In this document: one piece after another, positions 1 through 41,409 of the stretch | Numbering within the stretch: position 1 is the first letter of the stretch | How the letters are laid out: each line of letters opens with the position of its first letter | From: a virus | UHGV virus genome: UHGV-0177896 | Length of the DNA: 41,409 nucleotides | Strand: one strand, 5' to 3' | The notes under the pieces: model-generated | The model's input: only the letters and a program-made list of their open reading frames with translations | What the model was told of the DNA's origin: nothing | Databases searched by the model: none | Position numbers and translations under genes: made by a program

Positions 1-49
1 TTTTATAGATGGTTTCTGGCGACCTGCACAGGAGTACGGTGATTTTTAA

Positions 50-706
50 TTATTGCAATTGCACAAGAGTCAGTTCTCCCCCAAAGACAGCACCGGTATC
101 AATATAATGCAGGTTGCCAATATCCACGCGATGGCGCAAAGGTGTATGACCAAACCAGAAATGATCAGCACCTGCAATTCCCTGCCCTTTTTGGCGTTCA
201 CCTAATCGCGAGCGGCTCCACAAGACCTGATGCAAATCGACGTCCTTTTGCCATTCATAAACATCATCTGGATAATCGGCATGAGCAATAACATGTTTGC
301 CGGTGCGGCTGTGTACTTCAAGAATAAAGGGCAAATGCTGACATTTTTCCAGCGCCGTTTTCGCTTGTTTCTGTTGATTATCTGCCAGCGCAATAAACCA
401 GTCGCCGCCATTCATCAACCATAAAGACATCTGCCGGGATGCCAGCGCATCCATCGCCATCTGTTCATGATTGCCTCTTACCGCACGAACCCAATGTTGT
501 TCCAGTAACTGCAGGCAACGTAAACTTTGCGGCCCACGATCGATAACGTCTCCCACTGAGATAAGTAAATCTCGCCACGGATCAAAACGACAATGCCATA
601 ATTTGCGGCGCAATTGCTCAAGACAACCGTGTATATCGCCTGAAAGCCAGATATGTCGCCATTGATGACCCGCAATTCTCTGATAAACGGGCGCAGGCTG
701 TTTCAT
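50..706 (-). CDS. pphA: Serine/threonine protein phosphatase, PPP/lambda-phosphatase family (218 aa)
   Basis: Translation has the metallophosphatase motifs GDIHG, GDVIDRG and GNHE. ATG at 706 with a GGGAGG SD upstream; the ORF-track start at 709 is TTG. Symbol from memory of E. coli PphA/PrpA. Confidence 0.8.
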   Translation of the reverse strand: MKQPAPVYQRIAGHQWRHIWLSGDIHGCLEQLRRKLWHCRFDPWRDLLISVGDVIDRGPQSLRCLQLLEQHWVRAVRGNHEQMAMDALASRQMSLWLMNGGDWFIALADNQQKQAKTALEKCQHLPFILEVHSRTGKHVIAHADYPDDVYEWQKDVDLHQVLWSRSRLGERQKGQGIAGADHFWFGHTPLRHRVDIGNLHYIDTGAVFGGELTLVQLQ

Positions 707-1170
707 CAATATTTTCCTCCCGCGCTAAAGATCACATAATCTTAACAAGAATGTTAAAAAACGCTGGACTCAAACAGTAGAGTGTGTGTTATGGTTGACT
801 ATAAAGTCAGCGAAGGGAATGCTTCTGGCTTTTAACAGATAAAAAGAGACCGAACACGATTCCTGTTTTCGTCAACAAACAAGAAACCCTTTTTAAATTA
901 ATTTGTTAAGCAAAATTACGCTCATCTTTTAATCCCAAACACGTACCATTGCATATTAATGCATTCAATTAGTTACCATTTTTTTCGAGTTTTTTAGAGA
1001 AAATTTCGGGACTATTTCAGACCAATCCAGGCAGAAATAAGCAATCCCTATATTGAATGATTCCGCAACAATTATGTAAAATCACCTCCGGCTGATTTTC
1101 ATTCAAACTCGCGCTATCGAACGTCCATCAGCCAGCCGTGGCACGTTCTTGCATACGACGTGCTACGGTT

Positions 1171-1725
1171 TCATTTATCTCCGACCGGAAACTTCTTATA
1201 CAAAGTCGATACGCCAACATCATAAATGATCGCCACCTTCTGGCGAGGAACTCCTGATGCAATTAGTCGCCCGGCCTGCGCCCATTGTTCTGGTGTAAGT
1301 TTGGGACGACGTCCACCAATTCGTCCCTGTGCGCGAGCAGCTTCCAGTCCAGCTTTTGTTCGTTCAACAATCAGTTCTCGTTCCATTTCAGCCAGGGCCC
1401 CCATCACATGAAAGAAAAAACGCCCCATCGGTGTGCTGGTATCAATAGCATCCGTCAGGCTGCGAAAATTAACGCCACGTTCGCGCAACTCCTCAACCAG
1501 AATGACCAGATGCCGCATACTACGCCCCAGCCGATCCAGCTTCCAGACAACCAGAGTGTCACCTGCCGATAATGTCCTGAGCAGTTTTTTCAGTCCCGGC
1601 CTTTCGGACTTTGTACCGCTTATCTTGTCTTCAAAAATCAGCTCGCATCCTGCACAGTTCAACGCATTACGTTGTAGATCGGTATTCTGGTCATTTGTTG
1701 ATACGCGTACATAGCCAATAAGCAT
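1171..1725 (-). CDS. pin: Serine-recombinase DNA invertase (Pin/Hin/Gin family, 184 aa)
   Basis: N-terminus MLIGYVRVSTNDQ is the resolvase/invertase catalytic-serine motif, with a C-terminal HTH. ATG at 1725 (internal Met of ORF 1171..1761). Sits next to an invertible tail-fibre segment. Confidence 0.9.
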   Translation of the reverse strand: MLIGYVRVSTNDQNTDLQRNALNCAGCELIFEDKISGTKSERPGLKKLLRTLSAGDTLVVWKLDRLGRSMRHLVILVEELRERGVNFRSLTDAIDTSTPMGRFFFHVMGALAEMERELIVERTKAGLEAARAQGRIGGRRPKLTPEQWAQAGRLIASGVPRQKVAIIYDVGVSTLYKKFPVGDK

Positions 1726-1751
1726 GGTAGATCTCCCTGACAAAAGCAGGA

Positions 1752-2126
1752 ATGATGCCATTTGCTCGTTATTTCTGCATTTTCATAAACGTTGGTTTGG
1801 GAGAAGCGGCAAAACGGAATGTGGGAACAGGGGAAAATCAGATACCTGATATGTCATCATATGCATCAGGTTCAGGCTGGCGAAAAATGCCAGATGGTTC
1901 AATTGAACAGTGGGGACGAATTAGTTTTCCTGGTGAACACGGGCCTGTATCCGCCAATGTTTCATTCCCGATTCCATTTACACAGACACCGGGCATTGTA
2001 ATTGTGTGCGATGGTGGTTTCGGGGGCGGGAATATGTGGGGGGCGACCAACTGGAGCACTACCGGCTTCATAGCTCACTGCAATTATGGTCTTGAAGGTG
2101 GTGCGTTTTTCGCTAAGGGCTGGTAA
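1752..2126 (+). CDS. Alternative tail-fibre C-terminal segment (Sv'-like), silent in this orientation
   Basis: ORF begins at the crossover site, which encodes NVGLGE. It lacks its own start context and would fuse to the constant part of the tail-fibre gene after inversion. Followed directly by a tfa-like gene. Confidence 0.6.
1780..1805. repeat. Invertase crossover site, left (hix/gix-like 26 bp)
   Basis: Plus strand reads TTTTCATAAACG TT GGTTTGGGAGAA. Its reverse complement shares the half-site TTCTCCCAAACC and central AA with the site at 3596..3621, so the two are in inverted orientation. Confidence 0.8.
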
Positions 2127-2569
2127 TGATGAAATATCTGTACGTAAACAACCTGGCATATCCTTACGAACTTCAGTCTCTTTATGTTGAAAAAGGTGAA
2201 TGGCCTGAAGAAAAAGGTGTTGATATAGACGAAGTAATTTTCAGGGAATATTTCTATGACACACCACCAGAAGGAAAATACAGATGTGTTGGAGAAGATG
2301 GACTGCCTGCATGGGCAGATATTCCTCCACCAACACGTGAAGAACAAATTGCATCAGCCGAAACTAAAAAGCAGCAATTGATTAATCAGGCCAACGATTA
2401 TATGAACAGTAGACAATGGGTTGGTAAAGCGGCTATTGGTCGTCTGAAAGGTGAGGAACTGGCGCAATATAATTTGTGGCTGGATTATCTGGACGCACTG
2501 GAGCTGGTCGATACTTCCAGTGCACCAGATATTGAATGGCCTACTCCTCCGGCAGTTCAGGCCAGATGA
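2126..2569 (+). CDS. Tail-fibre assembly protein, alternative copy (Tfa/U'-like)
   Basis: 147-aa ORF with a C-terminus typical of tail-fibre assembly chaperones (ELAQYNLWLDYLDALELVDTSSAPDIEWPTPP). Lies inside the invertible segment, convergent with the other tfa. Confidence 0.75.
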   Translation: MMKYLYVNNLAYPYELQSLYVEKGEWPEEKGVDIDEVIFREYFYDTPPEGKYRCVGEDGLPAWADIPPPTREEQIASAETKKQQLINQANDYMNSRQWVGKAAIGRLKGEELAQYNLWLDYLDALELVDTSSAPDIEWPTPPAVQAR

Positions 2570-3143
2570 CATCCGGCGCGGTGCTGGTATCTGTTGCCGT
2601 CACCGCGTCAATGTAATCCAGCACGGCGTTAAGTCGGGTTGTTTCTGCCTGCGTCAACTTCCGTCCGGCCTGTAATTTCAGCTGAATCAGACTAATGGAA
2701 GCCATTGCTGCATTAATCAGTGACTGGCGCTGTGCTTCTGCCGCGTCTAGTGCGGCGCTATGCTGTACCTCGGTATCCGTCATCCATTTCTCACCATCCC
2801 ATTTATCGTATGGCGTTAATGGGGCGATAGTGGTTGTATTTTCAGGGTAATCACCCGGAACTGTGATTTCTTTGGTATCTCCCGTTTCGGTACTATAGAC
2901 AACTTCACCGCGATGGTCTGGCACATATTCCCATGAATTTAAATCTACAGAGCGACAGATTGCATAACCAGCTTTATGTGTACCTGGTGCATCCAGACAG
3001 GAACATGCCGGGATGCCGACGCCGACAGAAAGATATTCAGTTGATGCAGAAATATATTCCCGCGTCTCACCGTCATAGTTATAAACGGTGATATTTCCTG
3101 CTTGAGTGGCAATAAATTCGTTATTTAATACAGCGTCATTCAT
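2541..3143 (-). CDS. Tail-fibre assembly protein (Tfa/U-like)
   Basis: 200-aa ORF directly downstream of the tail-fibre gene. C-terminus RLNAVLDYIDAVTATDTSTAPDVIWPELP parallels the alternative copy. Confidence 0.75.
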   Translation of the reverse strand: MNDAVLNNEFIATQAGNITVYNYDGETREYISASTEYLSVGVGIPACSCLDAPGTHKAGYAICRSVDLNSWEYVPDHRGEVVYSTETGDTKEITVPGDYPENTTTIAPLTPYDKWDGEKWMTDTEVQHSAALDAAEAQRQSLINAAMASISLIQLKLQAGRKLTQAETTRLNAVLDYIDAVTATDTSTAPDVIWPELPEE

Positions 3144-3964
3144 TATGCAGCTCTCACGATATAATTAAATGCAATATTACGGGGACGCGCGGATACGTAA
3201 GCCCACCAATCATATCTTTGTGCACCTTTGCTGGATGCATCAAATATCCACTTTTTGCCATTTATGGTGTTCCACTGATTGGAGGTAAGACTGTCACCGA
3301 ATCCATAGTTTGCAGAACCCAGCGAACTGATATCCCCTGTATCATTGTCATCAAAGCCGGAAACGATAGTCCCCTCCTGAAATGACAGTATCGTACGCCC
3401 TGAGTCAACCCCGCGCCCGTCATCCCAGCCACGGATAAACTCCCCGCGCAAATCAGGCAGTCTGAGCGACGGATAGGCAAGCGCCAGTTGGGGGTATTGT
3501 GAGGCCGTGAAAGCAGCTCCATTACACTTGAGCCATCCCGCTGGCGGGACGGCAAGAGGCCACGGCACCGGAACGCCAACAGGCAAAGCAGAGCCTTCTC
3601 CCAAACCAAGGTTTTCGAGAGCCGTTTTCACCGTGCCATCCGATTTGATATCACCAAACGGATTCTTGCGGCTCAGGTATTCAACAGCAAACCCCGATCC
3701 CAGCAATTCAACAAAACCGGGCAGATCACCATTATCAAGCACATCCCGTTGCGTTTTATCACTTACAAACTGGGCCAGAGCTGCAGCAATAAAGCTGGCC
3801 TGCCGAATAACCTTATTGACTTGCGCACTGGAGGCTTTCCCTGCTGTAAATCCAGATAAAAGCGCGGGCAACGCTTCCCATTCCTCCTGCGATATAACAT
3901 TGGCTTTTCGATCCGTTGCAAACGCTTTAAAGTCATTTTTCGCCATCAGAGTAATACTCCCCAT
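3143..3964 (-). CDS. Tail-fibre protein (constant N-terminal part plus variable C-terminal part)
   Basis: 273-aa ORF. The crossover site at 3596..3621 lies in-frame and encodes ENLGLGE about 119 codons in. An alternative ATG at 3946 overlaps the upstream stop as ATGA. Confidence 0.75.
3596..3621. repeat. Invertase crossover site, right (hix/gix-like 26 bp)
   Basis: Reads TTCTCCCAAACC AA GGTTTTCGAGAG, containing the AAACCAAGGTTT core typical of Hin/Gin/Pin sites. Inverted partner at 1780..1805. Confidence 0.8.
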
Positions 3965-4626
3965 GCTCCTACATCAAAACCACTGATGAATTCGTTATCC
4001 ATATCAAAACCAAAAAATTTTGAGCCTTCCGATGGGGTTTCCACCGAAGGTGTTTCAATGCCACCCGCCCATACCCCGGCGGCTTTTACTGTGAGATACC
4101 CCTGTTTAATTGCCGCAATTAACTCACGCGATACATCTGAAATATCAGTATCAGGAAAGACCCAGACCGATATCGTCATGTCCTGGTTATCGACTATCTG
4201 CATTCGCAGTCCGGATCCTGCTGTTGCCGCGTCAAGAATTGCCGGAAGCGAATCATTCCGTCCGTCCCAGTTATTAATCGCAATCTTCGCTTTAAGGATG
4301 ACACGATAAGTTTCATCGCTGAGGTACATGTATCCGGAATCAGGATCGTATGGCCCCTGCCATACACCCTGATCATATCCAAGCCCGTCGGTATCCCAGC
4401 TGAAATAAACACCTGAAATAGGCTGGCTGACAACACGGCTACGTCCGATCCACAATCCCAGAATGTCAAGTTGCACACCAACCGCAGAGTCAATATCAAA
4501 TGCAGTAATCAGCCCTCTGGTGGCAGCCGCAACATCAATAAGCGGCCGGGTCATCAGATCAACATGTGCAAGAAATTTAGGTTTGGTGGCGTGGTAGTTC
4601 GTGATTAGTTCGGTGTATTTGCTCAT
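3946..4626 (-). CDS. Baseplate/tail protein (Mu gp48-like, YmfQ-like)
   Basis: 226-aa ORF immediately upstream of the tail fibre and downstream of the J-like baseplate gene. Family assignment from position and general sequence character. Confidence 0.6.
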
Positions 4627-5822
4627 GACTCCACCGTTATAACGATATTTTCCGGGGTACAGGACGCAGATTCGTTGTATCTGATATCAATGTTTGATGA
4701 CGACAAAGCCCCCGGGGATTTCCCAATCGTCAGTTCCTGAATATCGTAATAGCGTGCATTCCCGCCACTCACCACGCCAAGATTCGCCGGTGAGTAAATG
4801 CGACTTAAAAGGACCGAATCACCAATCATCAGACTATTGATATAGTCGGAAATAGCCTGCTGGATCTGCTGCCCTATCTGTGAGGTATAACCCGTAAAAA
4901 CTTTTAATTTAATCCGGGCATAAACAGGCACATCACTGGAACGCGAAAATTTGATTACATGGGGATTGCCGTATTTATCCGGAACCGTAACGGATGTTGT
5001 ACCGTGAGTGGCTGTCCCCTGGCCTTTATTCCCTCTGATAGCCTGAGCAATATCCGTCACATCACCGCCATCCACAATTACAGCAACAGAGTGTGGCGGT
5101 AACCCGTTACCGTCCTCCGAACCATTATCGTTTTCATAGAGTTTGTGGCGGGTTACACCGGTAACATTAGAAACAGCACCATTCAGTGCTTCAAATGGGG
5201 TTATTGATGGCAACGCAACACTTTGCGACTGTCGGATACGTAACTCCGCATCAGTTTCTGCCGGAGTGCCCACAGTAGCCGCAGCAGGATTGGTTACCGA
5301 AACCCAGCCACGGGTTGGCGTATTAATTTCAGTGATAGTTCCAGCCAGCGCCGCCACTGCACCACTGACGGAACATGTTGCGGTCACCATCACTGTACCA
5401 TCCACGCCGACCACCACTGAAGCAGGCAAACGCCATATCACATTATTACTGTCTTTCACGCTGCCATTAATGATGGTTGTTCCGGCAGTTCCTGTAAGAA
5501 GCAAATCAACCGTAGAGTTCGTCGCGCCTTTACGTGAAATACCATTTATTTTCACGTTACTGGTCAGTGCAGCCCCATAGCTGGTTGCTGGTGAAAAACA
5601 GTTGTAGACAGTTATCGCCATATTATTGGCATCATGAATCGCCAGCGCCATCAGAGCCACCATCTGGCCGTCTTTGCTGTCCGGTTCGAGGTAGGCATCA
5701 CTGCCATAAATCTGCTGAAAATAGCTAATCAGGGTGCTGAGTATCGTCTGATAATCAGGCGCACTGATCCCCTCCGCGGTTACCTTTGCAGATAAACCGA
5801 GAGAATCAAGGTTCAGAGCCAT
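4623..5822 (-). CDS. Baseplate J-like protein (Mu gp47-like)
   Basis: 399-aa ORF in the baseplate operon; size and order match baseplate J/gp47. Confidence 0.65.
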   Translation of the reverse strand: MALNLDSLGLSAKVTAEGISAPDYQTILSTLISYFQQIYGSDAYLEPDSKDGQMVALMALAIHDANNMAITVYNCFSPATSYGAALTSNVKINGISRKGATNSTVDLLLTGTAGTTIINGSVKDSNNVIWRLPASVVVGVDGTVMVTATCSVSGAVAALAGTITEINTPTRGWVSVTNPAAATVGTPAETDAELRIRQSQSVALPSITPFEALNGAVSNVTGVTRHKLYENDNGSEDGNGLPPHSVAVIVDGGDVTDIAQAIRGNKGQGTATHGTTSVTVPDKYGNPHVIKFSRSSDVPVYARIKLKVFTGYTSQIGQQIQQAISDYINSLMIGDSVLLSRIYSPANLGVVSGGNARYYDIQELTIGKSPGALSSSNIDIRYNESASCTPENIVITVES

Positions 5823-6175
5823 TACGCCTCCGATGTAACAGTCGTTATTCCATAAAGAGTGTCGATTTCAGCGGAAAACATGACACGTCGGGTCGTGGTA
5901 TCCACCGTCGTATTGAAAGAGAGGATTGATTTAACGCCCTGCGTTTCGAGGATGCGCTTACGGATCGCCAGGTTGTAGGTTTCCGGCTTCTGCTTACCGA
6001 GTACGGACTGGATCCACGGAGTCCCCTCGGTGGTGTCGAGAAACCATTGCCCATACCACAATTCGAATCGCGTTTTTACCGCCTGCGCCACGGCCTCCGG
6101 TGAGTTAATCAGCCAGGTGTCATCACCGCTGCCAAAGGTGTAATCGCCATCGGCGTCTTCACGTCTGTATCGCAT
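5822..6175 (-). CDS. Baseplate wedge protein (gpW/gp25-like, Mu gp46-like)
   Basis: 117-aa ORF between the V-like and J-like baseplate genes, with overlapping stop/start. Confidence 0.55.
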   Translation of the reverse strand: MRYRREDADGDYTFGSGDDTWLINSPEAVAQAVKTRFELWYGQWFLDTTEGTPWIQSVLGKQKPETYNLAIRKRILETQGVKSILSFNTTVDTTTRRVMFSAEIDTLYGITTVTSEA

Positions 6176-6927
6176 CAGTTTACTCCGTCGGTATTGCTTC
6201 CACCGCGCTGAACACCACCATGAGTGTGCGTATCATCAATTGGCTTGCCGTTAGCCTTCACGCTACCCAAAAACTCAACAGCACCAGTGATTTTTGAAGC
6301 CACACCAGAAACCACAGACCCCACCATGCCACCCATCCAGGTTAACAGGCCATGAATGGTTACTTTCTCAGAAAAATCAGCCAGAGGGGCAACCACATCA
6401 AGACCACCCGGAGCGACAATTTTAATTTTCCTGGTATCAGGATTAAGCTCAAAATAGGTGCTGCCGTCATCACTACGCAACTGTGTGGCACTGGTATTAA
6501 TACCGCTAATCTTCCTTGCCTGCGACTGGGGACCGACAATACAAAACGCATCCGATAAATCATGCATTCTGTCATCGACCGGCTCCTGTATCCCGCCGCT
6601 CTGCCACCAGAAATCAATACAACGATCGGCAAAAATCATCAAACATTCATCACCGGCTTTAACTGGGAACGTTAGCGTGCATCCTCCGCCGCGCGGGAAT
6701 ACCACTGGCACATCCACCAGCAATGGGTAATTTTGGGTAATGCGGTTGCCGTCATTATCCTTTTCAACCGAACGGATAGCAGGCTGCACAACTGCCGTCA
6801 CCGCATCAGGATCGAATGACTGAATAATGCCAGGCAAGGCGACACGGATCTGGTTCTTTGTTGTTTCCCGTTCAGATTTGAATGTTTCGGCAAGGTCGCC
6901 GCTGCGGGTCTGGTCAGATACGGCCAT
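6175..6927 (-). CDS. Baseplate assembly protein V / spike (Mu gp45-like)
   Basis: 250-aa ORF, first baseplate gene after the terminator. Position and size fit gpV-type spike proteins. Confidence 0.6.
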   Translation of the reverse strand: MAVSDQTRSGDLAETFKSERETTKNQIRVALPGIIQSFDPDAVTAVVQPAIRSVEKDNDGNRITQNYPLLVDVPVVFPRGGGCTLTFPVKAGDECLMIFADRCIDFWWQSGGIQEPVDDRMHDLSDAFCIVGPQSQARKISGINTSATQLRSDDGSTYFELNPDTRKIKIVAPGGLDVVAPLADFSEKVTIHGLLTWMGGMVGSVVSGVASKITGAVEFLGSVKANGKPIDDTHTHGGVQRGGSNTDGVN

Positions 6928-6940
6928 TTAGTAGGCTCCA

Positions 6941-6970
6941 GAAAGCAAAAAACCCGCCTGGTGGCGGGTT
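6941..6970 (-). terminator. Rho-independent terminator (minus strand) closing the tail cargo cassette
   Basis: GC stem AACCCGCC/GGCGGGTT at 6951..6970, followed on the minus strand by a T-rich tract (TTTTGCTTTC). Sits just upstream of the gp45-like RBS. Confidence 0.6.
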
Positions 6971-6988
6971 TGATTTATAAGAGCTTCA

Positions 6989-7162
6989 CTAACTATCTTT
7001 CTTGGGAAAAGTTGAAGGCTTGTCGTGATAGCTTTCCGTCATAATTTCGATATCCCCGAAAGGTACTCTAGCAATAATCTCTTGCTCATAGTTATCTAGG
7101 AAAGAGACCTCAGGCTCACTTGGTTTAGGTTGTGGTTCATTTTGGTCTTCTGGACAGGACAT
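6989..7162 (-). CDS. Small acidic, proline-rich hypothetical protein (57 aa)
   Basis: Hand-translated: MSCPEDQNEPQPKPSEPEVSFLDNYEQEIIARVPFGDIEIMTESYHDKPSTFPKKDS. ATG at 7162 lies 2 nt after the upstream stop (TGAATATG). Below the 60-aa ORF-track cutoff. Confidence 0.3.
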   Translation of the reverse strand: MSCPEDQNEPQPKPSEPEVSFLDNYEQEIIARVPFGDIEIMTESYHDKPSTFPKKDS

Positions 7163-7164
7163 AT

Positions 7165-7695
7165 TCAAACCTTACTTATTAACATGCACGTTACAGAAAT
7201 AATAAAAAATACAAATGACATAACCATCCATCGAAACAACTCATTTACAAACGCTGATTTTTCTTTATGGATTTTCTCGATTCTATCAATAGCCCTACCA
7301 TACATTATCAAATGAAATCTGACTGTGTCATCTCTACTACCCCTCAGAAGAAATTCATGTTGTTCAGGTGTTCGATGCACAGGCATTTTGGGAATATTTC
7401 TAAGTTCCCAACATTTCCATAAATAATAAAAACAAAAAACCAAACATACAAAACATGAACATAGACACAATAGAGACAATCTTGCGGATAGACTAGTCTT
7501 TAACTGTTGTCCCAGCTCAAAGGACCCAAAAACGGCTAATAATGCAGAAATCTCAACACCAAGCACAGCAAGAAGAAAATTAGCTTTGTCCTCTAACCGC
7601 CTGTATGTTGTCTTAACTTCTTCATACCTGTCTCTCGAGTACGACAAAATCGTATCTACTTCAAGGCCAACAGCCTCATTCCTTTGATTGCACAT
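7165..7695 (-). CDS. Hypothetical integral membrane protein, low-GC cargo gene
   Basis: 176 aa with about three hydrophobic helices, one Cys-rich (LSLLCLCSCFVCLVFCFYYLW). Local DNA is markedly AT-rich compared with the flanking tail genes. No recognisable domain. Confidence 0.55.
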   Translation of the reverse strand: MCNQRNEAVGLEVDTILSYSRDRYEEVKTTYRRLEDKANFLLAVLGVEISALLAVFGSFELGQQLKTSLSARLSLLCLCSCFVCLVFCFYYLWKCWELRNIPKMPVHRTPEQHEFLLRGSRDDTVRFHLIMYGRAIDRIEKIHKEKSAFVNELFRWMVMSFVFFIISVTCMLISKV

Positions 7696-7701
7696 ATTGT
7701 A

Positions 7702-8055
7702 TTAATCGTCAACCTTCTTACAAGGAAACGAACCTATGATTCTCGGCGCATCCATGCTGTTCTGCAGTAGTTGGACATTCAAGAAACGCGTTTCGGTACC
7801 CGGACGGCGAATGAACTCGAAACCGTAATTGTTACCGTCTTTGGCTGGCATAAGCCCCATATCCGCCTTCATTCCATTACCGTTGCCGAGCGTTTTGATT
7901 TTCTGGGAGGTAACTGTCTCACCATTAATCCTGAACAATGAATCAGGAATCAACTCTAATTTGTAGCCACCACACTGAAGCGTGACACCGCCAGGATTCG
8001 CAGCAAATGCGAACCCCGGAAGGAAACAGAGTCCAATAACAATCCACTTTTTCAC
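7702..8055 (-). CDS. Hypothetical secreted/periplasmic protein with signal peptide, cargo gene
   Basis: N-terminus MKKWIVIGLCFLPGFAFA-ANP looks like a signal-peptidase I signal. GTG start at 8055 overlaps the hub gene stop (TAGTG). 117 aa. Confidence 0.5.
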   Translation of the reverse strand: MKKWIVIGLCFLPGFAFAANPGGVTLQCGGYKLELIPDSLFRINGETVTSQKIKTLGNGNGMKADMGLMPAKDGNNYGFEFIRRPGTETRFLNVQLLQNSMDAPRIIGSFPCKKVDD

Positions 8056-9122
8056 TATCCTACCTCACGCTGTAAAGACGACGCCGAACGAAGATCCGCC
8101 GCACCGCGCGCTTCGCACATCATATCCATGTACCACGCCTGGCCCCTTGTGTCGCCAGTGTACATAATCCCGCGCACAATATAAACGCCATCCGTTGCGA
8201 TGCTGGCAGGCTGCGATGTGGTGCCGCTTAGCGTAATATTTCCGTCCGTGTTCTGGTCAGTGATCTGCCCACCGGCCATCGCGATATCGTTGTTCGACAA
8301 CGCGGTACGATACACTGAAGCCTGATCCAGTTGAATGAGCCCGTTAACCCGGATGTTCGGATTAATAAGCGCGCGGACGTTTACGCCGTTACCGATAGTC
8401 TGCTGCGGCATGCCAATAAGCCCGGTAGCGCTGTTGAGCACAATCGCTTCGTGAACATATTCGTTATTCGCCACCATCTGGCGCTGACCGTCCACGAATT
8501 GCCATGTTGCGCCACACTGCCCGGCTACGTTATCCATTAGATGCCGCGTCATGCCAAAGAGCACCCGCCCCCGGGGGAATACAGTAGCAGGCATTTCAGG
8601 CGTCAGGCCTTCGGTCGCACCTTTGGCTTCGAAGTCTTTCATCAGCGCACGGTTCACATCAGCGACCGTGTAACCGGCAGCCAGCGTCTGTGAGGTTATA
8701 CTGGTGGCAAAAGCCAGATCAGTATCTGCTGCCTGAATCAGGACGTAGGAATCAACCGGACTGTCTTTTCCTGTGACCGAGTAGCGAATTTCACCGCTGA
8801 AAATCAGTCCGTAGTTGCGACCATCACTCTGGCCCACGTCCGCCGCGTCAACTTCCCGCACTGTCCCGACGTCGCTTGCCGACACTTCCGGCGCGATACC
8901 GTCGTAACCCGCAATCAGACGCACTTTCGAAAACTCCTGCCCGGTAATTCGGTTCACAGTATCTGCCGAGAGGTTATAAATTTTGATAGTCCCTACCCGG
9001 GACGCGCTGCTGATGTTGAACCAGTCGATCGTAAAGGTGACTTTGAAATCACTTAGCTCAATTCCCTGACCGTTCCCGTCCACAAGCTGCAGCTCGAAAT
9101 GTCTCATCCAGTTCTGTGACAT
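8055..9122 (-). CDS. Baseplate hub / tail protein (P2 gpD-like or Mu gp44-like)
   Basis: 355-aa ORF downstream of the tape measure and two small tail genes. Size and order fit the hub protein. Confidence 0.55.
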   Translation of the reverse strand: MSQNWMRHFELQLVDGNGQGIELSDFKVTFTIDWFNISSASRVGTIKIYNLSADTVNRITGQEFSKVRLIAGYDGIAPEVSASDVGTVREVDAADVGQSDGRNYGLIFSGEIRYSVTGKDSPVDSYVLIQAADTDLAFATSITSQTLAAGYTVADVNRALMKDFEAKGATEGLTPEMPATVFPRGRVLFGMTRHLMDNVAGQCGATWQFVDGQRQMVANNEYVHEAIVLNSATGLIGMPQQTIGNGVNVRALINPNIRVNGLIQLDQASVYRTALSNNDIAMAGGQITDQNTDGNITLSGTTSQPASIATDGVYIVRGIMYTGDTRGQAWYMDMMCEARGAADLRSASSLQREVG

Positions 9123-9124
9123 GC

Positions 9125-9427
9125 TTACTCCGTTGATACCAGTAAATGACTGCGGCCGCCCAGGTCAGTTTTTGTGGGGTAATCCTGTGTGTTGTCATCA
9201 CAGACCACCACCAGCTTAAAACCAAGCCCCATACAGGCATACTGCGCCAGCAAGTCAGCACCAGTGACGAGAGGAATACCGGAGATTACCGGCTCCCCTC
9301 TGTCGTTCTGCAGGTCCATAATCCAGTAAAGATCGCGCCATATGATGCTAATCCGCCAGGTGACACCACCCAGGACGATGCTGAACTGCTGATTGTCCGC
9401 TGTCAGCGGAATTTCCTGAATTGTCAT
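9125..9427 (-). CDS. Small tail protein (hypothetical, 100 aa)
   Basis: ORF packed within the tail operon between the tape measure and hub genes. Confidence 0.45.
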   Translation of the reverse strand: MTIQEIPLTADNQQFSIVLGGVTWRISIIWRDLYWIMDLQNDRGEPVISGIPLVTGADLLAQYACMGLGFKLVVVCDDNTQDYPTKTDLGGRSHLLVSTE

Positions 9428-10014
9428 TATCCGCCTCCCAGTAATGACGCCACGTTACCCGTGATGCTTTTCAGCAGTGAAGTATCTGGAGGCTTTGTGG
9501 TTTTGTTGCCGCTGTTCTGTACCGCCGACGTGCTGGCCCCTTCCTTCATGTTGGTTTTATCCGCGACGGTAATCTGCTGTGTCCGGGAGATAAGGACCTC
9601 CCTCAGGGTGAGGACGGCGGACAGGACGTTTTCGGTTGTCTTGTCCGTCGTCACTTCCAGCGCCCGGATCAACATGTTGCTGTACAGTCGTTTACCGGTT
9701 ACCACATCGAAGGGGATACGGCTTTCCTGCAGATCCAGTAGCTCCTGATACGTCTGCTGAGGACTCAGGCCGAGCAGGCTGGTAGCCATCAGGTTACTGG
9801 CAAAATCCAGCAATGCGCCGCCACCGGCGAAACCAACCTCCATCACCACTTCTGACGGTTTTTTATAGGCATGATCAGCGACAGCGGCCCCGACCTCTAC
9901 CGGATGCTCTGTTATTTCAAGCATATCTGTATGCTTCTCTGAAATAACAACACTGGGAACAATCATTCCTATTTTTCTGCTCTGCTGATGAAAAAGTGTA
10001 GAGAGAATATCCAC
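9427..10014 (-). CDS. Tail protein (hypothetical, 195 aa; gpU-like position)
   Basis: ORF immediately downstream of the tape measure with a coupled stop/start. Confidence 0.45.
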   Translation of the reverse strand: MDILSTLFHQQSRKIGMIVPSVVISEKHTDMLEITEHPVEVGAAVADHAYKKPSEVVMEVGFAGGGALLDFASNLMATSLLGLSPQQTYQELLDLQESRIPFDVVTGKRLYSNMLIRALEVTTDKTTENVLSAVLTLREVLISRTQQITVADKTNMKEGASTSAVQNSGNKTTKPPDTSLLKSITGNVASLLGGG

Positions 10015-12002
10015 TACCCCACCCTCACCTGATTACTTCGCATGACCTGAGCATTTGCAGACTGTTGCCGACGTGCAACCTCATTACCGACAGCGTGCGG
10101 ATCTCCGCCACCGTAAATGTGGTAGGTATTTTGCTGGTTAACCTCTGTCACTTTGCCACTAATTCCCGCCACGGCAGCCTTATTAATCAGCTCTCGAGAA
10201 TAGATATTTCTTCCATTCTCATGCTGGATAATGCTGCTCATCAATGCTGACATGGTTTGCGGATCGCTCATATTCAGGGCAGCCCGGGGATCCACTCCCA
10301 GTCGTTGCGATACAGCCCTGATATACGCGGTTGTGTTGTTATTATCAGACGCAGGTGCCCAGGTAGAGATAATTTTCTCCACACTGTTTATTCCCCGTCC
10401 GGCGTACAGCATTAACTGACGAGCAAGAGCCCGTAATCCATCAAAAGCAGTTTCAAATCTGGCAAATCGCCCGCCCGGGCGTTCAAGAGAAGCCCCAGCC
10501 TGACCAGCAAAATTAAGATTTCCCGGATTGTTATTCCGTTCTCCTCGTTTCGTAGCCTGTGCATGTTGTTCCGGCTCATCATCACCAAACCAGCCGCTTA
10601 CCGTCCGGCCCACACTGCGGGGATCAAATCCCCAGTGCTCTTTAATCCAGTCGGCAGTACTGTTAGCGCTGTCTGTAACCATCGGCATCGCTGACGGATT
10701 TTCGCTGCCCTGATTAAGTATCTGTTTGCCGATGCTGACGGCATCAGCCCAGCGGCCATCTTTGATAGCGTTGAGCAGGTCGGCGATCATGTTCAGCATT
10801 TTGCTGAATTCGCCCATCTGGTCGATGAAGTTGCTGAAATCCCACTTCAGGGACCATGATTTGGGGTCAATATTGAGCAGTTTCGCCAGCGCTTTTACCA
10901 GGTCGTTAACGGTCGTTTTAAGGTCACGAACCATCTTCAGCGCGGCATCAACCTCCGGTTTCCACTTGCCCCAGTCAATCAGGCTGTCGCCGCCTTCCTT
11001 CCAGGTCTGATAGTCCTCCCACAGGAGGGCAATCCCCGCCGCCAGCGCGGTAATGAGGCCAATCGGCGACATCCAGAACGTACTGTTCAGAATGCGCAGC
11101 GCAATCGTCAGTGCGCCAAACAGCGAGATCAACTCCCGCGTTTGCTTATCCAGCGATTGCCACCAGGTGATGAGGCCTGATGTCCCCTCAATCAGTCTGA
11201 AGAACAACCGCCCGATAATATCCCCGAGCGCCAGAATGCCTTTTATGGCTTTCGTCAGGGTCTGCTCGATACGCGGGAAGTTGTCCAGGATATGGCGGCG
11301 CAGAGTGTCCAGCGAACCCGCAAGCCCACCCGCAAGATTAGAGCCGATTTTGTCACGGGCCATGCCTGCCATCGCGCCAAACTCACGCAGGGAGGTCATA
11401 AATTTGTTGGAGCTTCTGGCCGCCTCGTCAGCATTGAAGCCGATAGCTTTCGCCATTGCGCTGTACTGCCCGGAGAAGCCACCCACACCGCGACGCACAG
11501 CCATCAGGGTATTTTCGTCAATGCCCAGCATCTGCGCATACTGGTTAGCACGGTAATACGGCATGTCGCTGAGCTTCTGGCCTACCCCTGTAAAAATAGC
11601 GGCCATGTCACGCATGTTACCGCTGGCATCCCGTGTCTGTACCCCCAGACGATTCAGAAATCCCTCCGCCCCGGGATTATTACGAATAAACCGGGAGAGG
11701 TTTTCCAGAGAAGATCGCGCAGCGTCCACGCTGCCGCCAACCTGCGAAACCGCATAGCCAATAGACTGAATTCCCTGGACTGTCGCGCCAGTGCGCTGTG
11801 ACGCCCAGTAAAGATTATCCAGGCCGGAGGCAATCTTAGCCGTAAAGGCCACCACGGACAGTGCAGCTCCTTCAACGGCCAACCCCATTTTGATGACATT
11901 TGCAGTTGTACCGGCGAGGACAGAACCGAATTTTTTTGCTCCAGCATCATCCACACTGAAGCCAAGCGAGACGAGGAAATCTTTAATAGTTTCAGCGTTC
12001 AT
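10014..12002 (-). CDS. Tail tape measure protein
   Basis: About 662 aa, Ala/Gly-rich with long predicted helical stretches. ATG at 12002 with a GGAGAGAGG SD; the ORF-track start at 12023 is TTG. Located after the chaperone/frameshift pair. Confidence 0.8.
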   Translation of the reverse strand: MNAETIKDFLVSLGFSVDDAGAKKFGSVLAGTTANVIKMGLAVEGAALSVVAFTAKIASGLDNLYWASQRTGATVQGIQSIGYAVSQVGGSVDAARSSLENLSRFIRNNPGAEGFLNRLGVQTRDASGNMRDMAAIFTGVGQKLSDMPYYRANQYAQMLGIDENTLMAVRRGVGGFSGQYSAMAKAIGFNADEAARSSNKFMTSLREFGAMAGMARDKIGSNLAGGLAGSLDTLRRHILDNFPRIEQTLTKAIKGILALGDIIGRLFFRLIEGTSGLITWWQSLDKQTRELISLFGALTIALRILNSTFWMSPIGLITALAAGIALLWEDYQTWKEGGDSLIDWGKWKPEVDAALKMVRDLKTTVNDLVKALAKLLNIDPKSWSLKWDFSNFIDQMGEFSKMLNMIADLLNAIKDGRWADAVSIGKQILNQGSENPSAMPMVTDSANSTADWIKEHWGFDPRSVGRTVSGWFGDDEPEQHAQATKRGERNNNPGNLNFAGQAGASLERPGGRFARFETAFDGLRALARQLMLYAGRGINSVEKIISTWAPASDNNNTTAYIRAVSQRLGVDPRAALNMSDPQTMSALMSSIIQHENGRNIYSRELINKAAVAGISGKVTEVNQQNTYHIYGGGDPHAVGNEVARRQQSANAQVMRSNQVRVG

Positions 12003-12231
12003 TATCCTCTCTCCATTTCTCAATGCGCCGCTGGTTATCCGCTTTTACCGCCAGATGGTCATTCAAGAGAGCAATATCGTACAAATCGACAGAGCCATCT
12101 TTAAGTGCTGTATAAGGAATTAACCCGGCGTCAACCGGATTGAGAAGGTAGGACAGCCCGTCCGGCAGGCTGTTAAACGTCAGCCCTGTTGCAGGCTCTG
12201 CGTCGTGCTGGTAAGGGGGGTAGGCAAAAAA
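11992..12231 (-). CDS. -1 frameshift extension of the tail assembly chaperone (G-T / E+E' type)
   Basis: Slippery heptamer T_TTT_TTG at 12225..12231 near the 3' end of the chaperone gene. The -1 frame stays open for 77 codons and ends at a TGA just past the tape measure ATG. Confidence 0.65.
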   Translation of the reverse strand, partial: FFAYPPYQHDAEPATGLTFNSLPDGLSYLLNPVDAGLIPYTALKDGSVDLYDIALLNDHLAVKADNQRRIEKWREDNER

Positions 12232-12632
12232 TTTCCCAGCGAATCGGCGACCACCCGCACCACCAGATGAAGCATGACCAGCAGGTCAATATCATCAAAC
12301 ATCAGTTCGCCCCGGGTAAATACCGGCACCCATCCGTCCATATGACGCCGCGACACCACCGCAAGACAGGGATGAATAATCGCATCGGTGTCATCTTCGG
12401 TCAGGGAAGACAGTTCCTCAGCGATACGCGGGAGCATGGTTTCAAACACCGGTTTTAACTGCTCGAATTTCACGGTGTCGATTTTGCCGTCAGCAGGCAA
12501 ACGGGAGCGAATGCTCCCGAAATCTGACATCATTCCCGCCAGTACCGGCAGAAGTTTGCGGGTCACTTTCAACTGGTCAAAAACGCTGAGTTTTGCCACG
12601 CGATATTTCACGCCTTTGATTTCGAATTCCAT
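12180..12632 (-). CDS. Tail assembly chaperone (lambda G / P2 E analogue)
   Basis: 150-aa ORF between the tube and tape measure genes, carrying the slippery site and a downstream -1 ORF. Confidence 0.7.
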   Translation of the reverse strand: MEFEIKGVKYRVAKLSVFDQLKVTRKLLPVLAGMMSDFGSIRSRLPADGKIDTVKFEQLKPVFETMLPRIAEELSSLTEDDTDAIIHPCLAVVSRRHMDGWVPVFTRGELMFDDIDLLVMLHLVVRVVADSLGNFLPTPLTSTTQSLQQG

Positions 12633-12635
12633 GTA

Positions 12636-13076
12636 TTAAAACTCCCCGAGAACCTGGTCAATCTTGCCGCAGTCAAACACCCACGGCATCGTATTACCGG
12701 TTTTAGCGTTGGCGTTATCCGGTTGTTTCTGGAACGCAACACTGCGTGCTGTGATGATGTCGCCGCTGACCTTGTTGCGGATCACGATAACGTTATTCCC
12801 CCATGTGGCAGAAGACTGGCTCTGTGCGTTATACGCCAGCGACAATTTTTTATTTGTCGGTGATGTCTTCAGAAGGTTAACGGTAATCGTCCCGCTTTTA
12901 TCTGCATGGAGGCTGTGCATCACTTCACCATCAGCACCGATGGTCATGGTGTTTTTAGGACCGCCCATCGCAACCACAATCCCCTCTTCAGAACTTGCCG
13001 AACCGTACCCGAGGTCAATCGAACCGGTCGGCCCGGTCAGCGTCGCAGTGACATCCATAAAAGAATAGGTAGACAT
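12636..13076 (-). CDS. Tail tube protein
   Basis: 146-aa ORF immediately downstream of the sheath gene; canonical sheath-tube-chaperone-tape measure order. Confidence 0.6.
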   Translation of the reverse strand: MSTYSFMDVTATLTGPTGSIDLGYGSASSEEGIVVAMGGPKNTMTIGADGEVMHSLHADKSGTITVNLLKTSPTNKKLSLAYNAQSQSSATWGNNVIVIRNKVSGDIITARSVAFQKQPDNANAKTGNTMPWVFDCGKIDQVLGEF

Positions 13077-13086
13077 TCACTTCCCC

Positions 13087-14232
13087 TTAGCGAACAACGT
13101 TAATCTGTACGTCAGCGTAATGAACCGCGCCTGCAAGTTTTATTGCAGCCTGAATCACCGGAGCCTTACGGGCTTCACGTTCTGATTGTGCCTGTTCATC
13201 CAGCGGCTGGGCGTATACGTAATAACCTTTGGGCAGCGTGTCACCTGATGACAACTGACCAAGGTCGCCACCGTTCCATACGCCCGGAGCAATCAGTCCA
13301 TTCTGAACGGCCTGATCCAGTGATTTTTCAACATTTGATAACAGTCGGGTAATACCGGCTTCAGTCTGGGGAACTTTCGTGGTGCTGGTATAAAGCAGGT
13401 TATAGAGGTTGGTCTGCACATAATTCTGTAACCAGTCCAGGCCGTGGCGTTCATCAAAGAAATCGCCGTTAGCCATCACTCCCTGCTGGAGGATAGCCGT
13501 ATCATTCTGGTAGTACACGAATACATTGCAGTTTTTTGCATCAAGTGCCGATGCCTGGCTGACTGTCAGTGTTTCATACCCGACACCCGGCTCCTGCTTA
13601 AACTTGAGCGTAATCGCGGTATTACTGCCATTGAAATTAACCGTGAATGCCCGGCCAAATGCAGATAACGCAGCATATTTATTACCCGATGAATACTGAA
13701 TAAAACTGCGTGAATATCCGGCGGTTTTCAGTTTTGATGCCAAATCATCGCTGGATGCAGTCTGCAGGCATTTATCATCGCTTGTCGTAATCGCCAGAAT
13801 ACGGCTTACAGAAGAGGATTCGATCACCGCAGCCACTTTCAGCCAGTCTGCATCCGGAATATCTTCATCGTCTGCAATCCCCAGCCCATACCATGAAGTA
13901 TAATCGAGCATGGCATTCACAGCCTGCTCCAGCGTCTCAGGCGTGGCCTGTTCGCTGTCTCCCTTCGTTTTCACCCAACGACCAACAAAAACCTCCTGAG
14001 GTTTCGGTGATTGTGAGAAAAACACCTGCGCAGCTTTATATTCTGGTGATTCCACGCCAAAATCTTTTCCAATATCTTCCGCGGCAGAATAACGACGAAT
14101 GCGCTCACTTACCGGAATGATTGTGGACGGGCCGAGAATGAGTAATGCACCAAAATTTCGCCCTGATGCTGCACGCGGCGACATGATCACATCAACATTA
14201 ACAACGTTTGATACAGGCAAGCCCTGTGCCAT
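13087..14232 (-). CDS. Contractile tail sheath protein
   Basis: 381-aa ORF upstream of the tube gene; size and position typical of myovirus sheath proteins. Confidence 0.65.
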
Positions 14233-14235
14233 AGC

Positions 14236-14844
14236 TTAATCTCCGAAAAAGATGACTGGTGCTTCCACCAGCGATTTAATACCGTACTCGCGCACAACCT
14301 TCCGGCGCAGACGCACCGTCATATCGTAGCGGCGGACCCATTGCTGATTAATAAGTTCAGGGAAGGGAGTCAGACCTGTGTAATCGCCAAGAGACAGCCC
14401 CAGCGCATTCAGTGCTGCGTTGTTCTGCGGTACAGATATACCGTCACGAAACCGGGACGCATACACCATCCCCGACGGACCATAAAACGAAGCCATACAC
14501 TCAATCGTTTCATGCCGCCAGAGCTGAGAGCCATCATCGGTCTGTCTGGTGAATGCCGGACTGTCATCACCTGACCATCCGATAACCCCAAACGCACACC
14601 AGTTCGTTTCAGCCGGTAGCAGTGGCGGTTGCTCTTTCTGCCAGCGCGGACGAACCATCCCGGCAGACAGACCGGAAACGTTACGCATCCACTGGCTTAA
14701 CAGCCTGTCGAGCGCTTCGTCATAATCCGGATCGCCACTGGTTGGTATCAGCCATCCGCGCTCTGTGCTGGTGTTATTGCTCAACCGAAATTCCCCCATC
14801 AAACGGCAGCAACTCACAATGCGCCTGAACGAATCCGGCACCAT
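14236..14844 (-). CDS. Head-tail joining / tail completion protein
   Basis: ORF between the head and tail modules. The true start may be an internal Met (about 14799), given overlap with the upstream ORF. Confidence 0.45.
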   Translation of the reverse strand: MVPDSFRRIVSCCRLMGEFRLSNNTSTERGWLIPTSGDPDYDEALDRLLSQWMRNVSGLSAGMVRPRWQKEQPPLLPAETNWCAFGVIGWSGDDSPAFTRQTDDGSQLWRHETIECMASFYGPSGMVYASRFRDGISVPQNNAALNALGLSLGDYTGLTPFPELINQQWVRRYDMTVRLRRKVVREYGIKSLVEAPVIFFGD

Positions 14845-15163
14845 ACGCTGTATACGGGTCGACGAAAGTCACACGATAATCACGGCCCTGATACGTCACG
14901 ATATCGGCATCACGGCCAGTCTGTCCCTGCGTCAGTCGCTCAGTCGTCACAATCAGAATTGCACCACTGATTACCTGCCCGGCCTGCATACGACGGTTTT
15001 CCAGAGAGCGATCAACAGTTACGACTCCGGCAAACTGCTTTTTAACTTCGCTGTCGCTGCCGATCCCGTCCTCATCCACCGTTTGCCCACGGCGTGTTAC
15101 CCACAAATTGAAGTCGCAAAAATCGAGGTCAAAAAGCACATCTGTTACATCAAGTGTCGGCAT
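14774..15163 (-). CDS. Head-tail connector protein (hypothetical, 129 aa)
   Basis: Compactly arranged ORF in the neck-gene block. Confidence 0.45.
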   Translation of the reverse strand: MPTLDVTDVLFDLDFCDFNLWVTRRGQTVDEDGIGSDSEVKKQFAGVVTVDRSLENRRMQAGQVISGAILIVTTERLTQGQTGRDADIVTYQGRDYRVTFVDPYTAYGAGFVQAHCELLPFDGGISVEQ

Positions 15164-15704
15164 TTTTATCCCTCACAACATGGGTAATCGCTCTGCGATA
15201 TTGCCCGGTGTCAATTAATGGTTTCGCCAGTTCGGTTCCCGGGGATTCGCCAGCAGCACGCCGGGCAAGTTCCAGTGTTGCCCCCTTGCGCCCCCGACGA
15301 GCCCGGGCTTCAACAGTACTGTCAGCAAGCGGCGTAAAGCCGGTAATGGTCATGTAACGCCTGACGCCATTAACGGCCAGCGTTCCGGCACGGTTGAGTG
15401 CGCTTTCTGCTCCCGCAGCATTACCATCAAGTGCAGCCTGCGCCGCGGTTTTGAGCTGCGGCACCGTCAGCTCTTCTGCCGATTTAACGCCGGGGACCAG
15501 GTGAGGTCGTGGCGGGATGTTCTGCTCTGGTGAGCCGTATTCGTTGAGGTAACCGATGCCCGCATTACCAAACGGAACATCATCCCGCCCGCTGTCTTCC
15601 GAAGGGATGCCGACCAGCACATCTTTTTTGGTTAACGACCTGAGCGCATCCAGAATGGCCTTAGCGTTATCCACCCTCGTTGTTACACCGCTTTTGAAAC
15701 TCAT
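15150..15704 (-). CDS. Head-tail connector / head completion protein (hypothetical, 184 aa)
   Basis: ORF in the neck-gene block with overlapping stop/start to its neighbours. Confidence 0.45.
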
Positions 15705-16108
15705 AGCTGGCGACCGCCTGCACCGAACATCGTGATCAACTGATAAAATTCAGCGCCATATCGGGTGTTATTCCAGAAACCTGCATCAGGATTCAGCGTC
15801 GCGCTGGTGTCATAGCTGACGCTTACCTTGTCAACGGACTTTGAGGACTGAACACCATTGGTTGAACCGCCCGGACCACCAGCCAGCATCGCTCTGCTGT
15901 CTGCCGCCCAGAGCGTCATGTAGTGCGCAACGAACAACCCGGCAAAGTACGGAAACAACTTTTTGCCGGTGACGTTTTCGGTCAGCAGTTCATCGGCCAG
16001 ATTCAGACGGAACCCGATTTGGGCGTCTGGATATTTTGCCGGGTCAGCAAACTGCGGGAAGTCGCGTCGAAAATCACTTACCGCTGGCAGACTTTGATTC
16101 TTTGACAT
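15701..16108 (-). CDS. Head-tail connector protein (hypothetical)
   Basis: ORF 15701..16192 trimmed to the internal ATG at 16108 (MSKNQ...) to limit overlap with the upstream gene. Start is uncertain. Confidence 0.4.
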
Positions 16109-16442
16109 CTTTAGCCCCATTACCGCCAGCCCGGGCGGCAGTAATTTGCGCCTGCAGGCTGTCGTTCTGCTCCTGCAGTTTGAGCAATGCATTTTTCAGA
16201 TCGGCAATCAGCTTATCTTTGTCGGCAATCTGCGCTTGCAGGCCGTCGATAATGGGTTGCAGATCATCGGTGTCGCTAATCACGCTTTCGGAAAGCTCAG
16301 AGTGCGCCTGGGTGAACCAGTGCGACGCGACTTCTTCCGGTACGTTATGTCGTCCCCGGCCAAACTCCTGTTTTGACTGATCGCCGAGCGTCAGCGTAAA
16401 CGGGGTGTGAACATGGATGGTAACCAGCTTTTCTTTCGCCAT
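16074..16442 (-). CDS. Hypothetical head-associated protein (122 aa)
   Basis: ATG at 16442 with an AAGGAAA SD, starting [12 protein letters not shown]-terminal half is predicted coiled-coil ([33 protein letters not shown]). Confidence 0.5.
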
Positions 16443-16482
16443 TTCAGTTTCCTTCAGGCCCCTTTCGGGGCCATTCTGGTTA

Positions 16483-17424
16483 TCAGATACCGTCCACATA
16501 GGACAGAGTTTCTTTATACACTGGCTCAACCGCACCCAGCTTGCCGTAGTAAGTGACGATCTGATACAGACCGCGATACTGCACCGGCACGCTCTGAAGC
16601 GGAACCAGCGGGTAGCGGACGTATTTTTTATCGTTGGTGTACGCAACCATGCGATCCTTTTTCCCCACACCACGGCCTTTCAGCCATTTAACCGCGCGGA
16701 TATTCAGCGGAACACCGTTCTGGTGATAGCTGATGGTGTTGGTCTGAAGATACGTCAACAAGGACTGGTTACCCGCAGATGAAACGATGATGCTGGACAA
16801 CAGAGCAAACTGCTCAGGCGGGATCAGCAAATCACGCGGAACCACAGAGTAACCGGAAGCGGCCCACGCATCAGACAGCACCTGGTTAATGCTTGCGCGG
16901 ATTTCGTCCGGTGTTGAGGTTGCCCACGTTTTGGCAGCGTTGTTGACAGGCACGCCGTCCAGGGTAACAAGGCCTTTCAGGTTTAATGCGGAATCGCCAA
17001 CATATACCTGTTCATCGTTATCCATCTGCCATTTCAGTTGCATACCGTCATACTTCTGCGTATCAATCGGGCGGCCGACCTGCTGAGCAGCCTGCAATTC
17101 TATGACCGTCCAGCCAAGTTCCATCCCCCACAGGTTCAGCGGGTTACCGGATTTGCCGGTATCCACGTTCACGCCAGCAATAGCGGTTGAGTCTTTGCCT
17201 ACCCAGTTTTTGCCATTCGGATTTGCACCAGTACCCGCAGCGGCGAAGCTGGTATTCGTCCAGCTGGAAATGTCATCTGCGATAGAGACATCTTCACGCA
17301 ACTGAATATCGCGGGTCCAGGTGTACCCCACCAGTGGCAGGTTCAGCGTCTGGTCGAGTCGCTCCAGCTCCCCGATGAGAAAGGCACCAGAGCTGTCAAC
17401 GGTTGCCTGATCAAAAGTAATCAT
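16483..17424 (-). CDS. Major capsid protein
   Basis: 313-aa ORF downstream of the scaffold/protease-like and small head protein genes; size and position fit a major capsid protein. Confidence 0.6.
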   Translation of the reverse strand: MITFDQATVDSSGAFLIGELERLDQTLNLPLVGYTWTRDIQLREDVSIADDISSWTNTSFAAAGTGANPNGKNWVGKDSTAIAGVNVDTGKSGNPLNLWGMELGWTVIELQAAQQVGRPIDTQKYDGMQLKWQMDNDEQVYVGDSALNLKGLVTLDGVPVNNAAKTWATSTPDEIRASINQVLSDAWAASGYSVVPRDLLIPPEQFALLSSIIVSSAGNQSLLTYLQTNTISYHQNGVPLNIRAVKWLKGRGVGKKDRMVAYTNDKKYVRYPLVPLQSVPVQYRGLYQIVTYYGKLGAVEPVYKETLSYVDGI

Positions 17425-17435
17425 TCGTCTGTTCC

Positions 17436-17942
17436 TTAAATCTTCCAGGAAATTTCTGCATTGCCGTCAGCATCACCGGCACCTGTGAATTCAGCGTTGG
17501 TCAGCACCACATTTTTGCCACTGACTGACGTGGACATGAATCCACCCAGCGGCACTTTGATGGATTCATCAGTGGAGACGACAACGTATACCGGGTCGCC
17601 TTTTTTGATGGTGCTGGCATCAAAATCAGAACCGAGATTAACAGTCACGTAGCCACGCTTCATGGCGTCGCCCGGGAAGTTCTTGCCTGTTCCCACCTGG
17701 CGAACCATGTCCGGCTGCGACGTGGTCGGATAAGGGCGCACGTAGATCCCCTTCACCTTGTCTGCGGTATCACCATCTGCCAGCGGCACGAAAAAACCGT
17801 CATCATCGTATTTACCAGCCAGGCCATAGGCAGCGAAGGCGTTATCGGATTTAAGGACCACCGGTTCGACGGTTAAGTCCTGCGGGCGAGAGACAGCCCC
17901 GGCAATGCCAACAGGCATCCGGTACAGAAATACATTATTCAT
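17436..17942 (-). CDS. Head protein (decoration or scaffold-like, 168 aa)
   Basis: ORF between the scaffold/protease-like gene and the major capsid gene. Confidence 0.45.
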   Translation of the reverse strand: MNNVFLYRMPVGIAGAVSRPQDLTVEPVVLKSDNAFAAYGLAGKYDDDGFFVPLADGDTADKVKGIYVRPYPTTSQPDMVRQVGTGKNFPGDAMKRGYVTVNLGSDFDASTIKKGDPVYVVVSTDESIKVPLGGFMSTSVSGKNVVLTNAEFTGAGDADGNAEISWKI

Positions 17943-17945
17943 TTT

Positions 17946-19166
17946 TTACCCTTTACGGTTTGCCCAGAATTCAGCGTTTTGTTTGTTCAGGGAAGCGATA
18001 CTGGTCATGCCCATGTTTGGGCGCTGTGCATCGCCGGTGGTGGCGCGGGTGTTTCGCCCTTTGGCAATCTCAGACACGGCATTAAACGCCATGTCGACCG
18101 ATTGTTTCGGCAATTTGCGGATATCCGCATCACCGACTATCTGGCGAACCAACGTTTTGTCAGCAGAAGACAGAACCTCGCGTTTGAACGCGGTCGGTTT
18201 CATCTTACGGCTCAGATCGATACCCGGAACGATAACTTCAGCACGCCAGGCTGAGTCACCAGTAATCGTGGTTTCCTCTTCATCGTCCTCGCCGTCACCG
18301 GTCGGATTATCGTCAGGCTTATTGTCGTTATCGCCCGTGGCATTTCCGTCCAGCTTAGCCAGCAGGGCTTTCAGTAATGTTTTGAGGTCATCATCACTGT
18401 CGCCGGTTGGACCTCCACCCATCTCTGGTGCTTTGTCCGGTAGTGGTTGCTGCGGGGACAGGTTGATGTTGAGATTAACGCCCTGCGGCAAATCCCCCTC
18501 ATCTCCTGTAACCGATGCGGGAGCCGACTCCACCAGTTCGTTCATGGTGTCGGCATCTCCTGTCTTGATGGCTGCACGCATGCGGTTCCACCAGCTTTTC
18601 TTTTGATTTGCCATTGTGTCTCTGTCTCCAATTGCACAACGATTTCCGGCTCTGCCTTTAGGGACAAGAGCCACATGGTTTCCGGTAATATCGACCTGCT
18701 CGGCTTTACCTGGCTCGGTCTGCTCATACTCCGCGTCATAGCCGCACGACACTTCGCGCAGGCCATCTTCGATAAGCTGAATGGCGCTTTCGTCTTTGAC
18801 GATAAGGTCAGCCAGCATCAAATCAGACTGCTCACCCGTCCCGCGCCGGACATTCTGGAGGTGCCCGACAGCAAGCTCTTTCCAGTTCTCGGGATTTACC
18901 AGCCGCACATTCCCGTTTTCATCTTCAGGATGCAGGATCGTGATGCTCATCCCTTCGAATGAGGCAAGCGTGGCCGGATGGAATACCTGCTCAGGAGAAC
19001 GTGTGACGACTATTTCACCGAACTTATCGGGTTTCAGTTTTGGCAGGTCATCAGCACCATAGAGCTGCTTACCTGTTCGTCCTATCGGCACGTCTTTGCA
19101 CAGCAACGAGCCGTCAGCCAGCTGATAGCGGGTTTCCCCCAGCCGGGTATTGAAAAAATATTTCAT
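17946..19166 (-). CDS. Head scaffolding / prohead protease-like protein (Mu gpI-like position)
   Basis: 406-aa ORF with an acidic low-complexity central region (GDSDDD...DDNPTGDGEDDEEE). Lies between the morphogenesis gene and the capsid genes. Confidence 0.5.
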   Translation of the reverse strand: MKYFFNTRLGETRYQLADGSLLCKDVPIGRTGKQLYGADDLPKLKPDKFGEIVVTRSPEQVFHPATLASFEGMSITILHPEDENGNVRLVNPENWKELAVGHLQNVRRGTGEQSDLMLADLIVKDESAIQLIEDGLREVSCGYDAEYEQTEPGKAEQVDITGNHVALVPKGRAGNRCAIGDRDTMANQKKSWWNRMRAAIKTGDADTMNELVESAPASVTGDEGDLPQGVNLNINLSPQQPLPDKAPEMGGGPTGDSDDDLKTLLKALLAKLDGNATGDNDNKPDDNPTGDGEDDEEETTITGDSAWRAEVIVPGIDLSRKMKPTAFKREVLSSADKTLVRQIVGDADIRKLPKQSVDMAFNAVSEIAKGRNTRATTGDAQRPNMGMTSIASLNKQNAEFWANRKG

Positions 19167-19180
19167 GTGTTACCTGCGAT

Positions 19181-19954
19181 TCAGGCGGGATAAGAATGGG
19201 AGGAGGGAAAAACGATTTCTTTATAACAGCGACAATTCGGGAGCTCGCCAGCGTGACCGGTCATGCCATCAAGCGTTGGAGGTTTGCCCCATTCGACAAA
19301 TTTACCTTCCATTTCCCGATGAGAATGCCTGACGTCACCATCTTCGGCTGTACGCCAGATATAACCATTCGAACCAATTGCCAGCGCACGCGCCTGATCC
19401 AGCGCGCCGGTTGCACGTCCAAGTTCAGTACGGGCAATCAGGTCAGCTCTGGACTTTGCTATATCACCCGATGCGGCTATTTCTTTAGCAAAATGTTCCG
19501 CTCTCCCACCGGTCACAACAGCTTCAATCGCCCGATTCTGGATGTCGTACACCCTGTCAGCCGCCTCGAGGGGTAGCGATTTAATGTACTTAACCTGTTC
19601 AGCAACGATGGATTTCATCACCTGCCCTGGCGGGGCACTGTTTACCAGATTGCGTAGCTCACGGCTGATGGTTTTGCTGTGTTTACGCCACTGCTCATCA
19701 TTCTTGCGCACAATATCGGCGGTAAAGTTTTCCGCGACCTTTGTCGCCCAGGGGGTGATGATTTCACTGTAGCGTTCCAGCGCCTCAATAATTTCCGTGA
19801 TACTGTCATTTGAACCATCGTAGTGACCATTTACGATGTCCCCGACCGCCCGCGCTATCCTGCGTAGGCTGGTTCGATACCGGATTTCCGCCTGACGGTT
19901 CCTGCGGTTCGTCATCAGGTTCGCCGATGCCGGGCGGCGCTTCATCTTCGGCAT
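19181..19954 (-). CDS. Head morphogenesis protein (Mu gpF / SPP1 gp7 family)
   Basis: 257-aa ORF downstream of the portal. The first ~50 codons overlap the portal 3' end in another frame, so the start is uncertain. Confidence 0.55.
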   Translation of the reverse strand: MPKMKRRPASANLMTNRRNRQAEIRYRTSLRRIARAVGDIVNGHYDGSNDSITEIIEALERYSEIITPWATKVAENFTADIVRKNDEQWRKHSKTISRELRNLVNSAPPGQVMKSIVAEQVKYIKSLPLEAADRVYDIQNRAIEAVVTGGRAEHFAKEIAASGDIAKSRADLIARTELGRATGALDQARALAIGSNGYIWRTAEDGDVRHSHREMEGKFVEWGKPPTLDGMTGHAGELPNCRCYKEIVFPSSHSYPA

Positions 19955-21272
19955 TCTCGATGTCCTCGTCGGTAATGGATGCCCCGATGCCGGTTACGTC
20001 AGAATTTTCTCGCAAATCAGTCATAGCGGCTTTCAGTGTCATCAGACCATCACCCAGCGCTGTACTGATTGCGTTGGTAGTGTTTAACGCCACCGTTGAG
20101 CGATCGACATCAGACATTTGCCAGAGCGGGTTAAACTCAAACGTGAAATCGTCCGGCAGCGGCTTGCCAAGCTCCGAACGATGCATGATGTCCAGTATCC
20201 GCCGCACCGGAAGACGTAAACGCCTCTCCTGCAACGAGCTTACCCGGTCGTAATAGTTGGCAAGGTCTGCATCGCCGGTAGAAAATCCCTTCGGGGACTG
20301 TCCGAACAACCGCACCAGTGGGATACCAACAGCGCCACTAATCTGTTCTGCAAACTGTGAAAGGATGTCATCCAGACCACTGAAGCTGTACTGATGGGTT
20401 TCAAACTTATCCCGCGAGTCCATGAGCGTCATGCCTTCATTGCTCTGGAACTGTCGAATCAGGTCGATATTCTTCAGCAACGCTTCATACGCAGGACCAC
20501 CAAGTGCGATAAGCTCGCGTAGCTTCTCCACGCTGTAGGTACGCAAATGCGCCTTGTAGACCAGCTGCGCCGCGCCGACAGTAGCGCTGTCGAACGCGGT
20601 AAGACGATCCCAGATACGCTCTACAACCGACATTCCCCATTCGTTCTCGGTCATCTTCTGCTGGAATGGCAGCGTGACGCCATCAAAGCGAATCAGGCGA
20701 CTGTGATGAATGCGCCAGGCAGGAATTCCCGTTGCTGTGGTCACCACATCGTAAAACTCAGGTTTACCCAGGTCCGGCCCCATATCTTTAATGCGGCGGG
20801 TCAGTACCGGGTCGATCATCCAGCGGTCGAGCGGGAGAATCCCCTTAAACTTGCCCTTACCGATGGTTTCGGGTCGCAGCGGGGTCATTGGTGCCTGCCC
20901 CTCAATCATGATGAAACCCACCGCGCCGCCGTAGAGGCGCGACCATTTCAGCACGTCGTTCAGCGCATCCCAGATTTGCAACTCATCCAGTTGTGATTCG
21001 AGAATGCCACGATCTTTTGCATCAATTTCCGACGTGATGCGAATGCCTTTGCGGGTCATATCATCCGGGATAGCATCGACCGCTTCGCCGATGATCCAAG
21101 ACGAACGATAGGACCATTCCACCAGCATGCGGTTACGACTGGTGAAATTAGCCCGGTAGGTGGATGCTGAGTGCTGGTTAGGTGTCTGCATCCCTACGCG
21201 GGCAATAAAATTCTCATAACCATCAGCTGTGGCCTGCGCAGTTCGCCGCAGGGCTTGTTTGTTTCGTGCCAT
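19806..21272 (-). CDS. Portal protein
   Basis: 488-aa ORF directly after the large terminase, with TGATG stop/start overlap. Size and position are those of a portal. Confidence 0.75.
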   Translation of the reverse strand: MARNKQALRRTAQATADGYENFIARVGMQTPNQHSASTYRANFTSRNRMLVEWSYRSSWIIGEAVDAIPDDMTRKGIRITSEIDAKDRGILESQLDELQIWDALNDVLKWSRLYGGAVGFIMIEGQAPMTPLRPETIGKGKFKGILPLDRWMIDPVLTRRIKDMGPDLGKPEFYDVVTTATGIPAWRIHHSRLIRFDGVTLPFQQKMTENEWGMSVVERIWDRLTAFDSATVGAAQLVYKAHLRTYSVEKLRELIALGGPAYEALLKNIDLIRQFQSNEGMTLMDSRDKFETHQYSFSGLDDILSQFAEQISGAVGIPLVRLFGQSPKGFSTGDADLANYYDRVSSLQERRLRLPVRRILDIMHRSELGKPLPDDFTFEFNPLWQMSDVDRSTVALNTTNAISTALGDGLMTLKAAMTDLRENSDVTGIGASITDEDIENAEDEAPPGIGEPDDEPQEPSGGNPVSNQPTQDSAGGRGHRKWSLRWFK

Positions 21273-22894
21273 CAGGCCTGTCTCCCTAGCAGCTCCCAGA
21301 TGTTCAGGGCTGAATTCATTGGGGCATAGTTGATCATCACCGAGTCGGCAAGGTTTGGCGACCGGGTTTCATCAGGCTGTTTATCAATAACGATTTTTCC
21401 CACACCATTAATGGAATAGGTCGGCTGCGAAAGCTCAATGATGAGTTTATCTTTGAGTGCCATGCTACTGCTGATTGAGATGATTTCGTCCGGGTTGTAA
21501 GCCATACCTTCAACCACAGCGCGCCAGGTATTCTGAAAAAGTTTACGTAACCGCCACCAGCTCTGGGCTTTGGCGTTAGCGAAGAAGTCCTTGTTCAGAC
21601 GTGCGGCTTGCCCGTTGTCCCCGCGAACAGCTTCATCATCCGGATCAAATACCGCGCCACTACCTCGAAACGGTGTGGCAAGTATTGACGGTCGACGCGC
21701 AGCGTTACGCAGTTCGTTGATAGCGCGTGCATCGCCGCGAACGCCAGCGCCCAGCCCGTCCTCATCAAAGCGAAACTCTTCGAGGTTGTCCTGTTCGCAA
21801 AAGCCGAAAACCTTCTCGACGGACTGATAAATGTCGCTGCCCACACCGGACCATTCCCGCACATTTTCCAGGAGGAAGCCATGACGGGTGGAAAAGGCAT
21901 TTTTGTCCCTGCCTTCGTCGGCGACATCCATCGCGCCAAGTCGTTTGCCTGTTGGCTGGATACCCAGTTTGATATGCGCATCAACGGCAGCCTGTACCCA
22001 TTCGGATGGAATCAGAACGCCTTCCGCTGATGCGCTGTAGTTCAGATCAAGTTCCTGTGCCACCACCACCGGATTATCGATTTTCTCGCATTCCCTGCGA
22101 TACCACTCTTCATCCTTGCGAGGATCATCCCGCCAGTGGAATGTGAATACCGGTATCTTCCCGCCATGACGCTTCTGAGCGAACGGGTTAGCCATGCCGT
22201 TAACTGAACTCAGGTCGATACGGCAACGCGTCGTTTGTGACAACGCCGCATCAATCAGCAGAGGACGCTGAAGGAATGCAGCCTCATCAACCAGATAAAG
22301 CGTGGTACGGTCACCACGACCAATATTATCGCCAGCCTCGCCTTTGATAACGGCACCAGTTTCAGGAAACTCAACACGCATATATGGCGCGTGCTTCTTC
22401 TCACTCCACGAACCGCGAAACTCTACAGGTAGCGTTTCCACGAACTTGCGTGCCTTCCAGAACAATGCTTTCGGGTCACCAGTGCTGTCGACGTATTCCT
22501 CTTTACGGGAGCCGAAACCGATAACCATTTCTTTGTTGAAGAGACAAAGCGAGCAGGCCAGTCCGATCGCGGTCCAACTGAGCCCCATTTCACGGGATTT
22601 TTCGGTAATACCATTCTCCCGATTGCCCCAGCGTTCCATAATCCAGTGGATCCACTCCTCCTGCTTAGGGAAGAGTAAAAACGGAATGGTCACCGGCAGG
22701 CCATAATCAATATTACGCGGGTCCGTTGTCATGCCCCAGTCGATGATGAACTGAGCCGGATTGGTTCGGTAAAACTGCTTCAATACGGGCAATATTTCAG
22801 GATTCTGGCGAATGCGCTGTAGGCGTTCCATCCGCCATTCAAAAACCATCTGGTAATCAGGATGTTTAAAATCGAAGGGGAATGGTAACGGCAT
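21272..22894 (-). CDS. Terminase large subunit
   Basis: 540-aa ORF following the small terminase, with an ATPase-type N-terminal half and nuclease-type C-terminal half by general pattern. Confidence 0.8.
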
Positions 22895-22896
22895 AC

Positions 22897-23448
22897 TTAG
22901 CCCATCATTTTTCTATACGCCTCTGCAGCCTGCTCCGGCGTTAAGTTGGTAATTTCTGTTCTGACTGGTCCTCCATCAGCGCCAGTCACTTCATTTTTGA
23001 CGTTGTCTTTAAACGCCTGAACAGAAACATGACGCCCAAGCAACTCAAGGTTTTTAACCTTATCAGGCCATTTGATTTTCTTCAGAAGTGCGGCGCTATC
23101 TGCGGATACCATCTCCACGACATCCATTCCTGATAGCGTTGTGCGCCATACCTTAGGCCAGTCTTTAATGGGCTTTAGCTCACCGTTTTGCAGGAGAATG
23201 TCGAGCACATCCATCTGGTCGATTTCAATAAGGCGATTAAGTACATATTCTGCATTAATACCAACAAGATCATTGCGTTGCGCTTTCAGTTCAGCGATTC
23301 TGAATTGTATGTCAGGTTTTGACAGGTTTTCGGATGCGGTACGGTTAGCTGTCTTTGCGCTGTACCCCGCCCGAATAGCCGCTTGCGTGGCGTTTAAATC
23401 GATGAGGTACTCGCGACAGAACATTTCTTGCTTGTCGGTGAGTGCCAT
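22897..23448 (-). CDS. Terminase small subunit
   Basis: 183-aa ORF. N-terminus [30 protein letters not shown] is a typical terS HTH-type opening. Immediately upstream of terL. Confidence 0.75.
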
Positions 23449-23467
23449 TGATATACCTGAGGAAATT

Positions 23468-24016
23468 ATGAAGTTAGAAGATTTCGCAGCTTATAACCGC
23501 CCTCAATCGAAGGTGTCCGATGAGAGGAAATTTCTTGATTACATTCACAGTCGGAACAGATGGGTTGAGTTTATCAAAAGCATCGATAACGCAAAGCCAG
23601 TATCAATTGCCATGAAAAATTCATTCCATAGTCAATGGGTTGAGTCTGGGGCCTTTATACGTGAAAAGATCAACGACGACTCAATTCTCCTCAAACTATT
23701 AACGCTCTTATTGCCAACATATGATGGTGACAGCCTTGTACTTTATCGGGGGGAAAATAAAGACAGGTTCGATAAAGGGCTCATTGGATTTTGCTGGACA
23801 ACGGACATTTCAGTCGCCGAGAAGTTTGGTCGTGGATTGAATGCATACAAATCACCAGGTTTGCTGTTAAGAGCTGAAGCTCCAGCCTGTTCTATATTAG
23901 CTGGCCCCAATGCCCACAGTCGTTATCTTGGTGAAAATGAGTTCACGGTTAACCCCTCGCGTCTTTCAAACATAACCGTTATTGAAACCTATCCGGACAA
24001 CTCTTTTTTCAAATGA
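23468..24016 (+). CDS. Orphan cargo protein antisense to the late operon; possible ADP-ribosyltransferase-like fold (hypothesis)
   Basis: 182 aa; ATG at 23468 with a GAGG SD 5 nt upstream. Lower GC than its neighbours. Contains LYRG (Arg), FCWTTD (S/T-S/T) and GENEF (ExE) in the order of R-S-E ART motifs. Confidence 0.6.
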   Translation: MKLEDFAAYNRPQSKVSDERKFLDYIHSRNRWVEFIKSIDNAKPVSIAMKNSFHSQWVESGAFIREKINDDSILLKLLTLLLPTYDGDSLVLYRGENKDRFDKGLIGFCWTTDISVAEKFGRGLNAYKSPGLLLRAEAPACSILAGPNAHSRYLGENEFTVNPSRLSNITVIETYPDNSFFK

Positions 24017-24148
24017 TGAATAAATAGATGCCCTATACTTCACCCGCCACTGGTACGCCGTTTCGATGGCCTCCCAGTCCGGTTTTGCCATGAATTTTTC
24101 CTCTTAGTGACATTATCGAAGCCCCTTATCAAAGGAGCTTCTGTAATG

Positions 24149-24334
24149 TCAGTCCCGAACGAACGTAACCTTCGTGTTTGTCGCTCGCCGTACAAGGCGC
24201 GCCGCTTCGCGTTGCATTTCATCGATAACTTTTGGCGTCATCGGCTGATGCGCATATTTACGTTCAATCTCTGCAAAAATCCCGTTCATCGTTTCGCTGT
24301 CTGGTGGGATAACTTTAACGTTTAATCGTGCCAT
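24149..24334 (-). CDS. Small hypothetical protein downstream of the spanins (61 aa)
   Basis: ATG at 24334 (MARLNVKV...) with a weak RBS. A plus-strand ORF 24146..24325 with a strong AAGGAG SD competes for the same DNA, so which is real is unresolved. Confidence 0.3.
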   Translation of the reverse strand: MARLNVKVIPPDSETMNGIFAEIERKYAHQPMTPKVIDEMQREAARLVRRATNTKVTFVRD

Positions 24335-24590
24335 TGGTTTGTGCTGCCCTGTTTTTCTCAAAAGTCCTGATATCAGCCTTATCCCTGTTGCACTGTGCTA
24401 ACGCTGACAACAACGCAACATTCAGGTTAAGGCTAGCTCCCCACGTAAACGGGTCGGGTAAATCTGGCTGGGGTGTTTCATCCGTCAGACTGGCTGGTAA
24501 CGGAACGACCGGCACCGACACGTATACCGTTCGCGTATTCGTGCAACCGCTTAACTGCGCCAGAAGGAACGATACGAACAGCGCAATCAT
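24315..24590 (-). CDS. o-spanin lipoprotein (Rz1-like), overlapped architecture
   Basis: ATG at 24590 in the +1 frame inside Rz. Lipobox LLAQLSGC followed by a Pro-rich segment (VPVVPLPASLTDETPQPDLPDP). Extends past the Rz stop. Confidence 0.65.
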   Translation of the reverse strand: MIALFVSFLLAQLSGCTNTRTVYVSVPVVPLPASLTDETPQPDLPDPFTWGASLNLNVALLSALAQCNRDKADIRTFEKNRAAQTNGTIKR

Positions 24591-24870
24591 CACCCGAAAC
24601 AGCCACTTTGATATCTTCCTGGGTTCTCTGTGACTCCAGTGCGATCTGCTGTTTTGCATGCTGGTTAGCCTCTATAACTGTATTGATGATTTGCAGAGAT
24701 TGCAGGACGTTACTGGTAATGGCTGTTGCAGATTCAGCATTTCGTACAGCCTCATCAGCACGCTCCTTTTCGTGCTGATATTTGCTGTAGTAATGCCCGG
24801 CAGACCAGATAAAAGAACCGATGACGGTAACAAAGAAGGCAACAATAACCAGCTTATATCTCAGCTTCAT
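24478..24870 (-). CDS. i-spanin (Rz-like)
   Basis: 130 aa with an N-terminal TM helix (LVIVAFFVTVIGSFIW) and charged helical periplasmic domain. Directly downstream of the endolysin. Confidence 0.75.
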   Translation of the reverse strand: MKLRYKLVIVAFFVTVIGSFIWSAGHYYSKYQHEKERADEAVRNAESATAITSNVLQSLQIINTVIEANQHAKQQIALESQRTQEDIKVAVSGDDCAVRIVPSGAVKRLHEYANGIRVGAGRSVTSQSDG

Positions 24871-25330
24871 TTACCACCCCACCAGCTTCTTTAAATCGGG
24901 AAATCAGGTCACCGATTCTATGTTCATACTGACCGTAACCTGCACCAGGTAACGACGCCCAGATATTGCTGCACCGGTCGATTGCCTGACGAATATCGCC
25001 GCGGTCAATCATCGGTAAAGCGCCACGCTCTTTAATCTGCTGCAGCGCTACAGCATCCTGACTTTCTGGAGAAAAATCTTTCAGGCCAAGTTGCTTGCGG
25101 TAGGCATCCCACCAGCGTGAAAGAAGCTGGTAACGTCCAGCGGCTGTTGATTTGAGTTTCGGATTTAGCGTGACAAGTTTGCGGGGGTGATCGGAGTAAT
25201 CAGTGAACAGTTCGCCACCGACAATAACATCATAACCGTGATTTCTGGTTTTCTGCCGTCCGTTATCTGTTCCTTCTGACCATGCCACCATATCCAGGAA
25301 AGCTTTACGCTGGGAATTAAGTGTCTGCAT
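24854..25330 (-). CDS. Endolysin (lambda R-like lytic transglycosylase/lysozyme)
   Basis: 158-aa ORF between holin and spanin with a strong AAGGAG SD. Sequence character consistent with the lambda R family. Confidence 0.75.
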   Translation of the reverse strand: MQTLNSQRKAFLDMVAWSEGTDNGRQKTRNHGYDVIVGGELFTDYSDHPRKLVTLNPKLKSTAAGRYQLLSRWWDAYRKQLGLKDFSPESQDAVALQQIKERGALPMIDRGDIRQAIDRCSNIWASLPGAGYGQYEHRIGDLISRFKEAGGVVNEAEI

Positions 25331-25333
25331 TAA

Positions 25334-25675
25334 TTACTCCTTATGGGCACCGAACTTGTTACCGATGACCCTCATTGCCGCACCACGAATAGCATCAACA
25401 CCAATCAGCCCCACCCCACCACCAATGGCAACAGAAAGTGATTTAGGCCATCCGACATACTCAAGCGCGGATGCAAAGGTCAGCGTCAGAGCACCACAAA
25501 GCAGAATCTCAAGCGTTTTTCGTTTCCAGCCGCCGCCACCGCCAAAATAGGCAATGCGCAAACCAGCCATAATAATTGACATAACCACTGCGCCCAGCGG
25601 CGTATCTCCACGCCACCAACTTTGTAAGAGTTCCAGTAAGTCAGGCCAGGAATGAGGGGCATTGTGCATTTTCAT
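25334..25675 (-). CDS. Class I holin with dual start (lambda S-like)
   Basis: Begins MKM (ATG at 25675 and 25669), the same Met1-Lys2-Met3 arrangement as lambda S107/S105. Multiple TM segments and a charged C-terminus. Confidence 0.75.
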   Translation of the reverse strand: MKMHNAPHSWPDLLELLQSWWRGDTPLGAVVMSIIMAGLRIAYFGGGGGWKRKTLEILLCGALTLTFASALEYVGWPKSLSVAIGGGVGLIGVDAIRGAAMRVIGNKFGAHKE

Positions 25676-25891
25676 AAGCCTCAGCTCTGAGAGTTCGGAT
25701 GGTGCTAAGTGTAAGATTCAGGCTCTCAGGCTTGCTAACAAGAAGTCGAGGATGTTTCCGGAGCCTAACAACGAAAAGCCCCGGGACATGCCGGGGCCAG
25801 ATGGAGTGCCAGATTAAGCTTCTGGCAGTATATACTCGTGTTTGATATCGTTAAATCGCCAAAAGTAACAATTCAAACAAAGAGGATTTTT

Positions 25892-26053
25892 ATGTCTGAA
25901 AAAAACAAGCCACAAGGTGAAAATAAACCTCAGCAACCCGTGGCACCAAAACCAACTCCAACACAAAGTACTGCAGACTTTGCTACACGTCGTGTTTTTG
26001 TTGGAGATTCTGCCGACTCAGTCATTGAACATATAAAAAAACAGCCGAGATAA
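25892..26053 (+). CDS. Small low-complexity hypothetical protein, convergent with the membrane cargo gene
   Basis: 53 aa (MSEKNKPQGENKPQQPVAPKPTPTQ...) with an AGAGGA SD 6 nt upstream of ATG 25892. Its 3' end overlaps the membrane gene on the opposite strand. Confidence 0.35.
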   Translation: MSEKNKPQGENKPQQPVAPKPTPTQSTADFATRRVFVGDSADSVIEHIKKQPR

Positions 26054-26591
26054 ATATCGCAGCTACCGGAGCAAGGATGGTATACATCCTTGCTTTATCG
26101 AGACTCGTGCGGATTTTCTCATTTTCCAACAGTAACTCTCTTGCTGTATCACTCAAGTCAACAAGGCGATACCTTCGTATAAGCGGCAATAACTTATCAG
26201 GTCCTAAATATCCTGCATCAGCGAATATTTTAAAGCTCGATGGCTCCATATCCTTATATTTTTCATGATATAGATGATCAGGAGGGGCATTGATCAGGCC
26301 CCTAACCTTCACAGATAAACCAGTACATACCAAGTAAATGGCGCACCATGTCCATAGTAATGTAAATGTGGTAATTCCAGCGGTGAGAAAATCGAAATTA
26401 GTTTTCTGTGTCAGCAATAAAAAAGATGAGCCAATTCCAACAATCTGAATGTTCAGAAGTTTGTATCCATTCTCAACATTGGTTTTGTTAGAAAGATGAA
26501 TCTCTCGTATCGTCTCTTCCCCTTGTTTTTCAAGATAATCGACGAGCTCATCATCTACTCCTAAAAAATAATCTTTAGGTAGTTCTCTCAT
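26022..26591 (-). CDS. Hypothetical membrane protein, first gene after PR'/tR' (stx-equivalent cargo slot)
   Basis: 189 aa with a GGAGGTGA SD, a ~45-aa acidic N-terminal domain and about three TM helices. Markedly AT-rich. Sits between the Q terminator and the holin. Confidence 0.6.
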   Translation of the reverse strand: MRELPKDYFLGVDDELVDYLEKQGEETIREIHLSNKTNVENGYKLLNIQIVGIGSSFLLLTQKTNFDFLTAGITTFTLLWTWCAIYLVCTGLSVKVRGLINAPPDHLYHEKYKDMEPSSFKIFADAGYLGPDKLLPLIRRYRLVDLSDTARELLLENEKIRTSLDKARMYTILAPVAAIFISAVFLYVQ

Positions 26592-26699
26592 CTCACCTCC
26601 ACATCCTGTACTGAAAACAATTTTACCAGAATGTCTCGATTCCAGGTATTCCGCCAGGAATCGCGCTCCAGAAATGAAACATCAGGTTCGCCAGTACCA

Positions 26700-26730
26700 G
26701 AAACAACAAAACCCGCTCAATGGCGGGTTT
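26700..26730 (-). terminator. tR'-like rho-independent terminator downstream of PR'
   Basis: Stem AACCCGC/GCGGGTT with a 6-nt loop, followed on the minus strand by TTTTGTTGTTT. Lies about 55-60 nt downstream of the predicted late promoter. Confidence 0.6.
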
Positions 26731-26787
26731 TGGTAAAGTTCATGCGCTTGGTTCGCCTCGCGATACAGCTTTGCGAAGCATACCGGA

Positions 26788-26816
26788 ATTGAAGCAGTTT
26801 ATGCGTAAAAAATCAA
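26788..26816 (-). promoter_or_regulatory. Late promoter PR'-like (-35 TTGATT, 17-bp spacer, -10 TTCAAT) overlapping the Q stop
   Basis: Minus strand reads TTGATT-N17-TTCAAT immediately after the Q gene, with the tR' hairpin a short distance downstream. Same layout as lambda PR'/6S/tR'. Confidence 0.45.
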
Positions 26817-27355
26817 GCTATTTTTTGAGCAAATGATTCTCGCATGGGAATATATAGGGCATACTCAGCAACAGCCAACCAATTAGCAATTCGCTTTTCG
26901 CATGTGCTAAAACACCACTCAGGATGTGCATCATTTAGCAATTCAGCCATTTTGCGCTTAGCCATCCCCCGTCCTTCATACCGTTGCCGGAGGACACTAA
27001 TCAATCCAGGATGCTCTGCCAGCACCTCACTTATGACTCTATCAATACATAACGCCTCTGCATCAGTACAATGCGCCAGCCAGGTCTTTTGCTTGCCATT
27101 GATCATCTCTCGCAAAAACGCTTCCAGCTCAGGTTTCTCTATTCCCGCTTTTTTCATCCTGCGCAGGGCTTCATTGACGGCTGTTTTCGTCAATTTTTGG
27201 GATGCCAGCAACTGGTTAAACATATTTCCCGTCTTACCGCCGCCAATATACGACCAGCGCCCCCACATGCGCAGTTTTCCCTGAATCCAGACACTTTCCA
27301 GCGTGGTGAGACGAAGGTGTTCCCCGCTTTTGCCTGTATTTGTTGGGTAAATCAT
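26813..27355 (-). CDS. Late-gene antiterminator Q
   Basis: 180 aa from ATG 27355 (MIYPTNTG...) with a GGAGAAAGG SD. Last gene before the PR'/tR' signals and the lysis cassette. Start overlaps the upstream stop as ATGA. Confidence 0.65.
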   Translation of the reverse strand: MIYPTNTGKSGEHLRLTTLESVWIQGKLRMWGRWSYIGGGKTGNMFNQLLASQKLTKTAVNEALRRMKKAGIEKPELEAFLREMINGKQKTWLAHCTDAEALCIDRVISEVLAEHPGLISVLRQRYEGRGMAKRKMAELLNDAHPEWCFSTCEKRIANWLAVAEYALYIPMRESFAQKIA

Positions 27356-27642
27356 AAATAACCTTCCTTTCTCCAGATTTCTTGTGTGCGAAAAACACCT
27401 TCTGCATGCATCAGGCGTAATTCTTCTTTGGTGTAATCGCTGGTTTTTACCCGCCCGTCGATTAAATCGTGGCATGAGCTGCAGGCAATCGCTGCCTGCA
27501 TATCGTGTGGTTTTGTCGCTGTTCCGCACGTCCCCGCCAACCTGTAATGCGCCAGCACAGAAGTTTCGGGATTGTGATTGCAGTAGCCAGAAATTCTGAC
27601 GGTGCACATCTGCCCCCGCGCCGCTTTACGTAAATCCACCAT
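27352..27642 (-). CDS. YbcO-like protein (DUF1364; putative Zn-binding nuclease of nin regions)
   Basis: 96 aa: MVDLRKAARGQMCTVRISGYCNHNPETSVLAHYRLAGTCGTATKP...IACSSCHD, a Cys/His pattern remembered from YbcO of DLP12-type nin regions. Immediately upstream of Q. Confidence 0.55.
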   Translation of the reverse strand: MVDLRKAARGQMCTVRISGYCNHNPETSVLAHYRLAGTCGTATKPHDMQAAIACSSCHDLIDGRVKTSDYTKEELRLMHAEGVFRTQEIWRKEGYL

Positions 27643-28241
27643 TACGCAAACTCCAGTAACTGTGCGGCCACATTTTCGACTTCCTCCGGAGAGGAAAATT
27701 TACGGAACAGGATCCAGTTCCACAGCACATTCAGTACAGATTTATAAACCTGCTGAAACACGGTTTCGTCCATGTTCGCAAATGCGATAGATTTTGCCCT
27801 GCACCCACGACTACCATCAGGATAAATATGCTCGGTGTAAAATCCGGCCTGAATGGTTACCCACTCGCGGAAAGCGTCAAACGACTTTAGCAATGCCGTA
27901 TCCCGGGTTCTGCATGTCGCAACTGTATTAAGGTATTGCTCTGCGGCATCACTCAGGGCTGGAGTGTGTTCCCGACCTACTGATTCGCACAGGTAATCAA
28001 CGAAGCCTGATACCAGTTTTCGTTCGCGAGGCGTGATCGCCCCACCGACCGGAGTCCAGTAATCGAATCCCAGTTGCAGGAGTTTGAAAAAACGCTTGTG
28101 GAATGCGTAGTTACGCACACGCTTAAAGTCTGCGTGTATCCACTCACCTATTTTGATTTGATGCAAAAAATCGCAACTCTCCGGCGTCGCCGGGAGAAGT
28201 AATCCGGAAGAGGTTTGTTTGACCAGTTGTATATGCGCCAT
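27642..28241 (-). CDS. Nin-region hypothetical protein (DUF1367-like)
   Basis: 199-aa ORF with a GGAGAA SD, translationally coupled to the YbcO-like gene. Family name is a tentative recollection. Confidence 0.45.
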   Translation of the reverse strand: MAHIQLVKQTSSGLLLPATPESCDFLHQIKIGEWIHADFKRVRNYAFHKRFFKLLQLGFDYWTPVGGAITPRERKLVSGFVDYLCESVGREHTPALSDAAEQYLNTVATCRTRDTALLKSFDAFREWVTIQAGFYTEHIYPDGSRGCRAKSIAFANMDETVFQQVYKSVLNVLWNWILFRKFSSPEEVENVAAQLLEFA

Positions 28242-28312
28242 CGTAGTTCTCCGCTGGCGCAGTAGAATTGGTGTTCAGCCCGTTATGTAGTATACCAGAA
28301 TTAATGCCAATA

Positions 28313-28525
28313 CTAACAGGATGCTCTGACTCGCAATTCATCCAGCAGTTTATCATTTCCCATAATGTCACTTACCCTCATCGGTAAAAAAATTGCCTTT
28401 CGACCATTACGATACATCATTGATTTTGGGGTTTCAGGGAAGTAATCCATTTCGACTATAACTGACAGGTCATCACGACGTATGACTGCGTATTTGCAAC
28501 TAAATAGTTTCTTTATTTTTTCCAC
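28313..28525 (-). CDS. Small hypothetical protein in an AT-rich islet (70 aa, GTG start)
   Basis: GTG at 28525 preceded by GGAGG 4 nt upstream. Both the ORF and the ~150 bp upstream are AT-rich. No recognisable domain. Confidence 0.35.
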   Translation of the reverse strand: MEKIKKLFSCKYAVIRRDDLSVIVEMDYFPETPKSMMYRNGRKAIFLPMRVSDIMGNDKLLDELRVRASC

Positions 28526-28704
28526 GATGCCTCCGAGTTTATAAGTACAAACGGTTATATCCACATAGAGACAAAAATATTAATCTGAAAAATATTTATT
28601 TCACGCCGTATATTTGATTATTTAATGTGCAGGTACAATGACTTTTATTTTTTGTTGTGTATATAATCAAATATATGGTTATTTTTCACCCTGCACATTC
28701 AGCG

Positions 28705-28732
28705 CGCAACAAAAAACCCGCCGAAGCGGGTT
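28705..28732 (-). terminator. Rho-independent terminator at the 3' end of the hok-type toxin transcript
   Basis: Stem AACCCGC/GCGGGTT followed on the minus strand by TTTTTTGTTG, about 70 nt downstream of the toxin stop. Confidence 0.6.
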
Positions 28733-28800
28733 TAGTGCGGGTGCGTTGAGGGTGCCTGACACATGAGAGGTGGCGAGGGATTTCTCCCCCGCCTGGTCTC

Positions 28801-28956
28801 TTACTCCTCAGGTTCGTAAGCTGTGAAGACAGCGACCTCCGTCTGGCCGGTTCGGATTCGTACCTCGCAGAGGTCCTTCCTCGTTACCAGTGCCGTCACT
28901 ATGACGGTTAAACAGATGACAATCAGGGCGACTAACATCGCCTTTTGCTGCTTCAT
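28801..28956 (-). CDS. hok: Hok/Gef-family type I toxin (51 aa)
   Basis: MKQQKAMLVALIVICLTVIVTALVTRKDLCEVRIRTGQTEVAVFTAYEPEE: a single TM helix plus the conserved RKDLCEV...IRTGQTEVAVF core. AAGGAGAAG SD; an in-frame upstream ATG at 29013 may correspond to mok. Confidence 0.85.
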   Translation of the reverse strand: MKQQKAMLVALIVICLTVIVTALVTRKDLCEVRIRTGQTEVAVFTAYEPEE

Positions 28957-29294
28957 AGCCTGCTTCTCCTTGCCTTTCGGCACGTAAGAGGCTAACCTAC
29001 ATTTGTGAGACATAGATTGGGCCTCAGATTAATGTTAAGCGTCTTGCAGGACGCGTAATGTTAACTGGGGCTTTTCTCTGTCTGCCTTACAGTGGCATGC
29101 CCGAGGCAGACAGCCTCAAGCACCCGCAGCAATCTTACCGACACCGATAAGAAAACGCTATTTTTTATTGCCAGCACCTTCTATCCAGGCTAATTTATCT
29201 GCGTCAGAACGGCGCAATGCGCTCGCCTGAGATACGTTTACTTGCCATGGTAACAACAGGTAACGGCAATTGTTGTTTCTGTTTTGTTTCCTTC

Positions 29295-29327
29295 AAAAAC
29301 CCCGGACCATCAATCCGGGGTTTTTGT
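29295..29327. terminator. Bidirectional rho-independent terminator
   Basis: Hairpin AACCCCGGA/TCCGGGGTT flanked by an A-tract on one side and a T-tract on the other. It separates the nin-like operon from the hok locus. Confidence 0.6.
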
Positions 29328-29330
29328 TTG

Positions 29331-29414
29331 TTAACCCCAACGGCAAATCGAATACACCACCAGCGCCACCGCCATCACCATTCCTACCGTTGCGAATGCT
29401 TCAGGCCAGGTCAT
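29331..29414 (-). CDS. 27-aa hydrophobic peptide, translationally coupled
   Basis: MTWPEAFATVGMVMAVALVVYSICRWG; ATG overlaps the stop of the upstream 274-aa gene as ATGA, with GGAGGA 9 nt upstream. Followed directly by the terminator. Below ORF-track cutoff. Confidence 0.35.
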   Translation of the reverse strand: MTWPEAFATVGMVMAVALVVYSICRWG

Positions 29415-30235
29415 CGTAAAATATCCTCCACACCTACCAACCCGTTCTGCTTCAGATATTCCATCGCCTTATCAGGCAAGCTGCTTAAACTATTGGCGTA
29501 CTTTAAGGAGTGAGCCAGACGCTTAACCCACATTGTTAATTCGCTAACCTGGTTACCTGGCACTGGCGACGCTACTGTCTGTTCCAGAACGTCATCAGGT
29601 ACTACCGGCTCTACTGCCAACTGACTGGCATATTTGTTAATGGTAACGATAAGCTCTTGCTCGGCCTCATCCAGACAATCACCAACACCTCGCCTGTCAC
29701 CGTCAAAATCATCGAAATCGGCACGAATCCTGGCAACCTCCCGGATTGCGGACAACACTTCACCAGGAATTAGCGGAGAGTTGGTTGACGTTTCCGAAAT
29801 TTCCCGAAAATTATTGGTTGACGAATCCTTGTTTTCCCGAAAGTTTCCTGACTGAAGCATGGCTTCGCGGCAATCGTTCCATCCTTCAGCATAATCACTA
29901 TACGCAAGAGGCCAACCTCTTATGTATTCACGCGGCAACTTATCAGGCACTACCAGCGCTGGCGATGATGCATAAAGTGGTGTTATTTTTGCCCGAAAAT
30001 CACCTACTTTATGCAGTCGCACCCACCGTTCGACTTCTGCTTTGTCAGAATACATAGCGGTGAACGTATTATATTCATGGTCAATTTGCGTGAAGGTTGC
30101 CTTCCACGCCACCGGCTCTGCTTCCAGCGATGCCAGCGCAATCCGTGCCAGTTCCATTTGTTCACCACGGGTAAGCCCGTTTTCAAGCGGGTTTTTAATG
30201 AACAATTCAATACGTTCTTTGGTAATAGTGGTCAT
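29411..30235 (-). CDS. Hypothetical acidic protein (274 aa), nin-like region
   Basis: ATG at 30235 with an AAGGAG SD 6 nt upstream. No recognisable domain. Confidence 0.55.
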   Translation of the reverse strand: MTTITKERIELFIKNPLENGLTRGEQMELARIALASLEAEPVAWKATFTQIDHEYNTFTAMYSDKAEVERWVRLHKVGDFRAKITPLYASSPALVVPDKLPREYIRGWPLAYSDYAEGWNDCREAMLQSGNFRENKDSSTNNFREISETSTNSPLIPGEVLSAIREVARIRADFDDFDGDRRGVGDCLDEAEQELIVTINKYASQLAVEPVVPDDVLEQTVASPVPGNQVSELTMWVKRLAHSLKYANSLSSLPDKAMEYLKQNGLVGVEDILR

Positions 30236-30245
30236 GTGTTACTCC

Positions 30246-30509
30246 TTAACCCGCAGTGCTTTCAACTGATGAGGGGAACAAAATCTTTTCATCAAACCCT
30301 GCATTCATATCATGAACAGCAACACACCAATCCATCGACGAACGATTATCAAGAGCCTCCATGATTTCATCCATGCGGCGTAGGTCATACAGGTAAATGC
30401 TTTTATCGCCAATGGTGTAAAAACCAATTTTTTTCGGTGATGGGCAGCGATCAAGAACGTTCTGTAATTCGCTCAACCATGCCTGTTCCTTTTTTGTCAA
30501 AGTTGCCAT
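30246..30509 (-). CDS. Hypothetical protein (87 aa)
   Basis: ATG at 30509, immediately downstream of junction-repeat copy 1, which supplies its AAGGAGAG SD. Confidence 0.5.
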   Translation of the reverse strand: MATLTKKEQAWLSELQNVLDRCPSPKKIGFYTIGDKSIYLYDLRRMDEIMEALDNRSSMDWCVAVHDMNAGFDEKILFPSSVESTAG

Positions 30510-30510
30510 A

Positions 30511-31002
30511 TCACTCTCCTTTGATGCGAATGCCAGTGGTACTCATTCTCCTGATTTCCCAGAGCACACGAGGAATACCACCGTTTCCGACCGGATCGCG
30601 TTTACTCCGCAGGGCGACGCTTGATTCCGCCCAGCTTTTTCTTGGAGGAAGCTCTTTCACACGAACAAAACCAGCTGCGCGAAGAGATGCTCCTGATTCA
30701 TCTGCCCGGGTGTACGTAATACAACGTTGATAACCCATAGCTTTTGCTGCCCGCCAGACAGCACCATAAAGCGCGCTGTTAGCGTTGCGTTCTCCTGTGG
30801 TACATGTGCGATTTACTTCAAGCGTTAATCCATCGTCCAAATGTCGTGCAACAGGTCGACCAGCTGTCGCCACACCTATCAATTCTCCGGCATCATTTAT
30901 CAGACCAATGCTGAATTTATGCCCAACAGGTGGTTTATTGTGTCGGTGATGTCTGGATATAAACGCCTTCGCAACACGAAGAGTAACCGGTGAAATTTGC
31001 AT
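30511..31002 (-). CDS. Hypothetical protein (163 aa)
   Basis: ATG at 31002 (MQISPVTL...), downstream of junction-repeat copy 2. Its C-terminus GIRIKGE is encoded by repeat copy 1. Confidence 0.5.
   Translation of the reverse strand: MQISPVTLRVAKAFISRHHRHNKPPVGHKFSIGLINDAGELIGVATAGRPVARHLDDGLTLEVNRTCTTGERNANSALYGAVWRAAKAMGYQRCITYTRADESGASLRAAGFVRVKELPPRKSWAESSVALRSKRDPVGNGGIPRVLWEIRRMSTTGIRIKGE
30512..30536. repeat. Gene-junction repeat, copy 1 (CTCTCCTTTGATGCGAATGCCAG)
   Basis: On the minus strand it reads CTGGCATTCGCATCAAAGGAGAG-TGA-tATG: the last codons and stop of one gene plus the SD of the next. Confidence 0.75.
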
Positions 31003-31004
31003 TC

Positions 31005-31026
31005 TCACTCTCCTTTGATGCGAATG
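31005..31026. repeat. Gene-junction repeat, copy 2 (shorter match)
   Basis: TCACTCTCCTTTGATGCGAATG, in the same stop/SD/start arrangement between consecutive genes. Confidence 0.7.
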
Positions 31027-31481
31027 TTTACAGCCTGACAAGCCTCTTCGAGAACCCAGTCAACAGCGTCTTTCCATGCTCCGGTTTCGACTGGCGGATT
31101 TTCACGCTTAACCTGTTCATAGAAGCGCACCGCTTTAACCAGTCCTTCCGGCGCTGGGTGCCCTGTCTGCGCCCTGACCCACGCCACTCGTGCCGGATTC
31201 ATATGGCACATGTTGTGCCCTCTTTCTTCATGGTAATGCTCTTTACCCTCGTTAAACGGCAACGCCTCATTCAGCCCGGCACTTCTGAAATCAGCGTGTA
31301 ATTGCTCCAGCGCTGCCTCACAGGGGGTACCAATTAATGTGAGATAATCGAAAAGATTGGCGCATAAACCATAATTTTGAGAAAACACTCCGCCGGGTTT
31401 TGCCCCGTTCTTCAGCCACAAATCATAAGCAATATAAAACCCGTAAAGCTGTTGCCTGATATTTTCTTTGATTTCTTGCAT
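31005..31481 (-). CDS. Hypothetical protein (158 aa)
   Basis: ORF ending in NIRIKGE, which is encoded by junction-repeat copy 2. Confidence 0.5.
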   Translation of the reverse strand: MQEIKENIRQQLYGFYIAYDLWLKNGAKPGGVFSQNYGLCANLFDYLTLIGTPCEAALEQLHADFRSAGLNEALPFNEGKEHYHEERGHNMCHMNPARVAWVRAQTGHPAPEGLVKAVRFYEQVKRENPPVETGAWKDAVDWVLEEACQAVNIRIKGE

Positions 31482-31576
31482 TATTTGTTACCGCCCTTTC
31501 GGGCGGCCTCCTGATGTTCTGAGGGTGCAGAAATCCCTCCGGTTAAGGATCGAATTTTTAACAGTGCTAAATTTAA

Positions 31577-31933
31577 TTATTCAGTTCTGGATTTTGTCAC
31601 CCTGCGTATCCGCGCTTTCGCGTTACGCTCAATCTGAATTAACTTTTCTATATTTTTCCGTCTTTCCTGTTCCTCCTGGCGCAATAGCCTTACATCATCT
31701 GCCAGTCTGGTTTCTCTTTTCGCCACAGAGAGCATCCAGTCAAATGGCTCCACAACTGCACCGCAGATTTTACAGCGGACCTGACGCTCTTTTTCGTCAA
31801 CCCGGACAGAAGCGTGATGGCAATATGGTCTTTCCGATGGCTCATAAAGAAAATTAACCTGATTACGAGGGTCATCCTCTTTTACCGGAAATAAAACGAT
31901 ATTGCTTAACTCATCTTCTGGTTTTATTTCCAT
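31577..31933 (-). CDS. Hypothetical protein with Cys/His cluster (118 aa)
   Basis: ATG at 31933 after junction-repeat copy 3 (AAGGAGAG SD). Contains CHH...CKIC, possibly a zinc ribbon. Confidence 0.45.
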   Translation of the reverse strand: MEIKPEDELSNIVLFPVKEDDPRNQVNFLYEPSERPYCHHASVRVDEKERQVRCKICGAVVEPFDWMLSVAKRETRLADDVRLLRQEEQERRKNIEKLIQIERNAKARIRRVTKSRTE

Positions 31934-31935
31934 GC

Positions 31936-31961
31936 TCCTCTCCTTTGATGCGAATGCCAGC
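31936..31961. repeat. Gene-junction repeat, copy 3 (CTCTCCTTTGATGCGAATGCCAG)
   Basis: Same 23-bp core plus flanking GGTA. Here it is intergenic and supplies the AAGGAGAG SD for the ATG at 31933. Confidence 0.75.
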
Positions 31962-31990
31962 GGTAATTGAAGCCTGATAGCTAATTTCAC

Positions 31991-32413
31991 TCACAGTACC
32001 GCCTCCTGAAAATTACCCTGATAGAAAGCCAGTACACGCTGCATAACTTCGCTCTTCCGGCACTCGCGACAGATTATGTTTAGGCGACTGTCGTAGCGAC
32101 GTATTTCTCCGTCTGGTAATGACCAGATAAGGTCCGGATCAACCGCAGATGGTTTCTTCAGCTTTGCCCTTGAGAGCTTTTTACGGGCATTTTGCCAGTC
32201 CTTACGCGCCTGTTCAGACGGGAATAACCCGTAACCAGAGTTGTATACATCGCCACTGGCAACCAGCTCTCTGGCGAGAACGCTCATCAGATATCTTGTC
32301 GCACCTGTCTTGGCTTCCAGTTGCCGTAACGTCTCGCGTCCACTCTGGCGTACAAGTTCCACAATGCGCGCTTTCACTTCTTCCCGTTCTTCCTGTGTAA
32401 ATACTCTTGCCAT
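31991..32413 (-). CDS. Hypothetical protein (140 aa)
   Basis: ATG at 32413 (MARVFTQEEREE...) with GGAGG 5 nt upstream. Confidence 0.45.
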   Translation of the reverse strand: MARVFTQEEREEVKARIVELVRQSGRETLRQLEAKTGATRYLMSVLARELVASGDVYNSGYGLFPSEQARKDWQNARKKLSRAKLKKPSAVDPDLIWSLPDGEIRRYDSRLNIICRECRKSEVMQRVLAFYQGNFQEAVL

Positions 32414-32428
32414 AAGCGCCTCCGGCAA

Positions 32429-33190
32429 TCACTTTTCCGACACAATAAGACTGGAGGAATCTACAATCTGTCGGACAATATCCCGGTACTTGTTCAGCTC
32501 CCGCAGCGCGGCGCAGACTCGCTCCCACTTCTGGACATGACTTTTCGCCCGACGCAGTTCGCGGTTTGCCATATGCAGCGATGGTAAAATCAGGTCATCC
32601 GATCGCGTTTCGGTGAACGATGGCAGCGACTGCACAATGTCCGCCACAGTTTCTGTTTTAATATCTTCCTGTGTTGCAGCTTCCTGTACTGGTAACGCAA
32701 CACATGCAGGCTGAGGAAAGGCTTTACCATCAGTTTCCGCTACCGATGCCGCTTTCGGCTCTGCTGGTAAATTATCGCCCGGTATGCAGTAACGAAATTT
32801 ACCGCCCTGATTTACGCGAATCAGACGACCTTTGCTGATTGCCATTGCCAGCGTTGAAGCCACTTTGCGTGATGTGGTACCAAACAATGTAGCCAGCTCA
32901 TCAGCCGTTTGTGGTCCGCGTTGTTCAATCGTCGCGGTTAAATCGCACTCTGAGATTTTCGCTACTGTTGCTGTGGTGGTTTCTTCCGGCAGTTCTGCCT
33001 GCGCTGGCTGTTCCTGCTGAACGTTGTTATCAGCCACACGCCAGGTGTACGCGCTTTTATCAACAAAACCAGCCTTTTTCAGTTCCCATAGTTCGTTCAG
33101 CACTTCTTCACGACTGATATCAAGTCGCGCAGCAAGTTCTATGGATGTGGCTTTTCCCATTGCTTTCAGTGCGTCAAAAACAGTCTCCAT
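32429..33190 (-). CDS. Hypothetical protein with N-terminal winged-helix-like region (253 aa)
   Basis: ATG at 33190 ([43 protein letters not shown]), with a second HTH-like stretch mid-protein. Downstream of the DnaC-like gene. Confidence 0.45.
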
Positions 33191-33212
33191 TAAATTTTTC
33201 TCCCGGTAAAAA

Positions 33213-33959
33213 TTACTTCGCAATTCCTGGCTGGACGACATTCGGACGCCAGCTCTCCCAGTTAAAATTCACCCAACACCCGCCGTTCATGGTCATGCGA
33301 TCCATAATCCTCTCGCCGAGCAATGTTTTCATGGCCTCATAGTTCAGGTTTGTCAGCATTCCCACGCTACGCATCGACGCTGTCCGTCGATCAATAATCT
33401 GGTGCAGTACCACCTGCTCGTTTTTCGTCTCGCGCTGAATGCCAATTTCATCAAGAACCAGCAGATCCACTTCGCACAGCTCCCGCAAAAATTTTTCGCC
33501 TGACTGCCCGTCGTCATAGCTGGCGTGCAGGGCGCTCATAACATCAGCCACGGTAACCACAATCACTGTCTGACCGTCTTTCAGCAGGCGATTCCCGATA
33601 GCTGCCGCTAAGTGATTTTTCCCGGTACCAGGTTTTCCGCTGAACGCAAAATTTGTACACCCGGTCATCAGTTCATCGGCGATGGATTTCGCCTGGCTTA
33701 ACGCGTATCGCTGCCCTTCGTTCTGCACCTGGTAATTCGCAAACGAGCATTTGCGGTGCAACGGCTGGATGCCAGAGCGATTCAGGATTTTTTCCACCCG
33801 CAACTGACGATTCAGGCGGTTGATCTCCTCGCAACGTTTCTGGCCTTCAGCAAGTTGCCACTCGCGCCACTCCGCAACCGTTCTGAATGGGGCGGTTACA
33901 TGTGGTGGGGTCAGTCTGCGGATACGCTCCAGAACGCCTCCTGTCGCAATATTTTTCAT
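33213..33959 (-). CDS. DnaC/IstB-like replication helicase loader (AAA+ ATPase)
   Basis: Walker [16 protein letters not shown] and Walker [10 protein letters not shown] are present. 248 aa, downstream of the DnaT-like initiator gene. Same position as YdaV in Rac. Confidence 0.85.
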
Positions 33960-33965
33960 GGTCCG

Positions 33966-34754
33966 TTACCCCCTGAAGCCTGGCGGGATCGCACTGTCCG
34001 GCAACGAGACGGTGTTAACCTGTCGGAGCAACGTCTCAGGCCGAACACCTTTCGGCGCGAACAGGCCCTGGTATTCATTGGCGATGCTGTGTCGAATCAC
34101 CTGCTCAGGTGTAAAACCCTGCTGACGGAATTTTTCCAGCTCCCGTATCGCCCCGTTAGCGCCCTGCTCCGTTCGAATCGGTTTTCGCAATGCCTGCCTG
34201 AACTGAACCCACTCATGCCAGAGTGTTTCCGGCAACCAGTCAGGCAGCTCGATAGCCTCCGGCTCGAATTTTTTAGACGCTCGTTTTTGGCGAGGGGGAT
34301 TTAGGGGGAGATCAGTATTTATATCTTCCTCTTCCTCTTCCTCTGGTAACGCTTTTTGATCCGTTTGTGTAACGCTGGCAGCGTTACCTTTTCGTTTCAG
34401 TTCGCGTATTTTTGTAACTCGCTCGTTTGTAACCGCCCGTTTTTTAGAGCTTTTTCCGTTATGACGTTCAAAGTTAGGTAGAGAAAGCCCAACGTCATTT
34501 TCGACCAGCCATCCAACCTGAATTAACGCATCAGCAAAACCAGCCATAAAAGTGATGCGATCTATTGCACTTTTTGTAACGCCGCGAGCGTTACAATCTG
34601 CATTACCGTCTATCATTTGTTGATCCGCCCATGCCCAGAAGCGAATAACCTTCCCTAATGCGGCATCTGGATCAATATTCAGAATCTCAGCAAGCCTGAA
34701 TATTTCCGGCTTATCCGGCGTAATAACCTCGAGCTTTATCCAGTTTGAAGCCAT
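33966..34754 (-). CDS. Replication initiation / primosomal protein (YdaU-like)
   Basis: 262-aa ORF preceding the DnaC-like gene, with a central acidic linker (EEEEEEDINTD). Contains two 19-bp palindromes in its coding sequence. Confidence 0.55.
   Translation of the reverse strand: MASNWIKLEVITPDKPEIFRLAEILNIDPDAALGKVIRFWAWADQQMIDGNADCNARGVTKSAIDRITFMAGFADALIQVGWLVENDVGLSLPNFERHNGKSSKKRAVTNERVTKIRELKRKGNAASVTQTDQKALPEEEEEEDINTDLPLNPPRQKRASKKFEPEAIELPDWLPETLWHEWVQFRQALRKPIRTEQGANGAIRELEKFRQQGFTPEQVIRHSIANEYQGLFAPKGVRPETLLRQVNTVSLPDSAIPPGFRG
34369..34387. repeat. 19-bp palindrome GTAACGCTGGCAGCGTTAC (copy 1 of 3)
   Basis: Perfect GTAACGC-N5-GCGTTAC dyad inside the replication gene; an extra GTAACGC half-site lies at 34346..34352. 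Confidence 0.7.
34576..34594. repeat. 19-bp palindrome GTAACGCCGCGAGCGTTAC (copy 2 of 3)
   Basis: Same GTAACGC-N5-GCGTTAC dyad, 207 bp from copy 1, inside the replication gene. Confidence 0.7.
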
Positions 34755-34767
34755 TTGTTTTCACCTT

Positions 34768-34786
34768 GTAACGCTCGCAGCGTTAC
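34768..34786. repeat. 19-bp palindrome GTAACGCTCGCAGCGTTAC (copy 3 of 3)
   Basis: Same dyad, immediately upstream of the replication gene's RBS and ATG (34754). Confidence 0.7.
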
Positions 34787-34831
34787 ATTTAACTGATACC
34801 GAACAAAACAATCCGGCACGATTAATTTCAA

Positions 34832-35254
34832 TCAATGCACTACGACAGAATCGCCGGGCGACCCACCACCGCTGAAATGTGCTTTCCGGTAAACGGCCTG
34901 GACTGCATCATCATGCGCATCAATTGCCGTACTCAACGCTTCCTGCGCCGCCAGTAATGCACGGCGTTCCAGGGTATCGAAGATGCAGAGTCGGTGACGC
35001 AGCTCGCGCGGAAGAATTGCCAGAACCGCAGGGATCAGTTTCTGAATTTTTTCCCTTTGCGCTTTCGTTTCACCTTTCAACCAACGGTGATAGATATTCT
35101 GCTGATTGTTCCAGTCCTTGCCTGGTACAAGGGGCAATTCGCCGCCCCCCTGGCGCAGATATTCTTCAGTAATTGCGTTAGCGACCCACGCCTGCCCTTT
35201 TTCGGCTGCCAGGGCTAACAACACTGATTCGATGTGCTCATGCCTGATTTTCAT
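34832..35254 (-). CDS. ydaT: YdaT-like early protein (CII-like position, 140 aa)
   Basis: 140-aa ORF translationally coupled (ATGA) to the Cro-like gene. Matches my recollection of Rac YdaT in length and N-terminus (MKIxHEHIESVL). Confidence 0.5.
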   Translation of the reverse strand: MKIRHEHIESVLLALAAEKGQAWVANAITEEYLRQGGGELPLVPGKDWNNQQNIYHRWLKGETKAQREKIQKLIPAVLAILPRELRHRLCIFDTLERRALLAAQEALSTAIDAHDDAVQAVYRKAHFSGGGSPGDSVVVH

Positions 35255-35493
35255 GAATCAACCGCTCCTATGCTGTTTTCGCTATGCTTACCGTCTGGGG
35301 GGAATACATCGTCAAGTCCACAATGAGCGCCAAGCCGATTAAGGGTAGAAACAATTTTTCTGCACTCCTCTAGTCCAGGGGTACGAAAATTTGCTTCGTA
35401 ATTTGCCAGTCGGCTTTGTATCCACCCTAACTGAACAGCAAGTTGTCTTTGAGACAGCCCAAGCTGTTTTCGATATGTTGAAATTTTGTTCAT
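35251..35493 (-). CDS. ydaS: Cro-like HTH regulator (YdaS-like, XRE family)
   Basis: 80 aa with an HTH (LGLSQRQLAVQLGWIQSRLANYE). First gene of the early operon, divergent from the repressor gene, with a GGAGG SD. Confidence 0.6.
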   Translation of the reverse strand: MNKISTYRKQLGLSQRQLAVQLGWIQSRLANYEANFRTPGLEECRKIVSTLNRLGAHCGLDDVFPPDGKHSENSIGAVDS

Positions 35494-35589
35494 TGAAAAC
35501 CTCCGATGACAATTTTAAACACACCTTGTGTTATATGGTCAAGCTGTTTTGTGTTTTATGTAAATCACGATTCGTGATACAAGGATGCA
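35494..35589. promoter_or_regulatory. Divergent immunity control region with candidate operators
   Basis: 96-bp gap between divergent HTH genes. Holds the dyad AACACA-CCT-TGTGTT (35518..35532), a second TTGTGTT (35549..35555) and the perfect 15-bp palindrome ATCACGATTCGTGAT (35564..35578). Confidence 0.55.
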
Positions 35590-36009
35590 ATGGAAAAAGA
35601 AAACGAAAAAATTGCCGCTAGTAGGCTCAATGACAAAATTGCAATGCGTCTTAAAGAGCGCAGGCAGAAGCTTGGTTTATCTCAAGGAAAACTTGCTGAA
35701 ATCTGCGGATGGACGCAATCGCGTATAGGTAACTATGAGGCGGGCAGCAGAAATGTTGGAGTGCATGACGCTGTCGTATTGGGAAAGGCACTTGGCATAT
35801 CTCCTCCTGAGCTCCTATTTGGAGAACAGGAATCTTCTGAATTGTGGTTAAATGAATCCCAACGAAAACTTCTTGAGTTGTTTAACCAGCTACCGGGCTC
35901 AGAACAACAACGAATGATTGAGCTATTTGAAGTCCGGCTAAAAGAAATCGATGAGTATGTAGAAAAATATTTGAGAGGCAGGCTTAAAGATAATCCCCCA
36001 CCGGAGTAA
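35590..36009 (+). CDS. XRE-family HTH repressor (RacR/CI-like)
   Basis: 139 aa with HTH LGLSQGKLAEICGWTQSRIGNYEAG. Divergent from the Cro-like operon and followed by a strong terminator. Confidence 0.7.
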   Translation: MEKENEKIAASRLNDKIAMRLKERRQKLGLSQGKLAEICGWTQSRIGNYEAGSRNVGVHDAVVLGKALGISPPELLFGEQESSELWLNESQRKLLELFNQLPGSEQQRMIELFEVRLKEIDEYVEKYLRGRLKDNPPPE

Positions 36010-36039
36010 TGATCTTGCTATCACAGTAATATGCCAATC

Positions 36040-36063
36040 AGCCCGCTATCAGCGGGCTTTTTT
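36040..36063 (+). terminator. Rho-independent terminator downstream of the repressor gene
   Basis: Stem AGCCCGCT/AGCGGGCT with a 3-nt loop, followed by TTTTTT. Confidence 0.7.
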
Positions 36064-36105
36064 GTACCATCATCATATGACACTCACCACAAAACACATT
36101 TCGTG

Positions 36106-36134
36106 TTGACATAAGAAAACGCATTGTGTTTAAT
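36106..36134 (+). promoter_or_regulatory. Sigma70-like promoter (TTGACA-N17-TTTAAT) with operator-like dyad
   Basis: Consensus -35 TTGACA at 36106..36111 and -10 TTTAAT at 36129..36134. The dyad ACACATTTCGTGT overlaps the -35, and a TTGTGTT motif like those in the immunity region sits in the spacer. Confidence 0.5.
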
Positions 36135-36308
36135 AAGCATATCCAAACAACGCCCCACCAGAGAACGGCTGGACAATACCTCGAGTTATCCAGCCACTGA
36201 ACAGGGCTAAGTAGCCAGCCTGAGGCATACGAACATGACGGCAGTTGTTGATTGATACAAAGCGCAGTAGATAAAACGTTCCGCCACCCGGCGTTAAGGG
36301 GAAAAAAG

Positions 36309-36527
36309 ATGGTTGGTGAAGATCTGGTTGTTATTAACGGTCAATTGTGCAGCAAAGATGTGGCAGCCATGCTTATTAGCAAGGTTCTTCCAACTGTGCT
36401 GGAGGTCATTGCAGAAAAAGTAAAGGCTGGTCGTCCAGACAAGGAAGTTGAAGAGGCGGCAAAAACAGTTGTTCATGCCGCTACAGAAGCAATTATTTTG
36501 AAGAGCCTAGTTTCGCCCAAGCCTTAA
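36309..36527 (+). CDS. Hypothetical small protein (72 aa)
   Basis: ATG at 36309 with an AAGGGG SD 7 nt upstream. First ORF downstream of the promoter at 36106. Confidence 0.45.
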   Translation: MVGEDLVVINGQLCSKDVAAMLISKVLPTVLEVIAEKVKAGRPDKEVEEAAKTVVHAATEAIILKSLVSPKP

Positions 36528-36687
36528 GTGAATCGGCGCTTTTTTTAGCATCACGTTCATTGAGTAATGACAAAAACTCATTCTCAGCATTCTCGATTTC
36601 CGAGAAAAATTCTTGATGAGTTGTTTCTCGCTGCGATCTGATGCTGAAAGCTAAAGCAAGTAGCCAGGCTTTGTCTTTATTATCCAT
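36493..36687 (-). CDS. Hypothetical small protein (64 aa), opposite strand within the early-left region
   Basis: ATG at 36687 with a weak SD. Convergent with, and overlapping, the 3' end of the 36309..36527 ORF. Uncertain. Confidence 0.3.
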   Translation of the reverse strand: MDNKDKAWLLALAFSIRSQRETTHQEFFSEIENAENEFLSLLNERDAKKSADSLKAWAKLGSSK

Positions 36688-37083
36688 AGGAATACCTTAT
36701 TACTGGTTGTGTGAGAACTCCAGTATACCACCGAGCCTGAAGTGGTAAAAAGACAGGCGCACAACACGAAGGCGCATTTCCGGTATTCATAAAGAGTCGG
36801 TCTTGTCTGTTAAATTTAAATGGTGGGAGTGCGCCTCCGGTTGTAAATAACGACAATTGCTATGTGTAGTCTTTGGCGGCATCAGTTCTACTCCGTGGCT
36901 GCCCTGCCGCCCCTTTTTAAAGTGAATTTTGTGATGCGGTGAATGCGGCTAAGCGCACGCAGCACAGTTAAAAGCATCAGTGTTATGGGTGGATTATCCG
37001 GCGTTAATTGTTAACTGGTTAACGTCACCTGGAGGCACCAGGCACCGCATCGACAAAATTCATTTGTAAAAATGGAGATAATT

Positions 37084-37305
37084 ATGATTGCTCATCACTT
37101 CGGAACTGATGAAATACCACGTCAGTGTGTGACCCCTGGCGATTATGTTCTTCATGAAGGTCGGACATATATCGCCTCGGCAAACAATATTAAAAAGCGA
37201 AAACTTTATATTCGTAGCCTGACTACAAAAACATGCATTTCTGACTGCATGATTAGAGTCTTCCTCGGTCGTGATGGTTTACCTGTAAAGGCGGAGTCAT
37301 GGTAA
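37084..37305 (+). CDS. kilR: KilR-like cell-division inhibitor (73 aa)
   Basis: [46 protein letters not shown]... matches my recollection of Rac KilR. ATG at 37084 with GGAG 6 nt upstream. Confidence 0.6.
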
Positions 37306-37475
37306 TGACTAAGAAAATAAAATGTGCTTATCACCTTTGCAATAAAGAAATTGAAGAAAGCAAAATCATTACAAGACCACTTCATTTCATGCGTGGAGTT
37401 ATACCAACGACGGAAATGAAAAAATATTGTAGTGAAATCTGTGCCGAAAAAGACCAGATGGCACACGAACTTTAA
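37305..37475 (+). CDS. ydaE: YdaE-like small Cys-rich (zinc-binding) protein (56 aa)
   Basis: Hand-translated: [56 protein letters not shown]. Four Cys in a C-x4-C...C-x3-C pattern. Below ORF-track cutoff. Confidence 0.5.
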   Translation: MTKKIKCAYHLCNKEIEESKIITRPLHFMRGVIPTTEMKKYCSEICAEKDQMAHEL

Positions 37476-37549
37476 TTAACTGACTATCCGAAACTGAATT
37501 TATGCCAGCAATGGCAGGGATTCGCTCAACCTTAATTAAGGAGAAAAAC

Positions 37550-37825
37550 ATGATTACCAGTTATGAAGCCACTGTTGTTACTACTGATGACATTGTTCAC
37601 GAAGTTACCCTGGAAGGAAAGCGTATTGGCTACGTGATTAAGACAGAAAATAAAGAAACCCCATTCACTGTGGTTGATATCGACGGTCCATCAGGCAACG
37701 TTAAAACACTTAACGATGGTGTTAAAAAAATGTGTCTGGTGCACATAGGAAAGAATCTGCCCGCAGAAAAAAAAGCCGAATTTCTGGCAACTCTGATTGC
37801 AATGAAATTAAAAGGTGAAATCTGA
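37550..37825 (+). CDS. racC: RacC-like protein (91 aa)
   Basis: ATG at 37550 (MITSYEATVVTTDDIVHEV...) with a TAAGGAG SD. Immediately upstream of recE, as in Rac. Confidence 0.6.
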   Translation: MITSYEATVVTTDDIVHEVTLEGKRIGYVIKTENKETPFTVVDIDGPSGNVKTLNDGVKKMCLVHIGKNLPAEKKAEFLATLIAMKLKGEI

Positions 37826-37923
37826 AAAAAGAAAGCCTGCACACTGTGCAGGCCTGAGTGAAGAACCTGGGACATTTATTCATCACTCGCATTAATTTTA
37901 ATCTGAGTTGAGGTTAAAAAACA

Positions 37924-40557
37924 ATGAGCACCGATAAACAAGTTTACCCACTGTATTACGAAGCAAAAAATGACAAAGTAAGAAAACGTCTCGGTATTAA
38001 AGGCGGTTTCTACTGGGCTGAAGCGAAAAAATTATCCATTGCCATCTCCCGTGGTGCTGTTGCGATTGACGATGCTGGCTACGATGAAGATGACTTTAAA
38101 AAACCTGTTCGCGTCAATTTGCCCGTTGTTGATGACCTTCCACCAGAAGGCGTATTTGATACGGAATTCTGCAACCGTTACGAAAAAGGCGGGGAAGATG
38201 GCATCACAATGGTATTTATCGCGCCCTCATCCTCTGCGCAGGACAAACCAGCCAGCACTGACAATACCAATGTTAATGGCGAAGACATGACGGAGATTGA
38301 GGAGAATATGCTACTCCCGATTTCCGGTCAGGAGCTGCCCATTCGCTGGCTTGCTCAACACGGCAGCGAAAAACCGGTAACGCACGTTTCACGCGACGAA
38401 CTACAGGCATTACACATTGCACGAGCTGAAGAACTACCAGCTGTTACTGCCCTGGCTGTTTCCCACAAAACCAGCCTGCTCGACCCGCTGGAAATTCGCG
38501 ATCTCCACAAACTGGTGCGTGATACTGACAGAGTTTTCCCTAATCCAGGCAATTCAAGCCTGGGGCTGATGACTGCTTTTTTCGAAGCATACCTGGACGC
38601 AGACTACACCGATCGCGGTCTGCTGACAAAAGAGTGGATGAAAGGAAATCGTGTTTCACGCATCACGCGCACGGCTTCCGGCGCTAATGCTGGCGGCGGG
38701 AACCTCACCGATCGCGGCGAAGGTTTCGTTCACGATCTGACGTCACTGGCGCGCGACGTAGCCACTGGCGTACTGGCTCGTTCAATGGACGTGGACATTT
38801 ATAACCTTCATCCGGCACACGCTAAACGTGTCGAGGAAATTATCGCTGAAAATAAACCACCCTTTTCTGTTTTCCGCGACAAATTCATCACCATGCCTGG
38901 TGGGCTGGATTATTCCCGCGCCATCGTGGTTGCGTCCGTAAAAGAAGCACCAATTGGGATCGAGGTTATCCCCGCACACGTCACTGAATATCTGAACAAA
39001 GTACTGACTGAAACTGATCATGCCAACCCTGATCCAGAAATCGTGGATATTGCCTGCGGTCGTTCCTCTGCCCCGATGCCGCAGCGTGTAACAGAAGAAG
39101 AAAAACAGGATGATGAAGAAAAACTGCAACCATCTTGCGCAATGGCAGATGAACAGGCAACGGCTGAAACAGTGGAACCGGATGCAACTGAACATCATCA
39201 GGACACGCAGTCGCTGGATGCTCAGTCACAGGTAAATTCTGTTGATGCGAAATATCAGAAACTGCGGGCAGAACTCCATGAAGCCCGGAAAAACATTCCG
39301 CCCAAAAATCCTGTCGATGCAGACAAATTACTGGCTGCCTCTCGCGGAGAATTTGTTGAAGGGATTAGCGACCCGAACGATCCGAAATGGGTTAAGGGGA
39401 TCCAGACTCGCGATTCTGTGTACCAGAACCAGCCAGAAACGGAAAAAATCAGCCCGGATGCGAAACAACCTGAGCCAGTAGTGCAACAGGAACCGGAAAT
39501 AGTCTGCAATGCCTGCGGTCAGACTGGCGGGGATAACTGCCCTGACTGTGGTGCGGTGATGGGCGACGCAACATACCAGGAAACATTCGGTGAAGAGAAT
39601 CAGGTTGAAGCTAAGGAAAAAGATCCGGAGGAAATGGAAGGCGCTGAACATCCGCACAATGAGAATGCTGGCAGCGATCCGCATCGCGATTGCAGTGATG
39701 AAACTGGCGAAGTCGCAGATCCCGTAATCGTAGAAGACATAGAGCCAGGTATTTATTACGGAATTTCGAATGAGAATTACCACGCGGGTCCCGGTGTCAG
39801 TAAGTCTCAGCTCGATGACATTGCTGATACTCCGGCACTGTATTTGTGGCGTAAAAATGCCCCCGTGGACACTACAAAGACAAAAACGCTCGATTTAGGA
39901 ACCGCTTTCCACTGCCGGGTACTTGAACCGGAAGAATTCAGTAACCGCTTTATCGTAGCACCTGAATTTAACCGCCGTACAAACGCCGGAAAAGAAGAAG
40001 AGAAAGCGTTTCTGATGGAATGCGCAAGCACAGGAAAAACGGTTATCACTGCGGAAGAAGGCCGGAAAATTGAACTCATGTATCAAAGCGTTATGGCTTT
40101 GCCGCTGGGGCAATGGCTTGTTGAAAGCGCCGGACACGCTGAATCATCAATTTACTGGGAAGATCCGGAAACAGGAATTTTGTGTCGGTGCCGTCCGGAC
40201 AAAATTATTCCTGAATTTCACTGGATCATGGACGTGAAAACCACAGCGGATATTCAACGATTCAAAACGGCTTATTACGACTACCGCTATCACGTTCAGG
40301 ATGCATTCTACAGTGACGGTTATGAAGCACAGTTTGGCGTGCTGCCAACTTTCGTTTTTCTGGTTGCCAGCACAACTGTTGAATGCGGACGTTACCCGGT
40401 TGAGATTTTCATGATGGGCGAAGAAGCAAAACTGGCAGGCCAGCAGGAATATCACCGCAATCTGAGGACCCTGGCTGACTGCCTGAATACCGATGAATGG
40501 CCAGCTATTAAAACGTTATCACTGCCCCGCTGGGCTAAGGAGTATGCAAATGACTAA
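37924..40557 (+). CDS. recE: Exonuclease VIII (RecE), full length (877 aa)
   Basis: C-terminal domain matches the RecE nuclease region as I recall it ([25 protein letters not shown]...[22 protein letters not shown]). Followed by and overlapping recT. No internal stops. Confidence 0.85.
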
Positions 40558-41359
40558 GCAACCACCTATCGCAAAAGCCGATCTGCAAAAAACCCAGGGA
40601 AACCGTGCACCAGCAGCAGTAAAAAATAACGACGTGATCAGCTTTATTAATCAGCCATCAATGAAAGAGCAACTGGCAGCAGCTCTCCCACGCCATATGA
40701 CGGCTGAACGAATGATACGTATCGCCACCACAGAAATTCGTAAGGTTCCGGCGCTAGGAAACTGTGACACCATGAGTTTTGTCAGTGCGATCGTTCAGTG
40801 TTCACAGCTCGGCCTTGAGCCAGGTAGCGCCCTCGGCCACGCATATTTACTGCCTTTTGGTAATAAAAACGAAAAGAGCGGTAAAAAGAACGTTCAGCTA
40901 ATCATTGGTTATCGCGGCATGATTGATCTGGCTCGCCGTTCTGGTCAAATCGCCAGCCTGTCAGCCCGTGTTGTCCGTGAAGGTGACGAGTTTAGTTTTG
41001 AATTTGGCCTTGATGAAAAGTTAATACACCGCCCGGGAGAAAACGAAGATGCACCAGTGACCCACGTCTATGCTGTCGCAAGACTGAAAGACGGAGGGAC
41101 TCAGTTTGAAGTTATGACGCGCAAACAGATTGAACTGGTGCGCAGCCAGAGTAAGGCTGGTAATAACGGGCCATGGGTAACTCACTGGGAAGAAATGGCA
41201 AAAAAAACGGCTATTCGTCGCCTGTTTAAATACCTGCCTGTCTCAATTGAAATCCAGCGTGCAGTATCAATGGATGAAAAGGAACCACTGACAATCGATC
41301 CGGCAGACTCCTCTGTATTAACCGGGGAATACAGTGTAATCGATAATTCAGAAGAATAA
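40550..41359 (+). CDS. recT: RecT single-strand annealing protein (269 aa)
   Basis: ATG at 40550 ([29 protein letters not shown]...) with a TAAGGAG SD. Overlaps the recE stop by 8 nt. Matches RecT throughout as I recall it. Confidence 0.9.
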
Positions 41360-41409
41360 TTCAGCCTGGCGGTGTAATGCACCGCCAACGTGAGACAGTT
41401 TTTATGACA

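Follow-up and report, generated by a model that had tools for sequence, protein, structure and literature searches.

Palindromic half-sites in an initiator gene mark a probable lambda-type replication origin in a Rac-like prophage

Three 19-bp palindromes in and before the initiator gene of an Escherichia coli Rac/CP-933P-like prophage are probably (at roughly 70%, judging from sequence) binding sites for the prophage's own initiator at the phage origin, and they may also be autoregulatory. Combined with phased half-sites and with a polypurine tract and a readily melting patch, they probably constitute a lambda-type ori placed in the gene of an unrelated initiator family, a reading to which we give the same probability. 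The layout recurs in a very large, uncharacterized phage initiator family. The initial annotation of this DNA (a stretch of 41,409 nucleotides, referred to here as the window) had compared the dyads with the lambda origin and had offered a repressor, a Cro-like protein, or another helix-turn-helix protein as an alternative binder. Comparison with related phages strongly supports initiator-binding repeats in the initiator gene, through constraint at the DNA level, conservation in distant phages, concerted change of the sites, association with the initiator N-terminal domain only, and an adjacent polypurine/low-stability tract; the alternative binders are unsupported.

All three dyads match the pattern GTAACGC-N5-GCGTTAC perfectly and lie exactly where they had been annotated, two of them within the replication gene and one directly upstream of its ribosome-binding site. 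Site 1 (GTAACGCTGGCAGCGTTAC; 34369-34387) covers codons 123-129 of the initiator gene (G-N-A-A-S-V-T), and site 2 (GTAACGCCGCGAGCGTTAC; 34576-34594) covers codons 54-60 (C-N-A-R-G-V-T). Site 3 (GTAACGCTCGCAGCGTTAC; 34768-34786) is located in the non-coding ydaT-initiator intergenic region, at -32 to -14 relative to the initiator ATG, where it adjoins the Shine-Dalgarno sequence AAGGTGA (34761-34767, minus strand). There is no fourth dyad anywhere in the 41-kb window, even with two mismatches tolerated. By chance, 0.11 dyads were expected, and none of 100 shuffles produced at least three. The 7-mer half-site occurs 12 times in the window versus 3.9 expected, with 7 of the 12 copies falling within 34346-34786.

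The initiator gene (33966-34754, minus strand) encodes a protein of 262 amino acids (aa), for which we predict an N-terminal winged-helix-like domain followed by a basic helix (about aa 11-121; 34392-34724, minus strand), a linker that is disordered in the full-length model (aa 99-159; 34278-34460, minus strand), and a helical C-domain (aa 160-262, minus strand) that ends in a DnaT-like tail. Site 1 falls in this predicted linker, which joins the N- and C-domains, and site 2 falls in loop 47-60, the part of the predicted N-terminal domain modeled with the lowest confidence. Immediately downstream lies ydaV (33213-33959, minus strand), a DnaC-like helicase-loader gene (NCBIfam PRK12377, E = 3.5e-153; DnaC equivalog, E = 1e-90; Pfam IstB_IS21/Bac_DnaA), whose product presumably delivers DnaB to the opened origin. 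Fold searches with the N-terminal domain returned weak, generic winged-helix matches only, the top Foldseek match being the N-domain of a plasmid Rep (4pta) at a non-significant E value of 1.0. In Pfam, the initiator has no match to Phage_rep_O (PF04492), even at E <= 5, and none to Rep_3/RepA; it also lacks DUF1376 (PF07120). Profile comparison of the N-domain by hhalign gave probabilities of 0.2% against lambda O and 0.07% against DUF1376, indicating homology to neither, and phrog_678 ("O-like") is matched by the C-terminal part of the initiator only. The label "DnaT-like," given to the gene by the initial annotation, applies to the C-terminal tail, the only part that aligns to DnaT chains (E = 0.04-0.13), but not to the remainder of the protein; the initiator has no match to PF17948 and scores 16.8 bits against the DnaT equivalog (cutoff, 201). 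The family comprises about 6,800 clusters at E <= 1e-3 and, when clustered at 50% identity, more than 4,000 protein clusters. Its members, which Pfam does not cover and most of which are annotated as "hypothetical," are found in many E. coli, Shigella, and Salmonella prophages as well as in Pseudomonas, Xanthomonas, Ralstonia, and Vibrio phages.

Additional half-sites accompany the dyads, as had also been reported. An isolated exact copy, GTAACGC (34346-34352, plus strand; GCG TTA CCA in gene sense, encoding A135-L136-P137), lies 23 bp start to start past the right arm of site 1, directly before the polypurine tract, and is also found in Pseudomonas, Xanthomonas, and Ralstonia phages. The first of two one-mismatch copies, GTAACTC (34414-34420, plus strand; CGA GTT ACA in gene sense, encoding R112-V113-T114), is an exact GCGTTAC (CGC GTT ACA) in several relatives (e.g., at +335 in loci L085 and L088). 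The second (34600-34606, minus strand; GCATTAC on the plus strand and GTAATGC in gene sense; codons G50-N51-A52) lies 12 bp upstream of site 2 in gene sense. Its counterpart is an exact GTAACGC (GGT AAC GCA) in 13 of 14 other loci, where it forms with site 2 a forward-forward-reverse arrangement in 12-bp steps. Neighboring half-sites are separated by 11 to 12 bp or multiples thereof, and arrays contain up to six half-sites. One and the same half-site is read in three frames among the relatives (SVT, KALL, DRY, and GVT).

The in-gene dyads occupy identical codon positions in Enterobacterales, Pseudomonas, Xanthomonas, and Ralstonia phages, and the same conservation was seen in most of 80 IMG/VR contigs; a first scan of viral contigs had returned near-identical copies only and was hence uninformative for conservation. 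The position homologous to site 2 is +149, +152, or +161 in nearly all family members, and that homologous to site 1 ranges from +338 to +413 across the family. At these homologous positions, invariant arms flank freely varying spacers in Mixta, Erwinia, Yersinia, Serratia, Pantoea, Pectobacterium, and others. Of the 17 enterobacterial-type loci (L081-L097), 12 carry an upstream dyad of the site 3 type (-31 to -43, with at most one mismatch). Loci in which the upstream gene adjoins the start codon lack it, as do most distant relatives; the linker array, by contrast, is nearly universal. The spacing of about 200 bp holds in the window (start-to-start distances of 207 and 192 bp) but not as a conserved trait: when checked in relatives, as the initial annotation had suggested, the spacing was not kept (181-203 and 184-264 bp), and there is no helical phasing among the relatives between the three dyads.

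Next to the linker array lies a 21-nt polypurine tract (34324-34344, minus strand; AGAGGAAGAGGAAGAGGAAGA in gene sense, with the pyrimidines on the plus strand), which encodes the acidic run E138-D144 and is the longest purine/pyrimidine run of the window. Family-wide, the purine run has a median length of 21 nt and begins a median of 17 bp past the linker dyad. It takes the form (AGAGGA)n, encoding EEEEEE, or (AGAGA)n, encoding REEKRRE; because the encoded peptides differ, the conserved property is the DNA tract and not the peptide. The least stable 25-mer (AGATCAGTATTTATATCTTCCTCTT; 34309-34333) represents, together with the polypurine tract, a candidate DNA-unwinding element. Its nearest-neighbor free energy is -26.9 kcal/mol, compared with a mean of -34.3 (SD, 2.8) across the 2.4-kb replication/immunity region. 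In 95 non-redundant relatives, scanned over the first 700 nt of the initiator gene, the least stable 25-mer begins a median of 7 nt past the first base of the purine run. Counting against an origin here, the AT-rich patch is short, at about 11 to 16 bp, and no DnaA or IHF boxes were found nearby.

We propose that site 1 is the core of the origin array, and for the steps that would follow we infer binding, an oligomeric state, melting, helicase recruitment, and, possibly, autoregulation through the upstream site 3. The N-terminal winged-helix-like domain and the basic helix after it would read the half-site core TAACG. Initiator dimers would sit on the 19-bp dyads, with half-site centers 12 bp apart, and more protomers could extend along the half-sites at 11 to 12 bp, keeping to a single helical face. 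Once assembled on the linker array (34369-34387 plus 34346-34352), the complex would strain the polypurine/AT patch (34309-34344) and lead to its melting, and the C-terminal domain with its DnaT-like tail would recruit DnaB together with the DnaC-like loader YdaV. Sites 2 and 3 may be auxiliary arrays that could stabilize the complex in a looped or wrapped form; since site 3 adjoins the ribosome-binding site, feedback on initiator expression is another role they could have.

It is conceivable, though unlikely, that the initiator-bound dyads are autoregulatory operators only (acting as roadblocks or by repression) and that the true origin lies elsewhere in the prophage. The dispersal of single dyads about 200 bp apart, unlike the tandem iterons of lambda, and the contact of site 3 with the Shine-Dalgarno sequence would suit such a role, and autorepression in iteron plasmids classically works through inverted repeats to which initiator dimers bind. 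However, no dyad is overlapped by a sigma-70-like promoter, and a promoter at site 3 was rejected for lack of any such match there. The upstream site is missing in 5 of the 17 enterobacterial loci and in most distant relatives, unlike the nearly universal linker array. The polypurine/low-stability tract, of which an operator would have no need, always comes after this array at a fixed short distance. The phased direct half-site arrays of the relatives also argue against operators alone, as does K-12 Rac, which combines a different N-domain with another set of repeats at this position of the linker.

Variants of the motif bear on the question of its binder. The Vibrio-like clade has GTCAC..GTGAC at both sites, locus L156 has GTGAC..GTCAC, locus L137 has one asymmetric dyad that is identical at both sites, epsilon15 has GTCCGC/GCGGAC arrays, and Pseudomonas phages have an asymmetric arm, GCGTTAG. 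All sites of one genome thus change together, implying a sequence-specific reader. The basic segment of the initiator correlates with the site class, a correlation confounded by phylogeny. Across loci, the dyads are associated solely with the initiator N-terminal domain; this co-occurrence is partly automatic, as the in-gene sites belong to the open reading frame of the N-domain and linker, and the argument therefore rests on synonymous fixation, the non-coding copy, and the concerted changes.

Binding by another protein (i.e., a host factor, YdaT, the cI-like repressor, the Cro-like protein, or the DUF1627 winged-helix protein) is highly improbable. Several helix-turn-helix or winged-helix proteins are encoded nearby, and site 3 has a YdaT-like box at a distance of 32 bp. 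However, the footprinted YdaT box, TTGATT-N6-AATCAA (PMC9986795, PMC11879457), is a different element, and the dyads differ in sequence and spacing from the YdaT-type boxes of the window (35244-35261 and 34818-34835). YdaT is ruled out by this difference and by K-12 Rac, which has near-identical YdaT (95%), YdaV, and YdaW yet no half-site. Many dyad-bearing loci have no homologues of YdaT, YdaV, the C-domain, or the cI-like and Cro-like proteins; apart from the window, no dyad-bearing locus has the Cro-like protein, and the cI-like one is either missing or at most 36% identical. The co-occurrence matrix accordingly excludes the cI-like, Cro-like, and DUF1627 proteins, YdaV, and the initiator C-domain. 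A host factor is unlikely in that the dyad is common to phages of such distant hosts as Pseudomonas, Xanthomonas, and Ralstonia, different sites occur in phages that share a host, and Salmonella epsilon15 uses a different site, so that the site class follows the phage initiator and not the host; no DnaA or IHF consensus box is present in 34200-34900.

We consider it extremely improbable that the palindromes work at the RNA level, as hairpins of the ydaS-ydaT-initiator mRNA (in stability, processing, or translation), with the site 3 hairpin beside the ribosome-binding site. Each dyad is able to form a stem of 7 to 9 bp, the leader with the site 3 hairpin folds at -27.5 kcal/mol (z = -3.1), and the change in the Vibrio clade (A to C with T to G) keeps the pairing. 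The arms are nevertheless invariant in sequence and do not covary, and the 91 broken pairs in 193 dyads comprise 5 sense-strand G-U wobbles, 19 antisense-type changes, and 67 other mismatches. Some clades (L137 and the Pseudomonas phages with GCGTTAG) carry, at both sites alike, one asymmetric dyad that breaks the stem; half-sites that are isolated or form direct repeats at 11 to 12 bp are unable to pair, and the concerted changes point to a sequence-specific reader. With no relevant Rfam match and no wobble bias, a structured RNA element was rejected.

Constraint on the arms was assessed by aligning the codons of 17 non-redundant homologues, with protein identities of 42-99%. Six arm codons for conserved residues (AAC twice, GTT twice, TTA, and CCA) are the single codon used in every sequence; for background conserved residues, the top codon averages 0.61 and 2 of 60 columns are fixed (Mann-Whitney p = 5e-5). 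Asn is encoded by AAC in 16/16 sequences at site 1 and 18/18 at site 2, Val by GTT in 16/16 at each site, and, at the half-site 34346-34352, Leu by the rare TTA codon in 16/16 and Pro by CCA in 17/17. The residue before Asn is Cys, Gly, or Ser with xGT codons only, and that before Val is, with few exceptions, Ser or Gly with xGC codons only; at site 2, the residue before Asn varies solely among TGT, GGT, and AGT codons in 14 loci. Across genera, the 5-bp spacers vary freely between invariant arms. Among relatives of 97-100% identity, polymorphism tended to be lower in the arms (4/42) than in the rest of the gene (129/812), but not significantly so (p = 0.19). The fixed synonymous sites, the free spacers, and the presence of one non-coding copy, which makes the motif a DNA element, show that selection at the arms acts on DNA rather than on protein. 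Both in-gene dyads do encode x-N-A-x-x-V-T, the kind of amino acid repeat named in the initial annotation as a competing explanation, but synonymous fixation and the confinement of neighboring residues to xGT/xGC codons argue that the DNA imposes the peptide repeat. We give almost no credence to the dyads being a by-product of a protein-required N-A-x-x-V-T repeat plus chance, devoid of DNA function: this repeat is kept in protein alignments, but it falls in a low-confidence loop and a predicted disordered linker, the non-coding site 3 has the same arms against a chance expectation of 0.11, and relatives read the same half-site in three frames.

The candidate origin and its recognition sequence (core TAACG, 12-bp spacing within the dyad, and 11- to 12-bp phasing) are precisely defined for a large initiator family. 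The lambda solution, i.e., an origin in the initiator gene with sites at the domain junction and a purine-rich tract downstream, recurs here with a sequence-unrelated initiator, reflecting either convergence or very deep common ancestry. The system also offers a clean natural example of overlapping codes, in which loop and linker residues are dictated by DNA sites that the same protein probably binds. These features could be used to predict the replication-module specificity and incompatibility of Rac-like prophages, to design mini-replicons, and to annotate phage origins. More tentatively, and with less than even odds, the family may represent a new and very widespread class of phage replicon, characterized by phased in-codon half-sites, triplex-prone polypurine unwinding, and a looped complex that couples firing to autoregulation. 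Half-sites one helical turn apart would then be embedded, using as many as three frames, in the coding sequence of the DNA-binding domain and linker, and two or three dispersed site clusters would be pulled together by initiator oligomerization. The literature covered on ydaU/oriJ, the motif, and DnaT-like phage initiators, which did not include the oriJ plasmid paper, contains no description of this origin.

Several known systems share parts of this organization. The last ~20 residues of the initiator (VNTVSLPDSAIPPGFRG) closely resemble the C terminus of E. coli DnaT, and a bona fide DnaT domain (PF17948) is present in relatives such as those of epsilon15 and VW-6S, whereas DnaT itself has no sequence-specific origin-binding N-domain. 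The Rep proteins of iteron plasmids (e.g., pPS10 RepA, pSC101 RepA, and R6K pi) are winged-helix initiators that use one half-site in two arrangements, with dimers on inverted repeats (which often serve autorepression close to the start of rep) and direct repeats, in phase, at the origin. In the present family, too, a dyad beside the ribosome-binding site is combined with direct half-site arrays, but the sites lie inside the initiator's own open reading frame and the half-site period is 11 to 12 bp instead of ~22 bp. K-12 Rac (ydaU-ydaV; the historical oriJ) has the same gene order (ydaS, ydaT, initiator, ydaV, and ydaW), with identities of 95% for YdaT, 96% for YdaV, 99% for YdaW, and 81% for the initiator C-domain, and a linker repeat cluster at the equivalent position. 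In contrast, the N-domain of YdaU is DUF1376 (PF07120, 2.7e-26), which is unrelated in sequence to that of the window; its linker repeats are of the TGTTCAAACA type, and 6 kb of K-12 Rac contains no GTAACGC half-site.

Lambda differs in several respects. The initiator described here has no detectable sequence homology to O and carries a DnaT-like C-terminal tail alongside a DnaC-like loader, whereas lambda uses P. Its sites form two or three clusters ~200 bp apart and not one tandem block, with one cluster in the stretch that encodes the folded DNA-binding domain and another beyond the gene, beside the ribosome-binding site; the repeat unit is a 7-bp half-site phased at 11 to 12 bp, and the unwinding tract is a G+A polypurine repeat, whereas that of lambda is mainly A/T. 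The likeness is nonetheless extensive. In lambda gene O, iterons occupy +349 to +433, and an 18-nt purine run, read directly, comes after them within an AT-rich tract (PMC7466680). In both systems, the origin lies in the initiator open reading frame at the junction of the N- and C-domains (the array here spans +368 to +409), the sites are ~18 to 19 bp long with dyad symmetry, and a purine-rich, easily melted tract comes next on the gene sense strand. Changes in site number add or remove linker residues of the initiator in lambda and Stx phages, whose ori variants include forms with six iterons (PMC7466680), and they do likewise in the present family. In both, finally, the N-domain specificity and the C-domain helicase-loader interface are swapped as modules, and the loader gene comes directly after that of the initiator.

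The window, whose DNA is contained identically in sequenced Escherichia coli chromosomes, is a Rac/CP-933P-like lambdoid prophage carrying three perfect GTAACGC-N5-GCGTTAC palindromes where the initial annotation had placed them, i.e., two inside the initiator gene and one directly upstream of its ribosome-binding site (RBS). Site 1 (34369-34387) covers codons 123-129 (G-N-A-A-S-V-T) and site 2 (34576-34594) codons 54-60 (C-N-A-R-G-V-T) of this gene; the non-coding site 3 (34768-34786) occupies -32 to -14 of the initiator ATG and adjoins the Shine-Dalgarno sequence. The chance expectation is 0.11 dyads (three were reached in 0 of 100 shuffles), and no further copy with up to two mismatches was found in the 41-kb window. 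The 7-mer half-site (one arm) is also in excess (12 copies versus 3.9 expected), with 7 of the 12 lying within 34346-34786. The even spacing of about 200 bp noted earlier proved incidental: the distances are 181-203 and 184-264 bp in relatives, whose spacings reveal no helical phasing among the three dyads.

The 262-aa initiator (33966-34754, minus strand) is annotated as a "replication initiation protein" (phrog_2509; without a Pfam family). Other minus-strand genes encode a Cro-like protein (35251-35493), the CII-like YdaT (34832-35254), and the DnaC-like loader YdaV (33213-33959); a cI-like gene is divergent, and recE lies further along. On the plus strand, antisense to the initiator gene, dyad 1 with CTTTTCGTTT after it (34369-34397) scores as an intrinsic-terminator-like site, which may halt antisense transcription into the origin or be a coincidence. 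Shigella flexneri SFBU1023 and E. coli ECMA0423 (L081 and L082) have an initiator ORF cut to 210 aa with the three dyads intact; these are decaying prophages still holding the cis sites.

The real unit is the half-site, with a nearly invariant TAACG core. Neighboring half-sites lie 11-12 bp or multiples thereof apart and therefore on one helix face: forward-forward pairs are spaced by 12 bp (77 cases), forward-reverse pairs by 12 bp (174), and reverse-reverse pairs by 11 or 12 bp (89), followed by spacings of 22-24 and 33 bp. Arrays reach six half-sites in some relatives. Site 1 is followed, in gene sense, by an isolated half-site (34346-34352), a 21-nt polypurine tract (34324-34344; purine in gene sense and the longest in the window), and a 25-mer (34309-34333) that is less stable than any other in the entire 2.4-kb replication/immunity region. 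Among 95 non-redundant relatives, the purine run has a median length of 21 nt and starts a median of 17 bp past the linker dyad, with the least stable 25-mer on or just past it. The run occurs as (AGAGGA)n encoding EEEEEE or as (AGAGA)n encoding REEKRRE; thus, the conserved property is polypurine DNA, not a peptide. That the dyads function as operators only is improbable, as this reading leaves unexplained both the universal polypurine/low-stability tract and the direct half-site arrays.

Several further features surround the tract. GATC (Dam) sites at 34310-34313 and 34358-34361 flank it together with the isolated half-site, and the "GAT CAA" ahead of the Ala-Leu-Pro half-site is retained in most enterobacterial relatives. 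Dam/SeqA control is known for other origins, and by analogy these sites could link the proposed one here to it. Just past the AT patch, two short gene-sense C-runs (CCCCC..AAT CCCCC; 34294-34309, plus strand GGGGGA TTTA GGGGGA) encode Pro-rich residues; many relatives, epsilon15 and IMG/VR contigs among them, conserve these runs at the DNA level, and the runs may represent a GC "clamp" that bounds the proposed unwinding element. Many E. coli and Salmonella copies encode initiator variants of 376-380 aa (e.g., P0013 and P0040), in which an insertion of ~114 aa, without a Pfam match, directly follows the acidic run just past the proposed unwinding tract; its flanks are otherwise 93-99% identical.

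In a comparison of 29 loci, the initiator N-domain alone co-occurs with the dyads. K-12 Rac is informative here: its YdaT, YdaV, and YdaW share 95-99% identity with the window proteins and its initiator C-domain 81%, whereas its N-domain is an unrelated DUF1376, its linker carries a different repeat set (TGTTCAAACA type), and no GTAACGC half-site occurs in 6 kb. Judged from these comparisons, a domain has been swapped naturally in K-12 Rac, and binding of the dyads by another phage protein is disfavored. The repressor or Cro-like protein had been suggested as a possible binder, but none of the other loci among the 29 encodes a homologue of the Cro-like protein, and the cI-like protein is at most 36% identical there. 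YdaT, YdaV, and the initiator C-domain were rejected as readers since they are often absent from dyad-bearing loci. The footprinted YdaT box (TTGATT-N6-AATCAA; PMC9986795 and PMC11879457) also differs from the dyads, and its copies lie elsewhere in the window: one match (35244-35261; 1 mismatch) covers the start codon of ydaT, a placement also reported for Rac and CP-933P, and another (34818-34835; 2 mismatches) falls between ydaT and the initiator gene at a distance of 32 bp from dyad 3, although matches at such stringency are no rarer than chance in the window. In MG1655 Rac (L189), the linker-coding part of ydaU (2972-3078) holds its own cluster of four to five copies of about AGATGTTCAAACA in 33-bp and 12-bp steps, together with a perfect inverted copy (ATGTTCAAACA / TGTTTGAACAT). 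Occupying the position that corresponds to site 1, these repeats are candidates for the iterons of oriJ, the historical Rac origin.

In a sample of 22 loci (one genome per species), dyads with identical arms recur at three shared positions (-31 to -43, +149/161, and +338 to +413 from the initiator start) in Mixta, Erwinia, Yersinia, Serratia, Pantoea, Rahnella, Pectobacterium, and other genera. The upstream site is clade specific and missing where the upstream gene abuts the initiator start codon. The cultured phages Pseudomonas PAN70 and VW-6S, Xanthomonas CP2, and Ralstonia YL1 keep both in-gene dyads and the Ala-Leu-Pro half-site amid differing neighboring genes, and when 80 diverse IMG/VR contigs were scanned in an unbiased way for 5-N9-5 palindromes, most of them yielded the two in-gene positions again. 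Where arms differ, every site in a genome is altered alike: GTCAC...GTGAC at both positions and in extra half-sites of a Vibrio-like clade, GTGAC...GTCAC in L156, one asymmetric dyad present twice in L137, and GTCCGC/GCGGAC in the arrays of Salmonella phage epsilon15. Such concerted change is what a single cognate sequence-specific reader per phage would produce. A host factor is an unlikely reader because phages of distant hosts share the site and phages of the same host have different ones (e.g., epsilon15 versus GTAAC-type Salmonella prophages). Family members also occur in records assigned to organisms outside the proteobacteria and named Novipirellula rosea (L098), Ignavibacteriae MAG (L099), and Akkermansia MAG (L100), the first two with GTAACGC dyads and the third with epsilon15-like GCGGAC sites; either contamination or mis-binning accounts for this, or the host range of the family is much wider. 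An RNA hairpin function is disfavored by the conservation of asymmetric, stem-breaking dyads, the existence of unpaired half-sites, the small share of sense-strand wobbles (5 of 91 broken pairs), and the lack of an Rfam family match.

Amino-acid repeats had been raised as a possible explanation of the dyads. A repeat is present, x-N-A-x-x-V-T being encoded by both in-gene dyads and conserved in homologues, but a codon alignment of 17 non-redundant homologues (identity down to 42%) gives the opposite causality. It shows constraint that acts on DNA, not protein: the arm Asn codon is AAC in 18/18 and 16/16 at the two dyads and the Val codon GTT in 16/16 and 16/16. Asn is preceded by Cys, Gly, or Ser solely via TGT, GGT, or AGT, and Val by Ser or Gly, with few exceptions solely via AGC or GGC. 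The extra half-site is an invariant GCG-TTA-CCA (Ala-Leu-Pro) with the rare Leu codon TTA in 16/16. For conserved residues elsewhere in this alignment, the commonest codon averages 61% of sequences, and a single codon is fixed in only 2 of 60 columns (Mann-Whitney p = 5e-5 against arm codons). A pure peptide-motif by-product is thus disfavored by the fixed arm codons, the identical arms of non-coding site 3, and a half-site read in three frames in relatives with longer arrays (SVT, KALL, DRY, and GVT). The 5-bp spacers are free to vary. Among relatives of 97-100% identity, 10 of 15 spacer positions are polymorphic (versus 16% elsewhere), and arm SNPs (4/42 versus 129/812) show a non-significant depletion. 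The main site 1 spacer alleles (34376-34380; L001-L082), TGCCA (41) and TGGCA (24), are exact reverse complements, as are the minor alleles TGACA (2) and TGTCA (1). The pattern resembles inversion of the loop through hairpin-mediated template switching; if so, the palindromes would extrude in vivo. In the predicted structure, the in-gene dyads map to the loop with the lowest confidence (residues 47-60) and to the disordered linker (residues 99-159), where the protein would best tolerate DNA-dictated sequence.

From binding onward, we infer a mechanism in which initiator dimers would bind the dyads and more protomers would line up on the phased half-sites. At the linker array, this complex would open the adjoining polypurine/AT patch, and the C-domain together with YdaV would load DnaB. 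Sites 2 and 3 would have an auxiliary role, perhaps by looping to the linker array; as site 3 directly borders the RBS, it may in addition curb initiator expression.

An origin inside its initiator gene is a known kind of arrangement. We found no description of one in the literature for this initiator family, which comprises 6,766 clusters (E <= 1e-3) and has no Pfam model. The last ~20 initiator residues (VNTVSLPDSAIPPGFRG; 33966-34020) are a near match to the C-terminal end of E. coli DnaT (…VNTVSEPDSQIPPGFRG). This motif, invariant in many homologues and common to K-12 YdaU, is likely a short linear motif contacting the helicase/loader machinery; some relatives have a full DnaT domain. Together with the adjacent DnaC-like gene, these features fit helicase recruitment by the C-domain. 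The suggested likeness to the lambda origin holds for order and polarity, sites preceding the purine tract in both: read directly, lambda gene O has four 18-bp palindromic iterons at +349 to +433 and, ~20 bp past them within an AT-rich tract, a purine run of 18 nt (see also PMC7466680). Unlike in lambda, the site clusters are dispersed, with one at the RBS and another written into the codons for the folded DNA-binding domain; a further difference is the unwinding tract, which consists of a G+A polypurine repeat.

Follow-up and report, generated by a model that had tools for sequence, protein, structure and literature searches.

The palindromes on both sides of the repressor gene are best read as OR and OL, the operators that serve the immunity switch in a Rac-like lambdoid prophage of E. 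coli, a reading whose probability we estimate at about 0.85. The window, by which we mean the entire stretch of 41,409 bp that was analysed, is an intact-looking Rac-like lambdoid prophage, and its putative switch (Table 1) is arranged around two divergent ORFs with 96 bp between them, one for a repressor and one for a Cro-like protein, both of the HTH_3 family. According to the original prediction, a single HTH repressor may act at PR and at a promoter past its own terminator, on the kil-recET side. The proposal agrees with the shared family of putative operators, which lie in the same register at both promoters, and inspection of the sequence finds all motifs, palindromes and promoter hexamers on which it was built in their places. 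We consider the finding real but ordinary, because such operators are already annotated as putative in a Shiga-toxin-1 phage: the GenBank record of VT1-Sakai lists putative operators with the same core as in the window, three each at OR and OL.

Table 1. Predicted elements of the immunity switch and neighbouring features, in window coordinates.
Feature	Position	Strand	Sequence or composition	Basis or score
YdaT-box, predicted CII-like activator site	35244..35261	-	TTGATT-CATGAA-AATCAG on the coding strand
Cro-like gene	35251..35493	-	80 aa	Pfam HTH_3, E 6.7e-10
Predicted PR	35514..35542	-	-35 TTGACC (35542-35537), 17-nt spacer, -10 TTTAAA (35519-35514)	consensus match
OR1-equivalent putative operator	35518..35532		AACACA-CCT-TGTGTT	exact pattern match; PWM score 15.9, rank 3/41,395
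OR2-equivalent weak operator or half-site	35541..35555		AAGCTG-TTT-TGTGTT	position only, 23 bp from either neighbour; PWM score 1.0, rank 124
OR3-equivalent putative operator	35564..35578		ATCACG-ATT-CGTGAT, perfect palindrome ATCACGATTCGTGAT	exact pattern match; PWM score 18.9, rank 2
Predicted PRM extended -10	35575..35583	+	TG-a-TACAAG	sequence-based prediction
Prophage repressor gene	35590..36009	+	139 aa; N-terminal HTH_3 and probable DicA-type C-terminal helical region
Intrinsic terminator of the repressor transcript	36040..36066	+	hairpin 36040-36058 (8-bp stem with 6 GC pairs, 3-nt loop), then T-run
OL distal putative operator	36093..36107		AACACA-TTT-CGTGTT, containing dyad ACACATTTCGTGT	exact pattern match; PWM score 19.9, highest in window
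Predicted PL	36106..36134	+	-35 TTGACA (36106-36111), 17-nt spacer, -10 TTTAAT (36129-36134)	consensus match
OL proximal putative operator	36116..36130		AAAACG-CAT-TGTGTT	one core mismatch, 23 bp from distal site; PWM score 11.5, rank 5

The recurring unit of the two control regions is a 15-bp palindrome, A-W-CAC-R-N3-Y-GTG-W-T, and not the heptamer TTGTGTT that had been put forward as their common motif. The heptamer does occur in both regions (its second copy in the divergent region at 35549-35555, and a copy downstream of the repressor gene at 36124-36130), and 3 of its 5 copies fall within about 177 bp of control DNA (Poisson P about 5e-6), but across the whole window it is not enriched (5 found versus 7.4 expected). 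The pattern AWCACR-N3-YGTGWT, defined as the union of the two OR dyads, has 3 exact matches in the window (35518, 35564 and 36093), all in the two control regions; 0.07 matches are expected, and 3 are reached in 0 of 100 shuffles. With a weight matrix trained solely on sites from other phages, the same three sites take the top three places among 41,395 window positions; the best score in shuffled windows is 13.1 on average and 18.1 at most. The first direct-repeat family from an unbiased repeat search consists of 35517-32, 36092-107 and 36115-30, and this search also recovers the 23-bp periodicity. None of the three operator sequences was found in papers by a literature search, and a search on mEp213 gave nothing on its operators. 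One further site with a single mismatch, at 853-867, falls at the edge of the prophage, between pinE and the host gene pphA. With 13.5 it scores about as high as the best site of an average shuffled window, and we therefore treat it as a chance match.

Eight other loci with a homologous repressor HTH, including mEp213 and VT1-Sakai, have the same operator core at OR and also at OL. The core is missing in the Klebsiella phage Kp4865-4 (L007) and in a Phytobacter locus (L013), which carry other repeats; these two loci share only the C-terminal domain of the repressor and have a different HTH. This distribution is in line with the proposal of one repressor for both regions. In its exact form CAC-N5-GTG, the core reaches 13.1 per kb in the OR and OL regions of ten loci, compared with 0.146 per kb elsewhere in these loci. 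Within clades, 2 of 99 core positions are variable versus 61 of 521 positions in spacers and other intergenic DNA (Fisher P 0.0017), the central N3 being the most variable class (8 of 50 positions), where the comparisons, within clades as well as between phages, draw on related sequences and on site lists chosen by the analyst. Matches with two mismatches in the comparators, such as AACACCGGATGAGAT, are located in the conserved PL leader. We do not regard them as operators, because they also occur in Kp4865-4, whose HTH differs.

An explanation by chance, in which the palindromes have simply arisen in AT-rich intergenic DNA and play no regulatory role, is effectively refuted by the pattern count, the core density (an enrichment of about 90-fold in the control regions of the ten loci) and the matrix ranks, and it also has to contend with cores that are conserved next to variable spacers and with a promoter register that is alike in nine phages. 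What speaks for it is the heptamer, with its lack of enrichment across the window, and the fact that two of the five proposed sites, 35541 and 36116, are not significant from sequence alone, their support being their position.

Under the preferred reading as OR and OL, the divergent region consists of three positions spaced by 23 bp and centred at -65, -42 and -19 relative to the repressor start codon. The OR1-equivalent differs among E. coli alleles at the spacer base 35524 only, and the OR3-equivalent is unchanged across four E. coli alleles; the centre of the latter lies 19 bp 5' of the repressor ATG, and a counterpart is found at -19 to -22 in all comparators (for pAEv1818 counted from an upstream in-frame ATG). 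The half-site in the middle is not significant by itself; middle sites are similarly weak in pPE4/E9 and Chris1, and strong in mEp213. At OL, E. coli alleles of the distal site differ in the spacer and Y10 only. The proximal site, whose score does not reach the mean top score of shuffled windows, reads AAAACA-AAT-TGTGTT in the APEC O1 allele. Nothing convincing as a third OL site is present upstream at 36070-36084 or downstream at 36139-36153.

The operators stand in a fixed relation to the two predicted early promoters. At PR (+1 predicted near 35507, SD GGAGG at 35504-35500) the 35541 site overlaps the -35 hexamer by 2 bp, and the 35518 site fills the spacer and overlaps the -10 hexamer by 2 bp; at PL (+1 predicted near 36141) the 36093 and 36116 sites do exactly the same, respectively. 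This geometry is identical at PR and PL both in the window and in the eight other loci (nine phages, anchored on TTGAC). Neither promoter is called by our promoter scan, whose rule requires an A at -10 position 2, where both hexamers have a T; PR and PL are for this reason consensus matches read by eye.

A third promoter, PRM, is predicted to start at or near the A of the repressor ATG at 35590, which would result in a leaderless repressor mRNA. The element GTG-r-TAnAAn that follows the gene-proximal operator recurs in Chris1, pPE4, pAEv1818, L012, mEp213 and VT1-Sakai, and the VT1-Sakai record annotates a cI maintenance promoter across the equivalent operator. The centre of the OR2-equivalent half-site lies at -42 from the predicted PRM start. 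Leaderless paaR2 and cI mRNAs are documented (PMC8630535). The -10 hexamer TACAAG is poor, and there is an SD-like AAGGA 4 nt 5' of the repressor ATG; a leadered repressor mRNA may therefore be the main or only form.

In the proposed switch, repressor dimers would bind the 15-bp palindromes. PR would drive leftward transcription (in the window) of the Cro-like gene, ydaT and the replication genes, and PL would drive rightward transcription of a 72-aa ORF, DicF, kil, ydaE, racC and recET. As the operators overlap the -35 and -10 hexamers and fill the spacer of both promoters, repressor bound there would keep RNA polymerase away from PR and PL. PR would be covered by the 35518 site together with the weak 35541 site, the latter at the position from which lambda CI bound to OR2 activates PRM. 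The 35564 site overlaps the predicted PRM extended -10, which would allow for negative autoregulation and for shut-off by the Cro-like protein. This protein, with its paralogous HTH, would bind the same sites in another order of preference. OR and OL are 575 bp apart, and the weak sites hint at pairwise cooperativity or at looping between the two, which the C-terminal helices of the repressor may mediate. Promoter activity, start sites, cooperativity, activation of PRM and the order of occupancy are parts of the switch that we infer. A system in which one repressor and a Cro analogue act on PR, PRM and PL has been shown experimentally for CP-933P (PMC8630535), and a comparable repressor logic is described for DicA of Qin (PMC10448788).

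The Cro-like gene heads an early-right operon that consists of cro-like, ydaT, ydaU-like and ydaV. Its product is 62% identical to Cro of VT1-Sakai (E 9e-32) and homologous to Cro of Chris1, pAEv1818 and mEp213. The repressor and the Cro-like protein have an HTH segment in common (LGLSQ..LA...GW.QSR..NYE, 45% identity, E 2e-10), and because they share the GW-QSR-NYE motif, both probably read the same sites. Binding of the two proteins to the operators we infer from this shared HTH and from precedent (PMC8630535).

A different assignment had been suggested for the ATCACG dyad ATCACGATTCGTGAT, namely that it is a distinct motif serving the second HTH protein. In its strict form, this explanation holds that the AACACA/TGTGTT sites are for the repressor only and the dyad for the Cro-like protein only. 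The dyad indeed departs from AACACA...TGTGTT at positions 2, 6, 10 and 14, no other site is as near to the repressor gene, the place at which a protein of the Cro type would be expected to work, and G6/C10 is found in 10 of 14 gene-proximal sites versus 3 of 14 OR1-like sites (seven phages; Fisher 0.021). Yet it fits the shared 15-bp consensus, obtains its score of 18.9 with a matrix built from OR and OL sites of other phages, has 80% identity across 15 nt with the distal site of OL, and keeps to the 23-bp phase of the series, with exactly 2 x 23 bp between it and the first dyad. Inside single operators of related phages, the half-site variants AACACA, ATCACA, AACACG and ATCACG combine freely, and the two supposed types are mixed within single operators of mEp213 and VT1-Sakai (for example ATCACA...CGTGTT). 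The HTH segment that the two proteins share also argues against separate specificities, as does pPE4, whose Cro-like protein is 100% identical to that of the window although its gene-proximal site is TTCACACATCGTGAT. We therefore consider two specificities very unlikely. The dyad is, as far as its sequence can tell, the OR3-equivalent of one shared operator family and not a separate motif; by analogy with lambda, the G6/C10 of OR3-like sites could make this site the one that Cro prefers, which would then amount to differential affinity inside that family and not to a second specificity.

It is still less probable that some other factor binds the sites, either a CRP-like host regulator with a TGTG/CACA half-site or the CII-like YdaT. 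A CRP site has the form TGTGA-N6-TCACA, with half-sites that include TGTGA and TCACA. The order of the half-sites in CAC-N5-GTG is the reverse of this, and the spacing differs as well. Footprints of K-12 YdaT show protection of PydaST, between racR and ydaS (PMC11879457), yet no TTGATT-N6-AATCAA-like sequence (up to 2 mismatches) exists in either control region of the window, the YdaT-box being located at 35244-35261. Moreover, the sites co-vary with the phage HTH and vanish in the two loci where this HTH is replaced. The YdaT-box itself has the ydaT start codon within its spacer and one mismatch to TTGATT-N6-AATCAA, and its sequence is nearly identical to the footprinted K-12 box ATGATTCATGAAAATCAA (PMC11879457) and to the CP-933P site (PMC9986795). 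We note that the box and the ydaT gene are context of the switch, not part of the operators.

The repressor is probably a DicA-type short protein and, by its predicted domains, has no S24 cleavage domain. Pfam returns HTH families only and no Peptidase_S24, and BLASTP aligns the protein with DicA at 29% identity over residues 14-135 (E 2e-15), including the C-terminal region. The DicA model is also its best NCBIfam match (57.2 bits, below the cut-off of 101). The HTH is 58% identical to that of mEp213 cI and 48.6% identical to that of VT1-Sakai cI. A PDB sequence search gives a match limited to the HTH, and a single-sequence AlphaFold2 model (pLDDT 49) is too poor for a fold search. Since the S24 autocleavage domain is lacking, induction presumably proceeds via an antirepressor or another route, as for DicA. 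No antirepressor is recognisable in PHROGs scans of nine small proteins, and no LexA box (CTGT-N8-ACAG) is found in the window.

Downstream of the PL operators are a DicF homologue (60.9 bits versus a gathering score of 48) and kil. With putative operators at the promoter of a DicF/kil operon and at a divergent cro-like promoter, the layout resembles the DicA type in architecture only. The PL leader is a conserved sequence. Assessed as a structured RNA, it yields a fold z-score of -0.6, a weak consensus fold and no net covariation support, and it matches no Rfam family.

The analysis provides an operator map of this immunity type with five putative sites, three predicted promoters and their predicted start sites. 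As proposed, the map would explain how kil, DicF and recET stay silent in these lysogens. The immunity module occurs in 162 of 5,426 complete E. coli genomes (about 3%), including strains of O157, O55, O145, O103 and O111, and many of its carriers are EHEC or APEC. The comparison further suggests a modular exchange, in which one HTH and operator set is combined either with an SOS-cleavable or with a DicA-type non-cleavable C-terminal domain, and this bears on which prophages can cross-regulate each other. A speculative extension, which we think is probably not correct, is that the combination of a VT1-Sakai/mEp213-type DNA-binding domain with a DicA-type C-terminus that RecA cannot cleave makes a resident copy a non-inducible trans-acting repressor of Stx1-converting and mEp213-like phages. 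If the repressor does bind the operators of these phages, such a copy would confer superinfection immunity and possibly damp the SOS induction of a co-resident Stx1 prophage. The recognition helix starts with TQSR in the repressor of the window, ASQSR in mEp213 and AAPSR in VT1-Sakai, and cross-binding to the operators of these two phages is therefore uncertain. The understanding of lambdoid switches in general is unchanged.

Among known systems, lambda is one of those closest to the window. It has been established experimentally that one lambda repressor acts at both early promoters, and the OR sites of the window, with their centres at -19, -42 and -65 relative to the repressor start codon, fit the geometry of lambda PRM. 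Lambda and the window have in common a divergent repressor/cro pair, a tripartite OR with centres about 23 bp apart, operators that overlap the -35 and -10 hexamers of PR and PL (the lambda GCGTGTTGACT junction resembles CGTGTTGACA of the window), a repressor promoter overlapped by an OR3-like site, an OL/PL pair past the repressor terminator, and a CII-like activator with its own site. The putative operators of the window are 15 bp long (CAC-N5-GTG), whereas those of lambda have 17 bp; the window repressor has 139 aa without Peptidase_S24, no more than two sites can be recognised at OL, PL is not followed by an N gene, and the part of CII falls to YdaT, a protein with no sequence relationship to it.

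The phages VT1-Sakai and mEp213, to whose type the immunity region of H-19B presumably also belongs, have the operator core at OR and OL and the promoter register of the window. Unlike the window, they possess three strong sites per operator and an N gene after PL. Their repressors carry a LexA-type Peptidase_S24 in place of the DicA-type C-terminus and are therefore expected to be SOS-inducible. With Qin, the similarity lies in the repressor, whose alignment to DicA runs along the full length and takes in the C-terminal LLELFN.LP.SEQ, both proteins being short and non-cleavable, and in the 3' part of the PL leader. For DicA too, operators are found between the divergent genes and again downstream at dicBp, the promoter of the operon for DicF and a division inhibitor (PMC10448788). 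The window repressor stays below the NCBIfam cut-off for DicA (57 against 101), the HTH specificity and the operators differ, the Qin repeats being of the TGTTAG...CTAACA type, and the Cro-like protein of the window is unrelated to DicC, to which no homology was found.

In CP-933P, the CI-like PaaR2 and the Cro-like YdaS both bind intergenic operators and repress PL, the -35 and -10 hexamers of PL are identical to those of PR, and the repressor mRNA is leaderless (PMC8630535). In the same prophage, a TTGATT-N6-AATCAA box located where ydaS meets ydaT is the site from which YdaT switches on a PRE-like promoter (PMC8630535, PMC9986795), and the window has its YdaT-box in the same position. The CP-933P operators differ in being 18-bp repeats with the consensus GTTTAGTAA, and its repressor operon includes a paaA2-parE2 toxin-antitoxin pair that is absent in the window. 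K-12 Rac shares with the window the backbone of ydaT, ydaV, kil, ydaE, racC, recE and recT as well as the PL layout and leader. The repressor and the Cro-like protein of the window show no homology to RacR and YdaS of Rac, and the RacR repeats are TTAGGCAT..CCTA-like. The label originally given to the repressor side is off, as the repressor is no homologue of RacR: BLASTP against RacR gives E 2.0, and no alignment with YdaS was obtained. On its Rac-like backbone, the window carries a hetero-immune replacement of the immunity module.

The window is an intact-looking prophage adjoining pphA, with tail, head, terminase and lysis genes; E. coli AVS0790 (NZ_CP124436.1) carries a stretch 100% identical to these 41.4 kb. 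After the structural and lysis genes come, on the minus strand, ydaV, a ydaU-like gene, ydaT and the gene for the 80-aa HTH (Cro-like) protein. Divergently, on the plus strand, the gene for the 139-aa HTH protein (the repressor) precedes a 72-aa ORF, kil, ydaE, a racC-like gene, recE and recT. Gene content and order therefore indicate a Rac-like backbone. Despite this backbone, and judged by protein comparison, the immunity genes are not Rac-like: no similarity connects the 139-aa protein to RacR or the 80-aa protein to YdaS. The immunity module is found in 162 of 5,426 complete E. coli genomes.

We consider it highly probable (roughly 0.85) that the sites flanking the repressor gene serve the prophage as its OR and OL operators, on the divergent side and on the side feeding kil-recET, respectively. 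The original prediction had proposed TTGTGTT as an operator motif shared by two promoters, and all motif elements it named are found where it placed them. Three of the five TTGTGTT copies lie inside ~177 bp of control DNA (P ~5e-6); over the whole window, however, the heptamer is not enriched (5 copies vs 7.4 expected), and the actual motif is a palindrome of 15 bp. The pattern AWCACR-N3-YGTGWT, in which the two OR dyads are merged, has exactly 3 matches in the 41 kb vs 0.07 expected. Site centres recur every 23 bp (OR: 35525, 35548, 35571; OL: 36100, 36123). An unbiased repeat search ranked the OR/OL family first and also detected the 23-bp repeat, and a weight matrix built from other phages' sites only places the three strong sites at ranks 1, 2 and 3 of 41,395 positions. 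The three operator sequences had no match in the literature searched. A further one-mismatch match to the pattern, AACACGATTCCTGTT at 853-867, lies at the edge of the prophage in the interval from host pphA to pinE; its matrix score of 13.5 is about what the best site of a shuffled window scores on average, and it is probably due to chance.

Predicted control elements of the immunity region and the adjoining operons
Feature	Coordinates	Strand	Sequence or match	Remark
PR, predicted	-35 35542-35537; -10 35519-35514	-	TTGACC, 17 nt, TTTAAA	GGAGG and Cro-like ATG next
PL, predicted	-35 36106-36111; -10 36129-36134	+	TTGACA, 17 nt, TTTAAT	just past repressor terminator
Repressor terminator	36040-36058			
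Putative operator	35518-35532		exact AWCACR-N3-YGTGWT match	OR
Weak putative operator	35541-35555		good half is TTGTGTT at 35549	OR, middle
Putative operator, ATCACG dyad	35564-35578		ATCACGATTCGTGAT; exact AWCACR-N3-YGTGWT match	OR, gene-proximal
Putative operator	36093-36107		exact AWCACR-N3-YGTGWT match	OL
Putative operator	36116-36130		one mismatch to pattern	OL
YdaT-box	35244-35261	- (coding)	TTGATT-CATGAA-AATCAG	ydaT start codon in spacer
DicF sRNA homologue	36861-36912	+	Rfam RF00039, 60.9 bits vs gathering score 48	between PL and kil

PR and PL are predicted promoters by their match to the consensus. At both, one operator overlaps the -35 hexamer by 2 bp and a second fills the spacer, with a 2-bp overlap with the -10. 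A promoter scan called neither, because its rule demands A at position 2 of the -10. The centre of ATCACGATTCGTGAT lies at -19 relative to the repressor ATG, and its right half would provide the TG of a predicted extended -10 (TG-a-TACAAG, 35575-35583). Transcription from this element would begin roughly where the ATG does, at its A, yielding a leaderless mRNA; the mRNAs of lambda cI and paaR2 are leaderless (PMC8630535). TACAAG is a weak -10, and the ATG also has an SD-like AAGGA upstream.

The repressor aligns over its full length with Qin DicA (29% identity, E 2e-15), scoring under the NCBIfam DicA cut-off, and lacks a Peptidase_S24 domain. A PDB sequence search matched only the HTH, and a single-sequence AlphaFold model reached pLDDT 49. 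The LexA box CTGT-N8-ACAG is absent from the whole window (1-41409), and no antirepressor is recognisable among the small ORFs scanned. Relatives at 57-66% identity (tblastn and genome scan) are found in Citrobacter phage Chris1, two Citrobacter prophages, 'Actinobacillus' phage pPE4, whose immunity type is that of the E. coli E9 prophage, Aeromonas phage pAEv1818 and an Enterobacter prophage; the LexA-type cI proteins of mEp213 (58%) and VT1-Sakai (48.6%) are homologous in the HTH alone. Every one of these relatives, mEp213 and VT1-Sakai included, has core CAC-N5-GTG sites at both OR and OL, with a density of 13.1 per kb in control regions vs 0.146 per kb elsewhere, and the operator-promoter register, anchored on TTGAC, is identical at PL and PR in 9 of 9 phages. 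The same HTH and operator set occurs with a DicA-type helical C-terminus (window, Chris1, pPE4, pAEv1818) and with Peptidase_S24 (mEp213, VT1-Sakai). Kp4865-4 and Phytobacter keep the DicA-type C-terminal domain with a different HTH, and have other repeats instead of these sites; the motif therefore follows the DNA-binding domain. Among close alleles, substitutions affect 2/99 core positions, 8/50 of the central N3 and 53/471 of the surrounding DNA (core vs the rest, Fisher P 0.0017). The GenBank record of VT1-Sakai lists three putative operators each at OR and OL with the same core, and a cI maintenance promoter over the gene-proximal operator.

Domain shuffling is seen at 35590-36009 of the window and in two comparator loci (L008, 2498-3139; L019, 2001-2639). 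In Raoultella sp. BIGb0138 a 59%-identical repressor homologue has no visible divergent Cro-like gene, is preceded by a single site (AACACAATTTGTGCT, 1429-1443 of that locus) and is followed by unrelated genes; this may be a lone remnant under autoregulation. The immunity and kil region of 'Actinobacillus phage vB_Apl-pPE4' (PP818812.1) is nearly identical to that of the E. coli E9 prophage (NZ_CP104500.1), its Cro-like protein and that of the window are 100% identical, and the Actinobacillus host given for it looks doubtful.

The 80-aa protein is a VT1-Sakai-type Cro (62% identity, E 9e-32), and its HTH shares 45% identity with that of the repressor. Both proteins, like the comparator Cro/repressor pairs, have LGLSQ..LA...GW.QSR..NYE in common, which DicA and DicC do not share. 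The simplest reading of this shared HTH is therefore that both would read one operator family, as do the two proteins of lambda, 434 and CP-933P. The separate ATCACGA motif originally suggested for the second HTH protein is not supported: the ATCACG dyad scores 18.9 with the matrix, is 80% identical to an OL site in the repeat search, and is a member of the shared family. G6/C10 is commoner in gene-proximal (10/14) than in OR1-like sites (3/14), which is suggestive of tuned relative affinity, the sequences from these seven phages not being independent. A 26-nt inverted repeat (35440-35465/35669-35694, 81% complementary) in the two genes reflects the paralogy of their HTH coding segments (..LGLSQ..L..), which lie on opposite strands.

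The PL leader (36141-36305) is nearly invariant in E. coli alleles that differ in their operators. It is common to the hetero-immune prophages pPE4/E9 and K-12 Rac, and partly to Qin, Chris1, pAEv1818, Kp4865-4 and an Enterobacter prophage, one shared stretch being AAGTAGC..GGCATACGAA..GCGCAGCAGGT..CGTTCCGCC. The leader has no Rfam match and no convincing RNA fold (fold z-score -0.6, weak consensus structure); it is possibly an antitermination, Rho-loading or processing signal. Further downstream, a terminator-like hairpin (36895-36910) forms the end of the DicF homologue, followed by a sub-threshold STnc100 match (36902-37091).

The original idea of one repressor acting at two promoters gains support from the shared sites, their register and the comparators, and stands as a prediction. 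To the observed sites, their statistics, register and conservation we add a proposal for binding, promoter activity and cooperativity. Repressor dimers on the PR and PL operators would exclude RNA polymerase, and their occupancy would silence the Cro-ydaT-replication and DicF-kil-recET operons. Cooperative binding would fill the weak middle OR site, at -42 relative to the start of the repressor, and repressor bound there could stimulate the repressor promoter. The gene-proximal site would mediate negative autoregulation and be the one that Cro targets. YdaT, acting at its box at the cro/ydaT junction, would raise the synthesis of repressor. The sequence of this box is almost identical to those of the footprinted K-12 Rac box ATGATTCATGAAAATCAA (PMC11879457) and the CP-933P site TTGATT-N6-AATCAA (PMC9986795), which implies a PRE-like, YdaT-activated route to repressor synthesis.

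The K-12 Rac PL (L001, ~7640-7700, minus strand; TTGACA-17-TATAGT) has the same operator register with different, TTAGGCAT..CCTA-type repeats, which are presumably sites for RacR; operators have thus been swapped on a conserved promoter scaffold. The regulatory logic proposed for the window is also that of lambda, Qin DicA/DicC/dicBp (PMC10448788) and CP-933P PaaR2/YdaS/YdaT; in CP-933P both proteins have been demonstrated to regulate PR, PRM and PL (PMC8630535). With the DicF homologue between PL and kil, the PL operon resembles the Qin dicBF operon, and the operator specificity matches the VT1-Sakai annotation. Particular to the window is the combination of a VT1-Sakai-type HTH and operators with a DicA-type, non-cleavable C-terminus.

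Follow-up and report, generated by a model that had tools for sequence, protein, structure and literature searches.

A DicF small RNA gene, a probable RNase III processing stalk and an STnc100-like core in the leader upstream of kilR in a Rac-type lambdoid prophage

The ORF-free interval located 5' of kilR (36688-37083, + strand) in the UHGV virus genome UHGV-0177896, whose 41,409 nucleotides are referred to here as the window, encodes a full-length, bona fide DicF sRNA gene. The interval as a whole probably constitutes the leader RNA of the early-left kil-recET operon of a Rac-type lambdoid prophage, in which DicF is combined with an RNase III processing stalk and an STnc100-class core.

The genetic context of this leader is typical of Rac-type prophages. 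As the initial annotation had stated, the interval lacks any ORF of at least 60 aa; the largest one, of 58 aa, is located on the minus strand (36680-36856). Of the genes that follow the module, kilR comes first (37084-37305, + strand, ATG at 37084, 73 codons); it is preceded by the Shine-Dalgarno (SD) sequence GGAG (37074-37077) and aligns with kilR of E. coli K-12. In Rac-type prophages, the product of this gene is an inhibitor of FtsZ. According to the ORF list, the + strand continues with a ydaE-like ORF (37299-37475), an ORF in the position of racC between the ydaE-like ORF and recE, and recE itself (37924-40557). On the other side, the interval is bordered by a 64-aa ORF on the minus strand (36493-36687), with a promoter-like site (TTTACC-16-TATACT, with TG, 36749-36722). 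This position is held by SieB in the K-12 Rac prophage; identification of the 64-aa ORF as SieB was rejected, and the ORF matched no Pfam family either. A prophage of E. coli AVS0790 carries the same region with 100% identity, and its RefSeq record places a helix-turn-helix repressor/cro pair upstream of the interval and the genes kil, YdaE family, recE, recT, ralR, xis and int downstream. The identical kilR locus is named kil in this record, with the note 'Rac prophage Kil protein', and zero features are annotated across the region equivalent to 36688-37083. For the gene at 37084-37305 of the window (L333, 6397-6618), RefSeq calls the kil product 'cell division protein FtsZ', a name also carried by the phage record PQ600364, which is a propagating annotation error in which an inhibitor has been named after its target. 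Elsewhere in the window, a full-length sok antitoxin RNA (RF01794, 28951-29125, minus strand) scores 118 bits against a gathering threshold of 59, and this match indicates a hok/sok-type toxin-antitoxin locus in another part of the prophage.

The DicF gene (36861-36918, + strand) comprises a single-stranded 5' end, a stem-loop and an intrinsic terminator. In a whole-window Rfam scan, the DicF family RF00039 matched positions 36861-36912 over its entire model (1-52 of 52) with 60.9 bits, above the gathering threshold of 48, and with an E-value of 4.5e-11. The stem previously described as terminator-like is formed by GGCGGC (36875-36880) and GCCGCC (36906-36911) and is followed by CC-TTTTT up to 36918; a terminator scan scored a site with a T-run at 36895-36910. 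Together, RNA folding and the terminator scan reveal the stem-loop and the Rho-independent terminator at the 3' end that characterize DicF. A small RNA gene had been among the options proposed initially, and this option proved right, the hairpin being the DicF sRNA that had gone unrecognised. A contig scan with a DicF core pattern proved insufficiently specific, most of its matches being random; those of use were L024, L056, L061 and a few others.

In K-12, DicF represses the translation of ftsZ by an antisense mechanism that requires Hfq. Its dependence on Hfq, its 5' processing by RNase E and the inhibition of cell division upon its expression have been documented (PMC5069750, PMC10448788). 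The loop of the window DicF keeps the sequence ACUCCG, complementary to the SD sequence of ftsZ. Full-length sRNA-ftsZ duplex energies did not separate from those of shuffled sequences, and a local loop-SD calculation was used because of this lack of discrimination. The local duplex reached -17.7 kcal/mol for the window DicF (35 of 500 shuffles equally good) and -16.5 kcal/mol for K-12 DicF (17 of 500), and the KilS value of -12.2 kcal/mol did not improve on that of shuffled sequences. Retention of ftsZ targeting by the window DicF is thus only mildly supported by these modelled duplexes.

The comparison with KilS, an ncRNA (b4833) annotated directly upstream of kilR in K-12, places this gene in a broader evolutionary setting. 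KilS was discovered by RIL-seq and confirmed by northern blot, with a mapped start at K-12 position 1418502 and an RNase E site at 1418471 (PMC8175672, supplement file 6). When the window is aligned with K-12 Rac, KilS occupies exactly the position of DicF and ends at the same terminator, and against the DicF model its last 56 nt at the 3' end reach 39.1 bits, short of the threshold of 48. Judged by this alignment, KilS turns out to be a degenerate paralogue of DicF; the KilS paper nowhere mentions DicF. Homology to the KilS start would place a transcription start at 36823 (+ strand), behind a -10-like TAAATT at 36811-36816, and the 52 nt upstream of 36823 are near-identical to K-12 Rac. The counterpart of the RNase E site at K-12 1418471 would lie near 36854; in KilS, this site is found 6-7 nt before the DicF-equivalent 5' end.

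Upstream of DicF, a long hairpin (36762-36844, + strand) with the lower stem CAACACGAAGGCGCAUUUCC / GGGAGUGCGCCUCCGGUUGU was identified. Its predicted energy is -33.3 kcal/mol (z = -5.04), none of 300 shuffles was as stable, and it is kept in K-12 Rac. This hairpin can form only in transcripts whose start lies farther 5', and at the DNA level the KilS-type start is situated inside it. In the data of Gordon 2017, the kilR-sieB spacer contains a position, K-12 1418510, with 0/0 wild-type reads versus 41 in the rnc mutant. This peak of rnc/wild-type coverage corresponds to about 36815 in the window, in the apical part of the hairpin. A group of phages referred to here as L126-type, with a similar upstream flank, has an STnc100-like core in the slot of this hairpin.

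Downstream of DicF, the interval contains a helix of about 26 bp that most likely serves, as its features and homologues suggest, as an RNase III processing stalk by which DicF is parted from the kilR mRNA. An inverted repeat had been noticed here initially. Its first arm, GTGAATTTTGTGATGCGGTG, is present at 36922-36941 as reported; its partner, CACCGCATCGACAAAATTCAT, is likewise present but actually occupies 37043-37063, a shift of one base to the left relative to the position first assigned. The arms are separated by 101 nt and are indeed near-perfect inverses, the mismatches being a bulged G37052 and one G-T position, and the short palindrome TTAACTGGTTAAC noted between them (37011-37023) forms the tip of an internal hairpin (37000-37026). 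In the RNA fold, pairing extends over a 5' arm (36914-36941, + strand), which starts in the terminator U-tract and contains GTGAATTTTGTGATGCGGTG, and a 3' arm (37043-37071, + strand; CACCGCAUCGACAAAAUUCAUUUGUAAAA) with the bulged G37052, and is interrupted by one bulge and one 2x2 internal loop. A gap-free repeat finder reported only the outer part of this repeat because the bulged base interrupts it. The structure is more stable than chance would give: 36913-37075 folds at a predicted -61.3 kcal/mol (z = -5.15), a stability that 0 of 200 dinucleotide shuffles reached. In the read-through RNA, pair probabilities reach 0.93-1.0 in the central stalk, and the DicF terminator hairpin coexists with it at 0.97-0.99.

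The same block is found between dicF and dicB in the K-12 Qin prophage and between kilS and kilR in K-12 Rac. Homology to dicB-type loci stops directly after the 3' arm, beyond which the copies diverge, continuing with kilR, with dicB, with an ORF of 282-292 aa followed by kilR, or with a 94-aa YdaE-like gene. The hairpin located directly 5' of the stalk also varies: in 54 distinct copies it is that of DicF, that of KilS or any of three or more further variants. These copies of the DicF-linked subfamily were obtained by a second pattern scan and aligned. Across this alignment, 97.7% of cells are paired, compared with about 40% after the partners are shifted by 1-3 columns; the covariation analysis proposed initially upholds the structure. 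Five pairs show changes on both sides, in 22 cells (0 of 500 shuffles), and the double-sided changes in the stalk extension include U-A to C-G and U-A to G-C. In the extension, covariation is confined to 2 of 13 pairs, since the 5' arm hardly varies: its sequence CCCTTTTTAAAGTGAATTTTGTGATGC is identical in 40 of the 54 distinct copies, while the flanking RNA parts vary freely. This invariance exceeds what pairing explains and suggests a constraint at the sequence level. Many one-sided changes are C to U or A to G and keep G-U pairs on the + strand only; the opposite strand would carry A-C mismatches, which indicates that the selected structure is the RNA of the kilR strand. The helices of the core are 98.5-99.7% paired, with two compensatory pairs in 37000-37026.

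The core enclosed by the stalk (36942-37042, + strand) consists of an AAU linker, a hairpin at 36944-36961, variable hairpins in the middle and two further hairpins at 37000-37026 and 37028-37042. A permissive-threshold Rfam search aligned RF02076 (STnc100) to 36902-37091 over the complete model (1-206 of 206) with 41.3 bits, below the gathering threshold of 47; the E-value was 6e-8 when 271 nt were searched and 1e-5 for the whole window, and only two non-canonical pairs were flagged. Homologues score similarly, with 34.4 bits for K-12 Qin, 28 bits for K-12 Rac and 43 bits for phage P7. The motifs GGUGAAU (36938-36944) and CACCNGGAGGCACCNGGCACC (37026-37046) of STnc100 are both present, and the closing stem covaries. 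By these sequence features, the core is best described as a divergent, sub-threshold relative of STnc100. It possesses neither a promoter nor a terminator of its own, being preceded by the DicF terminator and directly followed by the kilR SD sequence.

STnc100 is a prophage-associated RNA, with 11 annotated and expressed copies in EHEC EDL933, one of them verified by northern blot; in Stx2 phages, one copy is located 75 nt after stx2B. A 2026 preprint proposes common ancestry of STnc100 with the Hfq-bound PasD sRNAs. The last hairpin of the core (CCUGG-AGGCA-CCAGG, 37028-37042, + strand) is invariant in the family, and a pattern scan of IMG/VR for it returned at least 120 loci. All matches listed share the arrangement NNNN-GGUGAAU ... 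CACCNGGAGGCACCNGGCACC-N'N'N'N', and most of them are canonical STnc100 elements scoring 52-161 bits, often in tandem arrays beside tRNA genes. Among 94 distinct elements from the matches listed, the closing-stem positions 1-4 outside GGUG/CACC are paired in 97, 95, 82 and 67% (0 of 1000 shuffles each) and show several pair types, and pairing is not general beyond them. In the window and in all members, the invariant hairpin displays an SD-like GGAGG, of which one half belongs to the stem and the other to the loop. Arrays of five or six canonical STnc100 copies in tandem beside tRNA genes were found in the IMG/VR contigs L134 (2265-3380) and L199 (4349-5513), and they suggest that the family acts in tRNA-like processing or punctuation. 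In phage P7 (L123, 2304-2616), the STnc100-like core (43 bits) is flanked by tRNA genes on one side and, on the other, by ban operon genes, which are terB/tciB-like and described by the term 'inhibition of cell division'; a tRNA-Sec-like match located directly before this core remains below threshold (46.6 bits vs 47).

Long stalks are not a general property of this family. Among the 124 distinct members found in the matches listed, extensions of 17-25 bp occur only behind a DicF-type terminator, and all others measure 0-12 bp. The proposal that all operon-embedded cores carry long stalks was rejected, as copies of the P7 type have about 5 bp; the long stalk is therefore a feature of one lineage together with one analogue, rather than a repeated solution. 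The analogue is provided by the L126-type phages (22 distinct contigs), in which an STnc100-like core with an 8-bp stem is followed by a DicF-like terminator hairpin, a 25-bp stem and an ORF. This stem is non-homologous to the stalk of the window, begins at the U-tract of a DicF-type terminator and is predicted at -53.6 kcal/mol (z = -5.3). The presence of two unrelated long helices at the same place suggests that the double-stranded stalk itself matters. In these phages, the 3' hairpin of the Rfam STnc100 model is matched to the DicF-like hairpin (43.1 bits), and terminator hairpins of STnc100-class genes may have been the source of DicF-type sRNAs.

Several published observations connect this region with RNase III. 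A 72-nt form of DicF with a 3' end made by RNase III was described by Faubladier in 1990, as cited in later papers (PMC5069750, PMC9438474). Projected from this cited length, the end would lie 19 nt after CCGCCC, at about 36932, which is central in the 5' arm and faces the bulge, and the partner cut would fall near 37054/37055 in the 3' arm. In Table S1 of Gordon 2017 (NC_000913.3), position 1649470 in the dicF-dicB spacer has 0/0 wild-type reads versus 26 in the rnc mutant; it is flagged as a known site, the signal consisting of 26 reads at coarse resolution, and it maps 8 nt inside the homologous 5' arm. A 2009 review counts the intergenic regions of dicA-dicF-dicB among RNase III substrates. 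A 2023 study of dicBF describes an RNase III site only 5' of DicF, so the literature is not uniform. The enzyme accommodates about 22 bp and makes staggered cuts with 2-nt overhangs, usually with a G-C pair between them (PMC6212723). With 26 bp, the stalk exceeds the required stem length of at least about 22 bp, and the pair G36931-C37054 adjoins the predicted cut, which fits the rules observed in vivo.

These elements can be assembled into a processing model. DicF would probably start at the KilS-type internal promoter (~36823), or be excised from longer transcripts, and would end at its own intrinsic terminator at 36918. Read-through of this terminator would produce an element of about 158 nt, whose ends could pair, from the U-tract onwards, into the 26-bp helix enclosing the STnc100-class core of about 100 nt with its multiple hairpins. 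A staggered double cut by RNase III near 36932 and 37054 would then generate the 3' end of a longer, 72-nt-type DicF, free a structured RNA of about 120 nt, and leave the kilR mRNA with a leader of about 30 nt.

Other functions of the stalk and core have to be weighed against this model. A structured 5' leader controlling kilR had been suggested initially; its structural part stands, as the + strand RNA structure is conserved, but a riboregulator specific to kilR is the less favoured reading, because the module also precedes dicB and two other unrelated genes, and this distribution favours an RNase III processing stalk. A cis-acting role in which the stalk and core set translation or stability of kilR, for instance with the SD sequence sequestered until cleavage or refolding, is somewhat unlikely. 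It would agree with the end of the stalk only 2 nt ahead of the GGAG, with the predicted pairing of the SD G's in the read-through RNA (unpaired probability 0.03-0.08) and with attenuation of entry into kilR by the upstream DicF terminator. RNase III cleavage of phage leaders is moreover able to alter translation, as in the N leader of lambda. However, the same arms stand before dicB, the 282-aa ORF and the YdaE-like gene, whose ribosome-binding regions differ; the core also exists as stand-alone genes with promoter and terminator and in tandem arrays; and computed SD accessibility in uncleaved and cleaved RNA showed no clear direction for kilR, the SD sequence of the predicted cleavage product being not clearly more open. 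Control of kilR is compatible with the processing stalk as an added consequence. The core may instead be a functional RNA of the STnc100/PasD class, acting in trans or binding a protein, which the stalk serves to excise as a third product; this is a somewhat improbable alternative. Canonical STnc100 elements carry a strong TTGACA-N17-TAAATT promoter a few nucleotides before the closing stem and terminators after it, STnc100 is expressed in EHEC with one northern-verified copy, PasD, reportedly related to it in structure and ancestry, is an abundant Hfq-bound sRNA in EPEC, and the loop sequences are invariant across the family among the matches listed. On the other hand, K-12 RIL-seq-derived lists contain no RNA from the dicF-dicB or kilS-kilR spacers, no STnc100 has a known target or partner, and the subfamily of the window has a diverged first hairpin and a score below the Rfam threshold. 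A still more specific proposal, that the spacer linking a DicF-type sRNA to the opening gene of Rac/Qin-type early-left operons encodes an unrecognised sub-threshold branch of STnc100/PasD excised by RNase III as an RNA of about 120 nt, is speculative and rather unlikely; if true, it would add an unannotated third product of the dicBF/kil operon in most E. coli genomes.

A role at the DNA level, as a linker for modular recombination between lambdoid prophages or as half-sites for a protein, is quite unlikely. Identity of the 5' arm in 40 of 54 copies with variable neighbours, the abrupt loss of homology beyond the 3' arm, where no fewer than four different genes follow, and the rare, recombinant-looking combination of a Rac-type 5' leader, a DicF loop and kilR in the window all speak for it. 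Against it, the G-U-compatible substitutions pair in the + strand RNA only, compensatory pairs exist, and a non-homologous stem fills the same position in the L126-type phages. The protein-binding DNA site proposed initially is disfavoured by this preservation of G-U pairs and by the lack of a convincing operator motif: a search comparing the repressor/cro region with the interval returned one 12-mer with one mismatch, a weak motif of which about 0.09 are expected by chance, and the oR palindromes are absent from the interval. The 12-mer, TGTAAAT(C/A)ACGA, recurs just before DicF (36842-36853), and two palindromes found between repressor and cro (35518-35578), AACACACCTTGTGTT and ATCACGATTCGTGAT, are likely operators. 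A linker role could coexist with a role of the RNA. Finally, a put-like RNA for processive antitermination in prophages lacking N is extremely unlikely. The element opens a long early operon, in prophages in which no N gene is recognisable, and some family members directly follow strong promoters, but it is located after the DicF terminator rather than before it, and tandem arrays beside tRNA genes do not fit. Homology to putL/putR of HK022 was rejected, the HK022 genome containing neither the conserved hairpin nor the pair of core motifs. An RNase III processing stalk between DicF and the kilR mRNA remains the preferred reading of the interval.

The module is widespread in E. coli. It was matched at least in part in 4,624 of 5,426 complete genomes and also in 39 phage records, with the block of homology in the genomes stopping at query position 377, which corresponds to window position 37064 in the 3' arm. 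The K-12-like version with KilS and kilR is represented by about 1,800 genomes, with most of the query covered at about 85% identity, and the combination of a Rac-type leader with an intact DicF is restricted to at most about 130 records at 95% identity or higher. Copies of the DicF module about 89% identical to those of E. coli were also observed in MT713136 (Aeromonas phage AP1) and PP818812 (Actinobacillus phage vB_Apl-pPE4); the hosts given in these records are not enterobacteria, and the copies may stem from contamination or a chimeric assembly, or the hosts may be mislabelled.

DicF, KilS, STnc100 and an RNase III site after DicF were already known. The assignment of the spacer to the STnc100 class, the recognition of KilS as a paralogue of DicF and the occurrence of one module ahead of several genes appear not to have been stated before. 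Current understanding is not overturned by any of these findings, which rather show that an intact DicF and a conserved structured RNA have been left unannotated in RefSeq records of this prophage type, and that the link between KilS and DicF was missed by the discoverers of KilS. In the prophage, an RNA that inhibits translation of ftsZ is combined with KilR, a protein inhibitor of FtsZ, much as DicF is with DicB in Qin, and the terminator-stalk-core module looks like a common control and processing unit ahead of toxic genes. By tying the RNase III site after DicF to STnc100/PasD, the analysis offers a testable biochemical context for an orphan family.

The organization of this leader can be compared with several known systems. 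RNase III acts on the flanking stems of pre-rRNA, the N leader of lambda and sites in T7 early mRNA. Like the stalks of 16S and 23S pre-rRNA, the helix of the window comprises at least about two turns, is formed from the flanks of a structured RNA and belongs to a polycistronic transcript; it differs from them in that cleavage of the window copy is deduced through homology to the K-12 Qin helix. In common with STnc100 and PasD, the core has a closing stem of the GGUG...CACC type whose outer pairs covary, an AAU linker, the hairpin CCNGG-AGGCA-CCNGG that is invariant in the family, and a location in prophages, but its first hairpin is GCGGCUNAGCGCACGC instead of the canonical CCCCCUGUGCGGAGGGG, and its closing stem extends to about 26 bp instead of about 8 bp and is fused to a DicF-type terminator. 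The KilS locus in the 5' UTR of kilR in K-12 Rac is homologous including its flanks, with a near-identical start region and the same terminator, stalk, core and kilR; it has another hairpin loop, whereas the slot in the window holds an intact DicF. The body of DicF from K-12 Qin (RF00039) is kept apart from three substitutions in the stem-loops, and the same terminator and stalk are present, with one base different in the 5' arm. The first ~12 nt of K-12 DicF, which pair with xylR (PMC5069750), are replaced in the window by the Rac/KilS-type UAUGUGUAGUC. In both prophages, DicF is positioned directly 5' of a gene for a cell-division inhibitor in a lambdoid setting, the gene after the module being dicB in Qin and kilR in the window.

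Follow-up and report, generated by a model that had tools for sequence, protein, structure and literature searches.

Does the kilR-ydaE-racC-recE-recT module that closes UHGV virus genome UHGV-0177896 (41,409 nucleotides, the whole of which we call the window) belong to a working member of the Rac prophage family, and does it provide a natural RecET source, as the first-pass annotation proposed? We are fairly confident of the following account: the module is the distal half of an early-left (PL-type) operon in a mosaic lambdoid E. coli prophage, its RecE is chimeric, and the prophage is complete on paper. The five genes themselves are well known as the recombination operon that Rac-type phages of E. 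coli carry, real but ordinary. The coordinates of all features are collected in Table 1.

Table 1. Features of the window, with position, strand and grounds for assignment
Feature	Position	Strand	Description and basis
attL core, 32 bp	840-871		copy of sdsR 3' end (TAAAAAGAGACCGAACACGATTCCTGTTTTCG); comparison with the empty K-12 site
Morphogenesis block	3615-23448	-	small and large terminase, portal, head, neck, sheath, tube, tape measure, baseplate, tail fibre
Lysis cassette	24315-25675	-	holin, GH24 endolysin, two Rz-like spanin ORFs; PHROGs 126, 90, 214, 456; RefSeq
Q-like late antiterminator	26813-27355	-	PHROG 753, E = 3e-79
Replication initiator, DnaC-like loader (ydaV), cII analogue ydaT	33213-35254	-	PHROGs 2509, 50
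Cro-like HTH regulator (80 aa)	35251-35493	-	Pfam HTH_3; position, divergent from the repressor gene
Operator-like palindrome AAACACACCTTGTGTT	35517-35532		between repressor and cro-like genes; repeat family D1
Prophage repressor, 139 aa	35590-36009	+	Pfam HTH_3; HTH only, without S24 peptidase domain
Terminator-like hairpin	36040-36058	+	3' of the repressor gene; terminator scan
PL-like promoter TTGACA-17-TTTAAT	36106-36134 (element 36092-36134)	+	11/12 promoter matches
First early-left operon ORF, 72 aa	36309-36527	+	RefSeq CDS; PHROG 23495
DicF-family sRNA with terminator hairpin	36861-36912	+	position of K-12 KilS; Rfam RF00039, alignment to the K-12 kilS region
kilR	37084-37305	+	73 aa; inhibitor of FtsZ; 68/73 identical to K-12 KilR; PHROG 294
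ydaE	37305-37475	+	56 aa, small zinc-finger-like protein; 41/56 identical to K-12 YdaE
racC	37550-37825	+	91 aa; 87/91 identical to K-12 RacC
recE	37924-40557	+	877 codons; ORF list, Pfam PF06630 and PF12684, PDB 3h4r, K-12 RecE alignment
recE codons 1-113	37924-38262	+	swapped N-terminal domain and linker, dicB/Qin-prophage exonuclease type; without K-12 DNA homology
recT	40550-41359	+	single-strand annealing protein; 267/269 identical to K-12 RecT; Pfam RecT

The gene calls are secure. For recT the open frame reaches back to 40493, but the K-12-type start MTKQPP lies at 40550, so that recE and recT share 8 nt (40550-40557), exactly as they do in K-12; together with the ORF list this upholds the earlier description of recE as an uninterrupted frame of 877 codons with an 8-nt overlap. 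The start of ydaE shares 1 nt with the stop codon of kilR, and a GGAG or GAGG motif stands 6-10 nt upstream of the start codon in all five genes, including racC, ydaE and kilR, for which good ribosome-binding sites had been claimed. RecT matches PF03837 (E = 1.2e-56) and is related to the solved RecT 7ub2, while YdaE has a Pfam RPAP2_Rtr1 match slightly under the cut-off. The order kilR-ydaE-racC-recE-recT-ralR-rcbA is that of K-12 Rac, whose operon begins with kilS, at 87-95% nucleotide identity.

The sequence has a close bacterial match. A prophage of E. coli AVS0790 equals the window almost base for base: positions 3595-41409 (37.8 kb) differ from the record by one mismatch, and the pieces 1-1806 and 1787-3614 by two mismatches each, the only structural difference being the inversion of 1787-3614. 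RefSeq annotates and names all five module genes in this record. The fibre segment occurs in both orientations among near-identical copies of the element, which suggests a working invertase. The exact fibre arrangement of the window is absent in one piece from the complete genomes searched, which fits inversion rather than a different sequence. Of the 5426 complete E. coli genomes, 1600 (∼30%) carry the module at a coverage of at least 80% of the region. The late region passes the same threshold in 20 complete genomes, whose hosts are unrelated; several of them, namely PEC209, APEC-O117H42, 12089 and FDAARGOS_1287, have it no more than ∼12 kb away from this recET module. The lineage is probably circulating.

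In the window we found what a temperate phage needs, at full length: regulators, replication, late control, lysis and morphogenesis genes, in agreement with the complete lysis, packaging, head and tail set first reported beside the early region. The morphogenesis block holds homologues of 24 of the 28 structural proteins of the Salmonella phage SEN34 (genus Brunovirus), in the same order; 22 of the 24 align over essentially their full length at 64-95% amino acid identity, the tape measure and tail fibre in part only. Baseplate J is among the sheath, tube and baseplate genes. The second spanin ORF of the lysis cassette is named LysC by RefSeq and is Rz1-like. YdaV and YdaT are identical to their K-12 counterparts at 239/248 and 133/140 positions, and YdaT is an analogue of cII (PMC11879457). 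Two small fragments in the nin region are annotated as pseudogenes by RefSeq, with an intact 274-codon ORF spanning both. Just beyond the window, the annotation of the matching record shows xis and int to be intact.

SEN34 is the closest named virion module, colinear from large terminase and portal to baseplate at ∼82% nucleotide identity. Its small terminase is a different one, as are the integrase, the immunity region and the tip of the tail fibre, and in the place taken by RecE and RecT in the window it has Gam, a RecT-like protein and an exonuclease of the lambda Exo type. Since 69% of positions 1-24000 aligns with it at 82% identity and the early half is unrelated, the element falls outside Brunovirus by the genus-level cut-off of ∼70% genome-wide nucleotide similarity (ICTV convention).

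The expression of the module appears to be governed from further upstream than was first thought. A sigma-70-like site passing the promoter-scan rule is absent from the plus strand of 35200-38000. By a relaxed count the best plus-strand site is TTGACA-17-TTTAAT, ∼950 bp upstream of kilR, and sites nearer to kilR reach 8/12 matches only. A consensus promoter directly upstream of kilR was therefore rejected; the consensus-like promoter that the first-pass annotation had placed upstream of the module is borne out only in a loose sense, by this distant site (11/12 matches), which is likely the promoter of the operon. Two operator-like palindromes (36092-36107 and 36115-36130) overlap the site, and both belong to the repeat family of the one between the repressor and cro-like genes. 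In a lysogen, the repressor probably binds these AAACAC-N4-GTGTT-type palindromes, one in the repressor/cro intergenic region and two over the promoter just downstream of its own gene, and would thereby keep the operon silent. Derepression would yield one leftward transcript, which from gene order and strand should cover the 72-aa ORF, the DicF-family sRNA, kilR, ydaE, racC, recE and recT and run past the window end into ralR, the rcbA-like gene, xis and int. It should be noted, however, that the terminator-like hairpin ending the DicF-like element sits between the proposed promoter and kilR, which counts against a single transcript, and that no N-like antiterminator was recognised by PHROG family search. 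The RNA itself scores 60.9 bits against RF00039 (gathering score 48) with the consensus hairpin and 52/52 model positions matched, while the K-12 sRNA at the same place upstream of kilR reaches 39.1 bits only. Its RNAduplex energies with the ftsZ leader do not differ from those of shuffled sequences, but as genuine K-12 DicF fares no better (32/300 shuffles as good), the comparison has no power to speak for or against pairing.

Given their near-identity to the characterised K-12 proteins, KilR would block FtsZ, RecE would use its C-terminal PD-(D/E)XK domain to resect double-strand ends 5'-3', and RecT, translationally coupled to it by the 8-nt overlap, would anneal the exposed strand. The logic is that of lambda Red (exo-bet, kil; PL operon), where a repressor-controlled leftward early operon, likewise upstream of xis and int, encodes an FtsZ inhibitor along with a 5'-3' exonuclease and its annealing partner (PMC12315714). 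The differences are the ∼600-residue N-terminal extension of RecE and, in the window, no recognised Gam or N-like antiterminator.

What, then, is the relation to Rac? That the element represents K-12 Rac in its ancestral, still intact state would account for the shared order from kilR to rcbA and for ydaT and ydaV (∼94%), yet we consider it highly improbable. The element is inserted at the 3' end of sdsR (sdsR/ryeA locus), between pphA and yebY, and not in ttcA; attR lies ∼1.9 kb past the window end and matches attL at 29/32 positions (an exact-word search for att repeats at the prophage ends returned 11-mers only). Its integrase and excisionase have no BLASTP match to IntR and XisR, its repressor is unrelated to RacR (BLASTP E = 2), and it has contractile-tail genes where K-12 Rac retains the lambda-like tail remnants lomR, stfR and tfaR, with ynaA. 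At the DNA level K-12 Rac is matched only at 32741-34327, 34834-35260, 36151-36313, 36727-37931 and 38262-41841, the last block extending 432 nt past the window end; no homology was detected across 35261-36150, the position of the RacR/YdaS immunity region, and other genes stand here in place of the upstream sieB, ydaF and racR. Integrase, attachment site, repressor and tail type together contradict identity with Rac: by sequence comparison, what the two have in common is confined to the early-left operon and a portion of the replication region, and the K-12 element is a remnant where the one described here is complete. Recombination would have brought the module together with a SEN34-like contractile-tail block and with an integrase, attachment site and immunity region unlike those of Rac.

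A weightier alternative is a cryptic prophage: the gene set is full, yet recET would be kept as host-domesticated cargo as in K-12 and never packaged. K-12 does show the module persisting in a dead element, and the switch region gives some reason for caution. No LexA box of the form CTGT-N8-ACAG is present in the window, no antirepressor family was matched in PHROG and Pfam searches, and the repressor is of the HTH-only type, so an SOS-responsive switch was not recovered; without the S24 self-cleavage domain and a LexA box, a positive mitomycin C result should not be assumed. The two annotated pseudogene fragments point the same way, as does the nature of the similar 'phage' records. We rejected vB_EcoS-666R9, vB_EcoM-611R5 and the like as evidence of viability since they are PHASTER-predicted prophages and not sequenced virions. 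Predicted prophages such as vB_EcoM-611R5 are 97.5% identical in nucleotides to the morphogenesis block. Against this stand the SEN34 structural homologues, none of which is interrupted and nearly all of which align end to end, the intact lysis, Q-like, replication, int, xis and att functions, the occurrence of near-identical late regions with the same module in unrelated isolates of chicken, pig, human and water origin, and the two orientations of the fibre segment among near-identical copies. We regard crypticity as a serious possibility, short of being probable, and describe the element as an apparently complete, mosaic prophage on the strength of its genes. The proposal of a functional family member is supported as far as the full gene set, att, int and xis go, and falls if it is taken to mean a functional copy of Rac.

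The combination of a Rac-type early region with a fuller phage has been described before. Sp10 and CP-933R carry such a region with a fuller gene set, integrated at ttcA, unlike the element studied here (PMC4632033), and Rac-SA53 (GenBank record), which carries intR, likewise has the Rac-type early-left operon on a fuller phage genome; its RecE (1048 aa) and RecT (367 aa) cease to match the window at about recE codon 600. Both recE (866 aa) and recT of K-12 are intact and already standard in recombineering (PMC11611040), so the suggested natural RecET source is not new and contributes only an allele. The module and its place in fuller prophages are already known and annotated in public genomes; with RefSeq names for all five genes, presence in ∼30% of complete E. 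coli genomes and a literature on Rac-type early regions, it has little weight as a discovery.

RecE has 877 residues here against 866 in K-12; the two are 90% identical over residues 48-877 (∼95% over 114-877), and residues 1-47 show no alignment, so the N-terminal difference noted in the first-pass annotation is real. DNA homology ends at 37931 and restarts at 38262, which places the divergent part at residues 1-113. The first 113 codons have ∼83% nucleotide identity to the 5' end of the gene for an 813-aa exonuclease, and RecE is, by this comparison, chimeric, its first ∼113 residues representing an allele of the dicB/Qin-type prophage exonucleases. In the AF2 model residues 1-100 are folded and 102-111 have pLDDT below 50, so the exchange point falls just after a predicted disordered linker. 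PF06630 (Exonuc_VIII, E = 1.2e-37) is matched at profile positions 43-203 only, whereas K-12 RecE matches 1-203. Beyond the N-terminal region (residues 1-∼600), residues 616-877 form the PD-(D/E)XK 5'-3' exonuclease domain, almost the same as the K-12 domain solved in 3H4R (E = 1.6e-178; PF12684, E = 2.5e-27). The stretch RPDK...MDVK is identical to K-12, its D/D/K aligning with D748, D759 and K761, which we take to be the catalytic residues of the K-12 enzyme (3H4R).

The arm from which the N-terminus seems to derive, dicF-dicB-(DUF1482)-exonuclease of Qin/CP-933P type, resembles the present one in having a DicF sRNA, a small FtsZ-directed division inhibitor and a large exonuclease, whose first ∼600 residues are 67% identical to RecE and whose first ∼113 are the same allele. 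It has DicB instead of KilR and no recT after the exonuclease, which ends in a DEDD Rv2179c-like 3'-5' domain and not in PD-(D/E)XK.

Whether the exchange matters to the enzyme is a separate question. An effect on RecE function, through partner or host-factor binding or the efficiency of linear-linear recombination, and thus more than neutral mosaicism, seems unlikely to us. It would agree with the confident prediction of residues 1-100 as a separate domain, with an exchange point that follows the linker, and with both alleles being common (at ≥90% identity, ∼159 genomes carry this one and 1690 that of K-12). The N-terminal region of K-12 RecE matters in linear-linear recombination (PMC11611040, citing Fu et al. 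2012), which also favours an effect; the region is known to improve such recombination. On the other hand, searches of PDB and BFVD gave no structural relative of the domain, and racC sits upstream of both alleles, giving no sign of co-variation with the neighbouring gene. More doubtful still is the specific proposal that residues 1-∼100 are an exchangeable adaptor domain, swapped at the linker, that would set the partner or DNA-end context; if true, linear-linear recombination would differ from that of the K-12 enzyme on which RecET direct cloning relies. Such an adaptor swap would have taken place between RecE of Rac type and, in other prophages, 'RecE family' proteins that are either nuclease-less or DEDD-type. 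A natural RecE allele that parts cleanly from K-12 in its N-terminal domain, with the break at the linker, is of modest practical value, but along with its nuclease-less and DEDD-nuclease relatives it makes up a panel for probing the ∼600-residue N-terminal region.

The kilR-ydaE-racC-recE-recT module consists of five intact genes, as the first-pass annotation had held: in the ORF list recE runs uninterrupted through 877 codons, and since recT has a K-12-type start (MTKQPP), 8 nt are common to recE and recT, exactly the overlap seen in Rac, the cryptic prophage of E. coli K-12. The good ribosome-binding sites noted at the same time are also present, with GGAG or GAGG 6–10 nt 5' of the start codon in all five genes. 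Identity to the K-12 Rac proteins is 68/73 for KilR, 41/56 for YdaE, 87/91 for RacC and 267/269 for RecT. Pfam assigns Exonuc_VIII and PD-(D/E)XK domains to RecE and the RecT domain to RecT; RecE residues 616–877 correspond to the K-12 nuclease domain of known structure, 3H4R (E = 1.6e–178), and the RPDK...MDVK stretch (K-12 D748, D759 and K761) is the same in both proteins. By every sequence test applied, the module is a member of the RecE/RecT family. A GC-rich hairpin of 10 bp lies between racC and recE (37833–37855), with a T-run on the minus strand only.

Genes of the module (from the ORF list) and blocks of DNA homology to K-12 Rac
Feature	Position	Strand	Remark
kilR	37084–37305	+	
ydaE	37305–37475	+	
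racC	37550–37825	+	
recE	37924–40557	+	877 codons
recT	start 40550	+	frame open from 40493
K-12 Rac homology	32741–34327		ydaU/ydaV/ydaW region, 94%
K-12 Rac homology	34834–35260		ydaT, 93%
K-12 Rac homology	36151–36313		75%
K-12 Rac homology	36727–37931		kilS position to racC, 87%
K-12 Rac homology	38262–41841		recE from codon 114, recT, ralR, rcbA, 95%; reaches 432 nt past the window end

The region 37000–41409 is 100% identical in E. coli AVS0790 (NZ_CP124436.1) and AVS0196, and a copy covering at least 80% of it is present in 1600 of the 5426 complete E. coli genomes. In the AVS0790 record, kil, a YdaE family protein, recE and recT are already named by RefSeq. The module is thus real and no chance pattern, yet common and already annotated. 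AVS0790 differs from the window by one mismatch over 37.8 kb (3595–41409), by two in the piece 1–1806 and by two in the piece 1787–3614, and the sole structural difference is inversion of segment 1787–3614. This tail-fibre segment is bounded by 20-nt inverted repeats (1787–1806 and 3595–3614) and adjoined by a pinE invertase gene; the fibre and assembly ORFs are intact in either orientation.

The reading of the element as an apparently complete prophage is borne out, as virion genes of the type of SEN34 (a Salmonella phage with a contractile tail), lysis and replication genes, int, xis and att were all found. Matches in the window were obtained for 24 of 28 queried SEN34 structural proteins, in the same order, through the series large terminase, portal, head, neck, sheath, tube, tape measure and baseplate. 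While 22 of them align essentially over their full length (64–95% identity), the tape measure and tail fibre match only partially, and no window match was found for the SEN34 small terminase, two hypothetical proteins and the tail-fibre assembly protein. SEN34 belongs to the genus Brunovirus, with which the element has only virion genes in common. The window also holds a small terminase subunit, a holin, an endolysin, two Rz-like spanin ORFs, a Q-like antiterminator, NinB, a replication initiator, a DnaC-like loader, and cro-like and YdaT (cII-like) regulators; in the matching AVS0790 record xis, int and attR follow 0.1–1.9 kb past the window end. With coverage of at least 80%, the late region recurs in 20 complete genomes; PEC209, APEC-O117H42, 12089 and FDAARGOS_1287 have the same recET module no more than about 12 kb away from it. 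This pattern suggests a circulating lineage.

Several smaller features of this part of the genome were also noted. A 176-codon ORF between baseplate genes (7165–7695, minus strand) matches PHROG 18554 (E = 5e–60) at a gap in the RefSeq annotation. At 29411–30235 (minus strand) RefSeq marks two short pseudogene fragments, one DUF551 and one a hypothetical protein; an intact 274-codon ORF covers both, and with its piecewise matches to several PHROG families it looks like a mosaic ORF. In the nin region, a sok antitoxin RNA (28951–29125, minus strand; Rfam, 118 bits) lies beside the hokD toxin gene.

Whether such an element is an intact Rac can be judged from its relation to the K-12 prophage. 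Only the five blocks listed in the table show DNA homology to K-12 Rac anywhere in the prophage. Comparison with the empty K-12 site places the insertion at the 3' end (terminator) of sdsR, in the ryeA/sdsR locus between pphA and yebY, whereas K-12 Rac is inserted in ttcA. The 32-bp att repeats, at 840–871 and beyond the window end (48795–48826 of the stretch L003, own coordinates), are identical at 29 of 32 positions, and the full sdsR copy stands on the int side of the prophage; sdsR was already known as a phage attachment locus (PMC3333887). Neither integrase nor excisionase gave a BLASTP match to IntR or XisR, and the repressor, a 139-aa HTH protein, is not related to RacR. Altogether, four of the five defining Rac features tested are lacking. 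Given the other insertion site, integrase/excisionase and repressor, the element is not an intact Rac but a mosaic lambdoid prophage with a Rac-type early-left arm. Such arms on fuller prophages are known from Sp10 and CP-933R (PMC4632033), and the GenBank record Rac-SA53 is a further case.

Easy induction is disfavoured, because the repressor (35590–36009, plus strand) has an HTH domain and no S24 self-cleavage peptidase domain was found in it, no LexA box (CTGT-N8-ACAG) occurs anywhere in the window, no antirepressor was recognised there, and the most similar 'phage' records, vB_EcoM-611R5 and vB_EcoS-666R9, are PHASTER predictions and not sequenced virions.

The divergence of the RecE N-terminus from K-12 proved correct on alignment and ends before N114: residues 1–47 do not align, 48–110 align weakly, and identity is about 95% from N114 on. 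Across 37931–38262 there is no K-12 DNA homology; this stretch instead shows about 83% identity with the 5' end of a gene for an 813-aa exonuclease that sits in dicB-DUF1482-exonuclease-xis-int arms of other prophages. Over its first ∼615 residues the 813-aa protein shares 67% identity with the RecE described here, but its C-terminal part is a DEDD Rv2179c-like 3'-5' exonuclease domain, and no recT follows its gene. Some 159 complete genomes carry the allele found here (first 339 nt) with at least 90% identity, and 1690 carry the K-12 version of the recE 5' part. For RecE residues 1–420 (37924–39183), AlphaFold2 with 70 diverse homologues gives a confident model (mean pLDDT 89), with a discrete domain (1–100), a disordered linker (102–111) and a mainly helical domain (112–∼390). 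Because the recombination junction comes after the linker, the difference from K-12 is a clean domain swap. Foldseek searches with it against PDB and BFVD gave no match at E ≤ 0.001. The natural RecET source proposed is not a new one, since K-12 recE and recT are both intact already, and what is added is only a chimeric allele. The original observation is correct, its interpretation was overstated and its novelty is low.

The ∼600-residue N-terminal region of RecE (37924–39723, residues 1–600) is found in 235 clusters of a library of 1.84 billion proteins. Among 52 long members, Pfam recognises PD-(D/E)XK in 17, DEDD in 10 and RecT in two, and no domain past the N-terminal Exonuc_VIII region in the remainder. 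In E. coli and Shigella, proteins of 646–657 aa have an N-terminal region 97–100% identical to the first 400 residues of RecE, after which there is just a short hydrophobic tail beyond that region. The region is a portable module, fused to PD-(D/E)XK, to the DEDD Rv2179c-like 3'-5' exonuclease, to RecT or to no recognisable nuclease; this view draws on the window region, positions 5001–7442 of another locus (L004) and three proteins (P0001, P0015 and P0042). It is partly known already: earlier work on lambdoid Rec modules noted both 'RecE-2' proteins that lack a nuclease and DnaQ-like nucleases (PMC12315714). The RecE N-terminal region has been described as of unknown function, while full-length RecE improves linear-linear recombination (PMC11611040).

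The consensus-like promoter reported upstream of the module was recovered in part. No plus-strand site within 35200–38000 passes the rule of the scan, and nothing near consensus adjoins kilR; the best plus-strand site, TTGACA-17-TTTAAT at 36106–36134 (11/12 matches), directly follows the repressor-gene terminator (36040–36058). It is overlapped by two 16-bp palindromes (36092–36107 and 36115–36130), both in the repeat family of AAACACACCTTGTGTT, which lies in the repressor/cro intergenic region (35517–35532). A lambdoid phage would be expected to have its OL/PL and OR laid out in this way. A single leftward operon under repressor control would run from a 72-aa ORF through the sRNA, kilR, ydaE, racC, recE, recT, ralR, an rcbA-like gene and xis to int, with the terminator-like hairpin of the sRNA (36895–36910) inside it. 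In K-12, inhibiting Rho reportedly uncovers kilR (PMC4632033).

The sRNA of the arm (36861–36912, plus strand) belongs to the DicF family (Rfam RF00039, 60.9 bits; gathering score 48) and is placed 170 nt upstream of kilR, where K-12 has the sRNA KilS. The K-12 copy reaches only 39.1 bits; DicF is not mentioned in the paper naming KilS. In this arm a DicF-like RNA therefore accompanies a protein that inhibits FtsZ, a pairing like that of dicF-dicB in Qin. The kilR leader (36902–37091, plus strand) also scores 41.3 bits to the Salmonella sRNA family STnc100, below the gathering score of 47; its K-12 equivalent scores 28 bits.
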